Counted from the first letter of the stretch, positions 1 through 64,000 are shown. The stretch is DNA of 64,000 bases from Geminicoccus sp. (GCF_035556675.1 NZ_DATMFZ010000308.1:128-64127), one strand, 5' to 3'. The notes: generated from the sequence alone by a model not told the origin. Numbers and translations: made by a program.

Positions 1-382
1 TCAGGATCACGACGATCTTGAGCTGGGTCAGCCAGACCGTCGGCGGGTGGGAGAGCAGGAACTGGCCGAGCGTGGCCACGATCGTCTGCGCGTTGGCGAG
101 TGCTCCGATCAACGCGCCGATCACGAGCACGGTCGTGGAGGCGAAGAAGGATGCGCTGGACAGCACATGACCTACCAGGGCTGCATCCGTGATGCGGTTC
201 TCCCGCTTGAGCATCGACGCCATCCAGTCCTGGCGGATCTCGACCATCGCCTCGTTCAGCGTGATGCGGCGGCGGCCGACCAGCGCCAGGACGTGGGGAT
301 AGAGCAGCCAGCCGCCGATCAGGACCACGCAGGCGACGAGGTCGGCCCAGCGCCCGGCGGACTGGATTGCCGCATCGGTCAT
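1..382 (-). CDS. DUF599-like integral membrane protein (3' end cut by window edge)
   Basis: There is a minus-strand ATG at 382-380. My translation MTDAAIQSAGRWADLVACVVLIGGWLLYPHV...RQDWMASMLKRENRITDAALVGHVLSSASFFASTTVLVIGAL stays open to position 1, so it is absent from the ORF track. The R-x-W-M...RI-D...FFAST pattern matches my memory of DUF599. The family call is from memory only. Confidence 0.5.
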   Translation of the reverse strand, partial: MTDAAIQSAGRWADLVACVVLIGGWLLYPHVLALVGRRRITLNEAMVEIRQDWMASMLKRENRITDAALVGHVLSSASFFASTTVLVIGALIGALANAQTIVATLGQFLLSHPPTVWLTQLKIVVIL

Positions 383-414
383 GGGCGGGTGTCAGGCCGG
401 CATGGTGGCTGGGA

Positions 415-834
415 TCACGGCGCTTCGCCGCCCGGCCAGTGGTCCGGTGCGTCGGGATCGAGCACCTCGTAGTCGGCCCGGTCCGCGACATAGATGTGCC
501 GCTCGATCACGAGGCCGCTCGGCTGGTCGATCGAGCCGGCACTGATCGAGATGTGCCGGCCATGCGCGGGCTTCCAGAACAGCGGCGAGCCGCACTGCCG
601 GCAAAAGCCGCGCTCTGCCATGGCCGAGGAGCGGTACCAGCCGAGCTGCCCGGTGTCGGTCACGGTCAGCCGGTCGGGTGCGGCCGCCGAGTAGGCGCCG
701 AGATAGCCGTGCGCCCGGCGGCACTGGCCGCAATGGCAGATCGAGATCGCCCTCAGCGGCCCGTCCACCCGGTAGCGCACCGCGCCGCACAGGCAGCCAC
801 CGCGGATCGATCCCGTCACGTCCCTGCTGGTCAT
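415..834 (-). CDS. GFA family protein (CENP-V / glutathione-dependent formaldehyde-activating enzyme fold)
   Basis: This is a 139-aa ORF. It has the Cys pattern CLCGAVRY...CHCGQCRRAHG...FCRQCGSPLF typical of the GFA zinc-binding fold. Confidence 0.85.
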   Translation of the reverse strand: MTSRDVTGSIRGGCLCGAVRYRVDGPLRAISICHCGQCRRAHGYLGAYSAAAPDRLTVTDTGQLGWYRSSAMAERGFCRQCGSPLFWKPAHGRHISISAGSIDQPSGLVIERHIYVADRADYEVLDPDAPDHWPGGEAP

Positions 835-905
835 TGCCTCGCCGTTCCAGGGTGCCCAGACTGTGCCGCAACCTTAGATCGACCGCCTCCGGAGGGCCAA
901 CCGTC

Positions 906-1760
906 ATGACGCTCGTCCGCAAGACCTACGGAAAGGGGCGTGTCCGCGTGCTGCGTGTGCAGCGCCAGGTTCCGGGCCGGCCGGATGGCTGGCACGAGGT
1001 CCGCGAGGCTACGGTCAAGGCCATGGTGACCGGAGACTTCGCCGATACGTTCACCCATGCCGACAATGCGAAGTCGATCTGCACCGACACGATCAAGAAC
1101 ATCGTCAACGTCGTGGCGGCTGAGCACCTGGACTGGAGCAACGAGGCGTTCTGCACCGCGATCGCGCGGCGCCTCCTCCACCAGTACCCGATGCTAGACG
1201 GCGCGAATGTCACCAGCCAGGAGACGGTGTGGCGCCGCCTCGTCACCGCCGGCCAGCCGCAGCCCCACGCCTTCACCCTGGACGGCAACGGCACGCCGTT
1301 CGCCCGCGCGACCATGACCCGCAGCTCGCTGCTCACCGAATCGGGCATCACCGGCTTCACCTTCATGAAGTCGACCGGCTCCGGCTGGGCCAACTTCGTG
1401 AAGGAGCCGTTCACGACGCTCAAGGAAACCGACGACCGCATCGCCGCCACCGCGATGGATGCGTCCTGGCGATGGCACAGCGTGCCGCCCGACTACGAGG
1501 CGGCCAGGGCCCGGATCCTCGACACGATGCTGAGCGTGTTCGGCAGCACCTACAGCAAGAGCATCCAGGACAGCCTGTACCGGATGGGCAAGGCTGCCCT
1601 GAAGGCGGTGCCGGAGATCGAGGAGATCACGCTGGCCTGCCCGAACAAGCACTACCTGCTCGTGAACCTGGAGCCGTTCGGGATGGACAACCACAACCAG
1701 GTGTTTACCGCGACTGACGAGCCGCACGGCCAGATCGAGTGCACGATCGGCCGGAACTGA
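906..1760 (+). CDS. urate oxidase (factor-independent urate hydroxylase)
   Basis: I take the in-frame ATG at 906 within ORF 678..1760; the upstream part is Arg/Pro-rich and overlaps the GFA gene. MTLVRKTYGKGRVRVLRV..., TDTIKNIVNVVA and the ~285-aa length fit bacterial uricases. Confidence 0.85.
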   Translation: MTLVRKTYGKGRVRVLRVQRQVPGRPDGWHEVREATVKAMVTGDFADTFTHADNAKSICTDTIKNIVNVVAAEHLDWSNEAFCTAIARRLLHQYPMLDGANVTSQETVWRRLVTAGQPQPHAFTLDGNGTPFARATMTRSSLLTESGITGFTFMKSTGSGWANFVKEPFTTLKETDDRIAATAMDASWRWHSVPPDYEAARARILDTMLSVFGSTYSKSIQDSLYRMGKAALKAVPEIEEITLACPNKHYLLVNLEPFGMDNHNQVFTATDEPHGQIECTIGRN

Positions 1761-1788
1761 CGACCCGAGGAATCCCGGCCCACCTGCA

Positions 1789-1821
1789 AAGCCTCCCCGC
1801 TGCAATGCTGCGGGGAGGCTT
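1789..1821. terminator. 12-bp GC-rich hairpin between convergent genes (candidate bidirectional terminator)
   Basis: aagcctccccgc (1789-1800) pairs perfectly with gcggggaggctt (1810-1821) around a 9-nt loop. It lies 29 nt after the uricase stop. There is no long T-tract. Confidence 0.5.
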
Positions 1822-1860
1822 CGTGATCGGCAGGCTCGGCTGGCCGGGCCTGACCCGGTA

Positions 1861-2288
1861 TCAGTAGACCCTGACCCGTTCGCCGGTCGCCGAGTGCTGC
1901 TGGACGCGCAGGTTGTTCTGCACGTGCTTCCCCCCCGGATACGGTCGCCGCGATAGCACTCCTGGCCGTAGCCGCCGCGATAAGGACCTTCCGCGAGGCC
2001 GCGGCCATAGGTCTGGCGGCAGTCTCGGTCGTCACCTTCGTCATAGAACCGGCTGTACTGCGACGTCCGAAGTCGCGTTCCTCGCCCGGATAGCGATCCT
2101 GGCCGAAGCCACGGTCCCGGCCACGATAAGTGCCGCGATCTTACTTCCAGCCACGGGGGCGGTCATGGCCCGCCATGTTGCCGTGCCTCGTTGGGCCGGG
2201 AAGCCATCACTGGCCCGTATGCCGACCCAAACCTCTCGTCGCGACAGGGCTTCCGTCGCCGCGCCGGCAGTGACTGCGCCCCGGCCGA
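1861..2288 (-). pseudogene. possible decayed Arg/Gly/Tyr-rich ORF (frame-broken)
   Basis: My hand translation of the minus strand gives similar low-complexity peptides in three different frames. They are DRGTYRGRDRGFGQDRYPGEERDFGRR, then YSRFYDEGDDRDCRQTYGRGLAEGPYRGGYGQECYRGDRIRGG, then KHVQNNLRVQQHSATGERVRVY-stop at 1861. The last two join at a C7 homopolymer (1930-1936). No single intact frame has a start codon. Confidence 0.2.
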
Positions 2289-2558
2289 TCAGCCCGTCGC
2301 CGAAGGAGCCGTCCGGCCGGACGTGACGTCGCAGTCGATGCCCAGGGGGCGCCAGGACGCATTGTTCAGCACCATCTCGCAGCGAGCGAGCTGCCGCTTT
2401 CCGTTCACGTCCAGGCACACGATGTCGCCCTGCTCCGCCATGCCGCCGGCATGACGGCAGGGACAGGCACGGTCGGCATGGCCGTCGGACGATGTCGACG
2501 GCAACCCCGCCAGCAGGACGGCCAGCCAAGCCAGGTGCAGGAAGCGCGCTCGGTTCAT
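2289..2558 (-). CDS. small secreted Cys-containing hypothetical protein
   Basis: I take the internal ATG at 2558 of ORF 2289..2684. MNRARFLHLAWLAVLLAGLPSTSS looks like a signal peptide. The mature part has 6 Cys. I recognise no family. Confidence 0.45.
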   Translation of the reverse strand: MNRARFLHLAWLAVLLAGLPSTSSDGHADRACPCRHAGGMAEQGDIVCLDVNGKRQLARCEMVLNNASWRPLGIDCDVTSGRTAPSATG

Positions 2559-2699
2559 GCGCGGACCGCCGTTGCGAAGCGGCCAGGACGGTCTGGCCAG
2601 GCTGGCAGCGTCGCATGTTTTCGCAAATCCGGTAAGCTCGTACCTGCGAGGCCGAGGACCGCTCCGGCTGGTCCCCGACGCCAACCAGGGAGCAGGGCA

Positions 2700-2996
2700 A
2701 TGTCCACCTACATCGCGCTGATGAACTACACCGACAAAGGTATGGCCAACATCCAGGAATCACCCGGCCGGCTGGACAAGGCCCGGGCACTGCTGCGCGA
2801 GATGGACGGTGACTTCCGCCAGGTGTTCCTCACCATGGGCGGCTACGACCTGGTCGTGATCTATGACGCGCCGGACGATGCCACCTCGGCGCGCTTCGTC
2901 CTGCGCCTGGGCAAGCTGGGCCATGTGCGCACCACGACGCTGAAGGCTTTTCCGGAAGCCGCGTACCGTGAGATCATCGCGCATCTGGATGGCTGA
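2700..2996 (+). CDS. GYD domain-containing protein
   Basis: I take the ATG at 2700, in frame with ORF 2451..2996. MSTYIALMNYTDKGMANIQESPGRLDKARALLREMDG...TMGGYDLVVIYDAPDD is the classic ~98-aa GYD family pattern. Confidence 0.85.
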   Translation: MSTYIALMNYTDKGMANIQESPGRLDKARALLREMDGDFRQVFLTMGGYDLVVIYDAPDDATSARFVLRLGKLGHVRTTTLKAFPEAAYREIIAHLDG

Positions 2997-3001
2997 ACCG
3001 G

Positions 3002-3079
3002 CGACCCGGCCAGGAGAAGTTCCCGCCGGGTCGTCCCCCCTTTGGCAGACGACCCGGCGGGCCCCGACAGTAATTGTCG
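3002..3079 (+). terminator. cluster of mutually exclusive GC hairpins downstream of the GYD gene
   Basis: cgacccggc (3002-3010) pairs with gccgggtcg inside 3022-3033. The same cccgccgggtcg (3022-3033) also pairs 12/12 with cgacccggcggg (3050-3061). A third hairpin is ccgaca-gtaat-tgtcgg (3064-3080). No clean U-tract is present. Confidence 0.35.
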
Positions 3080-3613
3080 GGCGAGTGCGGCAGATGTCTT
3101 CGGCCGCCACGGACTATGCAAGTTGAATTGATAATGGTGTGCATCGCGCAGACCCGGAGCGGTCAGGCCGGTGGTGATCGCATGAATAACAACGACCCTG
3201 AACCGAGTACCGCTTGTCTCCAGCTCCGATGCGATTCGTAACCACGCTCCGTTTCCACCGGCACCGCAGTGCAACTGCCGGCGAAGCGTCAGTACGTGAA
3301 AATCTTGAACCTTACCCGTACAAATTGACGCAGGCAGATTGCCACATCGACCAGTAGAGTCACAACCTGAAATCGTGGGACCCTCCTGTCAATCCTTGGC
3401 CTTTCCTGGAACTTCCAGCTCTGGCGAAGGTAGGCAGCTTGATTTTCTCCTATAAGGTGAACTACCGGCTTCACCTAGATGGTGCCGCGCCGGAGCCTGC
3501 CAGGGCCGTCATGCACCGGAGGTCAAGTCGACCAGGCGCCTATTTTCGTCCTGGTCCGTCCGCATTGTTCGCCGTCCCGCGGCCCCTGCCGGCCAACGGG
3601 GAAAGGATACTCG

Positions 3614-3991
3614 ATGTCGTCCATAAAGAGCCCCAACACCTTCGATGACTCAGCCCCCCTCGGCCGGCCGAACCTCCTGGAGCTGTGGCACGAGCGTAAC
3701 CGGCTGATCGACCGGCTCAGGTCGGTCGACGAGCACGCACAGCAGGACCTGCACGCCTTGCTGAGCCGGAGCTGGGACGAGCTCGACGAGCGGATCGTCA
3801 CCACGGCCAGCAGCAGCGTCGACGATCTGCGCGGGAAGCTGGCATTCATGCGCTGGTGGCTGAAGGAGCCGGACGAGAGCCAGCAGTACCAGCTGATGCA
3901 GAGCATCGTGGACGATGTCGAGCGGATGATTCTGCCTGGCACGGCTGTGGCCACGCCCGATCCGGACGAGGGCCCGCCGCGCGCAGCGTGA
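3614..3991 (+). CDS. hypothetical protein (predicted all-helical, acidic)
   Basis: The ATG at 3614 is preceded by gaaaggatactcg, a GGA-type RBS. The 125-aa product is MSSIKSPNTFDDSAPLGRPNLLELWHERNRLIDRL.... I recognise no family. It sits after a low-GC spacer. Confidence 0.55.
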   Translation: MSSIKSPNTFDDSAPLGRPNLLELWHERNRLIDRLRSVDEHAQQDLHALLSRSWDELDERIVTTASSSVDDLRGKLAFMRWWLKEPDESQQYQLMQSIVDDVERMILPGTAVATPDPDEGPPRAA

Positions 3992-4006
3992 CCGCCTGCC
4001 CGTGGT

Positions 4007-4759
4007 TCAGGCGAGCTTTTCCCCGTCACGCAGGATCGCGTCCACCGCCTCCGGATAGAAGGCGATCAGGTCCTTGATCCGCGGAATCTCCGCGATCGGG
4101 TTGCGGTAGGTCCAGGCGACGTTCTCGTGGATCGTCCCGTCGATCACCGCGGACCAGTAGGACGCCGTCCCCTTGTAGGGGCAGCGCGTCGTCCTGGGTG
4201 AGAAGGCCAGGAGGTCCAGGCGGCAATCCTCCGGGGGCAGGTAGTAGCGCACCGGATGGTTGGTCTCGACCAGCACGAGCGGGCGGTGGCTTTCGGCCAG
4301 CACGACGTCCGCCAGCACCACCTGGATGTGTGCCGAGCTCTGCAGCGTGTCGATACGGACCTGCGGATCGCGCGGATGCACGAACACCTCCTCGTCCTCC
4401 TCGAACCAGGCGTCCACCGCCCCCCATACGAAGGCGATGTGGTCCTTGAGCGGCAACAGCACCGGATCGGCCGGTTGCGGGTGGCTCCAGGCGGCGTCGC
4501 ACACCTCGCGGTCCTCGCTGGCCAGGTCGAAGCGCTCGACGGGACCCGCCCGGCCGGGGCCGCCGCCCAGGCCGGTGGAGCGCAGCTGCGCCGGCTTCAC
4601 GTCGATCCGCGGGAAGTAGTAGACCGGCAGGATGCCCTGGCCGCGCAGGATCAGGACATTGCGGCTGTCGGCCACCACCTTGCCGGCGAACACGGCCCGG
4701 ACCCGCTTCTGGCAGGGCAGGACCATCAGGACACCGCTGCCCAGCTTGTCGTCGTCCAA
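4007..4759 (-). CDS. tandem DUF427 domain protein
   Basis: There are two DUF427-like halves. One has VRAVFAGKVVADS...PVYYFPRIDV. The other has IQVVLADVVLAES...PVRYYLPPEDC...TRCPYKGTASYWS...VAWTYRNP...IAFY. Confidence 0.8.
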   Translation of the reverse strand: MDDDKLGSGVLMVLPCQKRVRAVFAGKVVADSRNVLILRGQGILPVYYFPRIDVKPAQLRSTGLGGGPGRAGPVERFDLASEDREVCDAAWSHPQPADPVLLPLKDHIAFVWGAVDAWFEEDEEVFVHPRDPQVRIDTLQSSAHIQVVLADVVLAESHRPLVLVETNHPVRYYLPPEDCRLDLLAFSPRTTRCPYKGTASYWSAVIDGTIHENVAWTYRNPIAEIPRIKDLIAFYPEAVDAILRDGEKLA

Positions 4760-4773
4760 CAGGGGAGGCTCCT

Positions 4774-6120
4774 TCAGCTGGCCGGGCCCGCGGCGAACCG
4801 GTTGGCGGGGCGAGACAGGCCCAGCCGGCTGCGCAGCGTTCCAGGCGCATAGTCGGTGTGGAAGACGCCCCGCCGCTGCAGTTCCGGCACGACCCGGCCC
4901 GCGAACAGGTCGAGCCCCTCGGGCAGGAGCGGGAACATCAGGTTATAGCCGTCCGCCGCACCCGCAAGGAACCATTCCTCCAGCCGGTCCGCAACGTCGG
5001 TGGCGGTGCCCGAGACGGTGGCGACCGAGCCGGTATTGGCCATCTTGCGGCCGAGCTCGCGGATGGTGAGCCCCTGCCGCGCCGCGTCGCGGATCAGGCC
5101 CAGCTTGGTGTGCCCCGAGGCGAACCCGTCCTCGCCGGGCAGGTCGGGCAGCGGCCCGTCGATCGGATAGCGGGACAGGTCGGTGCGGGTCCAGTAGGAG
5201 AGGAGATCGACCGCGACCTTGTCGAGCAGCAGGTCCTTCAGCGCTTCCGCCTTGTCCGCCGCCTCGTCCCGGCTGTCGGCCACGATCGGCTGCAGGCCGG
5301 GCAGGATCTTCAGTTCCGAGGGTGCCCTTCCGTGCCTGGCCAGGCGCTGGTTCATGTCGGCGCGATAGGCCAGGCCCTCGTCGAGGCTGCGGAAGATGCC
5401 GAAATGAATGTCGGCGTGGCGGGCGGCCAGTTCCTTGCCGTCATTGGACGAGCCGGCCTGGACCAGCACGGGATGGCCCTGCGGCGGGCGCGGGATGTTG
5501 AGGGGGCCGCGGACCTTGAAGAACTCGCCATGGTGGTCGAGATGGTGGACCCTGGCCGGATCGGCGAAGCAGCCGCTCTGCTTGTCGATCAGGAGCGCCT
5601 CGTCCTCCCAGCTGTCCCAGAGCGCCTTCACCACGTCCACGGATTCATGGGCGCGCCCGTAGCGGGTGCCGTGCTCGAGCTGCCGGTCGCGGCCGAAGTT
5701 CAGCGCCTCCTCGTCCATGGCCGAGGTGACGATGTTCCAGGCGGCCCGCCCCTGGCTGATGAAGTCGAGCGAGGCGAACTTGCGGGCGATGTGGAACGGC
5801 TCGTTATAGGTGGTGGAAGCCGTGCCGATCAGCCCGATCTCGCTGGTCACCGCGGCCAGCGCGGACAGCAGGGTGAACATCTCCAGCCGCACATTGGCAT
5901 AGTGCGCGATGCCGCTCGGCAGCTGGTCCCAGATCGCGACCTCGTCCGCCACGAACAGCACGTCCAGCTTCGCCTGCTCAGCGGTCTCACACAGTCGGCG
6001 GTAGTAGGCCAGGTCGAGGATTTCCGCGCCCGGTGCGTGCGGATGCCGCCAGGCCACCCGATGGTCGCCCTGCGGATTGAAGAAGAAGGCGCTCAGTATC
6101 ATCGACTTGCTCGGTGCCAT
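4774..6120 (-). CDS. LLM-class flavin-dependent monooxygenase (NtaA/SnaA/DszA family)
   Basis: The product is 448 aa. LSAFFFNPQGDHRVAWRHP..., GRAAWNIVTS and the C-terminal GVFHTDY...TLRSRLGL are typical of nitrilotriacetate-monooxygenase-type enzymes. Confidence 0.9.
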   Translation of the reverse strand: MAPSKSMILSAFFFNPQGDHRVAWRHPHAPGAEILDLAYYRRLCETAEQAKLDVLFVADEVAIWDQLPSGIAHYANVRLEMFTLLSALAAVTSEIGLIGTASTTYNEPFHIARKFASLDFISQGRAAWNIVTSAMDEEALNFGRDRQLEHGTRYGRAHESVDVVKALWDSWEDEALLIDKQSGCFADPARVHHLDHHGEFFKVRGPLNIPRPPQGHPVLVQAGSSNDGKELAARHADIHFGIFRSLDEGLAYRADMNQRLARHGRAPSELKILPGLQPIVADSRDEAADKAEALKDLLLDKVAVDLLSYWTRTDLSRYPIDGPLPDLPGEDGFASGHTKLGLIRDAARQGLTIRELGRKMANTGSVATVSGTATDVADRLEEWFLAGAADGYNLMFPLLPEGLDLFAGRVVPELQRRGVFHTDYAPGTLRSRLGLSRPANRFAAGPAS

Positions 6121-6219
6121 CGCTGGACGTCATCCCCGATCTTGGGCCCCGCAGGAGAATGATCTCGCCCGACCCGATTAACACCCGAGGGTGGCGGCAG
6201 AAACCGGCGAGGCGGGCGA

Positions 6220-7164
6220 TCAGCCCGTGCCGGCCGGCTGCCTGCTCCAGCTGCCGGCGATCGCCTGGACGAAGGTCGCCGCCAGGATCAGCATGCCGCC
6301 CAGCAGTACCGCCGGCGGCGGCACCTCCGCCACGACCAGCCACACCCACAAGGGCGAGAGGGCCAGTTCGGCCATGGCGACGAGCTGCAGCTGAGCCGCC
6401 GGCATGTGCCGCGCACCGCGCGTATAGCAGACCATGCCCAGGCCCAGCTGGACCACACCCATGGTCACGCACAAGGCGAGGTCGCGGCCGGTGACGGCGA
6501 AGCTGGCGCCGATGCCCCCGGCACTGCCGAGCAGGACCACCAGTGCCAGCAGGGAGGAGATCACGCCGGAGGCCAGGCTGGCCGGCAGCATGTCGCCCTG
6601 CCGGCCCCGGCGCAGAAAGAAGCTCATGAGCGCGAAGCAGATGGCGCTGCCCAGAGCCAGCAGGTTGCCGACCAGCCGGTCGAAGCTCACCGCACCCTCG
6701 ACCATCACCAGGATGCCGGCCATGGCCATGATCATCGCGACCCAGGTGATGACCGGGATGGGCTCCTTCAGGAACATCCGGCCGAGCAGGGCGGTGACGA
6801 AGGGCGCTATGCCGGACATGAAGAGCGCGTTGGCGACCGTGATGGTCTCGAGCGACAGGATGAACAGGACCAGCGTGCCGCTGGAGGCGGCACCGGCCAG
6901 GAGCGCGTCCCAGCCGGCCTCGCGGATCGCGGCCACCAGCCGATGGCGGTAGTGGATCGCGAGCAGGGCCAGCATGGTACCGGTGAGTGCCAGCGAGCGG
7001 TAGAAGATGATCTGCCAGCTCCCGGCCGCCTCCGTCAGCCGCACGAGCACCCCGGACAGGCTGAAGAAGCAGGTGGCCAGCACCACGAGCAGGACGCCCT
7101 GGCGATAGGCGGCGCTGTCCGGAACCGCCGCGAGCGCCGGGACGGCCTGTCGTCGGAGACTCAC
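6220..7164 (-). CDS. DMT-superfamily transporter (EamA/RhaT type)
   Basis: It is a ~10-TM hydrophobic protein with two EamA-like halves. I prefer the GTG at 7164, which overlaps the GNAT stop as GTGA, over the ORF-track start at 7188. Confidence 0.8.
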   Translation of the reverse strand: MSLRRQAVPALAAVPDSAAYRQGVLLVVLATCFFSLSGVLVRLTEAAGSWQIIFYRSLALTGTMLALLAIHYRHRLVAAIREAGWDALLAGAASSGTLVLFILSLETITVANALFMSGIAPFVTALLGRMFLKEPIPVITWVAMIMAMAGILVMVEGAVSFDRLVGNLLALGSAICFALMSFFLRRGRQGDMLPASLASGVISSLLALVVLLGSAGGIGASFAVTGRDLALCVTMGVVQLGLGMVCYTRGARHMPAAQLQLVAMAELALSPLWVWLVVAEVPPPAVLLGGMLILAATFVQAIAGSWSRQPAGTG

Positions 7165-7604
7165 AGCGGGATGTCGTACGTCACCCACTTCGTCTTGGTG
7201 CCCACCCGGTCGTAGACGCTGCGCGCGCGGTAGTTGTCCTCCGCCGTGATCCAGCGGATCACCGACCAGCCGCGCTTTCGGCCTTCCTCCGCAATCGCGG
7301 CGAAGATCGCCTGGGCAGCACCGGAGCCGCGGGCCTGGGGGTCGACGAACAGGTCGTCGAAGAAGCCGCCGGTGCTGGCGGCGAGCGGGCGGGCGAAGGG
7401 GCGAAAATGGGCCAGCGCAATCGGCTTGCCGCGGTCGTCCAGCGCCAGGAAGCCGGTCACCTCATGGTCCGGATCCTGCAGCCAGCCCCACACCCGGGCG
7501 CGCATCTCGGGCGTCTGCTCGACCTTGTAGAAGGCGGCGTAGGCCGCGTAGAGGCGCTCCCAGTCGTCCCGATGCTCCGGCGTGATCGGGACGATGCGGG
7601 TCAT
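7161..7604 (-). CDS. GNAT family N-acetyltransferase
   Basis: This is the C-terminal 147 aa of the long ORF 7161..9287. MTRIVPITPEHRDDWERLY...DLFVDPQARGSGAAQAIF is the acetyl-CoA motif A. Its ATG overlaps the HAD stop as ATGA. Confidence 0.85.
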   Translation of the reverse strand: MTRIVPITPEHRDDWERLYAAYAAFYKVEQTPEMRARVWGWLQDPDHEVTGFLALDDRGKPIALAHFRPFARPLAASTGGFFDDLFVDPQARGSGAAQAIFAAIAEEGRKRGWSVIRWITAEDNYRARSVYDRVGTKTKWVTYDIPL

Positions 7605-8398
7605 GCACGGGCCTCCAGGATGGCGTCGACCAGTTCGACGAAACCGGCACCAGCTTCGGACGGAGTGACATAGGCTGGCAAGGCCGGCATGCGGTCGGCA
7701 AAGCCCAGGACGTTGGCGACCCCCACCGCGTTCGGGAACCAGCCGAACATCGGCGCGTCGTTCGGACTGTCGCCGGCATAGATGAAGCGCTCCCGCTCCG
7801 CCTCCAGGTCGATGCCCAGCGCCTCTTCGGCGAAGATCCTGGACATGGTCAGCTTGTCGTGGTCGCCGAACCAGCCATTGACGTGGATCGAGGAGACCTT
7901 CGCCACGGCACCGGCCTCCTCGAAGATCCGGACGATCCGGTCGACCGCTTCGCGCGGCAAAGGCGGGACGTCCTCGCAGAAGTCGATGGCGAGGTCGGCC
8001 TCGCGGTAGAGCTGGTCGGAGGCGACGGCGGCACCCGGCACCTCCGCCAGCACCCGCTCCCGGATCGCCACCAGCCGCGCACGGTTGGCGGCGCGCACGG
8101 CCTCGTCCTGGGCAAAGCGCCGGATCATCCGGCGCTGCGCATGGTCGTAGCGGAAGAAGAAGGCCCCGTTCTCGCCGACCACCCCGTCGACCGGCCAGAA
8201 GCGCGCCACCATGTCGCACCAGCCGGCCGGCCGGCCGGTGATGGGTACGACCGTGATCCCCGCCTCCTGCAGCCGGCCCAGCGCCGCATAGGCCGCAGGG
8301 GTGAGCCGCCCCTCCGTCGTGATCGTGTCGTCGATGTCGGTAAACAGGCCGGCACAGGCGCTGCGGGTGGCGGCGGGCATCGCGGCCAGGGGCTGCAT
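7601..8398 (-). CDS. HAD-IIB family hydrolase (sugar-phosphate phosphatase type)
   Basis: FTDIDDTITT is HAD motif I, VVPITGRPAG is motif II, and YAGDSPNDAPMF is motif IV. Confidence 0.85.
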   Translation of the reverse strand: MQPLAAMPAATRSACAGLFTDIDDTITTEGRLTPAAYAALGRLQEAGITVVPITGRPAGWCDMVARFWPVDGVVGENGAFFFRYDHAQRRMIRRFAQDEAVRAANRARLVAIRERVLAEVPGAAVASDQLYREADLAIDFCEDVPPLPREAVDRIVRIFEEAGAVAKVSSIHVNGWFGDHDKLTMSRIFAEEALGIDLEAERERFIYAGDSPNDAPMFGWFPNAVGVANVLGFADRMPALPAYVTPSEAGAGFVELVDAILEARA

Positions 8399-8407
8399 GT
8401 CGTTCTC

Positions 8408-10285
8408 CTAGGAGCCCGGCTCGGTGCCGGGGCGCATCCGCTGGACCAGGTGATAGTGCTTGGAGCGGCAGCGCAGCGGATCCAGCGGGTGGATCCAGCG
8501 GGCGTTGAAGGCGTTGTGCCAGTCGCGCGGGGTATGGCCCAGCACGGGCTGCAGCGCGTTGATGTTCAGGCGCGGGCGCAGGAGGGGCACGGCACGCAGT
8601 AGCTTCCAGGCATAGAGCTTCAGCTTCCAGCCACGGATGTCGCCGCCCAGATCCTTGTGCTTGGCCGCCAGCAGCCGGCGCGCCCGCTCGTGCTTCTCGG
8701 CCAGGCGCTTGGCCTCGGGGCTGTTCGGGTCGCTCGGCCAGCCGCGCCGGTGCAGGATCGCGATCTCCTTGGTGAATACCACCTCCTTGCCGGCCTTGAG
8801 CACGCGCAGGGTGAGATCGGGGTCGATGCCGTAGTCGCGCAACTCCTCGTCGAACCCGCCCAGTCGGCGCAGGAGCTCGCTCGACAGCACGCCCTGGTTG
8901 ACGTTGAGCACGCCGGCGACGCCGATCCCGCCGATATAGGGCGCCTTCACGAACGGCCCCACCAGGTCGCGGACCTTGAGGCCGACCATGCCGATGTTCG
9001 GGTTGTTCTCCAGGATCTCCACGGCCCGGTCGAGGGCGCCCTCGGTCACCAGATTGTCGTCGGACACCCAGCAGACATAGGGAGTCTCGACCCTGGCGAA
9101 GACCTCGTTCAGCGCCCGGGCCTGGCCGCGCCGCTCGCCTTCCCGGACCACCACGAGGTTGGCCTGTTTGCGCCGCTCCAGCATCTCCAGTGTGCCGTCC
9201 GTGCTGCCGGCATCGCTCACCACCACCAGATGCGGCACGTGGGTGTGGGTCTCGATGCTGTCCAGCAGGTCGGAAAGGTCCCCGCACCGGTCACAGGTGC
9301 CCACCACCACGGTGAGCTTGGCGGTGGAGTGATCCGGCAGGCGCAGCCCCTCGCGCATGCCGAGCTCGTTGAGCGCCCAGCGGGCATAGCTGCCGATCCC
9401 CTCGGCCAGCGCCACGCCCGGCCGGAAGCCCAGCTCGCGGATCATCCGGTCGGCGTTGGCGACCAGACTTTTCGGGTTGCCGCGATGCTCCTGGCCACCG
9501 AAGTTCAGGTTGACGAACCGGCCGGTCGCAGTGGCGAGCCGGTCGGCGATCGCGCGCACCGTGGTGGCCGTGCCGGTGCCGCCATTGACCAGGACGCAGT
9601 CGCCGAGTTCGGGATCGGCCAGCCGCACGATCAGCCGCGCGGCGTCCCGGCCATGCATGAAGTCGCGGGTCTCGTCACCCGTGCCGTACATCTGCAGGTC
9701 GAGCTGGCCGTCCGCGAGCTTGACGCAGGTGTCCCAGAGCAGCTGCTTGCGCAAGCCCTCCCCGTAGAGCGAGAAGAAGCGCACGATCCGGGTCCTGAGC
9801 CCAAGATCGCGCGCGGCCGAGCGCAAGAGTTCCTCGCAGGCGACCTTGTGGCTGCCATAGACCGAGACCGGCCGCAGCGGGTCGTCCTCGGTGGCGGGAT
9901 GGCCGCTCTCGCCATAGACCGCCGCGGAGGAGGGATAGATCAGCACCGCGTCCGGCGCCGCCTCGCGCAACACCTCGATCACATCCGCCGTCAGCACCAC
10001 CGAGCGCCGGAACTCGCCGAACGGATCGGCCTGCGCCTTGCCGACACTGCCGGTGCCGGCACAATGGACCACGAGCTGCGGCTTGCCCGAGGACGCGATC
10101 AGCTCCTGGAGGCTCGCCTTGGTGACCTCGCCCTCCACCGCCGTGGCGAGCGGCAGGCCGCGCCGGCCATGGCCGATCCCGACCACCCGCCAGCCGGCCT
10201 TCACCAGTTCCTCGACCACCATTCCGCCGAGGAAACCGAAGCAGCCGGTCACCAGGGCCAGGCGGTCGACCCGCTTGCCGGTCAT
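8408..10285 (-). CDS. bifunctional fusion: NAD-dependent epimerase/dehydratase (extended SDR) + family-2 glycosyltransferase
   Basis: It is one uninterrupted 625-aa ORF. The N-terminal part has LVTGCFGFLGG and YGSHK (Rossmann fold plus YxxxK). The C-terminal part has VVVSDAGSTDGT ... WVSDDN, a GT2 nucleotide-binding/DxD-like pattern. Confidence 0.85.
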   Translation of the reverse strand: MTGKRVDRLALVTGCFGFLGGMVVEELVKAGWRVVGIGHGRRGLPLATAVEGEVTKASLQELIASSGKPQLVVHCAGTGSVGKAQADPFGEFRRSVVLTADVIEVLREAAPDAVLIYPSSAAVYGESGHPATEDDPLRPVSVYGSHKVACEELLRSAARDLGLRTRIVRFFSLYGEGLRKQLLWDTCVKLADGQLDLQMYGTGDETRDFMHGRDAARLIVRLADPELGDCVLVNGGTGTATTVRAIADRLATATGRFVNLNFGGQEHRGNPKSLVANADRMIRELGFRPGVALAEGIGSYARWALNELGMREGLRLPDHSTAKLTVVVGTCDRCGDLSDLLDSIETHTHVPHLVVVSDAGSTDGTLEMLERRKQANLVVVREGERRGQARALNEVFARVETPYVCWVSDDNLVTEGALDRAVEILENNPNIGMVGLKVRDLVGPFVKAPYIGGIGVAGVLNVNQGVLSSELLRRLGGFDEELRDYGIDPDLTLRVLKAGKEVVFTKEIAILHRRGWPSDPNSPEAKRLAEKHERARRLLAAKHKDLGGDIRGWKLKLYAWKLLRAVPLLRPRLNINALQPVLGHTPRDWHNAFNARWIHPLDPLRCRSKHYHLVQRMRPGTEPGS

Positions 10286-10287
10286 CG

Positions 10288-11139
10288 TCAGTGCTTGCGG
10301 ATCGCGAAGCCCACGCCGTAACCGGCGTCCGCGAAGGTCCAGGCGGAAAAGCGCGGGTCGTTCGCCACCTGCGTACGCCAGACCTCCGCCAGGCCCGGAT
10401 GGACCGGGTGGCTGACATCGTCGAACACCACCGCACCGCCCACGGCCAGATGCGGCAGGACGTCGGCCAGATCCTCGGCGGCACCGGGATCGGTGTGGTC
10501 GCCGTCCACGGTGATCAGGTCGAAATAGGTGCCTGGATTCTCGGTGAAATACTTCTTCACCGTCACATGGCTATTGCCGTCGATGAACTCGGCCTTGCCG
10601 GTATGGCCGACCTTCTTCAGCTCCGCCCGGACGAAATCCGGGCCAGGGTTTTCCATGCCGGCATAGTTCTTCATCCACATGTCGAACAGGACCACGTCGA
10701 CGCTAGGCGTCTGGCTCGCCACGGTGCAGACCGAGCGGCCGCGACGCACGCCGATCTCCAGGTAGCGCCGGGGCCTGAGTGCCTTGGACATGGTGAGCAG
10801 GACGGTGACGATGTCGGCATAGATCCAGTCGTCGCCGAAGCGCTTCAGGCCCTCGGTGTAGAACCGGGTGAGGTAGCGCGTGTAGTCGTCGGGCGAGAGC
10901 TTGCCCATGATCTCCAGCGCGTCTTTCAGCGTCGCGGCGGAGGCGGCATCGAGCGCGAAGGTCTCGGCGCCGGCCATGACCGGCGGATACCATTCGGTCT
11001 CGCCTGGTGCCGCGCTGTAGCAGACCGCCTCGCAGCGCGCCGCGTCCTTGCCATAGGCAGGCTTGGCCCAGGCGGCGCGTTCCTCGGGCGTGGAGACGGG
11101 GGTCTGGGCGGGCTGGGAACGGAACAGGCGCCGGATCAT
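10288..11139 (-). CDS. class I SAM-dependent methyltransferase (Methyltransf_24-like)
   Basis: YLEIGVRRGRSV is motif I. FDLITVDGDHTDPGAAEDL...GGAVVFDD is also present. The stop lies 2 nt before the next gene's start, and the ATG overlaps the upstream stop (ATGA). Confidence 0.8.
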   Translation of the reverse strand: MIRRLFRSQPAQTPVSTPEERAAWAKPAYGKDAARCEAVCYSAAPGETEWYPPVMAGAETFALDAASAATLKDALEIMGKLSPDDYTRYLTRFYTEGLKRFGDDWIYADIVTVLLTMSKALRPRRYLEIGVRRGRSVCTVASQTPSVDVVLFDMWMKNYAGMENPGPDFVRAELKKVGHTGKAEFIDGNSHVTVKKYFTENPGTYFDLITVDGDHTDPGAAEDLADVLPHLAVGGAVVFDDVSHPVHPGLAEVWRTQVANDPRFSAWTFADAGYGVGFAIRKH

Positions 11140-11804
11140 GCGGCAACGAACTCCTTGAGGTTGCGGACCGGCACGGCCGGGTTGCCGCTGGCGATGACGC
11201 CGGAGGGAAGGTCGGTGGAGACGACCGAGCCGCCCGCCACCACGGTATCGTCGCCGATCGTCACGCCCCGGAACACGATGGCGTTCATGCCGAGCCAGCA
11301 GCGTCGGCCAATGGTCACCGATGCATGGGCGATCCGATAGTCGGTGTTCTTCGACAAGCCCAGGATCTTCGCGAAGTGGCGCTCGCGCTCCTCCGCATCG
11401 ATCGGATGGGTGTTGTTGTCGAACACCTGCACGCCATGGGCGAACAGGGTGCCGTCGCCGATCTGGATGTGGTTCATCGCCGAGATCAGCACGCCGTCGC
11501 CGAAATAGCAGCGCTCGCCGACCGTGAGCCGGCCGGTGGGCTCCAGGCGCATGATCGCGCGGCTGACGGTGTGGCGGCCGATGCTGACGGCCTCGCGCTT
11601 GTTGCGGTTGACCAGCCGGGCGTCCAGGCCCAGCCGGATGTCCGGGCCCAGCTGGCCCGCCGCATGGAAGGAGCGCCAGACCGCCTGCAGCCGGCGTGCG
11701 GCGGCCAGCGAGCGCGTCATCTTGAAGGCGGCGAGGAAGCCGGACGGCTCCAGGAACACGGGCCCGTCGGCGAACGCATGGTCAAAGGGAGAGAGTGCCG
11801 GCAT
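11136..11804 (-). CDS. hexapeptide-repeat (LbH) acyl/acetyltransferase
   Basis: This is the C-terminal 222 aa of ORF 11136..13226, starting at the ATG at 11804. IGDGTLFAHGVQVFD...IGRRCWLGMNAIVFRGVTIGDDTVVAGGSVV is a left-handed beta-helix repeat, as in WcaF/LacA-type O-acetyltransferases. Confidence 0.8.
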   Translation of the reverse strand: MPALSPFDHAFADGPVFLEPSGFLAAFKMTRSLAAARRLQAVWRSFHAAGQLGPDIRLGLDARLVNRNKREAVSIGRHTVSRAIMRLEPTGRLTVGERCYFGDGVLISAMNHIQIGDGTLFAHGVQVFDNNTHPIDAEERERHFAKILGLSKNTDYRIAHASVTIGRRCWLGMNAIVFRGVTIGDDTVVAGGSVVSTDLPSGVIASGNPAVPVRNLKEFVAA

Positions 11805-11936
11805 GCGGCCTGGTGACCGTTCGCGAGGGGGTGGATCTTCGCCCAGGCGCCAAATGGTCGGCGCGGATGGCGTCTCATCGCGAGAGGTTCTAGACGGGCA
11901 CGGCAACCGGTTCAAGAACGCGAGTCTGTCCTGCTC

Positions 11937-12848
11937 ATGCGCCTGACCTGGCCGTTTGGCCGTGCCACGACCGGGGGCCCGCCGCCCCAGCCCCCGACGC
12001 CCCGGCCCGCGGCGACCGCGTACCGGCCGACCGACCTGTCGAAGATCTCGGTGGTGCTGGGCACGCTCGACCGGCTGCATCTGCTGGTACCCGCGATCGA
12101 GAGCGTGCGGGCGCAGCAGGTGGCGGCCGAAGTCGAGATCGTGGCGATCGACGGCGGCTCGACGGACGGGACGCTGCCCTGGCTCACCGCGCAGAAGGAC
12201 ATCATCACGATCGTCCAGCACAATCGCGGGGAATGGCAGGGCAGGCCTCTGCCGAAGCGCAGCTGGGGCTTCTTCATGAACCTCGCGTTTCGCGCGGCCA
12301 ATGCCGAGATCGTCTGCATGATCTCCGACGACTGCCTCGTGCTGCCGGGCGCACTCCAGGCGGGGCTGGACCGGCTGGCGGCGCTGGAAGCGAAGGGCGA
12401 GCGGGTAGGGGGGCTGGCCTTCCCGTTCCGCAACTGGCCGGACGACCAGCGCTTCTTCGTGGGCCGGACGCTGGGCGGGCGGATGATGGTGAACCATGGC
12501 TTCCTCTTGCGCCGGGCCATGGCGGATGTCGGCTGGATCGATGCCGAGGCGTACCGGTTCTACAAGGCCGACAGCGATCTCTGCCTGAAGATGTGGGACC
12601 GGGGCTGGTCGATTCACGACGTGCCGGACGCTCATGTCGAGCACTATGTCGATCCCGGCGAGGCGCTGAGGGTGCAGAACAACGCGACCATGGCCGCCGA
12701 CCGGGACGTGTACGTGCAGCGCTGGCAGGAGCTGGCGAAGCGGGAGCTGCCGTCGCGGCAGGAATATGACTGGCAGGATCCGGAAGGCACGGCCGACCGG
12801 GTGTTCGGGTCGATCCGGCAGCAGAGTCTGGAGGCGAGTGCGTCGTGA
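11937..12848 (+). CDS. family-2 glycosyltransferase
   Basis: ISVVLGTLDRLHLL...IVAIDGGSTDGT...MISDDC is GT2-like. The N-terminal ~30 aa are Pro-rich, so the true start may be later. Confidence 0.75.
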   Translation: MRLTWPFGRATTGGPPPQPPTPRPAATAYRPTDLSKISVVLGTLDRLHLLVPAIESVRAQQVAAEVEIVAIDGGSTDGTLPWLTAQKDIITIVQHNRGEWQGRPLPKRSWGFFMNLAFRAANAEIVCMISDDCLVLPGALQAGLDRLAALEAKGERVGGLAFPFRNWPDDQRFFVGRTLGGRMMVNHGFLLRRAMADVGWIDAEAYRFYKADSDLCLKMWDRGWSIHDVPDAHVEHYVDPGEALRVQNNATMAADRDVYVQRWQELAKRELPSRQEYDWQDPEGTADRVFGSIRQQSLEASAS

Positions 12849-14116
12849 GGATCGGGCTGCGCGTCCTGAGCAATCCCCTGTGGACCGGCGGCATCCACTA
12901 TGTGCTGGCCTGGGCCACCGCTTTGTCCCGCCTGCCGGCCATCGAGCGGCCAGAGGTCGTGCTGCTGGTGGCGGACGAGCGCGGCCAGCCGATCGCCGAG
13001 GCCAACCGGCACCTGGCGGCGGCGGTCGAGCCGTTCGACCGCGCGGCCAACCTCGACCTGGACTTGGTCTACTCGGCCACCCAGCTGTTCGAGGCGCCGA
13101 TCGGGGCACCCTGGGCCGGTTGGATCCCGGACTGGCAGTGCCGCTACCTGCCCGAATTGTTCGACCAGGCTGAGTACGCCCGGCGCGACCTGCATTTCCG
13201 GCTGCTGGCGACCCGAACACCGGCACTCGCCGTTTCCTCCGCGATGGCCGAGGCGGACACGCGCCGGATCGTCGGGGACGCCATGGTGCCGACCGTGCGC
13301 CTGCCCTTTCCGGCCCTGGTCGACCCGGCCGAGGTGGCGGCCCTGCCGCGCGCCGAGGAGGCGCCGGAGCGCTACCTGCTGATCTGCAATCAGTGGTGGC
13401 GGCACAAGAACCTGGAACTGCCGGTGGAAGCCCTGGCGCGCTGCCGGGACCGGACGGCCCGGCTGGTGTTCACCGGTGAGACCAAGGACCCGCGCTGGCC
13501 GGACAACGAGGCGCGGATCCGCGGGCTGATCGAGCGCCATGGCCTGGCCGGGCGCTGCCACGTGCTGGGCCGCATCCCGCGCATCACCCAGCTGGCCCTG
13601 CTGCGCGACTGCGTGGCCGTGATCCAGCCGTCCCGCTTCGAGGGCTGGAGCTCGGTGGTGGAGGAGGCCAAGGTCCTGCACCGCCCGCTGCTGCTGGCGG
13701 AGTTCCCGGTCCATCGCGAGCAGGCGCCGGATGCCCGCTTCTTCGGCGCGGACGACCCGGACGCGCTGGCGCAAGCGATGGACGATGCCTGGGCCGGCCG
13801 GATCGAGCCGGTCCCGTTCGACGCCGAGGCCAACGTGCTGGCCTGCGCCAGGCGGCTGGTCGACCTGGCCGGCATCACCCGCCAGCGCTACGACCCGCAG
13901 CGCCACGACCCGGCCGTGCTGCTGCCGGAGTTCGAGCGGGAGCTGGACCGGCTGGCCGCGGATCCGGCGATGGCCGACCTGGTCCAGCGCCAGCGGGGTG
14001 CCGTGCATGCCCTGCGCCGGCGGGTGGCCGCGGTGGCCGCCGACCGGCCGGTGCCGGTGGCGGCGGCACCCTCCGTGCTCGGGCGGCTGAAGGGCTGGCT
14101 GTCAGGCCGCCGCTGA
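12845..14116 (+). CDS. GT-B glycosyltransferase (GT1/GT4, Glycos_transf_1-like)
   Basis: The GTG start overlaps the GT2 stop (GTGA). PSRFEGWSSVVEEA is the E-x7-E motif of retaining GT4 enzymes. Confidence 0.75.
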   Translation: MRIGLRVLSNPLWTGGIHYVLAWATALSRLPAIERPEVVLLVADERGQPIAEANRHLAAAVEPFDRAANLDLDLVYSATQLFEAPIGAPWAGWIPDWQCRYLPELFDQAEYARRDLHFRLLATRTPALAVSSAMAEADTRRIVGDAMVPTVRLPFPALVDPAEVAALPRAEEAPERYLLICNQWWRHKNLELPVEALARCRDRTARLVFTGETKDPRWPDNEARIRGLIERHGLAGRCHVLGRIPRITQLALLRDCVAVIQPSRFEGWSSVVEEAKVLHRPLLLAEFPVHREQAPDARFFGADDPDALAQAMDDAWAGRIEPVPFDAEANVLACARRLVDLAGITRQRYDPQRHDPAVLLPEFERELDRLAADPAMADLVQRQRGAVHALRRRVAAVAADRPVPVAAAPSVLGRLKGWLSGRR

Positions 14117-15814
14117 GGCCGGCTCGGCGTCGTGCAGGCCCAGCGTCTCGGCCGGGTAGACGAACGGGCTGCCGTTCAGGATGCCGTCGCAGATCACGTC
14201 CAGGCCCGGATGGTGGCCCGGCATCAGCTCCTCCAGGCTGGTGATGCCCAGGTCGTACATGGCCTTGGACTTGGACGGCACCAGGAAGGGCAGCGGCAGC
14301 ATCCGCCGGAAGAAGAAGTGGTAGGCGTACATCCGGGCCCGGCGGACCGTCGCCGCGTCCAGGCGGCGGCCGAACGGCAGCCCGCCCAGGATCTCGCGAT
14401 AATGCTCCACCGAGCGGGCGTCGGTGGTGAGGCCCTTGTTGCGGATCCAGGCCTCGCCCGCGACGATCACCGGGATGCCCAGCGAGGTCAGCTCCACGCC
14501 GGTCTTGGTGCCGTACACGATCGCCGAATCGCACAGCAGCATGGCCGCATAGGTGCTGACCTGCTCCTCCGGCCCGATCACGTGGACGTTGGGCGGCAGC
14601 ACCGGGAAGACCTTGGCGATCTCTTCCACCGCCTTCTGCCGGGCCGGCACCGTGCCGCGGATCTCGGCCGGGTGGACCCGAATCAGGAGCTGCAGCTCCG
14701 GGTGCTCGGCGAACCAGCGCACCGTCTCGATCAGCCAGGCCCCCATGTTGGGGAAGGCGTTGGCCGGGTAGTGGAGCTGGGCGTCCCAGAACACGTTGGT
14801 CAGGCAGCCGATGATCGGCTTGTTCCGGTCGATCTTGCGCTCGTTGATGAGCTTCTCGACATCCTCGTCGGGCTTCTCGTGGAACCAGATCCAGTCGCGC
14901 GTGCCGGACCAGCGACTCTTGAGATAGTCGACGATCAGCTGCTCCTGCGCGTCGTCGAACGGCAGGTTCTCCCACTCGGACACCGGCTCGTCCATGAGCG
15001 TGTGGTGATAGGTGTCGTGGTGGCTGAAGATGAAGCAGTTCTTGCGATACGCCGCGACCCAGTTGGCGACATGGACGCCCTGCCGGCGGCAGGCCTCGCC
15101 GACGATGCCCTGCGGCACGTAGATGCCGTGGTGGAAGGCGGCGGCGTCGATCCGCTCCTTCGCGAACAGCGCCTTCATGGCAAACGCGGTGATCAGCGAT
15201 GCCTCGAAATAGCGGCGCAGCACCGGCTCGCCCAAAGGCTCGTTCTCGAGCGTGCCGCGGGCGAAGAAGCGCAAGGCACCGGCCTTGGCATGGTCGCCCA
15301 CCGCCATGCCATCCAGCACGTAGGTCGGGATCTGGTCGGCCGGGAGGGTCTCGGCGAGACGGCGTGCCTCGGCCTTGGCCCGGTCGTCGCATAATGTGCC
15401 GAGCGTGTGGTGCTCGATCGGCAGCTGCTCGAACACCATCGAGCCGGTCTTGAAGCAGTGCTTGCACAGCCGCTCAGCCAGACGCCGGTCGACCAGGTCC
15501 TCCGGTCCCTTGAGATTGGTCCACATCGCCTGCAGGCAGCCGGGCAGGGCTGCATCACATAGGAGATGGTGGACTTTGGCGCCACGCAGTGCCAGGGAGA
15601 CCGCGAGCACGCTTTCCAGCAGGGTCACCAGGGCGTGGCCGCCGGTGTTGGTGGCGATCAGGACCGACTTGCCCTTGTGCGACCGGCGTGTGGCCCGCTC
15701 CCACAAGGCGCGGTCCTTCTCGATCAGGCTGGCCCAGTCGACCAGGGCACCCTGGGCGGCGGCACGGATCGGGGCCGCCTCGGCCTTGAGCCGGCGGAAC
15801 AGGCGCTGCAGCAA
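14102..15814 (-). CDS. capsule polysaccharide biosynthesis protein (Capsule_synth / KpsC-KpsS-like)
   Basis: This is the C-terminal 570 aa of ORF 14102..16603. I place the start at TTG 15814, 9 nt after a GGAG, because no in-frame ATG or GTG is nearby. LIATNTGGHAL..., LIRVHPAE (HP motif) and VYGTKTGVELTSLGIPVIVAG resemble KpsS/KpsC-type ulosonic-acid transferases. The family call is from memory. Confidence 0.65.
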   Translation of the reverse strand: MLQRLFRRLKAEAAPIRAAAQGALVDWASLIEKDRALWERATRRSHKGKSVLIATNTGGHALVTLLESVLAVSLALRGAKVHHLLCDAALPGCLQAMWTNLKGPEDLVDRRLAERLCKHCFKTGSMVFEQLPIEHHTLGTLCDDRAKAEARRLAETLPADQIPTYVLDGMAVGDHAKAGALRFFARGTLENEPLGEPVLRRYFEASLITAFAMKALFAKERIDAAAFHHGIYVPQGIVGEACRRQGVHVANWVAAYRKNCFIFSHHDTYHHTLMDEPVSEWENLPFDDAQEQLIVDYLKSRWSGTRDWIWFHEKPDEDVEKLINERKIDRNKPIIGCLTNVFWDAQLHYPANAFPNMGAWLIETVRWFAEHPELQLLIRVHPAEIRGTVPARQKAVEEIAKVFPVLPPNVHVIGPEEQVSTYAAMLLCDSAIVYGTKTGVELTSLGIPVIVAGEAWIRNKGLTTDARSVEHYREILGGLPFGRRLDAATVRRARMYAYHFFFRRMLPLPFLVPSKSKAMYDLGITSLEELMPGHHPGLDVICDGILNGSPFVYPAETLGLHDAEPASAAA

Positions 15815-15988
15815 GGACGGAAACTCCAGACGCCCATGAACCGGACGCGAGGGGGGAATTGATGTCCGCCTAGGATCATGCGATAGGCGCGCTGTCAATC
15901 GCGCCGGACACGCCCAGGTAGAATTGCCGCTCCGGGTGCCTTGCGGCCGGCGCGTGCGACCCGATGAGAGATCGAGAGTCCCCCGTCC

Positions 15989-16879
15989 ATGGCAGTCATC
16001 CAGTCGCCGCGTCAGGACCAGACGCAGCAGACTCTCGTGATCGAGCACAAGAGCGTGGCGGACCTCGCCACGATGTGGCGGGACCTGTGGGCGTACCGAC
16101 ACCTGATCCGCTATCTGGCCGGCCGCGAACTCAAGGGCCGCTACCGTGCCTTCACGCTCGGGCGCGCCTGGTTCCTGATCAAGCCGCTCTCGGAGATGCT
16201 GGTCTACGTGCTGATCTTCGGGCTGGTCCTGAAGCTGCACCGCGGCAGCCTGCCCTACCCGCTGCACGTCTATACCGGCCTGATCGCCTGGCTGTTCTTC
16301 GCCGGGGCGGCCACCCGCGTGTCCTCCAGCTTCACCAGCTATCGCGGGATGATGACCAAGGTCTACTTCCCGCGCCTGGTCCCGCCGATCGTGGCGCTGG
16401 TGGTGGAGTTCGCCGACATGGCGGCGGCCTTCGCCTTCGGCGTGCTGATGATGGCGACCTACATCCTGGTGCCGGGCCTGCTGGGTGAGGGTGAGAGCGC
16501 CACGCCAGGGATCGGCCTCGTCACCTTGCCGCTCTGGCTGCTCCTGCTGGTGATCTGGACTGCGGGCGTCGGCCTGTTCGCGGCGTCGCGGAGCGTCAAG
16601 CATCGCGACGTCGGCATGATCCTGGCCATCTTCATGCGGGTCTGGATGTACACCGCACCGGTGATCTACCCGATCGCCTTCATTCCGGAGCGCTATCTCT
16701 GGCTCTACCGGATGAACCCGATCGCGGTGATCATCGAGGGCTTCCGCGCGTCGCTGACCGGCCAGGCCCTGCCGCCGCTCACGGCGATCCTATGGACCTT
16801 CATCACCGGAATGTGCCTCCTGGCCTACGCCCTGTTCCTGTATCGCCGCACCGAACGCGACATCGTCGACCACTTCTGA
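15989..16879 (+). CDS. wzm: ABC-2 type polysaccharide export permease
   Basis: It has 6 TM segments. RELKGRYRAFTLGRAWFLIKP and the MNPI...IEGFR signature are typical of Wzm/KpsM/TagG permeases. Confidence 0.9.
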   Translation: MAVIQSPRQDQTQQTLVIEHKSVADLATMWRDLWAYRHLIRYLAGRELKGRYRAFTLGRAWFLIKPLSEMLVYVLIFGLVLKLHRGSLPYPLHVYTGLIAWLFFAGAATRVSSSFTSYRGMMTKVYFPRLVPPIVALVVEFADMAAAFAFGVLMMATYILVPGLLGEGESATPGIGLVTLPLWLLLLVIWTAGVGLFAASRSVKHRDVGMILAIFMRVWMYTAPVIYPIAFIPERYLWLYRMNPIAVIIEGFRASLTGQALPPLTAILWTFITGMCLLAYALFLYRRTERDIVDHF

Positions 16880-19800
16880 TGACCCAGCCCGCCATCGAGG
16901 TCCAGAACCTCGGCAAGAGCTATGTCCTCAACCGCAAGAGCGGCGAGGCAGCCAACCGCACCGTCTGGGTCCTGAACGACATCTCGTTCAAGGCCGAGCC
17001 CGGCGACGTGATCGGCATCATCGGCAAGAACGGGGCCGGCAAGTCCACCCTGCTCAAGATCCTGGCCCGGATCACCGAGCCCACGCGCGGCAAGGCGATC
17101 ATCCGCGGCCGGGTCGCCAGCCTGCTCGAGGTCGGCACCGGCTTCCACGACGAGCTGTCGGGCCGCGAGAACGTGTTCATGAACGGCACGCTGCTGGGCA
17201 TGACCCCCACCGAGGTGCGCAAGCGCTTCGATGAGATCGTCGCCTTCTCCGGGGTCGAGCGCTACATCGACCAGCCGGTGAAGCACTACAGCTCGGGCAT
17301 GCGGGTGCGCCTGGCCTTCTCGGTCGCGGCCCATCTCGACCCGGAGGTCATGTTCATCGACGAGGTGCTCTCGGTCGGCGACATGGAGTTCCAGGACCGC
17401 TGCCTGAAGCGGATGAACCAGCTCACCACCGAGTTCGGCCGCACCGTCCTGTTCGTCAGCCACAACATGAACGCGGTGGCGACCCTGTGCCCCCGCGCCC
17501 TGCTCCTGAACCAGGGCAAGTGCGTGGCGCTGGGTCCGACCGGCGAGGTCATCAAGCAGTATCACGGCCTGGTCCACGGCATCAAAGAGAAGCGGGGCCT
17601 GGCCGAGCGCGAGGACCGTACCGGTGCCGGCGGCGTGCGCTTCCTGGAGGTCCAGATCCAGGACGGCAGCGGCAAGCCGGTCGAGTTCGCCCGTTCCGGT
17701 ACGCCGCTGCGCCTGGCGCTGCGCTACCGCTTCGACGCCGATACCCCCTTGAGCGACCGGGTGACGCTCAACGTCGCCTTCAACAATGCCCGCGGCCAGC
17801 GGCTGTTCGCGACGCCCTCGGACCTGATGGGCAAGGTGGACGGCAAGGTCGCGCGCGAGGGCTGGTGCTTCGTCGAGATCCCCAAGCTGCCGCTGATGCC
17901 CGGCCGCTACGAGATCGACATCGCCTTCCAGATCGACCGGCTGACCCTGGACAAGGTCGCGGGTGCCGCGGTGGTGCCGGTGGTGGAGGGGCCGTTCTAT
18001 CCGACCAACCGGCTGCCCAACAGCCTCTCGGGCGACCTGCTGGTGGACTATGAGTGGTCCCTGTCGACCGGAGCCAGCCTGCCGGCCAAGCCGAAGCCCA
18101 AGCCGGCGCCGGCCCGCGTGGAGGTCGGCAAGGAGCCGATCGCCGGGCAGCTCCAGGCGATGGCGGCACCGGTCAATGTCCTGGAAAAGAATGCCCGCGA
18201 GCTGCTGGAACAGGCCGTGCCCGAGGCGGACCGGCATCAGCAGCTGACCGGCGAGGCCGAGGCGGGCGAAGCCCGGCTGGCGGCGCTGCGTTCCCTCCTG
18301 CCTGCCGGCGATGACGCCAGCCTGCAGGTCGCCGACCGGCTGGCCGCCGCGTTCGGCCGCATCCGGCGCCACCTCGCCGAGGCGGAGCTGGCGGCACTGC
18401 TGGGCGTGGCCGTGCCGGCCGTGGTCCATGAACGCGGCCTGCCGGTCGACGACCCGCGCATCGCCATGCGTGACCAGCCGGGACCGGCCATCGCGGAGTT
18501 CGGCAAGCCGGTCGTGGGCCTCGCCGCCTTCGTCAACCAGGCCATGGCCGCCTGGCAGAGCCAGGAGCGCCAGCGCCAGCGCCAGGCCCTGGAGATCATA
18601 GCGGCGCGCGCCAGCGCCTATCTGGAACGGGCCGATGCCATTCTGGCCCGGGCACCCGAGGACCCGACCGGCCAGAACGTCCACCGGCAGGTGACGACCC
18701 GGCTGCGCGAGATCCTGCACCACGTCGCATTCCTTCAGGCGGCCCCGGCGGACGCCACGCCCGAGGACCTGAAGCGCAGCTGGCTGAGGGCCAGGGCCGC
18801 GCGGGAGGAGGTGCTGCGCGCGCCCAGCGAGGTGCCGGACCAGCCGAATCAGCCGCTCCAGACCCGGCTGGCCCGGATCGCCCCGGCGGTGAACGCGCTG
18901 GAGAAGGCGAGCGCCGCACTGGTGACCCAGGCCCAGCCGATCGATCCGGCGCGCCATGGCCAGCTGCGGCAGTGGGCGGAAGGTTTCGCCGGGCGGGTGG
19001 CCGCCCTGCGCGCCCAGGCCGGCGAGAGCGATCACCACCCGATCCGGATGGCCGGCGAGCTGGCCGCGGCGCTGGGCCGGGCGCGGCAGAACCTGGACGA
19101 TGTCGAACTCCCGATGCTGCTGGGGGTGCCGGTGCCGGGCGGTGGCCTGGGCCGCGACCTCGCCGCAGACGATCCGCGGCTGGCGGAGCGCGCCACGGCA
19201 GGCGCCACCATCGCCGAGTTCTCCCGCCCGGCGGTGCTGCTCACCGAGCATGTCGAGCATGCCCTGGCCCATTGGCAGGGCAGCGACCCGCAGCGCCAGG
19301 CCATGGCGATCGTCGCGGGACGGGCGCGCGGCTTCCTGGCCCGCGCGGACGAGCTTCTGGCGAGTGCTGCGGCCGATACCGATGCGATCGATGTCCACAA
19401 CCAGGTGACGCTCCGGCTGAAGGACGTGCTGGACTGGGCGGAATACCTGCGCAATGCACCAGCCGGTGCGGGGGCCGGCGCGGAACCCCTGTTCGCCGCT
19501 TGGCAGAGGGCCTCGCGGGTGCGCGAGCTGCACCTCTCGCAGATCTTCCAGGGCATCGAGGCGGTGAGCGTGCCGATCGGCGCCATCAACCAGGAAAGCG
19601 CCCACGAGAACCAGGTCGACCTGCTCTATGTCTCGGCGATCGCCAAGGCGATCGGGGCTAGGCGGATGTTCGAGGTCGGCACCTATATGGGCCGCACCAC
19701 CTGGCATCTGGCGGCGCTCGCCCCCGACGTGCAGGTATGGACCCTGAACCTGCCGCCGGAGGCCGATCCGCGCATCGCACCCGTGCTGGGCTCCTATTAC

Positions 19801-20148
19801 CGCGGCAAGCCGGAGGCGGCCCGGATCCACGAGCTGTGGACCGACAGCAAGACCTTCGAGCCCGGCGAGCTGGCCGGCACGATGGACTTCGTGTTCGTCG
19901 ATGCCGATCACAGCTACGACGCGGTCATGGCCGACACCGAGCGCGCCCTGAAGCTGGTACGGCCCGGCGGGGTGGTGCTCTGGCACGACTATGCCGCGAA
20001 ATCGCCGGGCGTGGTGCGCTTCGCCCACGATTTCGCAAAGGCGCGGCCGCTGTTCCGGATCAAGCACACCTGCCTGCTCTGCCTGATCGAGGGTGTGGAT
20101 GCGGAGAGTTTCCAGCCCTACCCGATGCGCCGCGGCCTGGGCGACTGA
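16879..20148 (+). CDS. wzt: Wzt-type polysaccharide ABC ATPase fused to Wzt_C-like carbohydrate-binding domain, duplicated helical spacer and C-terminal SAM methyltransferase
   Basis: The ATG at 16879 overlaps the wzm TGA by 1 nt. Walker A is GKNGAGKST, the signature is YSSGMRVRLAF, Walker B is VMFIDEVLSVGD and the H-loop is FVSHN. Next comes GVRFLEVQIQDG...GRYEIDIAF (beta-sandwich, Wzt_C-like) and a PKPKPAP linker. Then there are two homologous ~230-aa repeats. The C-terminal part has FEVGTYMGRTT...FVFVDADHSY...GGVVLWHDY, which is Methyltransf_24-like. Confidence 0.9.
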   Translation: MTQPAIEVQNLGKSYVLNRKSGEAANRTVWVLNDISFKAEPGDVIGIIGKNGAGKSTLLKILARITEPTRGKAIIRGRVASLLEVGTGFHDELSGRENVFMNGTLLGMTPTEVRKRFDEIVAFSGVERYIDQPVKHYSSGMRVRLAFSVAAHLDPEVMFIDEVLSVGDMEFQDRCLKRMNQLTTEFGRTVLFVSHNMNAVATLCPRALLLNQGKCVALGPTGEVIKQYHGLVHGIKEKRGLAEREDRTGAGGVRFLEVQIQDGSGKPVEFARSGTPLRLALRYRFDADTPLSDRVTLNVAFNNARGQRLFATPSDLMGKVDGKVAREGWCFVEIPKLPLMPGRYEIDIAFQIDRLTLDKVAGAAVVPVVEGPFYPTNRLPNSLSGDLLVDYEWSLSTGASLPAKPKPKPAPARVEVGKEPIAGQLQAMAAPVNVLEKNARELLEQAVPEADRHQQLTGEAEAGEARLAALRSLLPAGDDASLQVADRLAAAFGRIRRHLAEAELAALLGVAVPAVVHERGLPVDDPRIAMRDQPGPAIAEFGKPVVGLAAFVNQAMAAWQSQERQRQRQALEIIAARASAYLERADAILARAPEDPTGQNVHRQVTTRLREILHHVAFLQAAPADATPEDLKRSWLRARAAREEVLRAPSEVPDQPNQPLQTRLARIAPAVNALEKASAALVTQAQPIDPARHGQLRQWAEGFAGRVAALRAQAGESDHHPIRMAGELAAALGRARQNLDDVELPMLLGVPVPGGGLGRDLAADDPRLAERATAGATIAEFSRPAVLLTEHVEHALAHWQGSDPQRQAMAIVAGRARGFLARADELLASAAADTDAIDVHNQVTLRLKDVLDWAEYLRNAPAGAGAGAEPLFAAWQRASRVRELHLSQIFQGIEAVSVPIGAINQESAHENQVDLLYVSAIAKAIGARRMFEVGTYMGRTTWHLAALAPDVQVWTLNLPPEADPRIAPVLGSYYRGKPEAARIHELWTDSKTFEPGELAGTMDFVFVDADHSYDAVMADTERALKLVRPGGVVLWHDYAAKSPGVVRFAHDFAKARPLFRIKHTCLLCLIEGVDAESFQPYPMRRGLGD
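18160..19540 (+). repeat. in-frame tandem duplication of a ~220-240-aa helical module inside wzt
   Basis: Copy 1 (~18160-18877) reads APVNVLEKNARELL...RLAAAFGRIRRHLAEAELAALLGVAVP...DDPRIA...IAEFGKPVV...ERADAILA...VHRQVTTRLREIL. Copy 2 (~18878-19540) reads APAVNALEKASAAL...ELAAALGRARQNLDDVELPMLLGVPVP...DDPRLA...IAEFSRPAV...ARADELLA...VHNQVTLRLKDVL. I aligned them by eye and the boundaries are approximate. Confidence 0.7.
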
Positions 20149-20303
20149 CCATGACGACAGCCGGTCTTCCTCGACAGGATCGTCCATGACAGTTGTTCGA
20201 GGCCGTTCAGGACGCTACCAGATCGCACCCGCGACGCGCCCAGATTTCGTGCAGACAGGAAGCCGCGACGCGGTTGCGCCGTTCGCCTTGCTTGGAGTGG
20301 TCG

Positions 20304-21359
20304 ATGTCTCGTGAGCTCGTCATCGCCGGTCGGCGCATCGCCGATGATACCGATACCTATGTGATCGCCGAGGTGGGACACAACCACCAGGGCAGCGTCG
20401 AGAAGTGCAAGGAAATGATCGACGCCGCGGTCGCGTGCGGCTGCGACGCGGTGAAGCTGCAGAAGCGCGAGAACCGCTCGCTGTTCACCAAGTCGATGTA
20501 CGAGAGCAGCTACAACTCCGAGAATGCCTTCGGCTCGACCTATGGCGAGCATCGCGAGGCCCTGGAGTTCGACGACAAGCAGTATGTCGAGCTGGCGAAC
20601 TACTGCAAGCAGAAGGGCATCGCCTTCTTCTCGACCGCGTTCGACTTCGAGAGCGCCGATTTCCTGAACGCGCTGGACATGCCGGCCTTCAAGATCGCGT
20701 CCGGCGACATCATCAACACGCCGCTGCTCGAATATGTCGCGAAGCTCGGCAAGCCGATGATCGTGTCCACCGGTGGCGCCACCATGGACGACGTGAAGCG
20801 GGCCTACGAGACGATCATGCCGATCAACCGGCAGCTCGCGATCCTGCAGTGCACCGCGGGCTACCCGCCGGCCTGGGAGGAGCTGAACCTCCGGGTGATC
20901 GAGACCTTCCGTAACGCCTTCCCCGACATCGTGATCGGCTTCTCCAGCCACGATTCCGGGATCGCCATGCCGCTGCTCGGCTACGCGCTGGGCTCGCGCA
21001 TGGTGGAGAAGCACTTCACCCTCGACCGGACCATGAAGGGCACCGACCACGCCTTCTCCCTGGAGCCGGTCGGCATGCGCAAGCTGGTGCGTGACCTCAA
21101 GCGCGCCCGGGTCGCCATGGGCGACGGGGTGAAGAAGCAGTACCCGTCGGAAGAGAAGCCGCTGTTCAAGATGGCGAAGAAGCTGGTGGCTGCCCGCGAC
21201 CTGCCAGCGGGCCATGTGCTGACCCGCGAAGACATCGCAATCAAGTCGCCGAACGACGGCCTGCCGCCGCACCAGATGAACGTGGTGATCGGCCAGAAGC
21301 TGACGGCGGCGCTGGCAGCGGACGACAACATCACGCTCGAAGGCCTCGCCCGTGCGTGA
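20304..21359 (+). CDS. NeuB-family ulosonic/nonulosonic acid synthase (N-acetylneuraminate synthase family, with SAF domain)
   Basis: The ATG at 20304 follows a GGAG. YVIAEVGHNHQGS, AVKLQKR, FKIASGDI and ILQCTAGYP are present, plus a C-terminal SAF-like domain. Substrate specificity cannot be read from the sequence. Confidence 0.9.
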   Translation: MSRELVIAGRRIADDTDTYVIAEVGHNHQGSVEKCKEMIDAAVACGCDAVKLQKRENRSLFTKSMYESSYNSENAFGSTYGEHREALEFDDKQYVELANYCKQKGIAFFSTAFDFESADFLNALDMPAFKIASGDIINTPLLEYVAKLGKPMIVSTGGATMDDVKRAYETIMPINRQLAILQCTAGYPPAWEELNLRVIETFRNAFPDIVIGFSSHDSGIAMPLLGYALGSRMVEKHFTLDRTMKGTDHAFSLEPVGMRKLVRDLKRARVAMGDGVKKQYPSEEKPLFKMAKKLVAARDLPAGHVLTREDIAIKSPNDGLPPHQMNVVIGQKLTAALAADDNITLEGLARA

Positions 21360-22170
21360 TCCGCTGTTCGACCTGGCCGGGCGCGTCGTGATCGTCACCG
21401 GCGCGCTGGGCCAGCTCGGCAGCGCCTATGCGGCAGCCTTGGTGGAGAGGGGGGCGAAGGTCGCCCTCCTCGATCGTCATGACGACATTTCCCACCTGCC
21501 GGCCGGCCTGCAACAGGCGTGCGCCGATGGCCGCGCCCTGGCCCTGGCGGCGGACGTCACCGACCGGGAGGCCCTCCAGGCAGCGCTGCGGCGGATCGAG
21601 GACCGGCTCGGCACCCCCTCCGGCCTGATCGCCAACGCGGCGCTGGACAGCCCGCCGAATGCGCCTGCGTCGGAGAACGGGCCGTTCGAGGACTACCCGG
21701 TCGAATCGTTCCGCAAGGTGCTGGACGTCAACGTCACCGGCGTCATGCTGTGCTGCCAGGTGTTCGGCGGCGCCATGGCGAAGGCCGGCCAGGGCTCGAT
21801 CGTGCTGATCGGCTCGATCTACGGCGTGGTCTCGCCCGACCAGTCGATCTACGAGTACCGGCGCAGCGAGACCGAGACCTTCTTCAAGCCGGTGGCCTAT
21901 TCGGCCAGCAAGTCGGCGCTCTACAACCTGACCCGCTATCTCGCGACCTACTGGGCGGGCAAGGGCGTGCGGGTGAACAGCGTGACGCTGGCCGGCGTGT
22001 TCGCCGACCAGGACCCGCGCTTTCTCGAAGGCTACCTGAAGAAGATGCCGCTCGGCCGGATGGCGGAGCCTGACGACTATGTCGGGATCATGGTCTATCT
22101 GCTCTCCGACGCATCGCGCTATGCGACGGGCGCCGAGTTCCGCATCGACGGGGGCTGGACCGCCTGGTGA
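21352..22170 (+). CDS. SDR family oxidoreductase
   Basis: The GTG start overlaps the end of the NeuB-family gene by 8 nt. VIVTGALGQLG is the TGxxxGxG motif and YSASKSAL is YxxxK. Confidence 0.85.
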   Translation: MRDPLFDLAGRVVIVTGALGQLGSAYAAALVERGAKVALLDRHDDISHLPAGLQQACADGRALALAADVTDREALQAALRRIEDRLGTPSGLIANAALDSPPNAPASENGPFEDYPVESFRKVLDVNVTGVMLCCQVFGGAMAKAGQGSIVLIGSIYGVVSPDQSIYEYRRSETETFFKPVAYSASKSALYNLTRYLATYWAGKGVRVNSVTLAGVFADQDPRFLEGYLKKMPLGRMAEPDDYVGIMVYLLSDASRYATGAEFRIDGGWTAW

Positions 22171-22187
22171 CGTGTCGGCCGACTTTG

Positions 22188-22207
22188 TGCTAGCATTCAT
22201 GCTAGCA
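22188..22207. promoter_or_regulatory. perfect 20-bp palindrome, candidate antitoxin operator
   Basis: TGCTAGCATTCATGCTAGCA has 9-bp arms and a 2-nt centre. It ends 17 nt upstream of the vapB ATG and just 5' of its GGAGG RBS. Confidence 0.5.
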
Positions 22208-22224
22208 GCGGTCGGAGGTGACTC

Positions 22225-22476
22225 ATGGCGACGATCCTGGTGCGCAATGTCGATGACGCGGTGGTCGAGCGCCTCAAGGCGCAGGCGAAGGAGCACGGCC
22301 GGTCGATGGAAGCCGAGGTCCGTGCGCTACTGACCGAGGCGGCAGGTCCACCAGGGGACCTCACTGGTGAGGCACTATGGGAGTTTCTGCGCAGCGGTCC
22401 GAAGGTGACTGAGGACTTCGAACTGGACATCCCTGACGACTACTCGATCCCTCCGAACCCGTTCGAAGACGAATGA
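22225..22476 (+). CDS. vapB: ribbon-helix-helix antitoxin (FitA/VapB, Arc/plasmid-stability type)
   Basis: MATILVRNVDDAVVERLKAQAKEHGRSMEAEVRALL is a typical RHH N-terminus. The product is 83 aa. Its stop overlaps the toxin ATG (ATGA). Confidence 0.85.
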   Translation: MATILVRNVDDAVVERLKAQAKEHGRSMEAEVRALLTEAAGPPGDLTGEALWEFLRSGPKVTEDFELDIPDDYSIPPNPFEDE

Positions 22477-22907
22477 ACTACATCCTCGACACCAACGTCG
22501 TGTCGGAGATGATGCGACCTCAGCCTGACGTCCATGTGCATAGCTGGGTAACCCGAAAGGTACTTTCACAGCTTTTCGTTACGGCGACGACGATCAACGA
22601 GATCACCTTCGGCCTTCAACGTCTGCCTGCGGGACGTCGTCGGCAGGAACTTCAGGTCCACCTGAATGATCTGGTCAATCGACGCTTCGCGGGCCGGATA
22701 TTGCCGTTCGACAAGGCAGCTGCTGTACGCTGTGGCGAGATCCGTGCTGCAGCAATGATGCGTGGCCGTCCCGCAGGATTTGCCGATGCGGAGATCGCCG
22801 CCGTCGCACTTACCCATTCCATGACCGTCGCCACCCGCGACCTGGACGACTTCGCCGTGTTCGGCGTTCCCCTCGTCGACCCGTTCGATCCGAAGGCAGT
22901 AGCATGA
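22473..22907 (+). CDS. vapC: type II toxin, PIN-domain ribonuclease (VapC/FitB)
   Basis: MNYILDTNVVSE carries the first PIN acidic residue. ATRDLDDF and the 144-aa length also fit. Confidence 0.9.
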   Translation: MNYILDTNVVSEMMRPQPDVHVHSWVTRKVLSQLFVTATTINEITFGLQRLPAGRRRQELQVHLNDLVNRRFAGRILPFDKAAAVRCGEIRAAAMMRGRPAGFADAEIAAVALTHSMTVATRDLDDFAVFGVPLVDPFDPKAVA

Positions 22908-24370
22908 CGACCATCCCCGGCACCCTGGACAATCATATCGGCGGCCGCGAGGTCCCGGCGCGCAGCGGCGAGCGGATCCAGAAGTTCGACCCGTACACGG
23001 GCAAGCTGCAGTCGCAGATCGCGCGCTCGTCCGCCGCCGATGTCGACGATGCGGTCCAGGCCGCGAAGGCGGCGCAGCCGGGCTGGGCTGCCGTGCCGGC
23101 GGTGCAGCGCGGACAGATCCTGCACCGGATCGCCAACATCATGGAGGCGAGGGCCGACGAGTTCGGCGCGGTGGTGGCGGCCGAGACCGGCAAGTCGCTG
23201 AAGGAAGGCAAGGGCGAGGTCGGTGCGGCCGTGCAGTGCGCGCGGTTCTTCGCGGGCGAGGGGCAGCGCCTGTTCGGCCGGACCATCCCCTCGGGCACGG
23301 CGGGCAAGCTCAACCTGACAGTGCGCACGCCGGCCGGTGTCGCCGGGCTGATCATCGCGGCCAACACGCCGGCTGCCAACGTCGCCTGGAAGGTCTTCCC
23401 GGCGCTGATCTGCGGCAACGGCGTGGTGCTCAAGGCGGCGGAGGACACGCCGTTCACGGCGGGCTGGGTCGCCCGGGCGGCCGCGGAAGCCGGCCTGCCG
23501 GCCGGCGTGCTCAACGTCGTGCACGGCCTGGGTGCCGAGGCCGGCGAGCCGCTGGTGCTGCACGACGCGGTGGACGTGGTGAGCTTCACCGGCTCGACCC
23601 GGGTCGGCCGGCGGCTGGCGGAGCTGGCGGGTGCCCGGCTGAAGAAGATCAGTCTGGAGCTCGGCGGCAAGAACCCGTTCGTGGTGATGGACGACGCTGA
23701 CCTCGACAAGGCGGTGCGCTGGGCGGTGCTCTCGGCCTTCAGCAATGCCGGCCAGCGCTGCGCTGCCGGCAGCCGGATCATCCTGCACGCGCCGATCTAC
23801 GACGCGTTCGCCCAGAAGTTCGTGGCGGCCACCCGGGCGCTCAGGCTCGGCAACGGTGATGGCGACGACCTGGGTCCGGTCATCAACGCGCGGCAGCTCG
23901 CCAACATGCAGGCGGCGGTGGACCGGGCCAGGGAGCGGGGAGCCCGGGTGCTGGCCGGCGGCGCCCGTGCCGATGCGCCGGAACTCGCGGCGGGCTTCTT
24001 CATGATGCCCACCATCCTGGAAGGTGTGGCCGCCGAGGACGAACTCACCCACTCGGAGCTGTTCGGGCCGATCACCTGCCTGTACCGGGCGGACGGCTTC
24101 GAGCATGCGCTGGAACTGGCCAACGGAACCGCCTATGGCCTGACGGCCTGCATCCATACCCGCTCCTTCGACCGAGCCTTCCTGTTCTGCGAGCGGGTGC
24201 GCGCAGGCGTGGCAGTGATCAATGCCGGCACCCATGGCAGCGAGGCGCATATGCCATTCGGTGGTCGCGGCCTTTCCGGAAACGGCACACGAGAACCCGG
24301 AACCGAGGCGCTGGACATCTACAGCGAACTCAAGAACATCGCTGTGAACATCGATCCTTCCGGAACCTGA
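22904..24370 (+). CDS. NAD(P)-dependent aldehyde dehydrogenase family protein
   Basis: The product is 488 aa. LELGGKNP, the FSNAGQRCAAGSR catalytic Cys region and EELFGP-like SELFGP are present. The ATG overlaps the vapC stop (ATGA). Confidence 0.9.
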   Translation: MTTIPGTLDNHIGGREVPARSGERIQKFDPYTGKLQSQIARSSAADVDDAVQAAKAAQPGWAAVPAVQRGQILHRIANIMEARADEFGAVVAAETGKSLKEGKGEVGAAVQCARFFAGEGQRLFGRTIPSGTAGKLNLTVRTPAGVAGLIIAANTPAANVAWKVFPALICGNGVVLKAAEDTPFTAGWVARAAAEAGLPAGVLNVVHGLGAEAGEPLVLHDAVDVVSFTGSTRVGRRLAELAGARLKKISLELGGKNPFVVMDDADLDKAVRWAVLSAFSNAGQRCAAGSRIILHAPIYDAFAQKFVAATRALRLGNGDGDDLGPVINARQLANMQAAVDRARERGARVLAGGARADAPELAAGFFMMPTILEGVAAEDELTHSELFGPITCLYRADGFEHALELANGTAYGLTACIHTRSFDRAFLFCERVRAGVAVINAGTHGSEAHMPFGGRGLSGNGTREPGTEALDIYSELKNIAVNIDPSGT

Positions 24371-24576
24371 GCAGCCGCATCCTTGGCGACACAGGAGCCT
24401 GTTCTTCCAGGAGTGTGATGCTTCAGCCTGATTGAACCCTTTCGGGCGGTCATCTATCGTCCTGGTAGTTTCGGATCAGGGCTGTTCACCCAGTCCAGAG
24501 CACCAGCCAGGCCGTCACCGGCCCGGGCATGTGCGGTTCCGCAACGCAGACGCCTGGATTTCGGGGAAGCGACAGC

Positions 24577-26517
24577 ATGCTGCGCGGCCGCCTCTTCAAC
24601 CTGATCTTTCCGCTGGCCGGCCTGTCGCTCCTGGCCGCTGTCATCCTGCTGTCCGGTAGCCTGGAGCCGGCCGATCTGGACGGCCCGACCCCGAACCTGT
24701 TCTTCTACCTGGCCATGGGTGCGTTCGGGCTGATCGGCGCGCTGCTCATGCTCCACCGCAGCAGCGCCACGATCCCGCCGCCCGCGCCCATGGAGCCGCG
24801 GCTGATCGCGGGTGGGACTGCATGGGACCATCATGTCGCAAACCTGCCGCTCGCGGTGATCCAGCTCGACTACCGCCACGGCCATCCGGGCCGGATCGCG
24901 GGCTGGAACCGTCAGGCCGAGCTGATCTTCGGCTGGCGGGCCGAGGAGGCGTGCGGACGGACCCTGGATGAGCTCCGGCTGATCCATGAGGCGGACCAGA
25001 ATCGGCGCCTGGCCATGTACGACGCGATCCGTGACCAGGCGGTGAGCTCGGCCCAAATCACGCTGCGGGCCTGCACCAGGGAACGCCGGATCCTCCACTG
25101 CGCCGCGCACGTGTCGGTTGCGCGCCACGACGACGGATCGCTGGATTCGATCCTGATCATGGTGGACGACATCAGCAGCCAGATTGCTACCCAGGCGGAG
25201 ATTACCCGTCTTGCCCATCATGATGCTCTCACCGGCCTGCCCAACCGGGCCCTGTTCAGCGACCGGCTGCGCCAGGCGTTGAGCCGGGCACGCAGGGACG
25301 GTGACAAGGTGGCCCTCATGCTGATCGATCTGGACGACTTCAAGCGGGTCAATGACAGCCACGGCCATGCCTGCGGCGACGCCCTGCTCCAGAACCTGGC
25401 CAGAACCCTGTCCGGCATGGTGCGTGAAACGGATTCTCCGGCGAGGCTCGGTGGCGACGAGTTCGCGCTGGTGCAGGTCGGGGTGACGGACCTGCAGGCG
25501 GTCGAGGCCCTGGCTACCCGGCTCGGCGACAGCCTGGCCCAGCCGTTCCACTGGGAGGGCCGGCACATCGAGACCTCGTGCAGCATCGGCGTGGCGATCT
25601 TCCCGGACGACGGTACGAGCGACGAAGAGCTGCTGCGGGCTGCCGACGTGGCCCTCTACCAGGGCAAGGCCGCCGGCCGGAACCGGCAGATGCGCTACCG
25701 GCGGGAGATGGACGAGGAACTCAGCCGCCGGCGCAGCATGCAGGCGAGGCTGCAGCAGGCAATCGACCAGGAGCGGCTCCAGCTCGTCTACCAGCCGATC
25801 CTGGCCATGCCCGATCTCGTCCCGGTCGCGGCGGAAGCCTTGTGCCGGTGGCATGATCGCGGCCAGGCGATCGCACCCTCCACCTTCGTGCCGCTCGCCG
25901 AAAGCTGCGGCCTGATCCGGCCACTCGGCCGCTGGGTGCTGCACACCGCCTGCCGGCAGGCCGCCAGCTGGGCGGAGCAGGGGCTGCAGCTGCGGGTCGC
26001 GGTCAATCTCGGCATCCCGGAGCTGCTGCAGCCGGAGCTGGTCGCCACGATCGAGGCAGCGCTGCACGAGAGCCGGCTGCCACCCTATCTCCTGCAGATC
26101 GAGATCAGCGAAGCGGCGGTGGGCGACCCTAGCCGGGAAGCCTTCATTGGCAGCCTGAATGACCTTTCGACCGCGGGCGTAGGCATCGCCATCAACGGGT
26201 TCGGGGCGGGCCGCATGCCGCTCGCCCGCCTGGCAGGCTTCCCGTTCGACACGATCAAGCTGGACGGCTCTCTGGTCGGCCGGATCGCCCAGGACCCGCG
26301 CACGCTGGCGATCGCGCGGGCCGTCGTGACCATGGCGCACGACCTTGGCCGGTGCGTCACCGCGGAGCGGGTGGAGACGGAGGAGCAGCTGGCCCGGCTG
26401 GTCGAGATCGGCTGCGACCAGGTCCAAGGGCACCTCCTGTCGCCGCCGCTGGCGGCAGCCGACGTGGCTGGCCGCCGCCTGCCGATCCTCAGACCGGGTC
26501 GGCGGTCAGCCCCGTAA
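24577..26517 (+). CDS. membrane-anchored PAS-GGDEF-EAL signalling protein
   Basis: I take the ATG at 24577, which follows GGGGAAG. There are two N-terminal TM segments and a PAS-like region. An intact RLGGDEFAL is followed by an EAL domain (EALCRW ... QIEISE ... AINGFGAG ... IKLD ... QG). Confidence 0.9.
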   Translation: MLRGRLFNLIFPLAGLSLLAAVILLSGSLEPADLDGPTPNLFFYLAMGAFGLIGALLMLHRSSATIPPPAPMEPRLIAGGTAWDHHVANLPLAVIQLDYRHGHPGRIAGWNRQAELIFGWRAEEACGRTLDELRLIHEADQNRRLAMYDAIRDQAVSSAQITLRACTRERRILHCAAHVSVARHDDGSLDSILIMVDDISSQIATQAEITRLAHHDALTGLPNRALFSDRLRQALSRARRDGDKVALMLIDLDDFKRVNDSHGHACGDALLQNLARTLSGMVRETDSPARLGGDEFALVQVGVTDLQAVEALATRLGDSLAQPFHWEGRHIETSCSIGVAIFPDDGTSDEELLRAADVALYQGKAAGRNRQMRYRREMDEELSRRRSMQARLQQAIDQERLQLVYQPILAMPDLVPVAAEALCRWHDRGQAIAPSTFVPLAESCGLIRPLGRWVLHTACRQAASWAEQGLQLRVAVNLGIPELLQPELVATIEAALHESRLPPYLLQIEISEAAVGDPSREAFIGSLNDLSTAGVGIAINGFGAGRMPLARLAGFPFDTIKLDGSLVGRIAQDPRTLAIARAVVTMAHDLGRCVTAERVETEEQLARLVEIGCDQVQGHLLSPPLAAADVAGRRLPILRPGRRSAP

Positions 26518-27865
26518 GCCCGGCCGCCCGCATCGCCGTGTCCTGGCGCCTGGCCAGCGCCGCCTCGTCGAAGTCGCCGATCAGGTCGACGAACAGCCGG
26601 TACCAGTTGATGTTGGCCTTGAGGTGCATGAACACCGAGCCCAGGCCTACCGCAGCACGGTCCATGAACACGAACTCGCGCGGCGGCGTGACCCCGCCCA
26701 GCTCGCGCAGCCTCTGGTGGACCTTCTGCGCCACCTCGCGGCCATACTGGCCGCTATTGGTCTGCTGGATCAGGCGCGGCTCGTCCTGCATCAATGGGCC
26801 ATACAGGAAGCCGGCCCACTCGTTGAGCACGTCGATCATCTCGTTCGACAGGCCGCGGAAGCCCCAGCGCTCATAGGCGGAGACGGCGAGGTCGCGGTCG
26901 CCCCTGGCCAGCGCCCAGTAGAGGTCGGTGACACCCTTGACGAAGGAGGGCGGAAACACCCGGACGCAGCCGAAGTCGAGCAGGTTGACGCCCAGGTCGC
27001 TGCGCACCGTGTAGTTGCCGGGATGCGGGTCGCCATGGATCACGCCCACCCGGTAGAACGGGATGTACCAGGCGCGGAACATCGCGATCGCGATCTGGTT
27101 GCGCGTCTCCTGGTCGGCCGAGCGGAACTCCATCAGGGGCCGACCGGTCAGCCAGCCCATGGTCAGGAGCCGGCGGGTCGAGAGCTCCGGCACCACCTCG
27201 GGCACCGAGACCTGCGGCTCGTCGGTCAGGATATGGTCGTAGAGCGCGATGTGGCGCGCTTCGCGCTCATAATCGACCTCCTCGCGCAGCCGCTCGGCGA
27301 TCTCCTCGTAGATCCGGCTCGTGTCGATCGCCTTGTCCCAGCGCCGATAGACCGCGAACAGGATCTTGAGCTGGGCGAGGTCGGCATCCACCGCCGATTC
27401 GATGTTGGGATACTGCAGCTTGCAGGCGACCACCTTGCCATCCTGCAGGGTGGCGCGATGCACCTGGCCCAGCGAGGCGGCGGCAGCCGCCTCCAGGTCG
27501 AACTCGGCAAAGCGGCTGCGCCAGTCCGGCCCTAGTTCGCTCGCCATCCGCCGGCGCACGAACGGCTTGCCCATCGGCGGCGCGGAGGCCTGCAGCTTGG
27601 CCAGCTCCTCGGCATATTCCGGGGGCAGGGCATCCGGGATGGTCGCCAGCATCTGCGCGACCTTCATGAGCGGGCCCTTCAGCCCGCCCAGCGCCTGGCG
27701 CAGGTCATTGGCATGGGCACCCCGGTCGGTCTGCCGGCTGAGGAAGCGGTTGCTGGCGATCCGCGCAGCCTGGCCGGCCACCGAGCCGCCCACCTGGGCA
27801 TAGCGGGCGACCCGTCCGGTCAGGCTGTTCTCGGACCGCGGGGCGGGCTTAAGCGGTCGGCTCAT
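26489..27865 (-). CDS. ABC1/AarF/UbiB-family atypical kinase
   Basis: GPLMKVAQMLATIPDALPPEY, AAASLGQVHRA, VACKLQYP and IHGDPHPGN are present. Confidence 0.9.
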   Translation of the reverse strand: MSRPLKPAPRSENSLTGRVARYAQVGGSVAGQAARIASNRFLSRQTDRGAHANDLRQALGGLKGPLMKVAQMLATIPDALPPEYAEELAKLQASAPPMGKPFVRRRMASELGPDWRSRFAEFDLEAAAAASLGQVHRATLQDGKVVACKLQYPNIESAVDADLAQLKILFAVYRRWDKAIDTSRIYEEIAERLREEVDYEREARHIALYDHILTDEPQVSVPEVVPELSTRRLLTMGWLTGRPLMEFRSADQETRNQIAIAMFRAWYIPFYRVGVIHGDPHPGNYTVRSDLGVNLLDFGCVRVFPPSFVKGVTDLYWALARGDRDLAVSAYERWGFRGLSNEMIDVLNEWAGFLYGPLMQDEPRLIQQTNSGQYGREVAQKVHQRLRELGGVTPPREFVFMDRAAVGLGSVFMHLKANINWYRLFVDLIGDFDEAALARRQDTAMRAAGLTGLTADPV

Positions 27866-29711
27866 CGGCGATATCCGCCTCCTTCAGTTCCACGGCAAGC
27901 TGGTCGATCAGCTTCTCCAGCACGCTCAGGCCCTTGCTCCAGAAATCCGGGTCCGTGGCATCAAGACCGAACGGCGCCAGCAGTTCCTTGTGGCGCAGCG
28001 TCCCACCCGCAGAAAGCAGCTCCAGGTATTTCGGCTCGAACCCGTCCGGGTTCTGCTGGTAGACCGCGTAGAGCGAGTTCACCATGCAGTCGCCGAACGC
28101 ATAGGCATAGACATAGAACGGCACATGGATGAAGTGCGGGATGTAGGACCAGAAGGTCTGATAGTCCTCGCGGAAGCGGAAGACCGGCCCCAGGCTCTCG
28201 ACCTGCACCTCCATCCAGATCTTGCATAGTTCCGCCGGCGTCAGCTCGGCCTCACGCCGTGCATCATGCACCCGCCGCTCGAACTCGACGAAGGCGATCT
28301 GCCGGACGACCGTGTTGATCATGTCCTCGATCTTGCCGGCCAGCAGCACGCGGCGCTCCGCCGGGTCGGTCGTGCCGGCGAGCAGGGCCTGGAAGGTGAG
28401 CTGCTCGCCGAACACCGAGGCGGTCTCGGCGAGCGTCAGGGGCGTGCTCGCCATCAGCGGCCCATGCTTGGCCGCCAGCACCTGATGGACGCCGTGGCCC
28501 AGCTCGTGCGCCAGCGTCATCACGTCCCGCGGCCGGCCCTGGTAGTTCATCAGGACATAGGGATGCACCGAGGTCGTGGTCGGGTGGCAGAAGGCACCGC
28601 TGTCCTTGCCCGCGCGGAGCTGTGCGTCGATCCAGCCCTTCTCGAAGAAATCGGTCACGATCCCGGCGAGCTTCGGCGAGAAGCGGCCATAGGCATCGGT
28701 CACCAGGTCCCGCGCCTGCGTCCAGGGCAGCCGCGCGTCGGATTCTTCCGGCAACGGCGCGTTGCGGTCCCAGTATTCCAGATGATCCAGGCCCAGCCAC
28801 TTCGCCTTCAGCGCATAGTAGCGGTGCGACAGCCGGGGATAGCTCGCCCGCACCGCGCCGATCAGGGCGTCGACCACCTCGTCCTCGACATGGTTGGCGA
28901 GGTTGCGCGAGCTGATCGGGCGCGGAAACTTTCGCCAGCCGTCCTCGATCTGCTTGTCCTTGGCCAGCGTGTTGGTGATCCGGGCGAACAGCTTCTGGTT
29001 CTTCGCCAGCACCTCGCCGATCGACGTCGCTGCCTTCTCCCGCACCCCGCGGTCCTTGGACGACAGCTTGTCGAAGATCTCCTGACTGGTGAGGTCCTGG
29101 CCGTCGAAGGGGAAGCGCAAGGCGGCCAGGGTTTCGTCGAACAGGCGCACCCAGGCCGAGCGGCCGGTGACATGCTTTTCCAGCAGCACCTTCTCGACTG
29201 CGTCCTCCAGCTGGTGCTCGCGCCAGGCGCGGGTATCGCGCAGCCAGGGCCGGAAGCGCGCCAGCCGTGAGGAGCCCTCGAGCTTGGCCTGGAGGTCGCC
29301 CTCCTCGATCTTGTTGACCTCCAGGGTCACGAACAGGGTGGTCGACGAGACCACCGTGATCTGCTCCTGGATGCCTTGGTAGAACCGGCCGATCTCGGCA
29401 TCGTCACGGTCCGCGGCGAACAGGAGCGAGGCGAACGAGGCCAGCCGGCCCAGCCGGTCGTCCAGCGCTTCGTACGCCTCCAGCAGGTCCGCCAGCCCGT
29501 CACCGCTCAACCCCGCGACCTTGCCCTGCCAGCTCGCAGCGATCCGCTCGGCTTCCGCCTTGACCGCCGCCAGGTCGGCAGCGATCCGGGGGTCGGCACG
29601 GTCGGCATAGAGGTCGGTCAGGTCCCAGGCCGGTCCCTGCTGCTCATGCGGCAGGCCACCCGCCGCCACCTGTTCGCGATCCGCCAGCCGATCCACCCGA
29701 ATAGACAGCAC
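27849..29711 (-). CDS. pepF: M3-family oligoendopeptidase F
   Basis: The product is 620 aa. WDLTDLY lies near the N-terminus and HELGHGVH is the zinc motif. Confidence 0.9.
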   Translation of the reverse strand: MLSIRVDRLADREQVAAGGLPHEQQGPAWDLTDLYADRADPRIAADLAAVKAEAERIAASWQGKVAGLSGDGLADLLEAYEALDDRLGRLASFASLLFAADRDDAEIGRFYQGIQEQITVVSSTTLFVTLEVNKIEEGDLQAKLEGSSRLARFRPWLRDTRAWREHQLEDAVEKVLLEKHVTGRSAWVRLFDETLAALRFPFDGQDLTSQEIFDKLSSKDRGVREKAATSIGEVLAKNQKLFARITNTLAKDKQIEDGWRKFPRPISSRNLANHVEDEVVDALIGAVRASYPRLSHRYYALKAKWLGLDHLEYWDRNAPLPEESDARLPWTQARDLVTDAYGRFSPKLAGIVTDFFEKGWIDAQLRAGKDSGAFCHPTTTSVHPYVLMNYQGRPRDVMTLAHELGHGVHQVLAAKHGPLMASTPLTLAETASVFGEQLTFQALLAGTTDPAERRVLLAGKIEDMINTVVRQIAFVEFERRVHDARREAELTPAELCKIWMEVQVESLGPVFRFREDYQTFWSYIPHFIHVPFYVYAYAFGDCMVNSLYAVYQQNPDGFEPKYLELLSAGGTLRHKELLAPFGLDATDPDFWSKGLSVLEKLIDQLAVELKEADIADEPTA

Positions 29712-29806
29712 ACCTGTTCTCCCTTACGCGCGTGAAGGAGATATGGGGACGGACCGGCGCAATGCACTGCCGGGGGCCGAACGAGAACGGGAAGGGGGGG
29801 AGGCGC

Positions 29807-31585
29807 TTGACGGAGCTTGGCCGCAACCTGGTCGAGATGTTCCAGAGGACCGTCCGGCGCAAGGGCGACCGACCCTTCCTCTGGGCCAAGCGGGAGGGCA
29901 CCTATCGGCCGCAGAGCTATGCCGCGGTCGCGGCCGACGTTCAGGATCTGGCCCGTGCCCTAGCCCAGCTCGGCCTCGAGCGGGGCGACCGGGTGCTGCT
30001 CGTGTCGGAGAACCGCCCGGAATGGTGCATCGCCGACCTGGCGATCATCACCGCGGGTGGCATCACCGTGCCGGCCTACACCACCAACACGGTCGACGAT
30101 CATGCCTACCTGCTGGCGCATAGTGAAGCGAAGCTGGTGATCTGCTCCGGCCGCAACCTCGCGCAGCGGCTGCTCCCGGCGATCACCCGGACAGAGGGGC
30201 AGGCCAGCACCGTCCTGTTCATGGAGCCTCTGGCGGGCGTGGATGCGCTGCCGGTCACGGCGGTCTCCTGGCAGGACGCGCTGGCGCTGGGCCGGCGCTC
30301 GCCGGCGCTGCCCGACGTGCCGGACCTGGACGAGGACGAAGTCACCTGCCTGATCTACACGAGCGGCACCGGCGGGCGGCCCAAGGGCGTCATGCTCACC
30401 CATCGCAACATCATGGCGAACGTCCTCGGTGCCCATGACCTCCTGGTGCGCATCGGGCTCGGCGACGAGGTGTTCCTGTCCTTCCTGCCGCTCTCGCACA
30501 GCTACGAGCACACGGCCGGCCAGTTCCTGCCGATCGCCCTGGGCGCGGAGATCTACTACGCCGAGGGGACGGAGACGATCCGCACCAACCTCCTGGAAGC
30601 GCGGCCGACCATCATGACCTGCGTGCCCAGGCTCTACGAGGTCCTGCGCCAGCGGATCAGCATGGAGGTCCAGCGCCAGGGCGGGCTCAAGGCCCGGCTG
30701 TTCGGCAAGACCCAGGAACTCGGCGGCAGGCGCTACCGGAACGGTCGGCTCAACCCGATCGAGCAGGTCATGGACCGGATCCTCGACCGCCTGGTGCGCG
30801 ACAAGATCCGCGCCCGCTTCGGTGGCCGGCTCAAGGCGCTGGTGAGCGGTGGCGCACCCTTGAACCAGGAAGTCGGCCTGTTCTTCCAGTCCCTGGGCCT
30901 GCCGATCCTGCAGGGCTACGGGCAGACCGAAGCCTCGCCGGTGATTTCGGTGAACCCGCCGGGTGCCGTGCGCCTGGATACGGTCGGCCCGCCGCTGAAG
31001 GGCGTGACCGTCCGGATCGCCGAGGACGGCGAGATCCTGGTCAGCGGCGACATGGTGATGAAGGGCTACTGGAAGGACGAGGAGGCGACCCGGCACGCCT
31101 TGCGCGACGGCTGGCTGCATACCGGCGACATCGGCCAGCTCGAGTCGGACGGCTATCTCAAGATCACCGACCGCAAGAAGGACATCATCGTCGTTTCCGG
31201 GGGTGACAATGTCAGCCCGCAGCGGGTGGAAGGGATCCTCGGACTCAGTCCGGAAATCGGCCAGGTCGTGATCTATGGCGACGGCAAGCCCTATCTGGTG
31301 GCGCTGATCGTGCCGGACACGGACTTCATGAAGCGCTTCGCCAAGGAGCACGGCCAGAAGCTGGAGCCGGCCGCCCTGGTGCGCGACGAGAAGTTCCGCC
31401 AGGCCATGGCGGACGCCATGAAGCAGGCCAATGCCGGCCTGTCCCCCATCGAGCGGATCCGGCGCTGGCAGCTCCTGCACGAGCCGTTCACTACCGAGAA
31501 CGGCCTGATGACGCCCAGTCTGAAGCTGCGCCGCTCGCTGATCTACGCCCGGTACGAGGCGCAGATCGCCGACCTCTACGACTGA
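29807..31585 (+). CDS. long-chain-fatty-acid--CoA ligase (AMP-dependent synthetase/ligase)
   Basis: LIYTSGTGGRPKGVMLTHRN is the AMP-binding motif. GYGQTE, TGDIG and KLRR are also present. The start is uncertain: TTG 29807 follows GGAGG, and ATG 29837 or ATG 29732 are alternatives. Confidence 0.9.
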   Translation: MTELGRNLVEMFQRTVRRKGDRPFLWAKREGTYRPQSYAAVAADVQDLARALAQLGLERGDRVLLVSENRPEWCIADLAIITAGGITVPAYTTNTVDDHAYLLAHSEAKLVICSGRNLAQRLLPAITRTEGQASTVLFMEPLAGVDALPVTAVSWQDALALGRRSPALPDVPDLDEDEVTCLIYTSGTGGRPKGVMLTHRNIMANVLGAHDLLVRIGLGDEVFLSFLPLSHSYEHTAGQFLPIALGAEIYYAEGTETIRTNLLEARPTIMTCVPRLYEVLRQRISMEVQRQGGLKARLFGKTQELGGRRYRNGRLNPIEQVMDRILDRLVRDKIRARFGGRLKALVSGGAPLNQEVGLFFQSLGLPILQGYGQTEASPVISVNPPGAVRLDTVGPPLKGVTVRIAEDGEILVSGDMVMKGYWKDEEATRHALRDGWLHTGDIGQLESDGYLKITDRKKDIIVVSGGDNVSPQRVEGILGLSPEIGQVVIYGDGKPYLVALIVPDTDFMKRFAKEHGQKLEPAALVRDEKFRQAMADAMKQANAGLSPIERIRRWQLLHEPFTTENGLMTPSLKLRRSLIYARYEAQIADLYD

Positions 31586-32013
31586 GGCCCGAGCCTCGCA
31601 GCATAAGCCTCCCGCCCGGCAAGCCGTGTCGAGCGGGCGAGGCCCAGATGCTGCAGCTCCACGAAGGCCAGAGCGATCCATGCCTCCGCGCAGATCACCA
31701 GAACGCCAGCCAGGTTGGGCGTCAGCATCGCCAGGGCCAGCGGCAGGATGCTCAGGAAGGCGAAGGCGGCGTTGCCGCCCATCAGCAGCCAGACCGCGCT
31801 CTCCGCGAGGCTGCCGCGGCCGGCCAACCACAAGCCCAGGACCGCCTGGGCCAGCAGGTACAGGCCGGCAGCACTGATCGTCATGGCGGGAAGGCGCAGC
31901 CAGTCGCCGAGCATGGCAGGCAGCAGGGTCGCCACGCTGCCGGCCAGCAGGTTGCCGGCAGCACCGGCCACGAGGACGCGGCGCAGGAAGCAGGACGGCA
32001 CGATCCGGGTCAT
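31576..32013 (-). CDS. small 4-TM membrane protein, unknown function
   Basis: I take the internal ATG at 32013 of ORF 31576..32085. MTRIVPSCFLRRVLVAGAAGNLLAG... is strongly hydrophobic. It is divergent from the XRE regulator gene. Confidence 0.5.
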   Translation of the reverse strand: MTRIVPSCFLRRVLVAGAAGNLLAGSVATLLPAMLGDWLRLPAMTISAAGLYLLAQAVLGLWLAGRGSLAESAVWLLMGGNAAFAFLSILPLALAMLTPNLAGVLVICAEAWIALAFVELQHLGLARSTRLAGREAYAARLGPQS

Positions 32014-32119
32014 GGCGGTACTCCGGTGGATGGCCAGCCGAACCTGCACCTCTGCCGGCATCCGGTCGATTACCTGGCAGGTCATGGCGCCACCTCGCCG
32101 GCAGCGCTAGGACAGGGTC

Positions 32120-32917
32120 ATGACGACCCCCCAGAGCATCGGCGATCTCCTGAAGACGTGGCGCCAGCGCCGCCGGCTGAGCCAGCTGGAGCTGGCCCTG
32201 GAGGCGGAGGTATCGGCACGGCATCTGAGCTTCCTGGAGACCGGCCGCGCCCAGCCCAGCCGCGAGATGATCCTGCAGCTGGCCGAATCGCTGGAGGTGC
32301 CGCTGCGCGAGCGCAACGTCATGCTGGTGGCGGCGGGCTTCGCCCCGATGTTCCCCGAGCGCCGGCTCGATGACCCGGAGCTGACGGCGGCGCGCGAGGT
32401 GGTCGCCACCATCCTGACGGGCCACGAGCCCCATCCAGCCCTGGCGGTGGACCGGCACTGGCAGATCCTGGCGCACAACCGGGCGATCCCGCCGCTCCTG
32501 GAGGGCGTGAGCCCGGCCCTCCTGGAGCCGCCGGTGAACGCCCTGCGCCTGGCCCTTCATCCGGAGGGGCTGGCCCCGCGGATCGGCAACTTCCTGGAAT
32601 GGCGCGCCCATCTGCTGTCGCGCCTGCACCGCCAGCTGGAACTCACCGCCGATCCGGAACTGGGCCGGCTCTTCGAGGAGCTGGCCGCCTATCCCCACCA
32701 GGGGGTCGGCCCGCAGCGGGGCACCACCGCCGCGCACGAGCCGGGCATCGCGGTGGCACTGCACCTTGCGACCAGCCACGGCCCGCTCGCCTTCATCAGC
32801 ACCACCACCGTGTTCGGCACACCTTTGGATGTGACCCTGGCCGAGCTGGCGCTGGAGACGTTCTTCCCGGCGGACGCCGAGACCGCTGCAATCATGCGGC
32901 GGCTGGTGGCGGGCTAG
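32120..32917 (+). CDS. XRE-family helix-turn-helix transcriptional regulator (MmyB-like)
   Basis: IGDLLKTWRQRRRLSQLELALEAEVSARHLSFLETGRAQPSREMILQLAESLEV is an HTH_31-type N-terminus. An MmyB-like C-terminal domain follows. Confidence 0.85.
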   Translation: MTTPQSIGDLLKTWRQRRRLSQLELALEAEVSARHLSFLETGRAQPSREMILQLAESLEVPLRERNVMLVAAGFAPMFPERRLDDPELTAAREVVATILTGHEPHPALAVDRHWQILAHNRAIPPLLEGVSPALLEPPVNALRLALHPEGLAPRIGNFLEWRAHLLSRLHRQLELTADPELGRLFEELAAYPHQGVGPQRGTTAAHEPGIAVALHLATSHGPLAFISTTTVFGTPLDVTLAELALETFFPADAETAAIMRRLVAG

Positions 32918-33630
32918 ACCGGCCTGGCCTTCAGCCAGAGGAACATCGGCACCCGGGCGGACTGGACGAGGCGTGGCGCCACCGCGAGGTCGGGCAGCGG
33001 CTCGCGCAGGCTGGTAATGGCCAGCCCGGCCTGCTCCAGGGCAGCGGCATAGCTTTCCAGCGGCTGCGACCAGCCGGCGAAATGCATCTCCTTGCCGTCC
33101 CGCTCCTCGATCCCGTCGAAGCGCACCCGGCCGAAATAGCTGCCCTTCAGCACGAAATCCGCCTCTGGCTCTGGCCCGGCGAAGCGGCCGCGATCGCGAA
33201 ATGGATGCACGATCGAGGCGATCAGCTGCCCCGATGGCCGCAGCACGCGCCGGACCTCGCGCAGCACCGCCGCCATGTCCGCCACGTCCATCAGCACGTT
33301 GTAGGCCATCACCCGGTCGAAGCTCGCCGCGGCGAACGGCAGGGCGGCGGCATCGGCGACCAGATGGCGCTCGGCGGACCGGGCGGCCGCCGCGGCCTCG
33401 ACCATGGCCGGCACCGCATCCGTGGCGGTGACCCGATAGCCCAGCGCCGTCAAAGTACGGGCAACTCGCCCCTCGCCGCAGCCGATTTCCAGGACCTCAT
33501 CCTGTCCAGGTCCGATGAAGTCGCGCAGCGCCGGAAGATAGGCCCAGAAGGCATCATGACCCGGCGTGCCGGCCCAGCTGATCCACTGCCGCGCGACCCG
33601 GTGCCAGTGGCGGCGGTCCTGGTCGGTCAT
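32914..33630 (-). CDS. class I SAM-dependent methyltransferase
   Basis: VLEIGCGEGRVARTL is motif I and FDRVMAYNVLMD is motif II/III. Confidence 0.85.
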   Translation of the reverse strand: MTDQDRRHWHRVARQWISWAGTPGHDAFWAYLPALRDFIGPGQDEVLEIGCGEGRVARTLTALGYRVTATDAVPAMVEAAAAARSAERHLVADAAALPFAAASFDRVMAYNVLMDVADMAAVLREVRRVLRPSGQLIASIVHPFRDRGRFAGPEPEADFVLKGSYFGRVRFDGIEERDGKEMHFAGWSQPLESYAAALEQAGLAITSLREPLPDLAVAPRLVQSARVPMFLWLKARPV

Positions 33631-33645
33631 AGACGGTCGCAGGCC

Positions 33646-34551
33646 TCAGCCTTCCTCGCCGCCCACCAGCCCCAGGAACCGGTCGAGCTGGTCGAGCGTG
33701 CGCCAGCGCACCACCAGTTCGCCACCATCCTTCTTCTGCCGGATCGCGATCGGCAGGCCGAAGCGTCGGGATAGCCGCTCCTCGAACGCCTTCACGTCGG
33801 CATCCACGGCGGGACGGTCGACAGACTTGGCCGGCTTGGCTGTCTGCTGACGACGCACCAGATCTTCCGTCTGCCGGACATTCAGCCCGTCGCGGACGAC
33901 GATCTCGGCCAGTGCTGCCGGATCGGCCGCCCCCAGCAGCGCCCGGGCATGACCGGCGCTGATCTTCTCCTGGTCGAGCAGGTGCCGTACCGGCTCGGGC
34001 AGGCCCAGCAGTCGGATGGTATTGGCGACATGGCTGCGGCTGCGGCCGAGCGCGCTGGCAATGTCCTCCTGGGTATGGCCGAACTCGTCGGCCAGCCGCC
34101 GATAGGCATCGGCCTCTTCCAGCGGGGTGAGGTCCTTGCGCTGGACGTTCTCGACCAGCGCGATCTCCAGCGTCTCCTGCTCGCCCAGCTCGCGGACCAG
34201 TACCGGGACCTCGGCCAGCCCGGCGCGCTGCGCCGCCCGCCAGCGCCGCTCCCCGGCGACGATCTCGAACCCGTCAGCCCGGCCGGCCGGGCGCACCAGC
34301 AGCGGCTGGAGCAGGCCGTGCCGGCGCATCGAATCCGCCAGCAGCTCCAGTTCGTCCTCGTCGAACCCGCGCCGCGGCTGGTGGCGCGACGGCGAGAGCT
34401 GCTCGATCGGCACCAGCCTGGCACCCTTGGGCGCCGGCTTGGCCGCCTGCGGCTCGCTGTCGAGAATCGTGCCGGCATCCTCGCCGAGCAGGGCGGAGAG
34501 CCCCATGCCCAGCCCACGCCGCCTGCCAGGCGTCTGATCGGAATGCTTCAC
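33646..34551 (-). CDS. parB: chromosome partitioning protein ParB
   Basis: GLGMGLSALLGE, the LVRP...FEIVAGERRWRAA ParB box and the HTH SALGRSRSHVANTIRLL are present. The GTG start overlaps the parA stop (GTGA). Confidence 0.95.
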   Translation of the reverse strand: MKHSDQTPGRRRGLGMGLSALLGEDAGTILDSEPQAAKPAPKGARLVPIEQLSPSRHQPRRGFDEDELELLADSMRRHGLLQPLLVRPAGRADGFEIVAGERRWRAAQRAGLAEVPVLVRELGEQETLEIALVENVQRKDLTPLEEADAYRRLADEFGHTQEDIASALGRSRSHVANTIRLLGLPEPVRHLLDQEKISAGHARALLGAADPAALAEIVVRDGLNVRQTEDLVRRQQTAKPAKSVDRPAVDADVKAFEERLSRRFGLPIAIRQKKDGGELVVRWRTLDQLDRFLGLVGGEEG

Positions 34552-35366
34552 CGTGCTGCCGCCATCATGCGTCGATCCCGTCGCAGCATCTCACCGGCCA
34601 GATGCGCATAGGCCATGGCGCCCGCCGAGCGCACATCATAGAGCATCACCGGCTTGCCGTGCGATGGTGCTTCGGAGATCCGCACGTTGCGCGGGATCAC
34701 GGTATCGTAAACCCGCTCGCCCATGAAGCTGCGCACGTCCTCGGCCACCTGCTCGGACAGGTTGTTGCGCTTGTCGAACATGGTCAGGACGATGCCGTGC
34801 ATCTGCAGGCGCGGGTTCAGGGTGCGCCGCACCCGCTCGACCGTGCGCAGCAGCATGCTGAGGCCTTCCAGGGCGAAGAACTCGCACTGGAGCGGCACGA
34901 TCACCGCGTGCGCCGCGACCAGCCCGTTCACGGTCAGCACGCCCAGCGAGGGCGGACAGTCGATCAGGACATAGTCGAACCGGTCCTCCAGCCGCAGCAG
35001 CGCATCGCGGAGCCGGTAGCTGCGCTTGCCGTCGTCCACCAGTTCCACCTCGGCCGCCGACAGGTCGACCGTCGAGGTAATCAGGGTGAGACCCGGCACG
35101 GCGGTCTCGGTCAGGGCGTCGGCAACCGGTGCCTGGCCGGTGATCACATCGTAGGCAGTCACGGTGCGCACGGAACGGTCGACACCCAGCCCGGTCGAGG
35201 CATTGCCCTGGGGGTCGAAATCGACCACCAGCACGCGCTTGCCGGCCACCGCCAGGGCAGTGCCGAGATTGATGGTGGTCGTGGTCTTGCCGACCCCACC
35301 CTTCTGATTGGCAACCGCGAAGATGCGTGCCTTGGGCCCGCTCTTAAACTCGACGACCGTCGACAC
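34548..35366 (-). CDS. parA: chromosome partitioning ATPase ParA
   Basis: RIFAVANQKGGVGKTTTTINL is the deviant Walker A. It lies directly upstream of parB. Confidence 0.95.
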   Translation of the reverse strand: MSTVVEFKSGPKARIFAVANQKGGVGKTTTTINLGTALAVAGKRVLVVDFDPQGNASTGLGVDRSVRTVTAYDVITGQAPVADALTETAVPGLTLITSTVDLSAAEVELVDDGKRSYRLRDALLRLEDRFDYVLIDCPPSLGVLTVNGLVAAHAVIVPLQCEFFALEGLSMLLRTVERVRRTLNPRLQMHGIVLTMFDKRNNLSEQVAEDVRSFMGERVYDTVIPRNVRISEAPSHGKPVMLYDVRSAGAMAYAHLAGEMLRRDRRMMAAAR

Positions 35367-35973
35367 GTACGACCTCGCTGACGCGCAGGATATTGCCCCT
35401 CGGATCCGAGAGGCTCGGCAGGACGTCCTGCCTCATATGCCAGTGCCGCGCTGCGTCGGTCAATTCCGACGGCAGCGTCTGGCCCTTGGCGAACAGAGCG
35501 ACCGTGCCCTCCGTCATATGCGGTGCAGCCAGACCGAGCAGCCGGTCCAAGGGTGCGAGCGCCCGTGCCGTCACCACGTCGAGCTTCGGCAGCGTGGCCT
35601 GCTCGATGCGCACCGCATGGATCGTCACTTCCGTCTCGGTGATCCGGGCCGATTCGCGCAGGAAGGCGACCTTGCGCTGGTCGCTTTCCACCAGATGCAT
35701 CTCCGGCACGCCCATGATCGCCAGGATCATGCCCGGCACACCTGGGCCGGTGCCGAGATCTGCCCAGGTCCGGGCGTCGGGCGCCAGCAGGCGCAATTGC
35801 CCGCCATCCAGCACATGGCGGCGCCACGGATCAGCGAGCGTACTGGCCGCCACCAGGTTGATCCGCCGCTGCCACAGCTCCAGCAGCTCCACCCAGCGCC
35901 GCAGCCGCTCCAGCGTTTCACGTGAAACATGCAGCAGCGCCGCGCACTCCTCGGGCGACATCGGCCGGCTCAT
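35344..35973 (-). CDS. rsmG: 16S rRNA (guanine527-N7)-methyltransferase RsmG (GidB)
   Basis: [11 protein letters not shown]..., [12 protein letters not shown] and its position between mnmG and parA support the call. The ATG overlaps the mnmG stop. Confidence 0.95.
35914..35929. promoter_or_regulatory. parS-like centromere site (15/16 to TGTTTCACGTGAAACA), embedded in rsmG
   Basis: The plus strand reads CGTTTCACGTGAAACA. It encodes the H-V-S-R-E-T segment of RsmG. Confidence 0.7.
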
Positions 35974-37829
35974 GCCGCGGACGCGCCCGGCCGCTCGACG
36001 AACCGCAGCAACCGGGCGGTCGCAGCCGGGGTCACCCCGGGAATGCGCGCCGCGGCACCCAGCGAGCGCGGCCGGTTCCGGCTCAGCACCGCGATCACCT
36101 CCGCACTCAGACCCGGGATGCCGCGATAGTCGAGATCTTCGGGCAGCGTCAGTTCCTCCTGGGCCCGGAACCGGCGGACCTCCGCCTCCTGCCGGGCCAG
36201 ATAGGTGGCATAACGCGCCTCGATCGCAAGCTGCTCCTGCACCGTGCCGGGCAGACCGGCCAGTGCCGGTGCCAGCGGCACCAGCCGGGCCAGACTGACG
36301 TCCGGCAGGCGCAGCAGGTCGAAGCCGTCCCGGCGCCGGCCGTCCGACTGCACCGCGATGCCGTGCGCCGCCGCCTCGCCCGGCGTCACCGCGATCTTGC
36401 GGAGCAGCTCCCGGCCGAGCTCCAGCGCCTCGAGCTTGGTCAGGTGCGCCTTACGGCGCACCGCACCGACCACGCCCAGGGAGAGCCCGGCATCGGTCAG
36501 GCGAAGGTCGGCATTGTCGGCGCGCAGGCTCAGCCGGAATTCGCTGCGGCTGGTGAACATCCGGTAGGGCTCGGTCACGCCCCGGCTCACCAGGTCATCG
36601 ATCATCACCCCGATCATCGCCTGGCTGCGCTCCAGGATGAAGGGTGGCCGCCCCGCCGCCAGCAGCGCCGCATTGATCCCGGCGACGATCCCCTGGCCCG
36701 CCGCTTCCTCATAGCCGGTCGTGCCGTTGATCTGCCCGGCGAGATAGAGGCCCGGCAGGCGGCGCATGGCCAAATCCGGCCCGAGCTCGCGCGGGTCGAC
36801 ATGGTCATACTCGATCGCATAGCCGAACTGGGCGATCTCGGCCCGCTCCAGCCCGGTGATCGAGCGGACCAGGGCGAGCTGGACCTCGCGCGGCAGTGCG
36901 GTCGAGATCCCGTTCGGATAGACCAGCGGGTCGTCCGCTCCTTCCGGCTCCAGGAAGACCTGGTGGCGCTCCCGATCGGCAAAGCGCACCACCTTGTCCT
37001 CGATCGACGGGCAGTAGCGCACGCCGCCTGCGGTGATCTGGCCGGAGAACACCGGCGACCGGGCCAGGTCGGCACGGATCAGCGCGTGGGTGGCGGGGTT
37101 GGTCCAGGTGATCCGGCACTCCACCTGCTTCTGGCCGATCCGGTCGGTCAGGAACGACATCGGCACCGGCGGCTCGTCGCCCGGCTGCGCCTGCAGCACT
37201 GCCCAGTCGATGCTGTCCCGCCGCAGCCTGGGCGGCGTGCCGGTCTTGAGGCGACCCAGCGTGATGCCGGCTGCCGCCAGCCGCTCCGGCAGACGCACTG
37301 ATGGCCGCTCGCCTAGGCGGCCAGCCGGCCGGCGTTCCTCACCCAGATGGATCTCGCCACGCAGGAAGGTGCCGGTGGTCAGCACGACTGCAGCCGCGCG
37401 CAGCGCACGGCCCTCCTGGTCGATCACGCCCCGGACCCGGCGGTTCTCCAGGATCAGGTCGACTGCCTCGGCCTCCAGCACCTGCAGGCCGTCCTGCTCG
37501 GCGAGCAGCGCCTGTACTTCCGCCTCGTAAGCGCGGCGGTCGGCCTGGATGCGCGGTGCGCGCACCGCCGCTCCCTTGTCCGCGGCGAGCATGCGGAACT
37601 GGATACCGGCCCGGTCGATCGCCCGTGCCATGATTCCATCCAGCGCATCGACCTCACGCACCAGCTGGCCACGGCCGAGCCCGCCGATCGCGGGATTGCA
37701 CGACATCCGCCCGATCGCCTGGCGATCCTGGGTCAGGAGCGCGGTACGGGCGCCGAGCCTCGCCGCGGCGGCGGCCGCCTCCACCCCGGCATGGCCACCG
37801 CCGATCACGATCACGTCGAAGATTTGCAT
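35970..37829 (-). CDS. mnmG: tRNA uridine 5-carboxymethylaminomethyl modification enzyme MnmG (GidA)
   Basis: [19 protein letters not shown]... and the 619-aa length are canonical GidA. Confidence 0.97.
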
Positions 37830-37932
37830 GGCAGGTCGCAGCGGGCCCGAATTGAACTAGCGCATTGGCGCGCGCGCCGCTTCAAAGGCATAGCGCCCGC
37901 TGGTGATAGGCGAATCCAGACCGCAGGGAAAC

Positions 37933-40443
37933 ATGATGTCCTCCGTAGTGCTCGCCATGTTGGCGCTGGCCGTGCTGCTCGGGATTTCCGCCTTCGTACC
38001 GGCTCTGGCCGACCGTCTGCGCCTGCCGGCCACCACCCTGCTGGCGATCGTCGGCATCGCGATCGGTGGCCTCCTGTTCTTCACCGACACCCACATGTTC
38101 CCCGGCTGGACGCCCGGACTGGGCGGGCTGATCGGAAACCTCGCCGATCTGCACATCCCGCCGGACATGCTGCTCCTGGTGTTCCTGCCGATCCTCTTGT
38201 TCGAGAGCTCGATCAGCCTGGATGCCCGGGCGCTGCGTGACGATCTGGTGCCGGTGCTGGCCATGGCGGTGCTGGCCGTGCTGGTGACCACGCTGGTGGT
38301 CGGCGCCTCGCTCAACCCGTTCACCGCCGTGCCGCTGGCCGGCTGCCTGTTGCTGGGTGCGGTGGTCGCCACCACCGACCCGATCGCGGTGATCGGGGTG
38401 TTCCGCGAGGTAGGTGCACCGCGCCGCCTGTCCGACCTGGTCGAGGGCGAGAGCCTGCTGAACGATGCCGCGGCGATCGCCCTGTTCAGCGCCTTCGTCG
38501 CCGCCCTGCGTGCTGGCAATGACGGCGATCCCACGGCGATCGCCTGGACCTTCCTGTGGGACTTCATCGGCGGCGGGCTGTTCGGCGTGGTGCTGGGCCG
38601 GCTCGGTGCCGCACTGCTCACCCGGCTGGACCAGGCCGGGCCGGCCGAGATCACCCTGTCCGTGTCGCTGGCCTATCTCGCCTACATCATCGGCGAGGAC
38701 GTGCTGCATATCTCCGGCGTGGTCGCGACCGTCGCCGCAGGCCTGGCATTCGGCTATCTCGGCCGGCGCCGGATGAGCACCCAGTCCTGGGGCTCGATTC
38801 ACCATGTCTGGCAGCAGCTCGGCTTCTGGGCCGCGTCGCTCGTCTTCATGATGGCGGCCATGCTGATCCCCAAGGTGCTGGTCGAGTTCCGGCTCCAGGA
38901 CTTCTACCTGCTCGTGGTGCTCATCCTCGCCACCTTCGCCGCCCGCGTGTTCGTGCTCTACGCCGTGATCCCGCTGCTCACCGCGCTCAAGCTGGCCAAC
39001 CCGATCCGCAGCGCCTACCGCATGGTGATGCTCTGGGGTGGCCTGCGCGGTGCCGTCACCCTGGCCCTGGCTCTGGCCGTTTCCGAGCTGCCGGGCATCT
39101 CCGACGAGGTGAAGCACCTGGTCGAGGTGGTGGCGGTCTCCTATGTGCTGTTCACCCTGTTCATCCAGGGCACTACGCTGCGTGCACTGATCGGCTGGCT
39201 CGGGCTGAACCAGCTCGGTCCGCTCGAGCGCATGGTGCGCGACCGTGCCCTGGAACTCAGCCAGACCAACATGCTGGACCAGCTCCGGCTGGAGGCGGTG
39301 CGGCTCGGCATCGACCCGGAGACCTCGCCGGAGATCGACCGGCTGAACAAGGAACGCCTCGCCCAGCCGCGGCGGGTGGCACCGCTCGGCGACGACATGC
39401 TGTCCCAGCAGCTCACCGCGGCCCTGCTGACCGTCACGCGCCGCGAGGCCACGCTCTATGTCGAGGAGATCGGCCGGGGTCTGGCCGGGCGACGCACCGC
39501 CGCACAGCTGCTCGGCAATACCGATCAGCTCCAGGATGCGCTGCAGACCGATGGCGTGCGTGGCTACCGGTCGGTCGCCAAGCAGCTCAGCCGGTTCGAC
39601 TGGTACATGCGGCTCTGCGTCTGGATCCAGCGTACCTTTCGCTGGTCGACGCCGCTTGCCCGCCAGCTCGCCGACCGGTTCGAGGTCATGCTGATCAGCC
39701 GGCGGGTCATGAACGAGTGCATCGAGTTCGCCCGGGAGCGCCTGCCATCCCTGTTCGAGCCACGGGTCGCCGAGACGGCGCTGCATGTGGTCCAGGCTCG
39801 CAAGGAGCTGATCGATCGCAGCTTCGAGGCGCTCGAGCTGCAATATCCCGAATATGCCGAGGCATTGCGCACCCGCTATCTGGATCGCGCGGCACTGCGC
39901 ATGGAGGAGGATGCCTATCGGCAGATGCTGCAGGACCGGCTGATCACCCCACCGGTCTATCGCAACCTGATGGAGGCGACCCGGCTGCACGCCCGCGAGC
40001 TGGAACAGGCGCCGACGCTCGACCTGCACATGGACATCCCGGCGATCCTCCGCGAGCTGCCGCTGTTCAAGGACCTGGCGCCGGAGCAGATCGAGGCGGT
40101 CAGCCGCCTGCTCCGGCCACGCATGGCGCTGCCGCGCGAGCGGATCGTACGTGCCGGAGAGCTGGGCGACCGGATGTTCTTCGTGGCGAGTGGTGCCGTC
40201 GAGGTGGTCCTGGACGAGCCGGTCCGGCTCGGCACCGGTGACTTCTTCGGCGAGCTCGGCCTGCTCACCCGCGAGCCGCGCGTGACCGATGTGGTCGCGA
40301 TGGGCTACTGCCATCTGCTCGAACTGCATGCCGACGTGTTCGAGCGGTTCCTGGCTGCGGATCCCCAAGCGGCGGCGGCCATCCGGCGGGTGGCAGCCGA
40401 GCGGCTGGGCGTGTGGCAGGAGCCAGCCCAGCCAATCGGCTGA
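37933..40443 (+). CDS. CPA1-type cation/proton (Na+/H+) antiporter fused to a C-terminal cyclic-nucleotide-binding domain
   Basis: I take the ATG at 37933, after AGGGAA; the ORF track starts at GTG 37903. About 12 TM segments carry ATTDPIAV and ESLLNDAAAI (NhaP-like). The C-terminus has LFKDL...RIVRAGELGDRMFFVASGAVEV...GDFFGELGLL (cNMP-binding). Confidence 0.85.
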   Translation: MMSSVVLAMLALAVLLGISAFVPALADRLRLPATTLLAIVGIAIGGLLFFTDTHMFPGWTPGLGGLIGNLADLHIPPDMLLLVFLPILLFESSISLDARALRDDLVPVLAMAVLAVLVTTLVVGASLNPFTAVPLAGCLLLGAVVATTDPIAVIGVFREVGAPRRLSDLVEGESLLNDAAAIALFSAFVAALRAGNDGDPTAIAWTFLWDFIGGGLFGVVLGRLGAALLTRLDQAGPAEITLSVSLAYLAYIIGEDVLHISGVVATVAAGLAFGYLGRRRMSTQSWGSIHHVWQQLGFWAASLVFMMAAMLIPKVLVEFRLQDFYLLVVLILATFAARVFVLYAVIPLLTALKLANPIRSAYRMVMLWGGLRGAVTLALALAVSELPGISDEVKHLVEVVAVSYVLFTLFIQGTTLRALIGWLGLNQLGPLERMVRDRALELSQTNMLDQLRLEAVRLGIDPETSPEIDRLNKERLAQPRRVAPLGDDMLSQQLTAALLTVTRREATLYVEEIGRGLAGRRTAAQLLGNTDQLQDALQTDGVRGYRSVAKQLSRFDWYMRLCVWIQRTFRWSTPLARQLADRFEVMLISRRVMNECIEFARERLPSLFEPRVAETALHVVQARKELIDRSFEALELQYPEYAEALRTRYLDRAALRMEEDAYRQMLQDRLITPPVYRNLMEATRLHARELEQAPTLDLHMDIPAILRELPLFKDLAPEQIEAVSRLLRPRMALPRERIVRAGELGDRMFFVASGAVEVVLDEPVRLGTGDFFGELGLLTREPRVTDVVAMGYCHLLELHADVFERFLAADPQAAAAIRRVAAERLGVWQEPAQPIG

Positions 40444-40444
40444 A

Positions 40445-40460
40445 TGTTCCACGTGAAACA
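40445..40460. promoter_or_regulatory. parS-like centromere site (15/16), intergenic
   Basis: TGTTCCACGTGAAACA lies in the 26-bp gap between the convergent antiporter and mnmE stops. Confidence 0.7.
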
Positions 40461-40469
40461 CACAAGCGG

Positions 40470-41912
40470 CTACTTGCCGATGCAGAACCGGGCGAAGATC
40501 CGGTCCAGCACATTCTCGGCGTCGGCACCCGCACCCGTCACCCGCGCCAACGCTTGGCTCGCCTGACGCAGCGCTTCGGCCACCAGCACCGGCTCGGCCA
40601 AGTGAACTGCCCCTGACGCATCGTCCAGCGCCGCCTGCGCGTCGCGCAGCGCCGCTTCGGCCCGAGCACCTACGGGCACTGCCCCGGCTTCCGCCTGGTC
40701 CGGTGCCGCCAAGGCGGCGACCAGCTGCGCCAGCATTCGGTCGATCCCGGCACCGGTGCGGCACGAGATCGCCAGATGATCCGCCGGCACCGATGCGAGG
40801 TCGGCCTTGTTCGCCACCACCAGCCGCGCCTGGCCCGCCGCGTGCGGCACCGCCGGCAGTGCCGGCAGCACCGGCTCGCTGGCATCGACCAGCTCCAGCA
40901 CCAGGTCGGCGGATGCGGCCTTCTCTCTGGCGCGGCGCATCCCTTCCTGCTCGATCGGATCGTCGCTGTCGCGCAGCCCCGCCGTGTCGATCAGTGTCAC
41001 CGGCAGCCCGGCCAGGTCCAGCGCCACCTCGACCGGATCGCGGGTAGTACCCGGGCGATCCGTCACGATCGCGACCTCCCGGCCAGCCAGCAGGTTGACG
41101 AGGCTGGACTTGCCGACATTGGGCGCGCCCACCACCGTCACGACGAAGCCCTGGCGCAGCCGCTCCGCCGCCGGAGCCCGGGCCAGCGCCTCCGCCAGCT
41201 CGGCGCGCAGCCGCACCATGGCCGGCCCGATCCGGTCGAGCGTCCCGGAAGCGACATCCGCCTGGTCTGCGGCGAAATCCAGCTCGGCCTCCACCGCGGC
41301 ACGCAGCTCCATGAGCTGTTCGTGCCACTGGCCGACCTGGCGCCCGACCGCGCCTTCCAGCCTCGAGAGCGCCGTGCGCACCCCACGCGCGGTGGTGGCC
41401 TCGATCAGGTCGCCCAGGCCCTCTACGGCCGCCAGATCGAGCTTGCCCGCCAGATAGGCGCGCCGCGTGAACTCGCCCGGCTCCGCAGGGCGCAAGCCGG
41501 GCATCCGGCCCAGCGCCGCCGCCAGCATCCGGCGCACACCGATGCCGCCATGGTGCTGCAGCTCGACCAGGTCCTCGCCGGTGAAGCTGGCCGGGGCCGC
41601 AAAGCGCAGCAGCAGGGCCTGGTCGATCGGCGGCCCACCCGGCCCGTCGCATAGCCGGGCCAGCACCGCCCGGCGCGGCGCGGGCGGCCGACCGACACCC
41701 AGGTCCGCCAGCGCCTGCAGCGCCGCCGGCCCGGAGATCCGCAGCACCGCCACCGCCGAGCGGCCGGGCGGCGTCGCCCAGGCCCAGATCGTGTCGCCCG
41801 TCAGCGCTTGTCGTCCTTGGGCGGGGAGGGTGGCCGCATCCCGGTCGCGGTCGCCATCATCTGCGCCCAGATGGTCTGCCACTGCTCCAGCCCCTTGGAC
41901 AGCGGCAGCCAA
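40470..41912 (-). CDS. mnmE: tRNA modification GTPase MnmE (TrmE)
   Basis: DTIWAWATPPGRSAVAVLRISG, the G-domain VVGAPNVGKSSLVNLL and the C-terminal FCIGK are present. The coordinates are the maximal ORF. The conserved N-terminus begins near 41795, so the real start is probably later than 41912 (see finding). Confidence 0.93.
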   Translation of the reverse strand: MAAAVQGAGAVADHLGADDGDRDRDAATLPAQGRQALTGDTIWAWATPPGRSAVAVLRISGPAALQALADLGVGRPPAPRRAVLARLCDGPGGPPIDQALLLRFAAPASFTGEDLVELQHHGGIGVRRMLAAALGRMPGLRPAEPGEFTRRAYLAGKLDLAAVEGLGDLIEATTARGVRTALSRLEGAVGRQVGQWHEQLMELRAAVEAELDFAADQADVASGTLDRIGPAMVRLRAELAEALARAPAAERLRQGFVVTVVGAPNVGKSSLVNLLAGREVAIVTDRPGTTRDPVEVALDLAGLPVTLIDTAGLRDSDDPIEQEGMRRAREKAASADLVLELVDASEPVLPALPAVPHAAGQARLVVANKADLASVPADHLAISCRTGAGIDRMLAQLVAALAAPDQAEAGAVPVGARAEAALRDAQAALDDASGAVHLAEPVLVAEALRQASQALARVTGAGADAENVLDRIFARFCIGK

Positions 41913-42070
41913 GTCTCCATGAGCTGCTTGGTGTCCGTGGCGTTGATCGCGTCCGACAGGCGCTTTTCCAGCGTGTCCATCAGGCTCTTCTGCATGGGCG
42001 CCACGTCGGGCAGGCCCAGGAACTGCCTGGCCTCCTCGGGTGTGCAGTCGATGTCGATGCTCACTTTCAT
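41801..42070 (-). CDS. small conserved hypothetical protein (DUF6489-like)
   Basis: I take the ATG at 42070, after GAGG. MKVSIDIDCTPEEARQFLGLPDVAPMQKSLMDTLEKRL... resembles a small alphaproteobacterial family I recall. The family label is tentative. Confidence 0.55.
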   Translation of the reverse strand: MKVSIDIDCTPEEARQFLGLPDVAPMQKSLMDTLEKRLSDAINATDTKQLMETWLPLSKGLEQWQTIWAQMMATATGMRPPSPPKDDKR

Positions 42071-42171
42071 GTCCGCCTCGCCGTGTTGGTCCCGCCGCTC
42101 CACATCCTTAGGACGACGGCGGCCAACGGCAACCTCCGGCCACCGTCGCGACCAACGAGGGGAGCTGGTCC

Positions 42172-44208
<2,037 letters not shown>

Positions 44209-44247
44209 CGGCACGGAGCGAAACGAACCCGAGAAGGATGAAGGCGC

Positions 44248-45219
44248 ATGGCGACCAGAGTGATGGTGCGCAAGACTGGCGGCCCGGAGGTATTGGAAAC
44301 CGAGAGCTTCGAACCGGCCAAGCCAGGCCCCGGCGAGGTGCTGCTGCGCCAGCGCGCGGTCGGCCTGAACTTCATCGACTGCTACTTTCGCACCGGCCTC
44401 TATCCCACGCCCCTGCCCTTCACGCCGGGCTTCGAGGGCTGCGGCATCATCGAGGCGGCCGGCGACGGGGTCGACCTGAAGGTCGGCCAGCGGGTCGCCT
44501 ACGGCACCGGGCCGATCGGCGCCTATACCGACATGCGGGTGATGCCGGCCGGCCCGCTCGTCCCGGTCCCGGACGCGATCCCGGACGACGTGGCCTGCGC
44601 CATGATGCTGAAGGGCATGACCGCCCGCTATCTCCTGCGCCGCACCTTCCGCGTCGAGCCCGGCCACACCATCCTGATCCACGCCGCAGCCGGCGGGGTT
44701 GGCCTGATCGTCTGCCAGTGGGCGAAGCATCTGGGTGCCACGGTGATCGGCACGGTCTCGACCGATGAGAAGGCCGAACTCGCCAGGGCCAATGGCTGCG
44801 ACCACCCGATCGTCTACAGCCGCGAGGACTTCGTCGCCCGGGTCAAGGAGATCACCGGCGGCAAGGGCGTGGACGTGGTCTACGATTCGGTCGGCAAGGA
44901 CACCTTCCTGAAGTCGCTGGACTGCCTGAAGCGCCTCGGCATGATGGTCACCTTCGGCCAGTCGTCCGGCAAGGTGGAGCCGTTCGACACCGGGCTGCTC
45001 GCCCAGAAGGGCTCCCTGTTCCTGACCCGGCCGACCCTGTTCTCCTATGTCGCCGAGCGCCAGGACCTGCTCGAGACCGCCAGGGACCTGACCGACGTGG
45101 TCGCGAGCGGGGCGGTGAAAATCCAGGTGGAGCAGAAATATCCGCTGGCCGACGCGGCCGCGGCCCATCGCGACCTGGAAGCGCGCAAGACCACCGGTGC
45201 CACGGTGCTCATTCCCTGA
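44248..45219 (+). CDS. qor: NADPH:quinone oxidoreductase (zeta-crystallin-type MDR)
   Basis: GLNFIDCYFRTGLYP, the IHAAAGGVGL Rossmann motif and the 323-aa length fit. Confidence 0.88.
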   Translation: MATRVMVRKTGGPEVLETESFEPAKPGPGEVLLRQRAVGLNFIDCYFRTGLYPTPLPFTPGFEGCGIIEAAGDGVDLKVGQRVAYGTGPIGAYTDMRVMPAGPLVPVPDAIPDDVACAMMLKGMTARYLLRRTFRVEPGHTILIHAAAGGVGLIVCQWAKHLGATVIGTVSTDEKAELARANGCDHPIVYSREDFVARVKEITGGKGVDVVYDSVGKDTFLKSLDCLKRLGMMVTFGQSSGKVEPFDTGLLAQKGSLFLTRPTLFSYVAERQDLLETARDLTDVVASGAVKIQVEQKYPLADAAAAHRDLEARKTTGATVLIP

Positions 45220-45613
45220 CCGTATCCGCCGGCCGGGTCTCCTTCGCGAGCCCGGCCGGCTCCTTGAACCGGTCCTGGAGCCAGCGGTCGTAGAAGGCCA
45301 GCGCCGCCGCCCGCCCCTCGCTCAGGCACCACAGCCGCTTGCCGCTGATCGAGCGGTTCTGCCATTCGCGGTCGAACGCGACCGCGGCCGTGATCCGGGC
45401 AGCACTGGCCTGCTGCTCGTCCAGGCCATCGGCCGCCCTCGCCTCCGCACAGGCGAGTGCGGCCCCAGCGGCCAGGCCGTCGTTCCACAGGCCGCAATAG
45501 TGCAGCACTTCCTGGTCATAGGCGCAGCGTGCATAGGGCGGCAGCGTGTCGCGCGGCCCGGCCAGGGCAGGTGCCGTGATCAGCAGCAGGAGGCCGGTCA
45601 GCCGCAGGATCAC
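45209..45613 (-). CDS. secreted hypothetical protein (4 Cys)
   Basis: The GTG at 45613 overlaps the TauE stop (GTGA). VILRLTGLLLLITAPALA looks like a signal peptide. I recognise no family. Confidence 0.45.
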   Translation of the reverse strand: MILRLTGLLLLITAPALAGPRDTLPPYARCAYDQEVLHYCGLWNDGLAAGAALACAEARAADGLDEQQASAARITAAVAFDREWQNRSISGKRLWCLSEGRAAALAFYDRWLQDRFKEPAGLAKETRPADTVRE

Positions 45614-46398
45614 ATGAAACCGTCCCAGAGCAGCTTGACCCCCGTCAGCAGCACGAAGCCCACGCACAGCGGATAGAACCAGCGGTCGCTGACGCGGTGG
45701 TGCAGCCGCACCCCCGCCAGCATGCCCAGAGCTGCCACCGGCACCATGCAGAGGATCGTGGTGACGATCGACTGGTCGAACAGGCCGATCATGAAGTAGG
45801 GCGGCAGCTTCGCGAGGTTGATGGCGGCGAACAGGATGGTCATCGTACCGACGAACACCGTCTTGTTCAGCCGCAGCGGCACCAGATAGAGGTTGGCGGG
45901 CGGTCCGCCGGCATGGGCGATCGTGCTGGTGAAGCCGGCGGCACTGCCCAGCACCACGCCGGACAGCGGCCTTGGCGGCTTGCCGGTGCCGATCCGCGCT
46001 GCCGGGCGCAGGAACCAGTCCAGCGAGAACAGCACCGAGGTGGCGCCCAGGAGAATGCGCACCGCGTCCTCCGACAGCCAGTCGAACGCCAGGGTGCCGA
46101 GCACGATCCCGACCAGCGCGCCGGGCAGGAGTGCCGCCACCGCGTGCCGGCTCCAGCTGCGCCGGTACGCCCACACGCCGATCGCGTCCATCAGGCAGAG
46201 CAGCGGCAGCATGATCGCCGCGGCATGGGCCGGGGACATCACCCAGCTCATCAGCGGCACCGACACCATGCCGAGCCCGCCACCGAATCCGCCTTTGCTG
46301 AGCGCACTGATCAGGACGCCGGTGATCACCAGCATCCAGTAGAGCAGGTCCTGATTCAACGAAGTGGGCTCACATCCCGGCGATCTTCTTGAGCGCAT
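45610..46398 (-). CDS. sulfite exporter TauE/SafE family membrane protein
   Basis: It has multiple TM segments and two TauE-like halves (SKGGFGGGLG ... GGPPANLY). An alternative TTG start at 46359 would remove the 29-nt overlap with the upstream gene. Confidence 0.85.
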   Translation of the reverse strand: MRSRRSPGCEPTSLNQDLLYWMLVITGVLISALSKGGFGGGLGMVSVPLMSWVMSPAHAAAIMLPLLCLMDAIGVWAYRRSWSRHAVAALLPGALVGIVLGTLAFDWLSEDAVRILLGATSVLFSLDWFLRPAARIGTGKPPRPLSGVVLGSAAGFTSTIAHAGGPPANLYLVPLRLNKTVFVGTMTILFAAINLAKLPPYFMIGLFDQSIVTTILCMVPVAALGMLAGVRLHHRVSDRWFYPLCVGFVLLTGVKLLWDGFM

Positions 46399-46975
46399 CG
46401 ATCTGCCAGGCCTGGGTCATGTCCTCCAGGATCTGGCCGTTCTCCAGCCCGCGCCCTTCCAGCTGCAGCATGATCCGGCCCCCCAGGATCAGCGTGGCCT
46501 GGCCGCTGTCGCCGCCCTCCTCGAACTGCACCATCGCGTTGTCCCGGCCGACCCGAACCCGCTTGGCGCCGGGATTGGCCGCGATCAGCGCCGGATTGCC
46601 GATCATCGCCGCCAGCCCCTGGATCATCGGGTTGTCCACCGAGATCCGGGCCTCGATCGAGCCGTTGCCGCCCTCCTGCGTATAGGTGCGCGCCACCGCC
46701 GTGCCGCCGCCGAACATCGCCATGGCGGCACTGCTGTCGTCTTCGCTGTCCTCGTACGTCCAGCCCGTGGGCGCCGGCGGGAAGCCCGCGCGATACTGCC
46801 CGGCGAGCTGCGACCGGATGTCCTGGATCGCGAACTGCAGCTCGTTGATGGCGCCACCCAGGTCACCTTCTTCGTAGTACTGCTTGCCGAGATCGATCTG
46901 ATCGGTGACCTGATCGGCGGACGCCGGCAGGGCGGCAGCCAGCAACAGGGCGCAGACAAGGGCAACGACACGCAT
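46370..46975 (-). CDS. periplasmic hypothetical protein
   Basis: This is the C-terminal 201 aa of ORF 46370..48112, starting at the ATG at 46975. MRVVALVCALLLAAALPASA is a signal peptide. I recognise no family. Confidence 0.6.
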   Translation of the reverse strand: MRVVALVCALLLAAALPASADQVTDQIDLGKQYYEEGDLGGAINELQFAIQDIRSQLAGQYRAGFPPAPTGWTYEDSEDDSSAAMAMFGGGTAVARTYTQEGGNGSIEARISVDNPMIQGLAAMIGNPALIAANPGAKRVRVGRDNAMVQFEEGGDSGQATLILGGRIMLQLEGRGLENGQILEDMTQAWQIDALKKIAGM

Positions 46976-47071
46976 GGAACCAACCGCAGCTTCCCCGACC
47001 GGCCCTGACCCTAGCCTGCCCGTCACGGTGTCGTCGAGCGTCCGGAAACGTCTGGCAGCGGGAGCTGGCCG

Positions 47072-48238
47072 ATGAGCGGGAATGACCGGGTCGTGGTGGT
47101 GGGCGGCGGCCATGCCGGCCTGCTCATGGGCTTGGCGCTGGCCGGACACGGCATCGAGGTCCGGGTGGTCGAGCCCATGGCGCCGGCAGCGATCCGCAAG
47201 GCGCCGCCCGACGGGCGGACCCTCGCACTCCTGGCCGGCAGCATCCTGCAGCTCGAGGGGCTGGGCCTGTGGGGCCCGCTCGCTCCCTATGGCACGCCGA
47301 TTCGGCGGGTCGAGGTGCTGGACGTCGGCAGCGCGGCCAAGGTCGACTATCGCGAGGAGGACGCGCCCGGCCCGGTCCCGTTCGGCCAGGGATTCGAGAA
47401 TCGCGTCCTGCGCCAGGTGCTGCTCGACCTGTTCCTGGAGCGGGCCGGCCGCCGTCACCTGGTCACCGACCGGGTGAGCGCCATCGAGCGCGACGCCACA
47501 GGCATCACCATCCGTACCGAGGGAGGTGCCCGGCTGCCGGCGGGCCTGGTGATCGGTGCCGATGGCCGCGGCTCCGGGCTGCGCAAGCTGGCCGGGATCG
47601 GGTTGCATCGCTGGAGCTATGGCCACTCCGCCCTGGGCTTCATCGTCCGCCACCCGGTCGACAATGGCGGTGCCGTGCTGGAGCGGATGCGCAAGGGCGG
47701 ACCGCTGGCGACGCTGCCGCTGCGTGCCGACCGCACCGGGATCACCTGGGTGGAGACGCCGGAGCGGGCGAAGGCCCTGGCCGAAGGCGAACCAGGACAG
47801 CTGCTGGCCGAGCTGGACCTGGCCCTGGGCCACGCGCTGGGCGAGCTCGAGCTGGACAGCCCGGTGGGTGTCTGGCCGCTCTCCGGCCAGCATGCCGACC
47901 GCTACGTGGCACCACGTCTGGCCCTGGTCGGCGATGCCGCCCATGGGGTTCACCCCATCCATGCCCAGGGCTTCAACATGGGCATCGCGGATGTGGCCGC
48001 CCTGGTGCAGCTCATCGCGGCCCGGCCGGACGAGCCGGGCTCTCCGGATGTCCTGCGCGCCTATGAGCGGCAGCGGCGCGGCCCGAACACGCGCTCGATC
48101 TGGCTGACCCATGGTCTCGCCCGGCTGTTCACCAACGAGCTGGTGCCGGTCACGCGCGCCCGTGGGGCAGCGCTCACCTTGCTCGACCGGCTGCGCCCGC
48201 TGCGGCGGTTCGCCATCCAGCGCGGCATGCGGACCTGA
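47072..48238 (+). CDS. UbiH/UbiF/VisC/COQ6-family FAD-dependent ubiquinone-biosynthesis hydroxylase
   Basis: [14 protein letters not shown] is the FAD GxGxxG motif. [10 protein letters not shown] and [21 protein letters not shown] are also present. Confidence 0.9.
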
Positions 48239-48239
48239 A

Positions 48240-48566
48240 ATGTCGGTTCTGCCGATCTATCTGGGCGCGGCTCTGGCCGAGATCACCGGCTGCTTCGCGT
48301 TCTGGGCCTGGCTGCGGCTCGGCCGCTCGATCCTCTGGCTGGTACCGGGCATGGCCAGCCTCGCCCTGTTCGCCTGGCTGCTGACGCTGAGCCCGGCAGA
48401 CGCCGCGGGACGCGCTTTTGCGGCCTATGGCGGCATCTACATCCTCGCGAGCCTGCTGTGGCTCTGGGCCGCCGAGGGGGTGCGCCCGGACCGCTGGGAT
48501 CTGGCCGGTACGCTGGTCTGCCTGCTGGGTGCGGCCCTGATCCTGTTCGGGCCCCGCCCGGCCTGA
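48240..48566 (+). CDS. ynfA: YnfA family (UPF0060) small membrane protein
   Basis: The ATG at 48240 lies 1 nt after the preceding stop. [15 protein letters not shown]...AAYGGIYI and the 108-aa length fit. Confidence 0.85.
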
Positions 48567-48587
48567 GCCGGACCAGGGCCCGCCGGA

Positions 48588-50639
<2,052 letters not shown>

Positions 50640-50669
50640 GATGGTTCTCGCGGAAAAGAACTCGAGAGA

Positions 50670-51101
50670 TCAGAAGGGCTTGAGGATCACCAGGAGAACG
50701 ATCCCGACGAACAGCAGGGTCGGAACCTCGTTGATCATCCGATAGAAGCTGGCGGGCTTGGGTCGCTCGTCCCGAGCCAGCTTCCGGACTTGGCCGGCCA
50801 GGAAGCCGTGGCAGCCGGCGAGCAGCAGCACCAGGAGGAGCTTCGCGTGCAGCCAGCCGTCGGAGAACTGGTTCTGCACGATCGCGAGCCAGATCCCGAA
50901 CACGAAGGTGAGAATCATGGCCGGGGTGGCGATCCCTTTCAGGAGCCGCCGCTCCATGATCTTGAAAGTCTCCGACGAATCGCCGCCGACGACCTTGTCG
51001 ACATGGTACACCATCAGGCGCGGCAGATACCACATCGCAGCCATCCAGGCGGCGAATGCCATGATGTGCAGGGATTTCAGCCAGAGCGACCAGTCGCTCA
51101 A
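50670..51101 (-). CDS. hemJ: protoporphyrinogen IX oxidase HemJ (CopD-like UPF0093)
   Basis: WLKSLHIMAFAAWMAAMWYLPRLMVYH, 4 TM segments, the 143-aa length and adjacency to hemE support the call. Confidence 0.85.
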   Translation of the reverse strand: MSDWSLWLKSLHIMAFAAWMAAMWYLPRLMVYHVDKVVGGDSSETFKIMERRLLKGIATPAMILTFVFGIWLAIVQNQFSDGWLHAKLLLVLLLAGCHGFLAGQVRKLARDERPKPASFYRMINEVPTLLFVGIVLLVILKPF

Positions 51102-51258
51102 CCGGACCTCGCGTGCGCTTCCGATCGTACGATCCTGTCGGGCTCCATCAAGGAGCCTGGCGAACGTCGATGAAGCGGGAAGTTTTCAGGGGACGGCAAG
51201 GGTGCCGCCCCTGATCAATGGCCCATAGCGGTGAAGATTTCAAGGGTTCTGACCGATA

Positions 51259-52320
51259 TCAGGCGTCCAGCGCCCGCACTGCGTCGGCCAGCCGCTGCAC
51301 CTCGCCGGGATCGGTCTGCTGTAGCACGCCGTGGCCCAGGTTGAAGATCCAGGGCCGGCCCTGATTGGCCTTTGCCAGCGCCGCAAGGCGCGTCAGCATG
51401 CCCTCCCCGCCGGCCACCAGATCGACAGGGTCGAGATTGCCCTGCAGGCACAGGTTGCGCGGCAGTAGCCGTACCGCCTCGGCCATCGGCACGCTCGTGT
51501 CGAGGCTCAGCCCGTCGGCTCCCACCCGGGCCGCCACCTCGGGCAGCGCCAGACCGACACCGCGCGGGAAATGGATCATCGGGATGTCGGGATGCCGGGC
51601 CTTGAGCTCCGCCACGATCCGTTGTGCCGGCTGGATCGCCCACAGCTCGAGCTGGTCGGGCGGCAGGGCGCCGGCCCAGCTGTCGAACAGCTGCAGCACC
51701 TCGGCACCGGCCTGCACCTGCCGGTCGAGGAAGGCGATCACCGCGTCGGTCAGCAGCTCGATGAGCCGGCCGAACAGCTCCGGCTGGCAGCGGGCCAGCG
51801 TGCGCGCGGCCGCGAAGTCCTTCGAGCCGCCGCCTTCGACTACGTAGGCCGCGAGCGTCCAGGGTGCGCCGGCAAAGCCGATCAGCGCCGTCTCCGGGGG
51901 TAGCTCCCGCCTGAGTCGGCTGAGTGTCGCGTAAACCGGGCTCAGGCGATCGTGCAACTGATCGAGGCTCAGCCTCGCCAGATCCTCAGCCGTCCTGACC
52001 GGCGCCAGCACCGGCCCCTCCCCCTGGGCGAAGGCGACCTGCACGCCCAAGGCGTCCGGCACCACCAGGATGTCGGAGAACAGGATGGCCGCATCCATGC
52101 CGAACCGCCGGATCGGTTGAAGGGTCACCTCCACCGCCAGGGCGGGATTGTAGCACAAGGAGAGAAAGTCCGGCACGTCCTTACGTATCTCGCGATATTC
52201 CGGGAGATAGCGTCCCGCCTGACGCATCAGCCAGAACGGCGGGCGTGTCGTCGGCTGACCCTTGAGAGACCGGATCAGCAGCTTGTCAGCCGAATGGATC
52301 GGTGAGCCGGATTTGTCCAC
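51259..52320 (-). CDS. hemE: uroporphyrinogen decarboxylase
   Basis: PPFWLMRQAGRYLPEYR, ILFSDILVVP and the 353-aa length fit. The start is a GTG at 52320. Confidence 0.95.
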   Translation of the reverse strand: MDKSGSPIHSADKLLIRSLKGQPTTRPPFWLMRQAGRYLPEYREIRKDVPDFLSLCYNPALAVEVTLQPIRRFGMDAAILFSDILVVPDALGVQVAFAQGEGPVLAPVRTAEDLARLSLDQLHDRLSPVYATLSRLRRELPPETALIGFAGAPWTLAAYVVEGGGSKDFAAARTLARCQPELFGRLIELLTDAVIAFLDRQVQAGAEVLQLFDSWAGALPPDQLELWAIQPAQRIVAELKARHPDIPMIHFPRGVGLALPEVAARVGADGLSLDTSVPMAEAVRLLPRNLCLQGNLDPVDLVAGGEGMLTRLAALAKANQGRPWIFNLGHGVLQQTDPGEVQRLADAVRALDA

Positions 52321-52746
52321 AGGTCAACAGTTCCTAAGAATCTGTTCTTTTGCGATTCGAATGGAGAAGAACAGGTTGTAGGGGTGGTTGTAGGGAGGGC
52401 CTGAACCGGGATTGCCGGATGGTCCCCCGGATCTCCCTGCCATCTGCCCAGCCTCCAGCTGGGCGCCGCGTCCTGGGTACAAATGCTGGAACATCCGTAA
52501 AAAAGCCAGTTCATTCCGCGTCTTGCCCGGGGGATAAGGATTCGGTGGAAGTGGGGGATTGTCCGACGCTATCGTCCGTGCGTGCATCGTCGGTCGTCGA
52601 AGCTTTCCCCATGGGTGTCGAATATCGGGAGATGGGTGGATGGACGGGCTGAGATGCGGACGGTTCGGCGGCCCGCCGTGGAGGCGTGGAATTATCCACC
52701 ATCCATCCACAGCTCCGATGACGTGCCGGGGCCAGCGGACGGGACG
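52313..52746. other. candidate chromosomal replication origin (oriC) in the hemE / ppsR-like intergenic region
   Basis: DnaA-box-like 9-mers are TTGTCCACA (52313-52321, 8/9), TTATCCACC (52692-52700, 8/9), CCATCCACA (52703-52711, 7/9) and GGTGGATGG (52635-52643, reverse, 6/9). The stretch 52321-52380 is 24/60 GC by my count. The flanking genes diverge from this region. Confidence 0.45.
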
Positions 52747-53634
52747 ATGACCTTGCGGCTGCACCTGCACCTGATCTCGGACAGCACGGGCGAGACGGTG
52801 ACCACCGTGGCGCGTGCCGCCGTGTCCCAGTTCGAGGATGTGGTCCCGGTCGAGCATGTCTGGTTCTTCGTCCGGACCCGCGCCCAGCTCGAGAAGGTGC
52901 TCTCCATCATCGGCATGATGCCGGGGATGGTGATCTTCACCCTGATCTCGCCGGACCTGCGCCAGATCCTGCAGGAGCGCTGCGCCCAGATGGAGGTACC
53001 CTGCGTCCCGGTCCTGGACGTGGTGATGAACGCGCTCACCCAGATGGTGGGCTCGTCGGGCATGCCGAAGATCGGCAAGCAGCACGAGATGGACGCGGGC
53101 TACTTCTCGCGCATCGCCGCGATGGACTTCGCGATGCGCCACGACGACGGCCAGGCGCCCGAACGGCTGGACGAGGCCGACGTGGTGCTGGTGGGGGTGT
53201 CACGCACCTCCAAGACGCCGACCTGCGTCTATCTCGCCAATCGCGGCATCAAGGCGGCCAATGTCCCGATCGTCCCGGACATGCCGCAGCTCCGCTACCT
53301 GGAGAAGCTGAAGCGGCCGCTCATCGTCGGCCTCACCATCAATGCCGAGCACCTGACCTCGATCCGGCGCAACCGGCAAAAGCACATGGGGGTCGGCGAT
53401 GAGGGCCAGTTCGGCGGCGACTATGCCGAGGCGGACCGGGTTCGCGAGGAGCTGGTGATGGCCAGGCGGATGTTCCGCAGGTTCGGCTGGCCCGAGATCG
53501 ACGTGACCCGCCGTTCGGTGGAAGAGACCGCCGCCGCGGTGCTGCAGCTCCTGCAGGCCCGGCGCGACCCGGCGCTGGGGACCGGGCCCAGGAGCTCGAT
53601 CGCCGCTGCCGACTGGCTGCAGGACGATGAATGA
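52747..53634 (+). CDS. pyruvate, phosphate dikinase regulatory protein-like kinase/pyrophosphorylase (DUF299, RP001-type)
   Basis: I take the ATG at 52747 within ORF 52582..53634. LHLISDSTGETV and the VLVGVSRTSKTPTCVYLA P-loop are present. Confidence 0.9.
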   Translation: MTLRLHLHLISDSTGETVTTVARAAVSQFEDVVPVEHVWFFVRTRAQLEKVLSIIGMMPGMVIFTLISPDLRQILQERCAQMEVPCVPVLDVVMNALTQMVGSSGMPKIGKQHEMDAGYFSRIAAMDFAMRHDDGQAPERLDEADVVLVGVSRTSKTPTCVYLANRGIKAANVPIVPDMPQLRYLEKLKRPLIVGLTINAEHLTSIRRNRQKHMGVGDEGQFGGDYAEADRVREELVMARRMFRRFGWPEIDVTRRSVEETAAAVLQLLQARRDPALGTGPRSSIAAADWLQDDE

Positions 53635-53661
53635 GCAGCGCCGCCGCCGGCGAGGCTGCCG

Positions 53662-54381
53662 GTGAGCAGCCACCGGCTGCACCGCCGGCGGCCATGGCAT
53701 CGCTGGGTCCTGCTGCCGGGGGCGGGGCTCCTGGCCCTGGCCTTGGTCTTCTGGTTCGGCCTGGAGGTGGGCAGTGCCAGAAGCGAGGCTCTGGTGCAGG
53801 CGCTCGATGCGCGGCTGGCCGAGCTGGACGAGCGCGAGCGGCAGGCCGGGCTGCGCCATGCCGAGGCGGAGCAGCGTCAGGCCGATGCCCTGACCGCCGC
53901 CCACCGGACGATCCGGGAACTGAAGGAACACGTTCCTGACGGCGAGTTCGGTGCCCTGGTCGACCTGCTGCGCACGCGGATGGAGGGCGGAGTTCCCATG
54001 GAGCGGCTGCGCTTCGTCGTGAGCCAGGCCCGGGCGGAGCGGCAGTGCCGCGAGGGCGTCGAGCGCCGCCGCTTCCAGCCGCGACTGCCGAGCGATGTCA
54101 GCCCGCTGCAGACCGCGGCCTTCCTCGACAACCGCATCACGGTCAGCGCCACGGCGTCGCCCATGACGCAAGCGGACGGCACCCAGGGCGAGGGGTTCGA
54201 TCCGGCCAAGCCCCTGGAGATCCGGCTCCTGCGGATCGGCGGCAACCTGGAACTGGTCAAAGGCGTGCTGCCGCTCGGCCATTCGGTGGTCGACGGGAAC
54301 CGTGAGTACCGGTTCACCTTCGCGCCTGGCGCGAAAAGCCCCGGCATCGAGGTGGTGATGCAGGACTGTGCCTATCCCTGA
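53662..54381 (+). CDS. membrane-anchored hypothetical protein (one TM, coiled-coil-like segment)
   Basis: The GTG at 53662 is in the same frame as, and 27 nt after, the ppsR-like stop. WVLLPGAGLLALALVFWFGL is a TM segment, followed by ALDARLAELDERERQAGLRHAEAEQRQ. I recognise no family. Confidence 0.5.
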   Translation: MSSHRLHRRRPWHRWVLLPGAGLLALALVFWFGLEVGSARSEALVQALDARLAELDERERQAGLRHAEAEQRQADALTAAHRTIRELKEHVPDGEFGALVDLLRTRMEGGVPMERLRFVVSQARAERQCREGVERRRFQPRLPSDVSPLQTAAFLDNRITVSATASPMTQADGTQGEGFDPAKPLEIRLLRIGGNLELVKGVLPLGHSVVDGNREYRFTFAPGAKSPGIEVVMQDCAYP

Positions 54382-55490
54382 GGAGGATTCTGCCGGGAAC
54401 GGCCGAACAGGTCGAGCTGGCGGGGATCGGCGTCATCGCCCCCATCACTGACTCCCAGGCCCAGAAGCCGCACCGGGCCTCGCGGCAGCTCGGGCCGCTC
54501 CAGCAGCCCGGCCGCAATTTTCCACATATTTTCGACATCCTGGGGAAAAGGCCGCGGCGTGGTGGTGCGGGTCCTGGTGACGAAGTCGGCAGTACGGATC
54601 TTGAGCACGATCGAGCGGCCGCGAAAGCCGGTCGTTGATAACCTTCGGTTGAGATCCTCGGTCAGGTTGCGCAGCTCCGCCAGCAGGGCGGCCGGGTCGG
54701 TCAGATCGCGCGGGAAGGTCTGCTCCACCGACACCGAGCGCCGCGGCCGGTCAGGCTCCACCGGCCGGTCGTCCAGACCTCGGGCGATGCGGGCGAGCCA
54801 GGCCCCGTGGCGGCCGAACCGGCGCACCAGCCAGGCCTCGGACGTCGCGCGCAGGTCGGCACCGGACGCGATGCCCACCGCGCGCAGCTTCTCCGCGGTG
54901 CGCGGCCCCACGCCGTGGAACTCCTCGACCGGCAGGCCCGCCAGCAAGGGCGCCACGTCGGCCAGGGCGATCACGGTCAGCCCGTCCGGCTTGTTCATGC
55001 CGGACGCGGTCTTCGCCAGGAACTTGTTGAACGATACGCCGGCCGAGGCGGTGAGCCCGGTTTCCGCCAGGATCAGCTCCTTGACCAGGCGGGCCAGCGC
55101 TACCGGGTCGGCCGGCCCGTCCAGCGGGCAGGTCACGTCCAGATAGGCCTCGTCCAGCGAGAGCGGCTCGACCAGCGGGGTGAAGCGGCGGAAGATCGCG
55201 CGGATCTGCCTGCTCACCTCGCGATACACGTCGAAGCGCGGCCGCACGAAGTGCAGCTCCGGGCAGCGGCGCAGCGCCTCGTGGGCCGGCATGGCCGAGC
55301 GCACCCCGAAGGCGCGCGCCTCGTAGCTGGCGGCCGCCACCACGCCGCGCCCCTCGCGCCCGCCCACCGCCACCGGCCGGCCGCGCAGTTCCGGGTCGTC
55401 CCGCTGCTCCACCGACGCATAGAATGCATCCATGTCGACATGGACGATGGCGCGCCTGCTCACCTTCGCCGGCTCCGCATCATGTGGCAT
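54372..55490 (-). CDS. dinB: DNA polymerase IV
   Basis: IVHVDMDAFYASVEQRDDPELRGRPVAVGG, SLDEAYLDV and the 372-aa length fit. Confidence 0.95.
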   Translation of the reverse strand: MPHDAEPAKVSRRAIVHVDMDAFYASVEQRDDPELRGRPVAVGGREGRGVVAAASYEARAFGVRSAMPAHEALRRCPELHFVRPRFDVYREVSRQIRAIFRRFTPLVEPLSLDEAYLDVTCPLDGPADPVALARLVKELILAETGLTASAGVSFNKFLAKTASGMNKPDGLTVIALADVAPLLAGLPVEEFHGVGPRTAEKLRAVGIASGADLRATSEAWLVRRFGRHGAWLARIARGLDDRPVEPDRPRRSVSVEQTFPRDLTDPAALLAELRNLTEDLNRRLSTTGFRGRSIVLKIRTADFVTRTRTTTPRPFPQDVENMWKIAAGLLERPELPRGPVRLLGLGVSDGGDDADPRQLDLFGRSRQNPPQG

Positions 55491-55631
55491 TCCCTACACG
55501 GCGGCCGAGTGTAGCGGATCGGACATACTGTCCATGCTTGCCCCGGCCGCGGGTGGCGATCACTCTGGCAAAGTTGTAACGGCGGTCCCAGCAGGATTGC
55601 CGCCGACAGGCGCGCGCAACGGGAGATAGGC

Positions 55632-56978
55632 ATGCGGTTGAAGGGTCTTCTTGTCCTCGCCTCGGCGCTGGGGGCCCTCGTCGCAGGTACGGCGCAGGCG
55701 CAGACGCTGCAGGAAGCACTGGCCAACGCCTACAACACCAACCCGGACCTCGGTGCCGCGCGTGCCCAGCTGCGTGCCACGGACGAGCTGGTTTCCCAGG
55801 CGCTGTCCGGCTACCGGCCGCAGGTCGGCGCCACGGCGAGCTACGACATCGTCGATCTCGACACGAGTGCCGGCGGCGCCACGCTCGACTCCTCCGCGAT
55901 CGGGCTGAGCGTCACCCAGCCGCTCTACCGGGGCGGCGGGCTGGATGCGAACCTGCGCGCCTCGGAGAACACCGTCCGCGCCAACCGCGCCAACCTGATC
56001 GTGACCGAGCAGCAGGTCCTCTATGACGCCGTGCAGGCCTATGCCGGCGTCTGGCGCGACCGTTCGGTGCTGGAGCTGGCGATCAACAACGAGAAGCGGC
56101 TGCAGCGCCAGCTCCAGGCGACCCGCGACCGCTTCAACGTGGGCGAGGTCGCCCGCACCGACGTCGCCCAGGCCGAGGCGCGCCTGGCCGCCGCCGAGGC
56201 CTCGCGGGTCGAGGCGGAAGGCCTGCTGGCCAACTCGATCGCCACGTTCCGGCGAGTGATCGCCCAGGAGCCGGAAAACGTCGACCAGCCGGGCCGTCCC
56301 GCCGCCCTGCCGGCGAACGAGGCGGAGGCGCAGGAGCTGGCCGCGGCCAACCCGAACATCGCAACCGCCCAGTACTCCCTGGCCGCGGCCAGGGACGACG
56401 TGGATGTCGCCTTCTCCCGGCTGCTGCCGCAAGTCGACCTGCGCGCCAGCGCCTCCTATGCGGACGAGCCGACCACCAGCCTCGCTTGGCAGCGCGATGC
56501 CTCGATCGGCGTGCAGGTCACCGTGCCGCTCTACCAGGGCGGTGCAGAATACTCTCAGGTCCGGCAGAACAAGCAGCTGGCCCGGCAGCGCGATGAGCAG
56601 CTGGTGGCGACCCAGCGCGGCGTCGCCGAGACCGTGACCACCGCCTGGGAAACGCTGCAGACCAGCACGACCAACATCCGCTCGCGGCAGGCCCAGGTGC
56701 GCGCCAACCAGATCGCGCTGGAAGGCGTGGAGCAGGAGGCGCAGGTCGGCTCGCGGACCGTGCTCGACGTGCTGGATGCCGAGCAGGAGCTGTTCGGCTC
56801 GCAGGTCGAGCTGGTGCGCGCCCAGGCCAACGAGGCGATCGCGGCCTATGCGCTGCTCGCCTCGATCGGCCAGCTCACCGCGGACCGGCTGGAACTGGCG
56901 GTCGAGCGGTACGACGCCGAGGCCTACTACCGGGAGAACCGCTCGCGCCTGTTCGGCCTGGGTGACCCGCTGGACTGA
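55632..56978 (+). CDS. tolC: TolC-family outer-membrane channel
   Basis: A signal peptide is followed by TLQEALANAYNTNPDLGAARAQLRATDE. There are two OEP repeats and the product is 448 aa. Confidence 0.9.
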   Translation: MRLKGLLVLASALGALVAGTAQAQTLQEALANAYNTNPDLGAARAQLRATDELVSQALSGYRPQVGATASYDIVDLDTSAGGATLDSSAIGLSVTQPLYRGGGLDANLRASENTVRANRANLIVTEQQVLYDAVQAYAGVWRDRSVLELAINNEKRLQRQLQATRDRFNVGEVARTDVAQAEARLAAAEASRVEAEGLLANSIATFRRVIAQEPENVDQPGRPAALPANEAEAQELAAANPNIATAQYSLAAARDDVDVAFSRLLPQVDLRASASYADEPTTSLAWQRDASIGVQVTVPLYQGGAEYSQVRQNKQLARQRDEQLVATQRGVAETVTTAWETLQTSTTNIRSRQAQVRANQIALEGVEQEAQVGSRTVLDVLDAEQELFGSQVELVRAQANEAIAAYALLASIGQLTADRLELAVERYDAEAYYRENRSRLFGLGDPLD

Positions 56979-57052
56979 CGGCAGCCATTGACGTGCGACC
57001 CGGGGGAGGACAACCCGGGCGGAGGAGGCCGGGCGGGGGGAGGAATGCCTGC

Positions 57053-57754
57053 ATGCGGGTGGGTCGACTGATCGGGCAGATGCTGCTGCTCCTCCTCTTG
57101 GCCGTGCCGGCCTGGGGCCAGGGCATGAGCGTGGGCGGGGCCGGCCTGGACGGCCCGGACCCGCTCACCATCGATCCGTTCGCCGCGTCGGCGGACACGT
57201 TCGGCATCGACGATCCTGCCGGTGACGGCCCGGCCTTCACCGGAAGGGACGTGCTCGCCGTACTGGATCGGGCGGAGCTCGGCCGCGACCCGCCCGAAGC
57301 TGCGACACCCGGCAGGGTCACCTTCGAGCCGCCCGCCGCGTCCCACCGCCCACTGGGCGGGGTCGGCGAGGCCAGACTGGAGTTGCACTTCAGCGAGGGT
57401 GAGGACGCGGTTGCGATCTGGCGGGCCTTCAATGAGCCGGGCGATGCCGTGGGAGCACTGCCGCGGCTGGGCAGCAGCCTGGCTGCGGAACTCCAGACCG
57501 ACCGGATCGGTGTCACTCATCGCCAGCGGGACGGGGACTGGTTCACCTGTGCCCTGGCTAGGCCGGCGCCGGATCTGGTCTGGGCGGTGTGCGGGCTTTC
57601 GGTGAGCCTGGACCCGTTGCAGGTGCTGGGCATGGTGCGAGCGGCCCTGCCGCCCGAGGGCGATACCGGACCACTGATCGGGCAGGCCATGACGGTCGCG
57701 ACCTGGGCACGCGACCGCTGGCTCGCCATCGAGAACGGGCGGCGCAGCGGCTGA
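57053..57754 (+). CDS. secreted hypothetical protein
   Basis: I take the ATG at 57053, 9 nt after GGAGG. MRVGRLIGQMLLLLLLAVPAWG is a signal peptide. I recognise no family. Confidence 0.5.
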   Translation: MRVGRLIGQMLLLLLLAVPAWGQGMSVGGAGLDGPDPLTIDPFAASADTFGIDDPAGDGPAFTGRDVLAVLDRAELGRDPPEAATPGRVTFEPPAASHRPLGGVGEARLELHFSEGEDAVAIWRAFNEPGDAVGALPRLGSSLAAELQTDRIGVTHRQRDGDWFTCALARPAPDLVWAVCGLSVSLDPLQVLGMVRAALPPEGDTGPLIGQAMTVATWARDRWLAIENGRRSG

Positions 57755-57796
57755 GCAGCGCCGCACCGAGAGGAAACGGCAGGGAGGAACAGGCGG

Positions 57797-58732
57797 ATGG
57801 CCAGCCATTATCTCGAGCGTCGTCACCACCATTTCGGCTGGGACAACAGCCGGTCGCCGGTGCTGACGGTCCGGCCCGGCGACACGGTGGAGTTCGAGAC
57901 GATCGATGCGTCCGGCGGCCAGCTGAACCCGGCCTCGACCGCGGCCGATGTCGGCAGGCTCGATTTCGGCGGAGTGAACCCGGCGACCGGCCCGGTCTAC
58001 GTGGAAGGAGCCGAGCCCGGTGACGCGCTGGTCGTGCATGTGCGCGAGATGAAGCCGTCCGGCTGGGGCTGGACCGCCAACATCCCGGGCTTCGGCCTGC
58101 TGGCGCACCGGTTCAAGGACCCGGCGATCGTCCACTGGCACTATGCGACCGACCTGAAGACCCCGGCGCCGTTCAAGGCCGGCGCCTCGGTGCCGCTCAA
58201 GCCCTTCATCGGCGTGATCGGCCAGGCCCTGGCGGAAGGCGGCTCGCACAGCGTGGTCCCGCCGCGCCGGGTCGGCGGCAACATGGACACCGCCGACATC
58301 TGCGTCGGCAGCACCGTCACCTTCCCGGTCGAGGTCGAAGGCTGCCTGTTCTCGCTGGGCGACACCCACGCCGCCCAGGGCGACGGCGAGGTCTGCGGCA
58401 CCGCGATCGAGAGCGCCATGAACGTCGTGGTCCAGCTGGAGCTGGTCAAAGGGCGGGCGCCGAAGTTCCCGGTGATCGACAACCCGACCCCGCGCGGCCG
58501 GCACATCGACGGCAAGGGCTACCTGGTCACCACCGGCATCGGCCCGGACCTGATGCAGAACGCGATCGACGCGCTCGACCAGATGGTCGACCTGATCGCC
58601 GAGCGCCTGAAGATCGAGCCGGTCGATGCCTACATGCTCTGCTCCGCCTGCGCCGATCTGAAGATCACCGAGATCGTCGACCAGCCCAACTGGATCGTCG
58701 GCTGCCACTTCCCGAAGATCGTGCTGCCATGA
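57797..58732 (+). CDS. acetamidase/formamidase family protein
   Basis: TVRPGDTVEFETIDASGGQ, GPVYVEGAEPGD and GNMDT...GDTHAAQGDGEVCGTAIE are FmdA_AmdA hallmarks. Confidence 0.9.
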   Translation: MASHYLERRHHHFGWDNSRSPVLTVRPGDTVEFETIDASGGQLNPASTAADVGRLDFGGVNPATGPVYVEGAEPGDALVVHVREMKPSGWGWTANIPGFGLLAHRFKDPAIVHWHYATDLKTPAPFKAGASVPLKPFIGVIGQALAEGGSHSVVPPRRVGGNMDTADICVGSTVTFPVEVEGCLFSLGDTHAAQGDGEVCGTAIESAMNVVVQLELVKGRAPKFPVIDNPTPRGRHIDGKGYLVTTGIGPDLMQNAIDALDQMVDLIAERLKIEPVDAYMLCSACADLKITEIVDQPNWIVGCHFPKIVLP

Positions 58733-58750
58733 GCGCTGAATTGAGTGGCA

Positions 58751-58790
58751 GATTGGAATTGTAATTACTCTAATCTTATCAATTGCCGGA
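58751..58790. promoter_or_regulatory. AT-rich imperfect dyad upstream of the TonB-dependent receptor (candidate iron-responsive operator/promoter)
   Basis: The dyad is gGAATTG-N18-CAATTgCC. The stretch 58741-58800 is 23/60 GC by my count. The match to the classical 19-bp Fur box is poor, so the regulator is unknown. Confidence 0.3.
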
Positions 58791-58892
58791 TTTCGGGATG
58801 CTGTTGTCCGGAATCATGTTGCGGAATGTTGACCTCGTGTAATCGTGATCGATACACGCCCACCCGGGAACAGAGCCGAGTGGGGGTCAAGA

Positions 58893-61151
58893 ATGAAGCG
58901 CAACGTCGAGGTCGACTGGCCGGTCATGCCGGCCGCGTTCGCCATGGCCGGCATGGCCGCCCTGGCGGCGGGGGGAACCCCTGGCGAGGCGCTGGCGCAG
59001 GAAAGCGGCACGGACGATACCGCCGGCGCCAGCGACGCGGTGGCGCTGCCGCCGGTGCTGGTGGAAGGCGAGCAGCCGGCCAACCCGCTGCGCGCCACCA
59101 CCGGCATCGGCCGCCTGCCCGGCACCATCCAGGACACGCCGCAGTCGGTGCAGGTGATCAACGAGGAGACGCTGCGCCAGCAGGGCGTGACCAGCCTCGA
59201 CCAGGCCCTGCGCAACGTGCCGAGCGTCACCGTGGCGGTGGGCGAGGGCAATGGCGGCCTGAACGGCGACCAGTTCCGCATCCGCGGCTTCGACGCCAAG
59301 GGCGACATCTACCTGGATGGCTTGCGCGACTTCGGCCTCTATGTCCGCGACAGCTTCAACTATGAATCGGTCGAGGTGTTCAAGGGCCCGTCTTCGGAGA
59401 CCTTCGGCTTCGGCTCGACCGGCGGCGTGATCAACTCGCAGACCAAGACCGCGCGCCTGGGCGACAGCTACTCGATCGACGGCTCGGTCGGCACCGGCCC
59501 GCTCTATCGCGTGGTCGGCGACGTCAACCAGCAGATCAACGACACCACCGCCGTGCGCGTGGTCGGCATGGTCCACGACCAGGACGTCGAGGACCGCGAC
59601 CACGTCCAGTCCGACCGCTGGGGCCTGGCCGGCTCGCTCGCGTTCGGCCTGGGCACCGACCTGAACTGGTCGCTCAACTACATGCACCAGCACGGCGACC
59701 GGACCCCGGACTATGGCGTGCCGTCGGTCACCCCGCCCGGCAGCGAGATCGCCCGGCCGGTCACCGAGTTCGGCGTGTCGCGCGACAGCTTCTACGGCAA
59801 GAAGCAGGACGAGGATAAGTCCGACATCGACATGCTGACCTCGCGTGCCTCCTGGCAGGTCGACGAGGGCATCACGCTCAACAACGACACGCGCCTCGCC
59901 TATTACACCCGCGAGTTCGCCGCGAGCGTGCCCGGCTGCAACGCCGACTGCTCCGCGGAATTCTTCGCCGGCGGCAACCCGACCATCACCTATGGCGGCG
60001 GCAATCCCGCCTACAACCAGAATTCCTGGGGCTTCCAGAACGTCACGTCCGGCGTGTTCGACTTCAAGGTCGCGGGCTTCCGCAACCAGGTCGTGGCCGG
60101 CCTCGACATCTTCTACCAGAACGACCATCGCGCCGGCCGCAGCACCGACGGCGACAAGACCCCGCCGACCATCCGCAACCCGGGCGACTTCTTCGGCAGC
60201 GACAGCTACACGCTGCCGGTCAACCCGAACAATATCCGCAAGAGCTACGGCACCGACATCGGCGTGTTCGTCAGCGACCGGCTCTGGCTCACCGACCAGT
60301 TCTCGGTCCTGGGCGGCGTGCGCTGGGACGATTACAGCTCGACCTACAAGGTCTGGAACAATGACGGCTACAACAAGTACGAGGCCGACAACAGCTTCTG
60401 GAGCCCCAAGGGCAGCCTGATCTGGGAGCCCACCGAGAACCAGACCTACTACTTCTCCTACGCGACCTCCTCGACCGTGCCCGGCCAGTTCGTGGCCCTG
60501 GCGCCGAACCCGATCAACGGCGCCCAGCCGAACCTGGAGCCCGAGGAGAACGAGAGCTTCGAGCTGGGCGGCAAGATCAGCGTGCTCGACCAGCGCCTGG
60601 GCATCAGCGCCGCGATCTTCCAGATCAACAAGGACAACGCGACCTACACCGACCCGGAAACCGGGCTGTCGACGGCCACGGGCGAGAAGCAGCGGGTGCG
60701 CGGCTTCGAGATCGGGATCGGCGGCTATCTCACCGATGCCTGGTCGGCCTCGGCGGCCTACACCTATCTCGACAGCGAGATCCGCAGCTCCACCGCGACC
60801 GATCCCGCCCTGTCGACGGTAGGCAACGAGGTCCCGAACGCGCCCAAGAACTCGTTCGCGCTCTGGACGACCTACAATGTCCTGTCCCATTTCGAGGAGG
60901 TGCCGGGCGCACTGCTCCTGGGCGGCGGCGTGACCTATCGTGACGAGATCTTCGGCAACAGCGCGAATACCGCCGAGCTGCCGGAGAACTTCTCGCTCGA
61001 TGCGGTGGTGTCCTACAGCTACGAGAACTATCGGATCGCGCTCAACGGTTACAACCTGACCGATGAGCTCAACTACGCCGCCAACCAGAACGCCCGCGCC
61101 ATCCCGACTTCGGGCCGGACCTTCCTGCTGACGGTGGGCGCCACCTTCTGA
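58893..61151 (+). CDS. TonB-dependent siderophore-type outer-membrane receptor
   Basis: I take the ATG at 58893. A signal peptide is followed by the plug region TPQSVQVINEETLRQQGVTSLDQALRNVPSV and RIRGFDAKGDIYLDGLRD. The C-terminal beta-barrel ends in F. Confidence 0.9.
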   Translation: MKRNVEVDWPVMPAAFAMAGMAALAAGGTPGEALAQESGTDDTAGASDAVALPPVLVEGEQPANPLRATTGIGRLPGTIQDTPQSVQVINEETLRQQGVTSLDQALRNVPSVTVAVGEGNGGLNGDQFRIRGFDAKGDIYLDGLRDFGLYVRDSFNYESVEVFKGPSSETFGFGSTGGVINSQTKTARLGDSYSIDGSVGTGPLYRVVGDVNQQINDTTAVRVVGMVHDQDVEDRDHVQSDRWGLAGSLAFGLGTDLNWSLNYMHQHGDRTPDYGVPSVTPPGSEIARPVTEFGVSRDSFYGKKQDEDKSDIDMLTSRASWQVDEGITLNNDTRLAYYTREFAASVPGCNADCSAEFFAGGNPTITYGGGNPAYNQNSWGFQNVTSGVFDFKVAGFRNQVVAGLDIFYQNDHRAGRSTDGDKTPPTIRNPGDFFGSDSYTLPVNPNNIRKSYGTDIGVFVSDRLWLTDQFSVLGGVRWDDYSSTYKVWNNDGYNKYEADNSFWSPKGSLIWEPTENQTYYFSYATSSTVPGQFVALAPNPINGAQPNLEPEENESFELGGKISVLDQRLGISAAIFQINKDNATYTDPETGLSTATGEKQRVRGFEIGIGGYLTDAWSASAAYTYLDSEIRSSTATDPALSTVGNEVPNAPKNSFALWTTYNVLSHFEEVPGALLLGGGVTYRDEIFGNSANTAELPENFSLDAVVSYSYENYRIALNGYNLTDELNYAANQNARAIPTSGRTFLLTVGATF

Positions 61152-61185
61152 TCGATCCGTCGCGACCTTCGACGTCGATCGTCTT

Positions 61186-61222
61186 GGAGCGGAAGTCCCA
61201 ACGGGGCCTTCCGCTCCTTTTT
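61186..61222 (+). terminator. rho-independent terminator
   Basis: ggagcggaag (61186-61195) pairs with cttccgctcc (61208-61217), with extra ccc/ggg pairing in the loop. TTTTT follows at 61218-61222. It lies 35 nt after the receptor stop. Confidence 0.8.
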
Positions 61223-61245
61223 CCATTCCACGGGAAAGCCCGATC

Positions 61246-61932
61246 ATGCTGGTTCAGATCAAGGACGTACTGACGCAGGACGAGGTCCGTCACGTCCGCA
61301 AGGTGCTGGAAGAGGCCGCCTGGATCGACGGCAAGGCGACCGCCGGCGAGCAGGCCGCCAAGAGCAAGTTCAACCTGCAGATCCCGGAAGGCTCGCCGGC
61401 CGCGCGGGAATGCGGCGAGCTCATCCTGCGGGCACTCGCCCGCAATCCGATCTTCAACTCGGCCGCCATGCCGCTGCGCGTGCTGCCGCCCATGTTCAAC
61501 CGCTACGACACCGGCATGAAGTTCGGCGCCCATGTGGACGGCGCCATCCGGGCCATCCCGGGAGCGGGCGGCATGCGGATGCGCGCCGACGTCTCCTCCA
61601 CCCTCTTCCTCACCCCGCCCGACGAGTATGACGGCGGCGAGCTGATCATCCACGACACCTACGGCAGCAAGGCGGTGAAGCTCGAGGCCGGCAGCATGGT
61701 GGTCTATCCCGCCACCAGCCTGCACAGCGTCACCGAAGTCACCCGCGGCAGCCGCTGGTCCTCGTTCTTCTGGACCCAGTCCATGCTCAAGAACGACGGC
61801 GAGCGCGCCCTGCTCTACGACCTGGACATGGCGATCATCGAGACCCGCCGCCGGCTGCCCGACGACAGCCCGGCCGTGCTGGGCCTCACCAACGTCTACC
61901 ACAACCTCCTGCGCCGCTGGGCCGAGCTGTGA
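61246..61932 (+). CDS. piuC: Fe(II)/2-oxoglutarate-dependent PKHD-type hydroxylase (PiuC/YbiX)
   Basis: MLVQIKDVLTQDEV..., the FGAHVDGAI...GGEL...H facial triad and the 228-aa length fit. Confidence 0.9.
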   Translation: MLVQIKDVLTQDEVRHVRKVLEEAAWIDGKATAGEQAAKSKFNLQIPEGSPAARECGELILRALARNPIFNSAAMPLRVLPPMFNRYDTGMKFGAHVDGAIRAIPGAGGMRMRADVSSTLFLTPPDEYDGGELIIHDTYGSKAVKLEAGSMVVYPATSLHSVTEVTRGSRWSSFFWTQSMLKNDGERALLYDLDMAIIETRRRLPDDSPAVLGLTNVYHNLLRRWAEL

Positions 61933-62651
61933 TCCGGGCGGACGAGATCCGCCAGATCCAGAGCGCTGCCCGGTTCGGCTCGACCCGCGCCCAGCTCCTG
62001 CTGGGCCAGATGTGCGTGGACGGCAACGGCGTCCCGCAGAGCCGCACGGAGGGCCGGCGCTGGTTCCAGAAGGCGGCGGATGCCGGCAGCGTCGAGGGCA
62101 TCAACATGCTGGGCCGCTGCCACGAACTCGGCTGGGGCGGGCCGGTCGATCTGGCGGCCGCCGCCGCCTGCTACCGGCAGGCGGCCGGGCGCGGCTTCGA
62201 CTGGGCGCAGTTCAACCTCGCGAGCCTGCTCCACGACGGCAAGGGCGTGAAGCAGGACCGCCGGGAAGCCTGCGCCTGGTTCGTGCGCGCCGCGCGCCAG
62301 GGCCATGCCAAGGCCGCCAACATGCTGGGCCATTATCGCGAGGAAGGCTGGCTGCACCCGCGCCGCCCCCAGGCGGCCCGGCGCTGGTACGAGCGCGCCG
62401 CCAGGGGCGGCGACTTTCGCGGCCAGTTCAATCTCGCCCGCTTCCTGTTCGCCGCCGGCAAGCGCGAGCCGGCCCTGGTCTGGCTGGACCGCGCCGTGGC
62501 GGGCGGCATCCCCGACTTCTGGCGGGAGATCGCCCCGGTGCTGGCCGGTCATCCCGACCCGGCGCTGCGGCGCTACGGGGCGCGGGCCTGGACCCTGGCC
62601 AGCAGCGGCTCGGCCGGCGCCGCGTCCCAGCCGCCGCCCAGTGCCCGATAG
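61929..62651 (+). CDS. Sel1-repeat (TPR-like) protein
   Basis: Sel1 units recur: LLLGQMCVDGNGVPQSRTEGRRWFQKAADAG, INMLGRCHELGWG and NMLGHYREEGW. The GTG start overlaps the piuC stop (GTGA). Confidence 0.8.
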   Translation: MIRADEIRQIQSAARFGSTRAQLLLGQMCVDGNGVPQSRTEGRRWFQKAADAGSVEGINMLGRCHELGWGGPVDLAAAAACYRQAAGRGFDWAQFNLASLLHDGKGVKQDRREACAWFVRAARQGHAKAANMLGHYREEGWLHPRRPQAARRWYERAARGGDFRGQFNLARFLFAAGKREPALVWLDRAVAGGIPDFWREIAPVLAGHPDPALRRYGARAWTLASSGSAGAASQPPPSAR

Positions 62652-63988
62652 AGGCTGACGCTCGCGGTGAAGCGGGCGAGATCGGCCTGGGTCAGCGTGT
62701 CGGCTGCCGAGATGCTGGCCTGCTGCGCCTGCAGCACCGACAGGAAGTCCGCGGCCCCGGTGCGCCAGCGCAGCTCGGCGATCCGGTAGGCCTCGCTGGC
62801 GGCCCGGTAGGCAGCCTGGCGCAGGGCGAAGCTCCGCCTGGCCGTCTCCACCAGCACCAGCGAATCGTCCACGTCCTGCAGCGCGTTCAGGATCGCCTGG
62901 GAATAGCTGGCGGCCAGCTCCTGGAAGCGCGCCACCGCCTGGTCCTCGTTGGCCTCGAGCCGGCCCGCGTCGAACACCGGGGTGATCGCGGCGCCCGCCA
63001 GCGACCAGACCGCCTGGTCCAGCCGCAGCAGGTCGCCCAGCTCGTCGCTCTGCAGCCCGCCCGAGGCGGTCAGCGCCACGATCGGAAAGCGCGCTGCGCG
63101 CGCCGCCTGCGCGTCGTAGCCGGCAGCCGCCAGCTCCGCCTCGGCCTGCACCAGGTCCGGCCGGCGCCGCAGCAGCTCGGACGGCAGGCCGGCGATCACC
63201 GGGGGCAGGGTCAGCGCGCTGAGCCCGGCCGTGGCCACGGCCAGCTCGCCCGGCGGCCGGCCCAGCAGGGTCGCCAGCGCATTGGCCTGGCGCTGGGCAT
63301 CGCCCTCGAACTCCGCCACCGCCGCTTCCTGGCTGCTCACCGCGGAGAGCTGCTGCTGCACCTCCAGGTCGGAGGCCTGGCCGGCTGCCGCCTGCACGCG
63401 CACGATGCCCAGCACGCGCCGGGACGCTTCCAGCGTGTCGCGGGCGAGCGCCAGCCGGTCGCGCAGCGCCAGCAGGGTGAAATAGGCATCCGCGGTATCC
63501 GCGGTCAGGATGAGCCCCAGCGCGTCCCGGTCGAAGCTGCTGCCGAGCAGCCGCAGCTGGCTGGCTTCCGCCAGGTCGCGCAGCCCACCGGCCAGGTCCA
63601 GCTCGTAGGACGCGGCGATCGACCCGCTATAGCTGGTGCGCGTCCGGTTCTGGCTGTTGCTGGAGCTGCGCCCACGGCTGACCCCGGCATCGGCGTCGAT
63701 GCTGGGGAACAAGGCGGCGCGGCTGATCCGGGTCTGGGCCTCGGCCTGCACCACCCGCTGGGCGGCCGCCTGCAGGTCGAGGTTGTCGCTGGCGACCTCG
63801 TGGATCAGGCCGTCCAGCTCGTCGCTGCCGAACGCCCGCCACCAGTCCGGCTCCGGCCAGCGCTGCTCGGCATCGGCGGGCAGGGCGGCGAACTGCCGGC
63901 CGGTCTCGGTGGGCGAGGTGACGAGCCGGTGGCTGACGTCGCAGGCTGTAAGCCCCGCCACCAGGACCGGAACGAGCAGAAGGCGCAT
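62573..63988 (-). CDS. RND/efflux outer-membrane factor lipoprotein, NodT family
   Basis: I take the ATG at 63988; the ORF track extends to a TTG at 64000. MRLLLVPVLVAGLTAC is a lipobox. There are two OEP repeats and a C-terminal LYRALGGGW. Confidence 0.9.
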   Translation of the reverse strand: MRLLLVPVLVAGLTACDVSHRLVTSPTETGRQFAALPADAEQRWPEPDWWRAFGSDELDGLIHEVASDNLDLQAAAQRVVQAEAQTRISRAALFPSIDADAGVSRGRSSSNSQNRTRTSYSGSIAASYELDLAGGLRDLAEASQLRLLGSSFDRDALGLILTADTADAYFTLLALRDRLALARDTLEASRRVLGIVRVQAAAGQASDLEVQQQLSAVSSQEAAVAEFEGDAQRQANALATLLGRPPGELAVATAGLSALTLPPVIAGLPSELLRRRPDLVQAEAELAAAGYDAQAARAARFPIVALTASGGLQSDELGDLLRLDQAVWSLAGAAITPVFDAGRLEANEDQAVARFQELAASYSQAILNALQDVDDSLVLVETARRSFALRQAAYRAASEAYRIAELRWRTGAADFLSVLQAQQASISAADTLTQADLARFTASVSLYRALGGGWDAAPAEPLLARVQARAP

Positions 63989-64000
63989 GGGGAGGATCAA

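Follow-up and report, generated by a model that had tools for sequence, protein, structure and literature searches.

A Wzt exporter ATPase joined through duplicated Geminicoccus-specific helical modules to a predicted O-methyltransferase, with a possible role in capping glycans at the transporter

We report a Wzt from Geminicoccus in which the exporter ATPase and its carbohydrate-binding module (CBM) are joined, via two copies of a Geminicoccus-specific helical-bundle domain, to an O-methyltransferase (MTase), and we lean modestly towards the view that this arrangement tethers capping of the glycan to the transporter. In the textbook ABC-transporter-dependent O-antigen pathway, terminator and exporter are separate machines linked by the chemical cap alone; the fusion touches the question of whether the two ever work in physical contact. 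The gene lies in a 64,000-nucleotide stretch of Geminicoccus sp. DNA (NZ_DATMFZ010000308.1:128-64127), here termed the window, and all coordinates are counted from its first letter (Table 1).

Integrity and domains of the fusion

Translation of the coding strand gives 1089 aa with zero internal stops at a GC3 of 0.90, and the wzm stop codon (TGA, 16877-16879) overlaps the wzt start codon (ATG, 16879-16881) by one base to form TGATG. An earlier reading of this DNA, made from sequence only, had described just such an uninterrupted ORF coupled to wzm, and in this it was correct. The antisense ORF at 16825-20187 (1120 aa) was set aside as a high-GC artefact. A 100% identical protein is held at NCBI, its source being a Geminicoccus sp. 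MAG, and no stop or frameshift splits the ORF in the isolate assemblies of Geminicoccus roseus, G. flavidas and G. harenae, where, as in further metagenome contigs, the fusion is intact and full length. Measured against G. flavidas, every part of it is under purifying selection, with dN/dS values of 0.03-0.10 in the catalytic domains (0.03 in the NBD) and 0.18-0.19 in the helical modules (0.19 in module 1).

The domain order proposed by the sequence-only reading holds in every element: an ABC nucleotide-binding domain (NBD) is followed by a Wzt_C CBM, a disordered AKPKPKPAP linker (the PKPKP linker of that reading), two homologous helical modules and a Methyltransf_24 O-methyltransferase, and ABC_tran, Wzt_C and Methyltransf_24 all score above their curated Pfam cut-offs, which gives both the Wzt_C and the methyltransferase folds the expected HMM support. 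ABC_tran (PF00005) covers aa 32-163 (E 2.6e-19), and matches to the NCBIfam Wzt/RfbE and TagH models (E 1e-55) place the NBD in the Wzt/TagH subfamily. The N-terminal 418 aa align with full-length Aquifex aeolicus Wzt, CBD included (8DKU/7K2T, E 5e-66, aa 27-350), the alignment running on into the CBD. We assign the protein to Wzt on the strength of these Pfam, NCBIfam and PDB matches together with the motifs in Table 1. As is characteristic of Wzt, the CBM comes right after the NBD (PF14524, aa 245-368, E 1.9e-13, 51 bits against a cut-off of 30.4 bits; beta strands at 253-370 in the AF2 model), and a gene for a Wzm ABC-2 permease is adjacent and co-transcribed. The fusion is a genuine single-polypeptide Wzt: in a Wzm-Wzt exporter of polysaccharide it forms the ATPase subunit. 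The linker is predicted to be disordered (pLDDT <50 over aa 398-418) and is 29% identical to its G. roseus counterpart.

Table 1. Features of the wzt fusion and its neighbours in the window
Feature	Coordinates	Strand	Basis and remarks
Second, standalone Methyltransf_24 (MT24) gene, 283 aa	10288..11139	-	PF13578 E 5.6e-15; conserved in related clusters
GT2 (11937-12848) and GT1 (12845-14116) glycosyltransferases, candidate polymerising enzymes	11937..14116	+	Pfam
Conserved protein of ~570-580 aa, possible Capsule_synth-like glycosyltransferase, divergent from wzm	14102..15850	-	Start uncertain
wzm, ABC-2 permease partner of wzt	15989..16879	+	PF01061 ABC2_membrane E 6.9e-16; TGATG junction
wzt fusion ORF, stop codon included	16879..20148	+	Uninterrupted translation, 1089 aa
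ABC NBD, aa 1-235	16879..17583	+	PF00005; Walker A GKNGAGKST, signature YSSGM, Walker B VMFIDE
Wzt_C CBM, beta-sandwich, aa 240-397	17596..18069	+	PF14524 aa 245-368
Divergent mosaic block relative to G. harenae (linker and both modules)	18040..19440	+	DNA identity, dS
Pro/Lys/Ala-rich disordered linker, aa 398-420	18070..18138	+	Sequence STGASLPAKPKPKPAPARVEVGKEP; low pLDDT
Helical module 1, orphan helical-bundle domain, aa 421-654	18139..18840	+	Internal duplication; AF2 helices 421-643
Helical module 2, aa 655-880	18841..19518	+	Internal duplication; AF2 module model
Pre-MTase segment (LHLSQIFQGIEAVSVPIGAINQESAHENQVDLLYV) and predicted class I cation-dependent O-methyltransferase, aa 881-1089	19519..20145	+	PF13578, PF01596
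NeuB-family ulosonic-acid synthase and SDR, directly downstream of wzt	20193..22170	+	PF03102 E 3.8e-82

The C-terminal domain is predicted to be a class I O-methyltransferase of Mg2+ type whose SAM and DxD motifs are intact. It matches Methyltransf_24 (PF13578, aa 932-1038, E 3e-14) and Methyltransf_3 (PF01596, E 4.6e-5), and its AF2 model alternates beta and alpha elements at 929-1070. The glycine-rich Rossmann motif I, EVGTYMGRTT, aligns to EVGVFTGYST of SafC (5LHM), and the metal-binding DxD(K/H) after beta-4, FVDADHSYD, aligns to FIDADKESYD of the same structure; D254/D256/H257 are invariant among 20 standalone homologues. About 85 standalone homologues were collected. A characterised close homologue was not found, the sources naming homologues only as "predicted O-methyltransferase YrrM". 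The fused domain is not a copy of the standalone MT24 of the cluster, to which it is distantly related (29% identity over 127 aa). No WbdD chain appears among its PDB matches at E<=1, which are COMT/CCoAOMT-like O-methyltransferases, and Pfam detected no kinase domain in the fusion.

Pairing of Wzt with the methyltransferase

Standalone orthologues of the fused MTase (45-56% identity) follow a normal wzt-CBM gene of 422-447 aa in five unrelated loci from Bradyrhizobium shewense, Tardiphaga sp. and Nitrospirae MAG clusters: immediately in L003, L004, L008 and L013, and with a single MT21 gene in between in L005. These split clusters have many genes in common with that of Geminicoccus. A second, independent wzt::MTase fusion, P0008 (783 aa, locus L007), corresponds to the split pair of the closely related L013, with its wzt (447 aa) and MTase (331 aa; 92% identical). 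The MTase of P0008 nests among the standalone MTases, far from the Geminicoccus clade; the fusion arose at least twice, once recently in L007.

The CBMs point the same way. Those of Wzt proteins paired with the fused-MTase subfamily score 98-130 bits against the window CBM, versus 43-76 bits for 10 other Wzt_C proteins of equal or higher NBD identity, a small and unsystematic control set; similarity of the CBM follows the MTase subfamily, not NBD similarity. Neighbouring genes in the split loci, the independent L007 fusion and the co-variation of CBM and MTase together argue for a functional pair, most simply a cap-writer and a cap-reader. The suggestion that exporter ATPase, cap-reading CBM and capping-type MTase act together thereby gains independent support.

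We suggest that the GT1, GT2 and Capsule_synth-like enzymes of the cluster would polymerise the glycan on undecaprenyl diphosphate, on the cytoplasmic side of the membrane, and that the tethered MTase would O-methylate the non-reducing terminal sugar. Methylation would stop elongation, or make an epitope for the CBM of the same Wzt dimer, or both, and binding of the modified end by the CBM would license export. Because the fusion would put the cap-writer onto the cap-reader and exporter, termination would take place at the transporter; the helical modules would serve as a jointed tether or scaffold keeping the MTase away from NBD and CBM, and the membrane proximity of the MTase would come from Wzt. 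Chain capping in Geminicoccus is, we believe, probably tethered to the exporter in this manner. A CBM on Wzt is a sign of systems whose export requires terminal modification, and known caps include methyl and methyl-phosphate (PMC11231755, PMC11127046); the CBM described here may bind a modified non-reducing terminus that export needs, its co-variation with the MTase being the indirect evidence for this. Among the proteins of the cluster there is no other obvious candidate for a coiled-coil terminator.

It is also conceivable, though we hold it to be unlikely, that the MTase places its methyl groups on internal residues, or on a cap sugar which a different enzyme has attached, and that joining it to Wzt does no more than bring a late modification step to the site of export. 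The fused MTase could be such a decorating enzyme because the cluster has other candidate cap-makers: the second MT24, an MT21 in G. roseus, and the NeuB-family synthase with the Capsule_synth-like protein, which could add an ulosonic-acid cap, much as the chains of Klebsiella O4 and O12 are terminated by Kdo (PMC11231755). For example, the cap sugar would be a NeuB-derived ulosonic acid, with the ~570-aa Capsule_synth-like protein as its transferase. NeuB is always present in the cluster and its relatives, usually a CMP-sugar synthetase and a transketolase, a Capsule_synth-like protein and two or three methyltransferases, and Wzt-CBM is elsewhere also fused to GT2 domains and other enzymes not of terminator type, all of which would suit mere decoration. 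Several observations weigh against it, however: among the cluster methyltransferases, the fused-type subfamily is the one found repeatedly beside or fused with wzt; it co-varies with the CBM; and its standalone forms carry an N-terminal helical extension (roughly 15-150 aa), a hallmark accessory of terminators. The first of these must be read with the qualification that MT21 also adjoins wzt or the fused-type MTase in L004, L005, L008 and G. roseus.

As for the neighbours themselves, the ~570-aa protein was considered as an alternative terminator; it has a weak match to Capsule_synth (PF05159, E 0.025) and none in PDB or NCBIfam, and its orthologues occur in L001, L003-L008 and L013, that of L005 matching Capsule_synth. 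The GT2/GT1 pair is syntenic in G. roseus. The NeuB-family gene has its probable true start near 20304 (the G. roseus protein is 351 aa), and its product matches the NCBIfam NeuB/PseI models below their equivalog cut-offs.

The helical modules

What is special in the Geminicoccus Wzt is a duplicated orphan insert of ~460 aa. Aligned with each other, aa 419-654 and 655-914 are 43% identical over 228 aa (E 1e-37). In monomer AF2 models, built from shallow alignments (8 and 12 rows), module 1 forms helices at pLDDT about 80-88 and module 2 is modelled at pLDDT 87.4 and pTM 0.82, each with seven main helices of 16-30 residues and one short helix packed into an antiparallel bundle. An exhaustive profile search of 1.84e9 representative proteins returned 4 matches to the module, all from one protein family and all from Geminicoccus, the only genus in which genome and metagenome scans found it. 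Foldseek yielded no usable structural relative in the PDB (best E 0.04, TM <=0.31), its best matches being generic all-alpha folds (14-3-3, translin, plectin repeats). On these comparisons, the module is a new domain family, specific to Geminicoccus, under selection and lacking a detected fold relative. Spectrin-like halves within the module were sought and rejected (N-half against C-half, hhalign probability 2.7%). An origin of the spacer in the N-terminal extension of standalone MTases was likewise rejected: hhalign against 20 of them starts at the conserved pre-MTase segment and matches only the last 29 columns of the module profile.

The conservation of the modules bears on their function. 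It is possible, if again unlikely, that they recruit the polymerising glycosyltransferases to the transporter, or dimerise two arms there, like the WbdA-recruitment region of WbdD; such docking would be compatible with tethered capping. Across 12 copies that are ~40-60% identical, 13 columns never vary and about 30 others hardly do, many of them charged or polar and located in a 25-residue loop; a dN/dS of 0.18 indicates real constraint, and the modelled fold is confident and globular. On the other side, neither sequence nor structure comparison linked the module to a known interaction domain, and the module is absent from working relatives, namely P0008 and all split loci.

The sequence-only reading had instead seen a ruler-like spacer. 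Taken in its strongest form, the duplicated helical region would set the modal chain length by its own length, module number (0 or short, one, two) would give stepped chain lengths, and the protein would be a complete terminate-measure-recognise-export machine. We consider this rather improbable. With a membrane anchor in Wzt, a spacer and a distal catalytic domain, the layout does resemble that of WbdD (PMC11231755). Orthologues also differ naturally in spacer length, with two modules in Geminicoccus, one in P0007 (an 853-aa variant whose single module is closer to module 2 of the window protein) and a short repeat of 2x33 aa in P0008, and module length is conserved (<=5 gap columns) while sequence diverges quickly. 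Relative to G. harenae, moreover, the spacer behaves as an exchangeable cassette: a sharply bounded block (Table 1) has 70-82% DNA identity and a dS of about 0.6, versus 94-100% and 0.05-0.16 in its flanks. The models speak against a ruler. Folding the spacer with AlphaFold, the check that had been proposed for a coiled coil or helical rod, gave helical bundles instead (pLDDT 87, pTM 0.82), with no helix longer than 30 residues, disordered joints at 398-418 and 644-659, a low-confidence stretch at 900-912 and prolines every 20-30 residues. A long coiled coil was rejected on these features, and because of them the modules are better viewed as a jointed tether or scaffold than as an extended coiled coil of the WbdD or WbbB type. 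Bounding physical spacer length from helix lengths, we infer that each antiparallel bundle, its helices being short, could displace its ends by about one helix length, at most ~4-5 nm, versus ~34 nm for a 230-aa coiled coil. In the polar loops, the strongly conserved motifs LLGVxVP, DDPR, RP and W..G..QR.A also suggest a binding or folding function over passive spacing. Of the self-contained machine originally envisaged, then, the domain order stands and the coiled-coil ruler falls; termination, measuring and recognition would be its presumed functions.

Doubtful to a somewhat greater degree is a self-contained terminate-recognise-export machine in which recombination exchanges a lineage-specific helical domain of variable copy number that works as a modular ruler or scaffold. 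Were the modular-ruler reading true, swapping or duplicating modules would tune polysaccharide chain length by a principle unlike that of WbdD and WbbB with their coiled coils, and there would be direct evidence of terminators physically working on the exporter. Finally, that a frameshift or lost stop codon in one assembly joined separate wzt, unknown and MTase genes has nothing behind it but the general possibility in MAG data and is practically excluded by an unbroken ORF in three independently sequenced cultured species and several metagenomes, with codon-level purifying selection throughout and a GC3 of 0.90.

We note that fusions of wzt-CBM with the neighbouring MTase, arising at least twice, argue for capping on the transporter in some lineages. 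The Geminicoccus fusion is a single-polypeptide system suited to cryo-EM and to reconstituted capping-coupled export, G. roseus being cultivable, and, with modules that vary in copy number and evolve as a mosaic, it lends itself to testing on natural variants whether glycan length is tuned by the architecture of the spacer. Practical impact is limited, given an obscure organism and the frequency of similar fusions in metagenomes.

Comparison with known systems

The system of E. coli O9a/O8 (Klebsiella O3/O5) has in common with that of Geminicoccus an ABC-transporter-dependent assembly, a Wzt C-terminal CBM admitting capped chains only, SAM-dependent methylation in the cap chemistry (the latter two predicted in Geminicoccus), and a helical region that holds the catalytic domain of the terminator distal to a membrane-proximal anchor. 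WbdD, however, is a separate protein with an MTase, accompanied or not by a kinase, from another family; an extended coiled coil forms its spacer and leads to a C-terminus that binds the membrane and recruits the polymerase. In Geminicoccus, the anchor is Wzt itself, the spacer consists of two orphan bundles with flexible joints, and there is no kinase. Nothing in the monomer AF2 models, shallow as their alignments are, resembles the extended oligomeric coiled coil between catalytic domain and anchor that typifies WbdD; in place of a C-terminal membrane helix and polymerase-recruitment site, the protein ends in its MTase domain; and that domain is of Methyltransf_24/Methyltransf_3 type, not a WbdD homologue.

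Composite terminators have a characterised precedent in ORF6 of K. pneumoniae O7, which unites an MTase-kinase, a CBM, a coiled coil and two GT modules (PMC11231755). As in Geminicoccus, a terminator catalytic module and a CBM share one polypeptide, and modules are variably distributed among the proteins of the pathway; ORF6 differs in that its fusion partner is the polymerase and not the ATPase of the transporter, in its coiled coil and in its separate Wzt. Klebsiella O12/Raoultella terrigena, with WbbB and a Wzt-CBM, likewise combines several functions and a helical spacer in one protein and a CBM that reads the terminal residue, but there a beta-Kdo glycosyltransferase terminates the chain, the polymerase is included, a coiled coil serves as spacer and the exporter is a protein of its own. 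The Wzm-Wzt of Aquifex aeolicus (7K2T, 8DKU), the best solved-structure match, has the same NBD-CBD arrangement, but its Wzt ends after the CBD (404 aa), without spacer or enzyme domain.

The sequence-only reading knew of no characterised counterpart. In metagenomes, similar fusions of NBD-Wzt_C are common, with Methyltransf_23/11/25 (P0021, P0049, P0071), an FkbM-type MTase (P0046), a sulfotransferase (P0037) or GT2 (P0041) as partner; none of these was found to be characterised, and in a full-text literature search neither a fusion of Wzt with a terminator nor a cluster of this family was described, although an earlier bioinformatic mention is possible. Any uniqueness therefore lies in the duplicated orphan insert, the fusion architecture as such being widespread. 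These fusions follow the same order of NBD, Wzt_C and C-terminal modifying enzyme, but their enzymes belong to unrelated families, and short linkers (about 50-140 aa) replace the duplicated helical domain. Closest in content are the split wzm-wzt(CBM)-MT24 clusters of Bradyrhizobium shewense, Tardiphaga sp. and the Nitrospirae MAG, which have in common with Geminicoccus the orthologous MTase subfamily, a related CBM, a Capsule_synth-like protein, a hexapeptide acyltransferase, a second MT24, an epimerase, GT1/GT2 and NeuB; there, however, wzt and the MTase are separate genes, and the N-terminal helical extension of the MTase takes the place of the 230-aa modules.

Results

Integrity and domain make-up of the wzt fusion

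The wzt fusion lies directly downstream of the permease gene wzm, the wzm TGA and the wzt-fusion ATG overlapping as TGATG. Translation and this junction confirm the uninterrupted 1089-aa frame coupled to wzm that the sequence-only reading had described. G+C of the window is 69% and GC3 of the plus frame 0.90; the 1120-aa ORF on the opposite strand was rejected as a composition artefact, non-coding by GC3. DNA so rich in G+C typically contains very long antisense or over-extended ORFs: a 696-aa ORF is a real gene only in its C-terminal ~214 aa, and an 833-aa ORF runs into wzm, so that its real start must be later.

Three Pfam domains score above their curated cut-offs, and the first 418 aa find their best match in full-length Aquifex aeolicus Wzt, carbohydrate-binding domain included (8DKU/7K2T; aa 27-350, E 5e-66). 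The linker reads AKPKPKPAPA, and the two spacer halves, at 43% identity over 228 aa (E 1e-37), are homologous. The order previously read from the sequence, an ATPase domain (NBD), a Wzt_C carbohydrate-binding module (CBM), a Pro/Lys linker, two homologous helical modules and a Methyltransf_24 (MT24) methyltransferase (MTase), was hence correct, as was that description in all checkable details. Every testable defining feature of a Wzt was found, and by its sequence the protein is a bona fide member. The identical NCBI entry is named "ATP-binding cassette domain-containing protein" (Geminicoccus sp. MAG), and intact full-length orthologues occur in G. roseus (locus L001), G. flavidas (L009), G. 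harenae (L010) and several metagenome contigs. These orthologues and the low dN/dS throughout rule out a merged artefact; the ratios mark the entire polypeptide, spacer included, as selected coding sequence.

Features of the window and of related loci (amino acid positions refer to the wzt fusion; Pfam domains are above curated cut-offs; dN/dS by Nei-Gojobori against G. flavidas, for the region in brackets where one is named)
Feature	Position	Strand	dN/dS	Remark
Hexapeptide acyltransferase gene	11136-~11780	-		Within 696-aa ORF 11136-13226
~570-aa protein gene	14102-15850	-		Weak Capsule_synth match, E 0.025; within 833-aa ORF 14102-16603
wzm	15989-16879	+		ABC-2 permease
Antisense ORF	16825-20187	-		Rejected
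wzt fusion	16879-20148	+		No internal stop
ABC_tran (NBD)	aa 32-163		0.03	Pfam
Wzt_C (CBM)	aa 245-368		0.10	Pfam
Linker	aa 398-418			Disordered in AlphaFold2 model
Module 1	aa 421-643		0.19	AlphaFold2
Module 2	aa 660-878		0.18	AlphaFold2
Methyltransf_24 (MTase)	aa 932-1038		0.05	Pfam
Block divergent from G. harenae	~18040-19440			Linker and both modules
NeuB-family synthase gene	20193-21359	+		Listed TTG start
PIN-domain toxin gene	22473-22907	+		Between SDR and aldehyde dehydrogenase genes
parB	33646-34551	-		
mnmG/gidA	35970-37829	-		
Methyltransf_21 gene	L001 13303-14058			FkbM-type; between wzt and neuB
wzt::MTase (P0008)	L007 4881-7232			One ORF, 783 aa
wzt and MTase	L013 4365-6721			447 aa and 331 aa, 17-bp gap

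The surrounding glycan cluster

The fusion belongs to a glycan cluster syntenic with that of G. roseus, which holds, besides wzm, genes for a HAD phosphatase, an epimerase-GT2 fusion, a second MT24 (distant from the fused MTase, 29% identity), a hexapeptide acyltransferase, GT2 and GT1 proteins, a NeuB-family synthase, an SDR and an aldehyde dehydrogenase. No obvious coiled-coil terminator candidate was found among the other genes of this cluster. The cluster's ~570-aa protein, which has neither a PDB or NCBIfam match nor a confident family, is kept in every related wzm-wzt-MT24 cluster (L001, L003-L008, L013) and may be a novel glycosyltransferase or terminator; it carries a Cys-rich motif, CDAALPGCLQ...CKHCF. 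The NeuB-family synthase scores too low to pass as either an N-acetylneuraminate or a pseudaminic acid synthase by the equivalog cut-offs, and its listed start is probably ~37 codons too early, because the orthologues in G. roseus and L006 have 351 aa. Related clusters also contain transketolase and CMP-sugar synthetase genes, neither of which was seen in the window's cluster.

The G. roseus Methyltransf_21 (MT21) gene has no counterpart in the window, where the wzt-neuB gap is only ~45 bp (20148-20193); MT21 genes also flank the MT24 gene in L004, L005 and L008. In G. roseus, a FitA-like RHH antitoxin gene stands ahead of the PIN-toxin gene (corresponding window stretch ~22225-22476). Elsewhere in the window, parB and mnmG/gidA are near neighbours, and the two ORFs between them are possibly parA and rsmG/gidB, an arrangement of a type common near a chromosomal replication origin.

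An orphan, mosaic spacer

AlphaFold2 modelled a single module confidently (pLDDT 87.4, pTM 0.82; alignment of 12 module copies) as seven main helices of 16-30 residues and one short helix, with short connections except for one conserved 25-residue loop. The full-length model (pLDDT 72, pTM 0.37) runs from NBD and CBM through the disordered linker and the two modules to a Rossmann-fold MTase. As modelled, the spacer is two helical-bundle domains on flexible joints; these bundles, and a proline every 20-30 residues, led us to reject a continuous coiled coil.

Searches mark the module as an orphan. Among 1.84 billion representative proteins, four matched its profile, all of them the same protein or its fragments, and in genome and metagenome scans it was confined to Geminicoccus. 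Foldseek found no structural relative in the PDB (best E 0.04, TM 0.31 or less), no sub-repeat was found inside it, and, apart from a shared pre-MTase segment, no homology links it to the N-terminal regions that extend standalone MTases. Geminicoccus proteins have two modules, the 853-aa metagenomic orthologue P0007, from a syntenic locus, has one, and P0008 none. Across orthologues, each module groups with its counterpart at the same position, first with first and second with second, placing the duplication before the split of the Geminicoccus species.

Between ~14.1 and 24.0 kb, the window is 94-100% identical in DNA to G. harenae save for one sharp-edged block of 70-82% identity. There dS is ~0.6, against 0.05-0.16 in NBD, CBM and MTase, a rise that relaxed selection by itself cannot explain and that suggests the spacer segment was replaced by recombination. 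Divergence from G. flavidas is uniform.

Origin of the fusion

The last 209 aa form a distinct MT24 subfamily with ~85 standalone homologues (270-360 aa, 45-56% identity). SAM motif I (EVGTYMGRTT) and the metal-binding FVDADHSYD align with those of SafC (5LHM), a cation-dependent O-methyltransferase of solved structure, and 20 standalone homologues all keep the equivalent D/D/H residues, so that the fused enzyme looks active. In the standalone enzymes, motif I lies anywhere from residue 66 to 202, reflecting a variable N-terminal extension, and a VEVGRTLN repeat occurs in 0, 1 or 2 copies.

The decisive finding on the C-terminal domain is its gene neighbourhood. In five loci (L003, a Bradyrhizobium shewense-type contig; L004, Tardiphaga; L005, a Nitrospirae MAG; L008 and L013, metagenome contigs), the standalone MTase gene lies directly, or one gene, after an ordinary 422-447-aa wzt (ABC_tran and Wzt_C), in clusters that share with Geminicoccus the Capsule_synth-like protein, acyltransferase, second MT24, epimerase, GT1/GT2 and NeuB. 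Judging from this adjacency, the Geminicoccus protein is a fusion of neighbouring wzt and MTase genes. L007 and its close relative L013 offer a natural comparison of fused and split forms: their MTases are 92% identical and their flanking genes the same. The "spacer" of P0008 is the N-terminal repeat region of the standalone MTase itself, and in a neighbour-joining tree of MTase domains, drawn without bootstrap values, P0008 branches within a set of standalone enzymes, well away from the Geminicoccus clade; the fusion would therefore have arisen at least twice.

Proteins joining NBD and Wzt_C to a modifying enzyme (Methyltransf_23/11/25, FkbM MTase, sulfotransferase, GT2) through short linkers are frequent in metagenomes, so the class is not new; no characterised member was found in the literature searched. 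The 2019 census of Mann, Kimber and Whitfield is said to cover systems that "diverge from the established prototypes", and fusions of this kind may be catalogued there already. Other Wzt-type proteins carry about four tandem Wzt_C-like repeats (P0010, 906 aa), or an asparagine synthase (P0061) or sulfotransferase (P0054) fused N-terminal to NBD-CBM.

Discussion

We suggest that the tethered O-methyltransferase would cap the non-reducing end of the lipid-linked glycan, and that the CBM of the same Wzt would then recognise the capped end and license export, physically attaching termination to the exporter. Wzt proteins that bear a CBM are a sign of export that depends on a cap; methyl and methyl-phosphate are among the caps known (PMC11231755, PMC11127046). 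Beyond these facts, we infer the model from fusion, adjacency and co-variation, and favour it by a modest measure as the best-supported reading. Compared with the CBMs of Wzt proteins that are paired with, or fused to, an MTase of this subfamily, the window CBM scores 98-130 bits (36-43% identity); for ten other Wzt_C proteins, a small control set whose NBD identity is equal or higher (50-61% versus 49-55%), the scores are only 43-76 bits. Such a pattern is expected if the MTase product sets CBM specificity.

A serious rival, to which we give somewhat under half as much credence, is that the MTase only decorates the glycan and other cluster enzymes make the cap. Alternative cap-makers are at hand in the second MT24, the MT21 of G. 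roseus, and the Capsule_synth-like protein, which could add a NeuB-derived ulosonic acid.

As to the modules, 13 columns are invariant and ~30 nearly so, many of them polar (LLGVxVP, DDPR, RP, W..G..QR.A), evidence that the modules are more than passive spacers. They may serve for docking or as a scaffold, a tentative role compatible with capping by the tethered enzyme and about as plausible as a ruler. The sequence-only reading was right about two homologous modules, but the ruler-like role that it proposed is a weak idea given bundles on flexible joints, and if anything a little more doubtful than docking.

For specialists, the interest lies in fusion evidence for exporter-terminator coupling and in an orphan, mosaic, copy-variable spacer. 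The protein does not belong to the WbdD family, because its MTase is of a different type and it has no kinase, coiled coil or C-terminal anchor; by analogy, it may work like WbdD topologically, with an anchor, a spacer and a distal enzyme. Among characterised proteins, the nearest parallel for a CBM and a terminator joined in a single chain is Klebsiella O7 ORF6, in which they are fused to the polymerase, whereas in Geminicoccus the fusion is to the transporter (PMC11231755).
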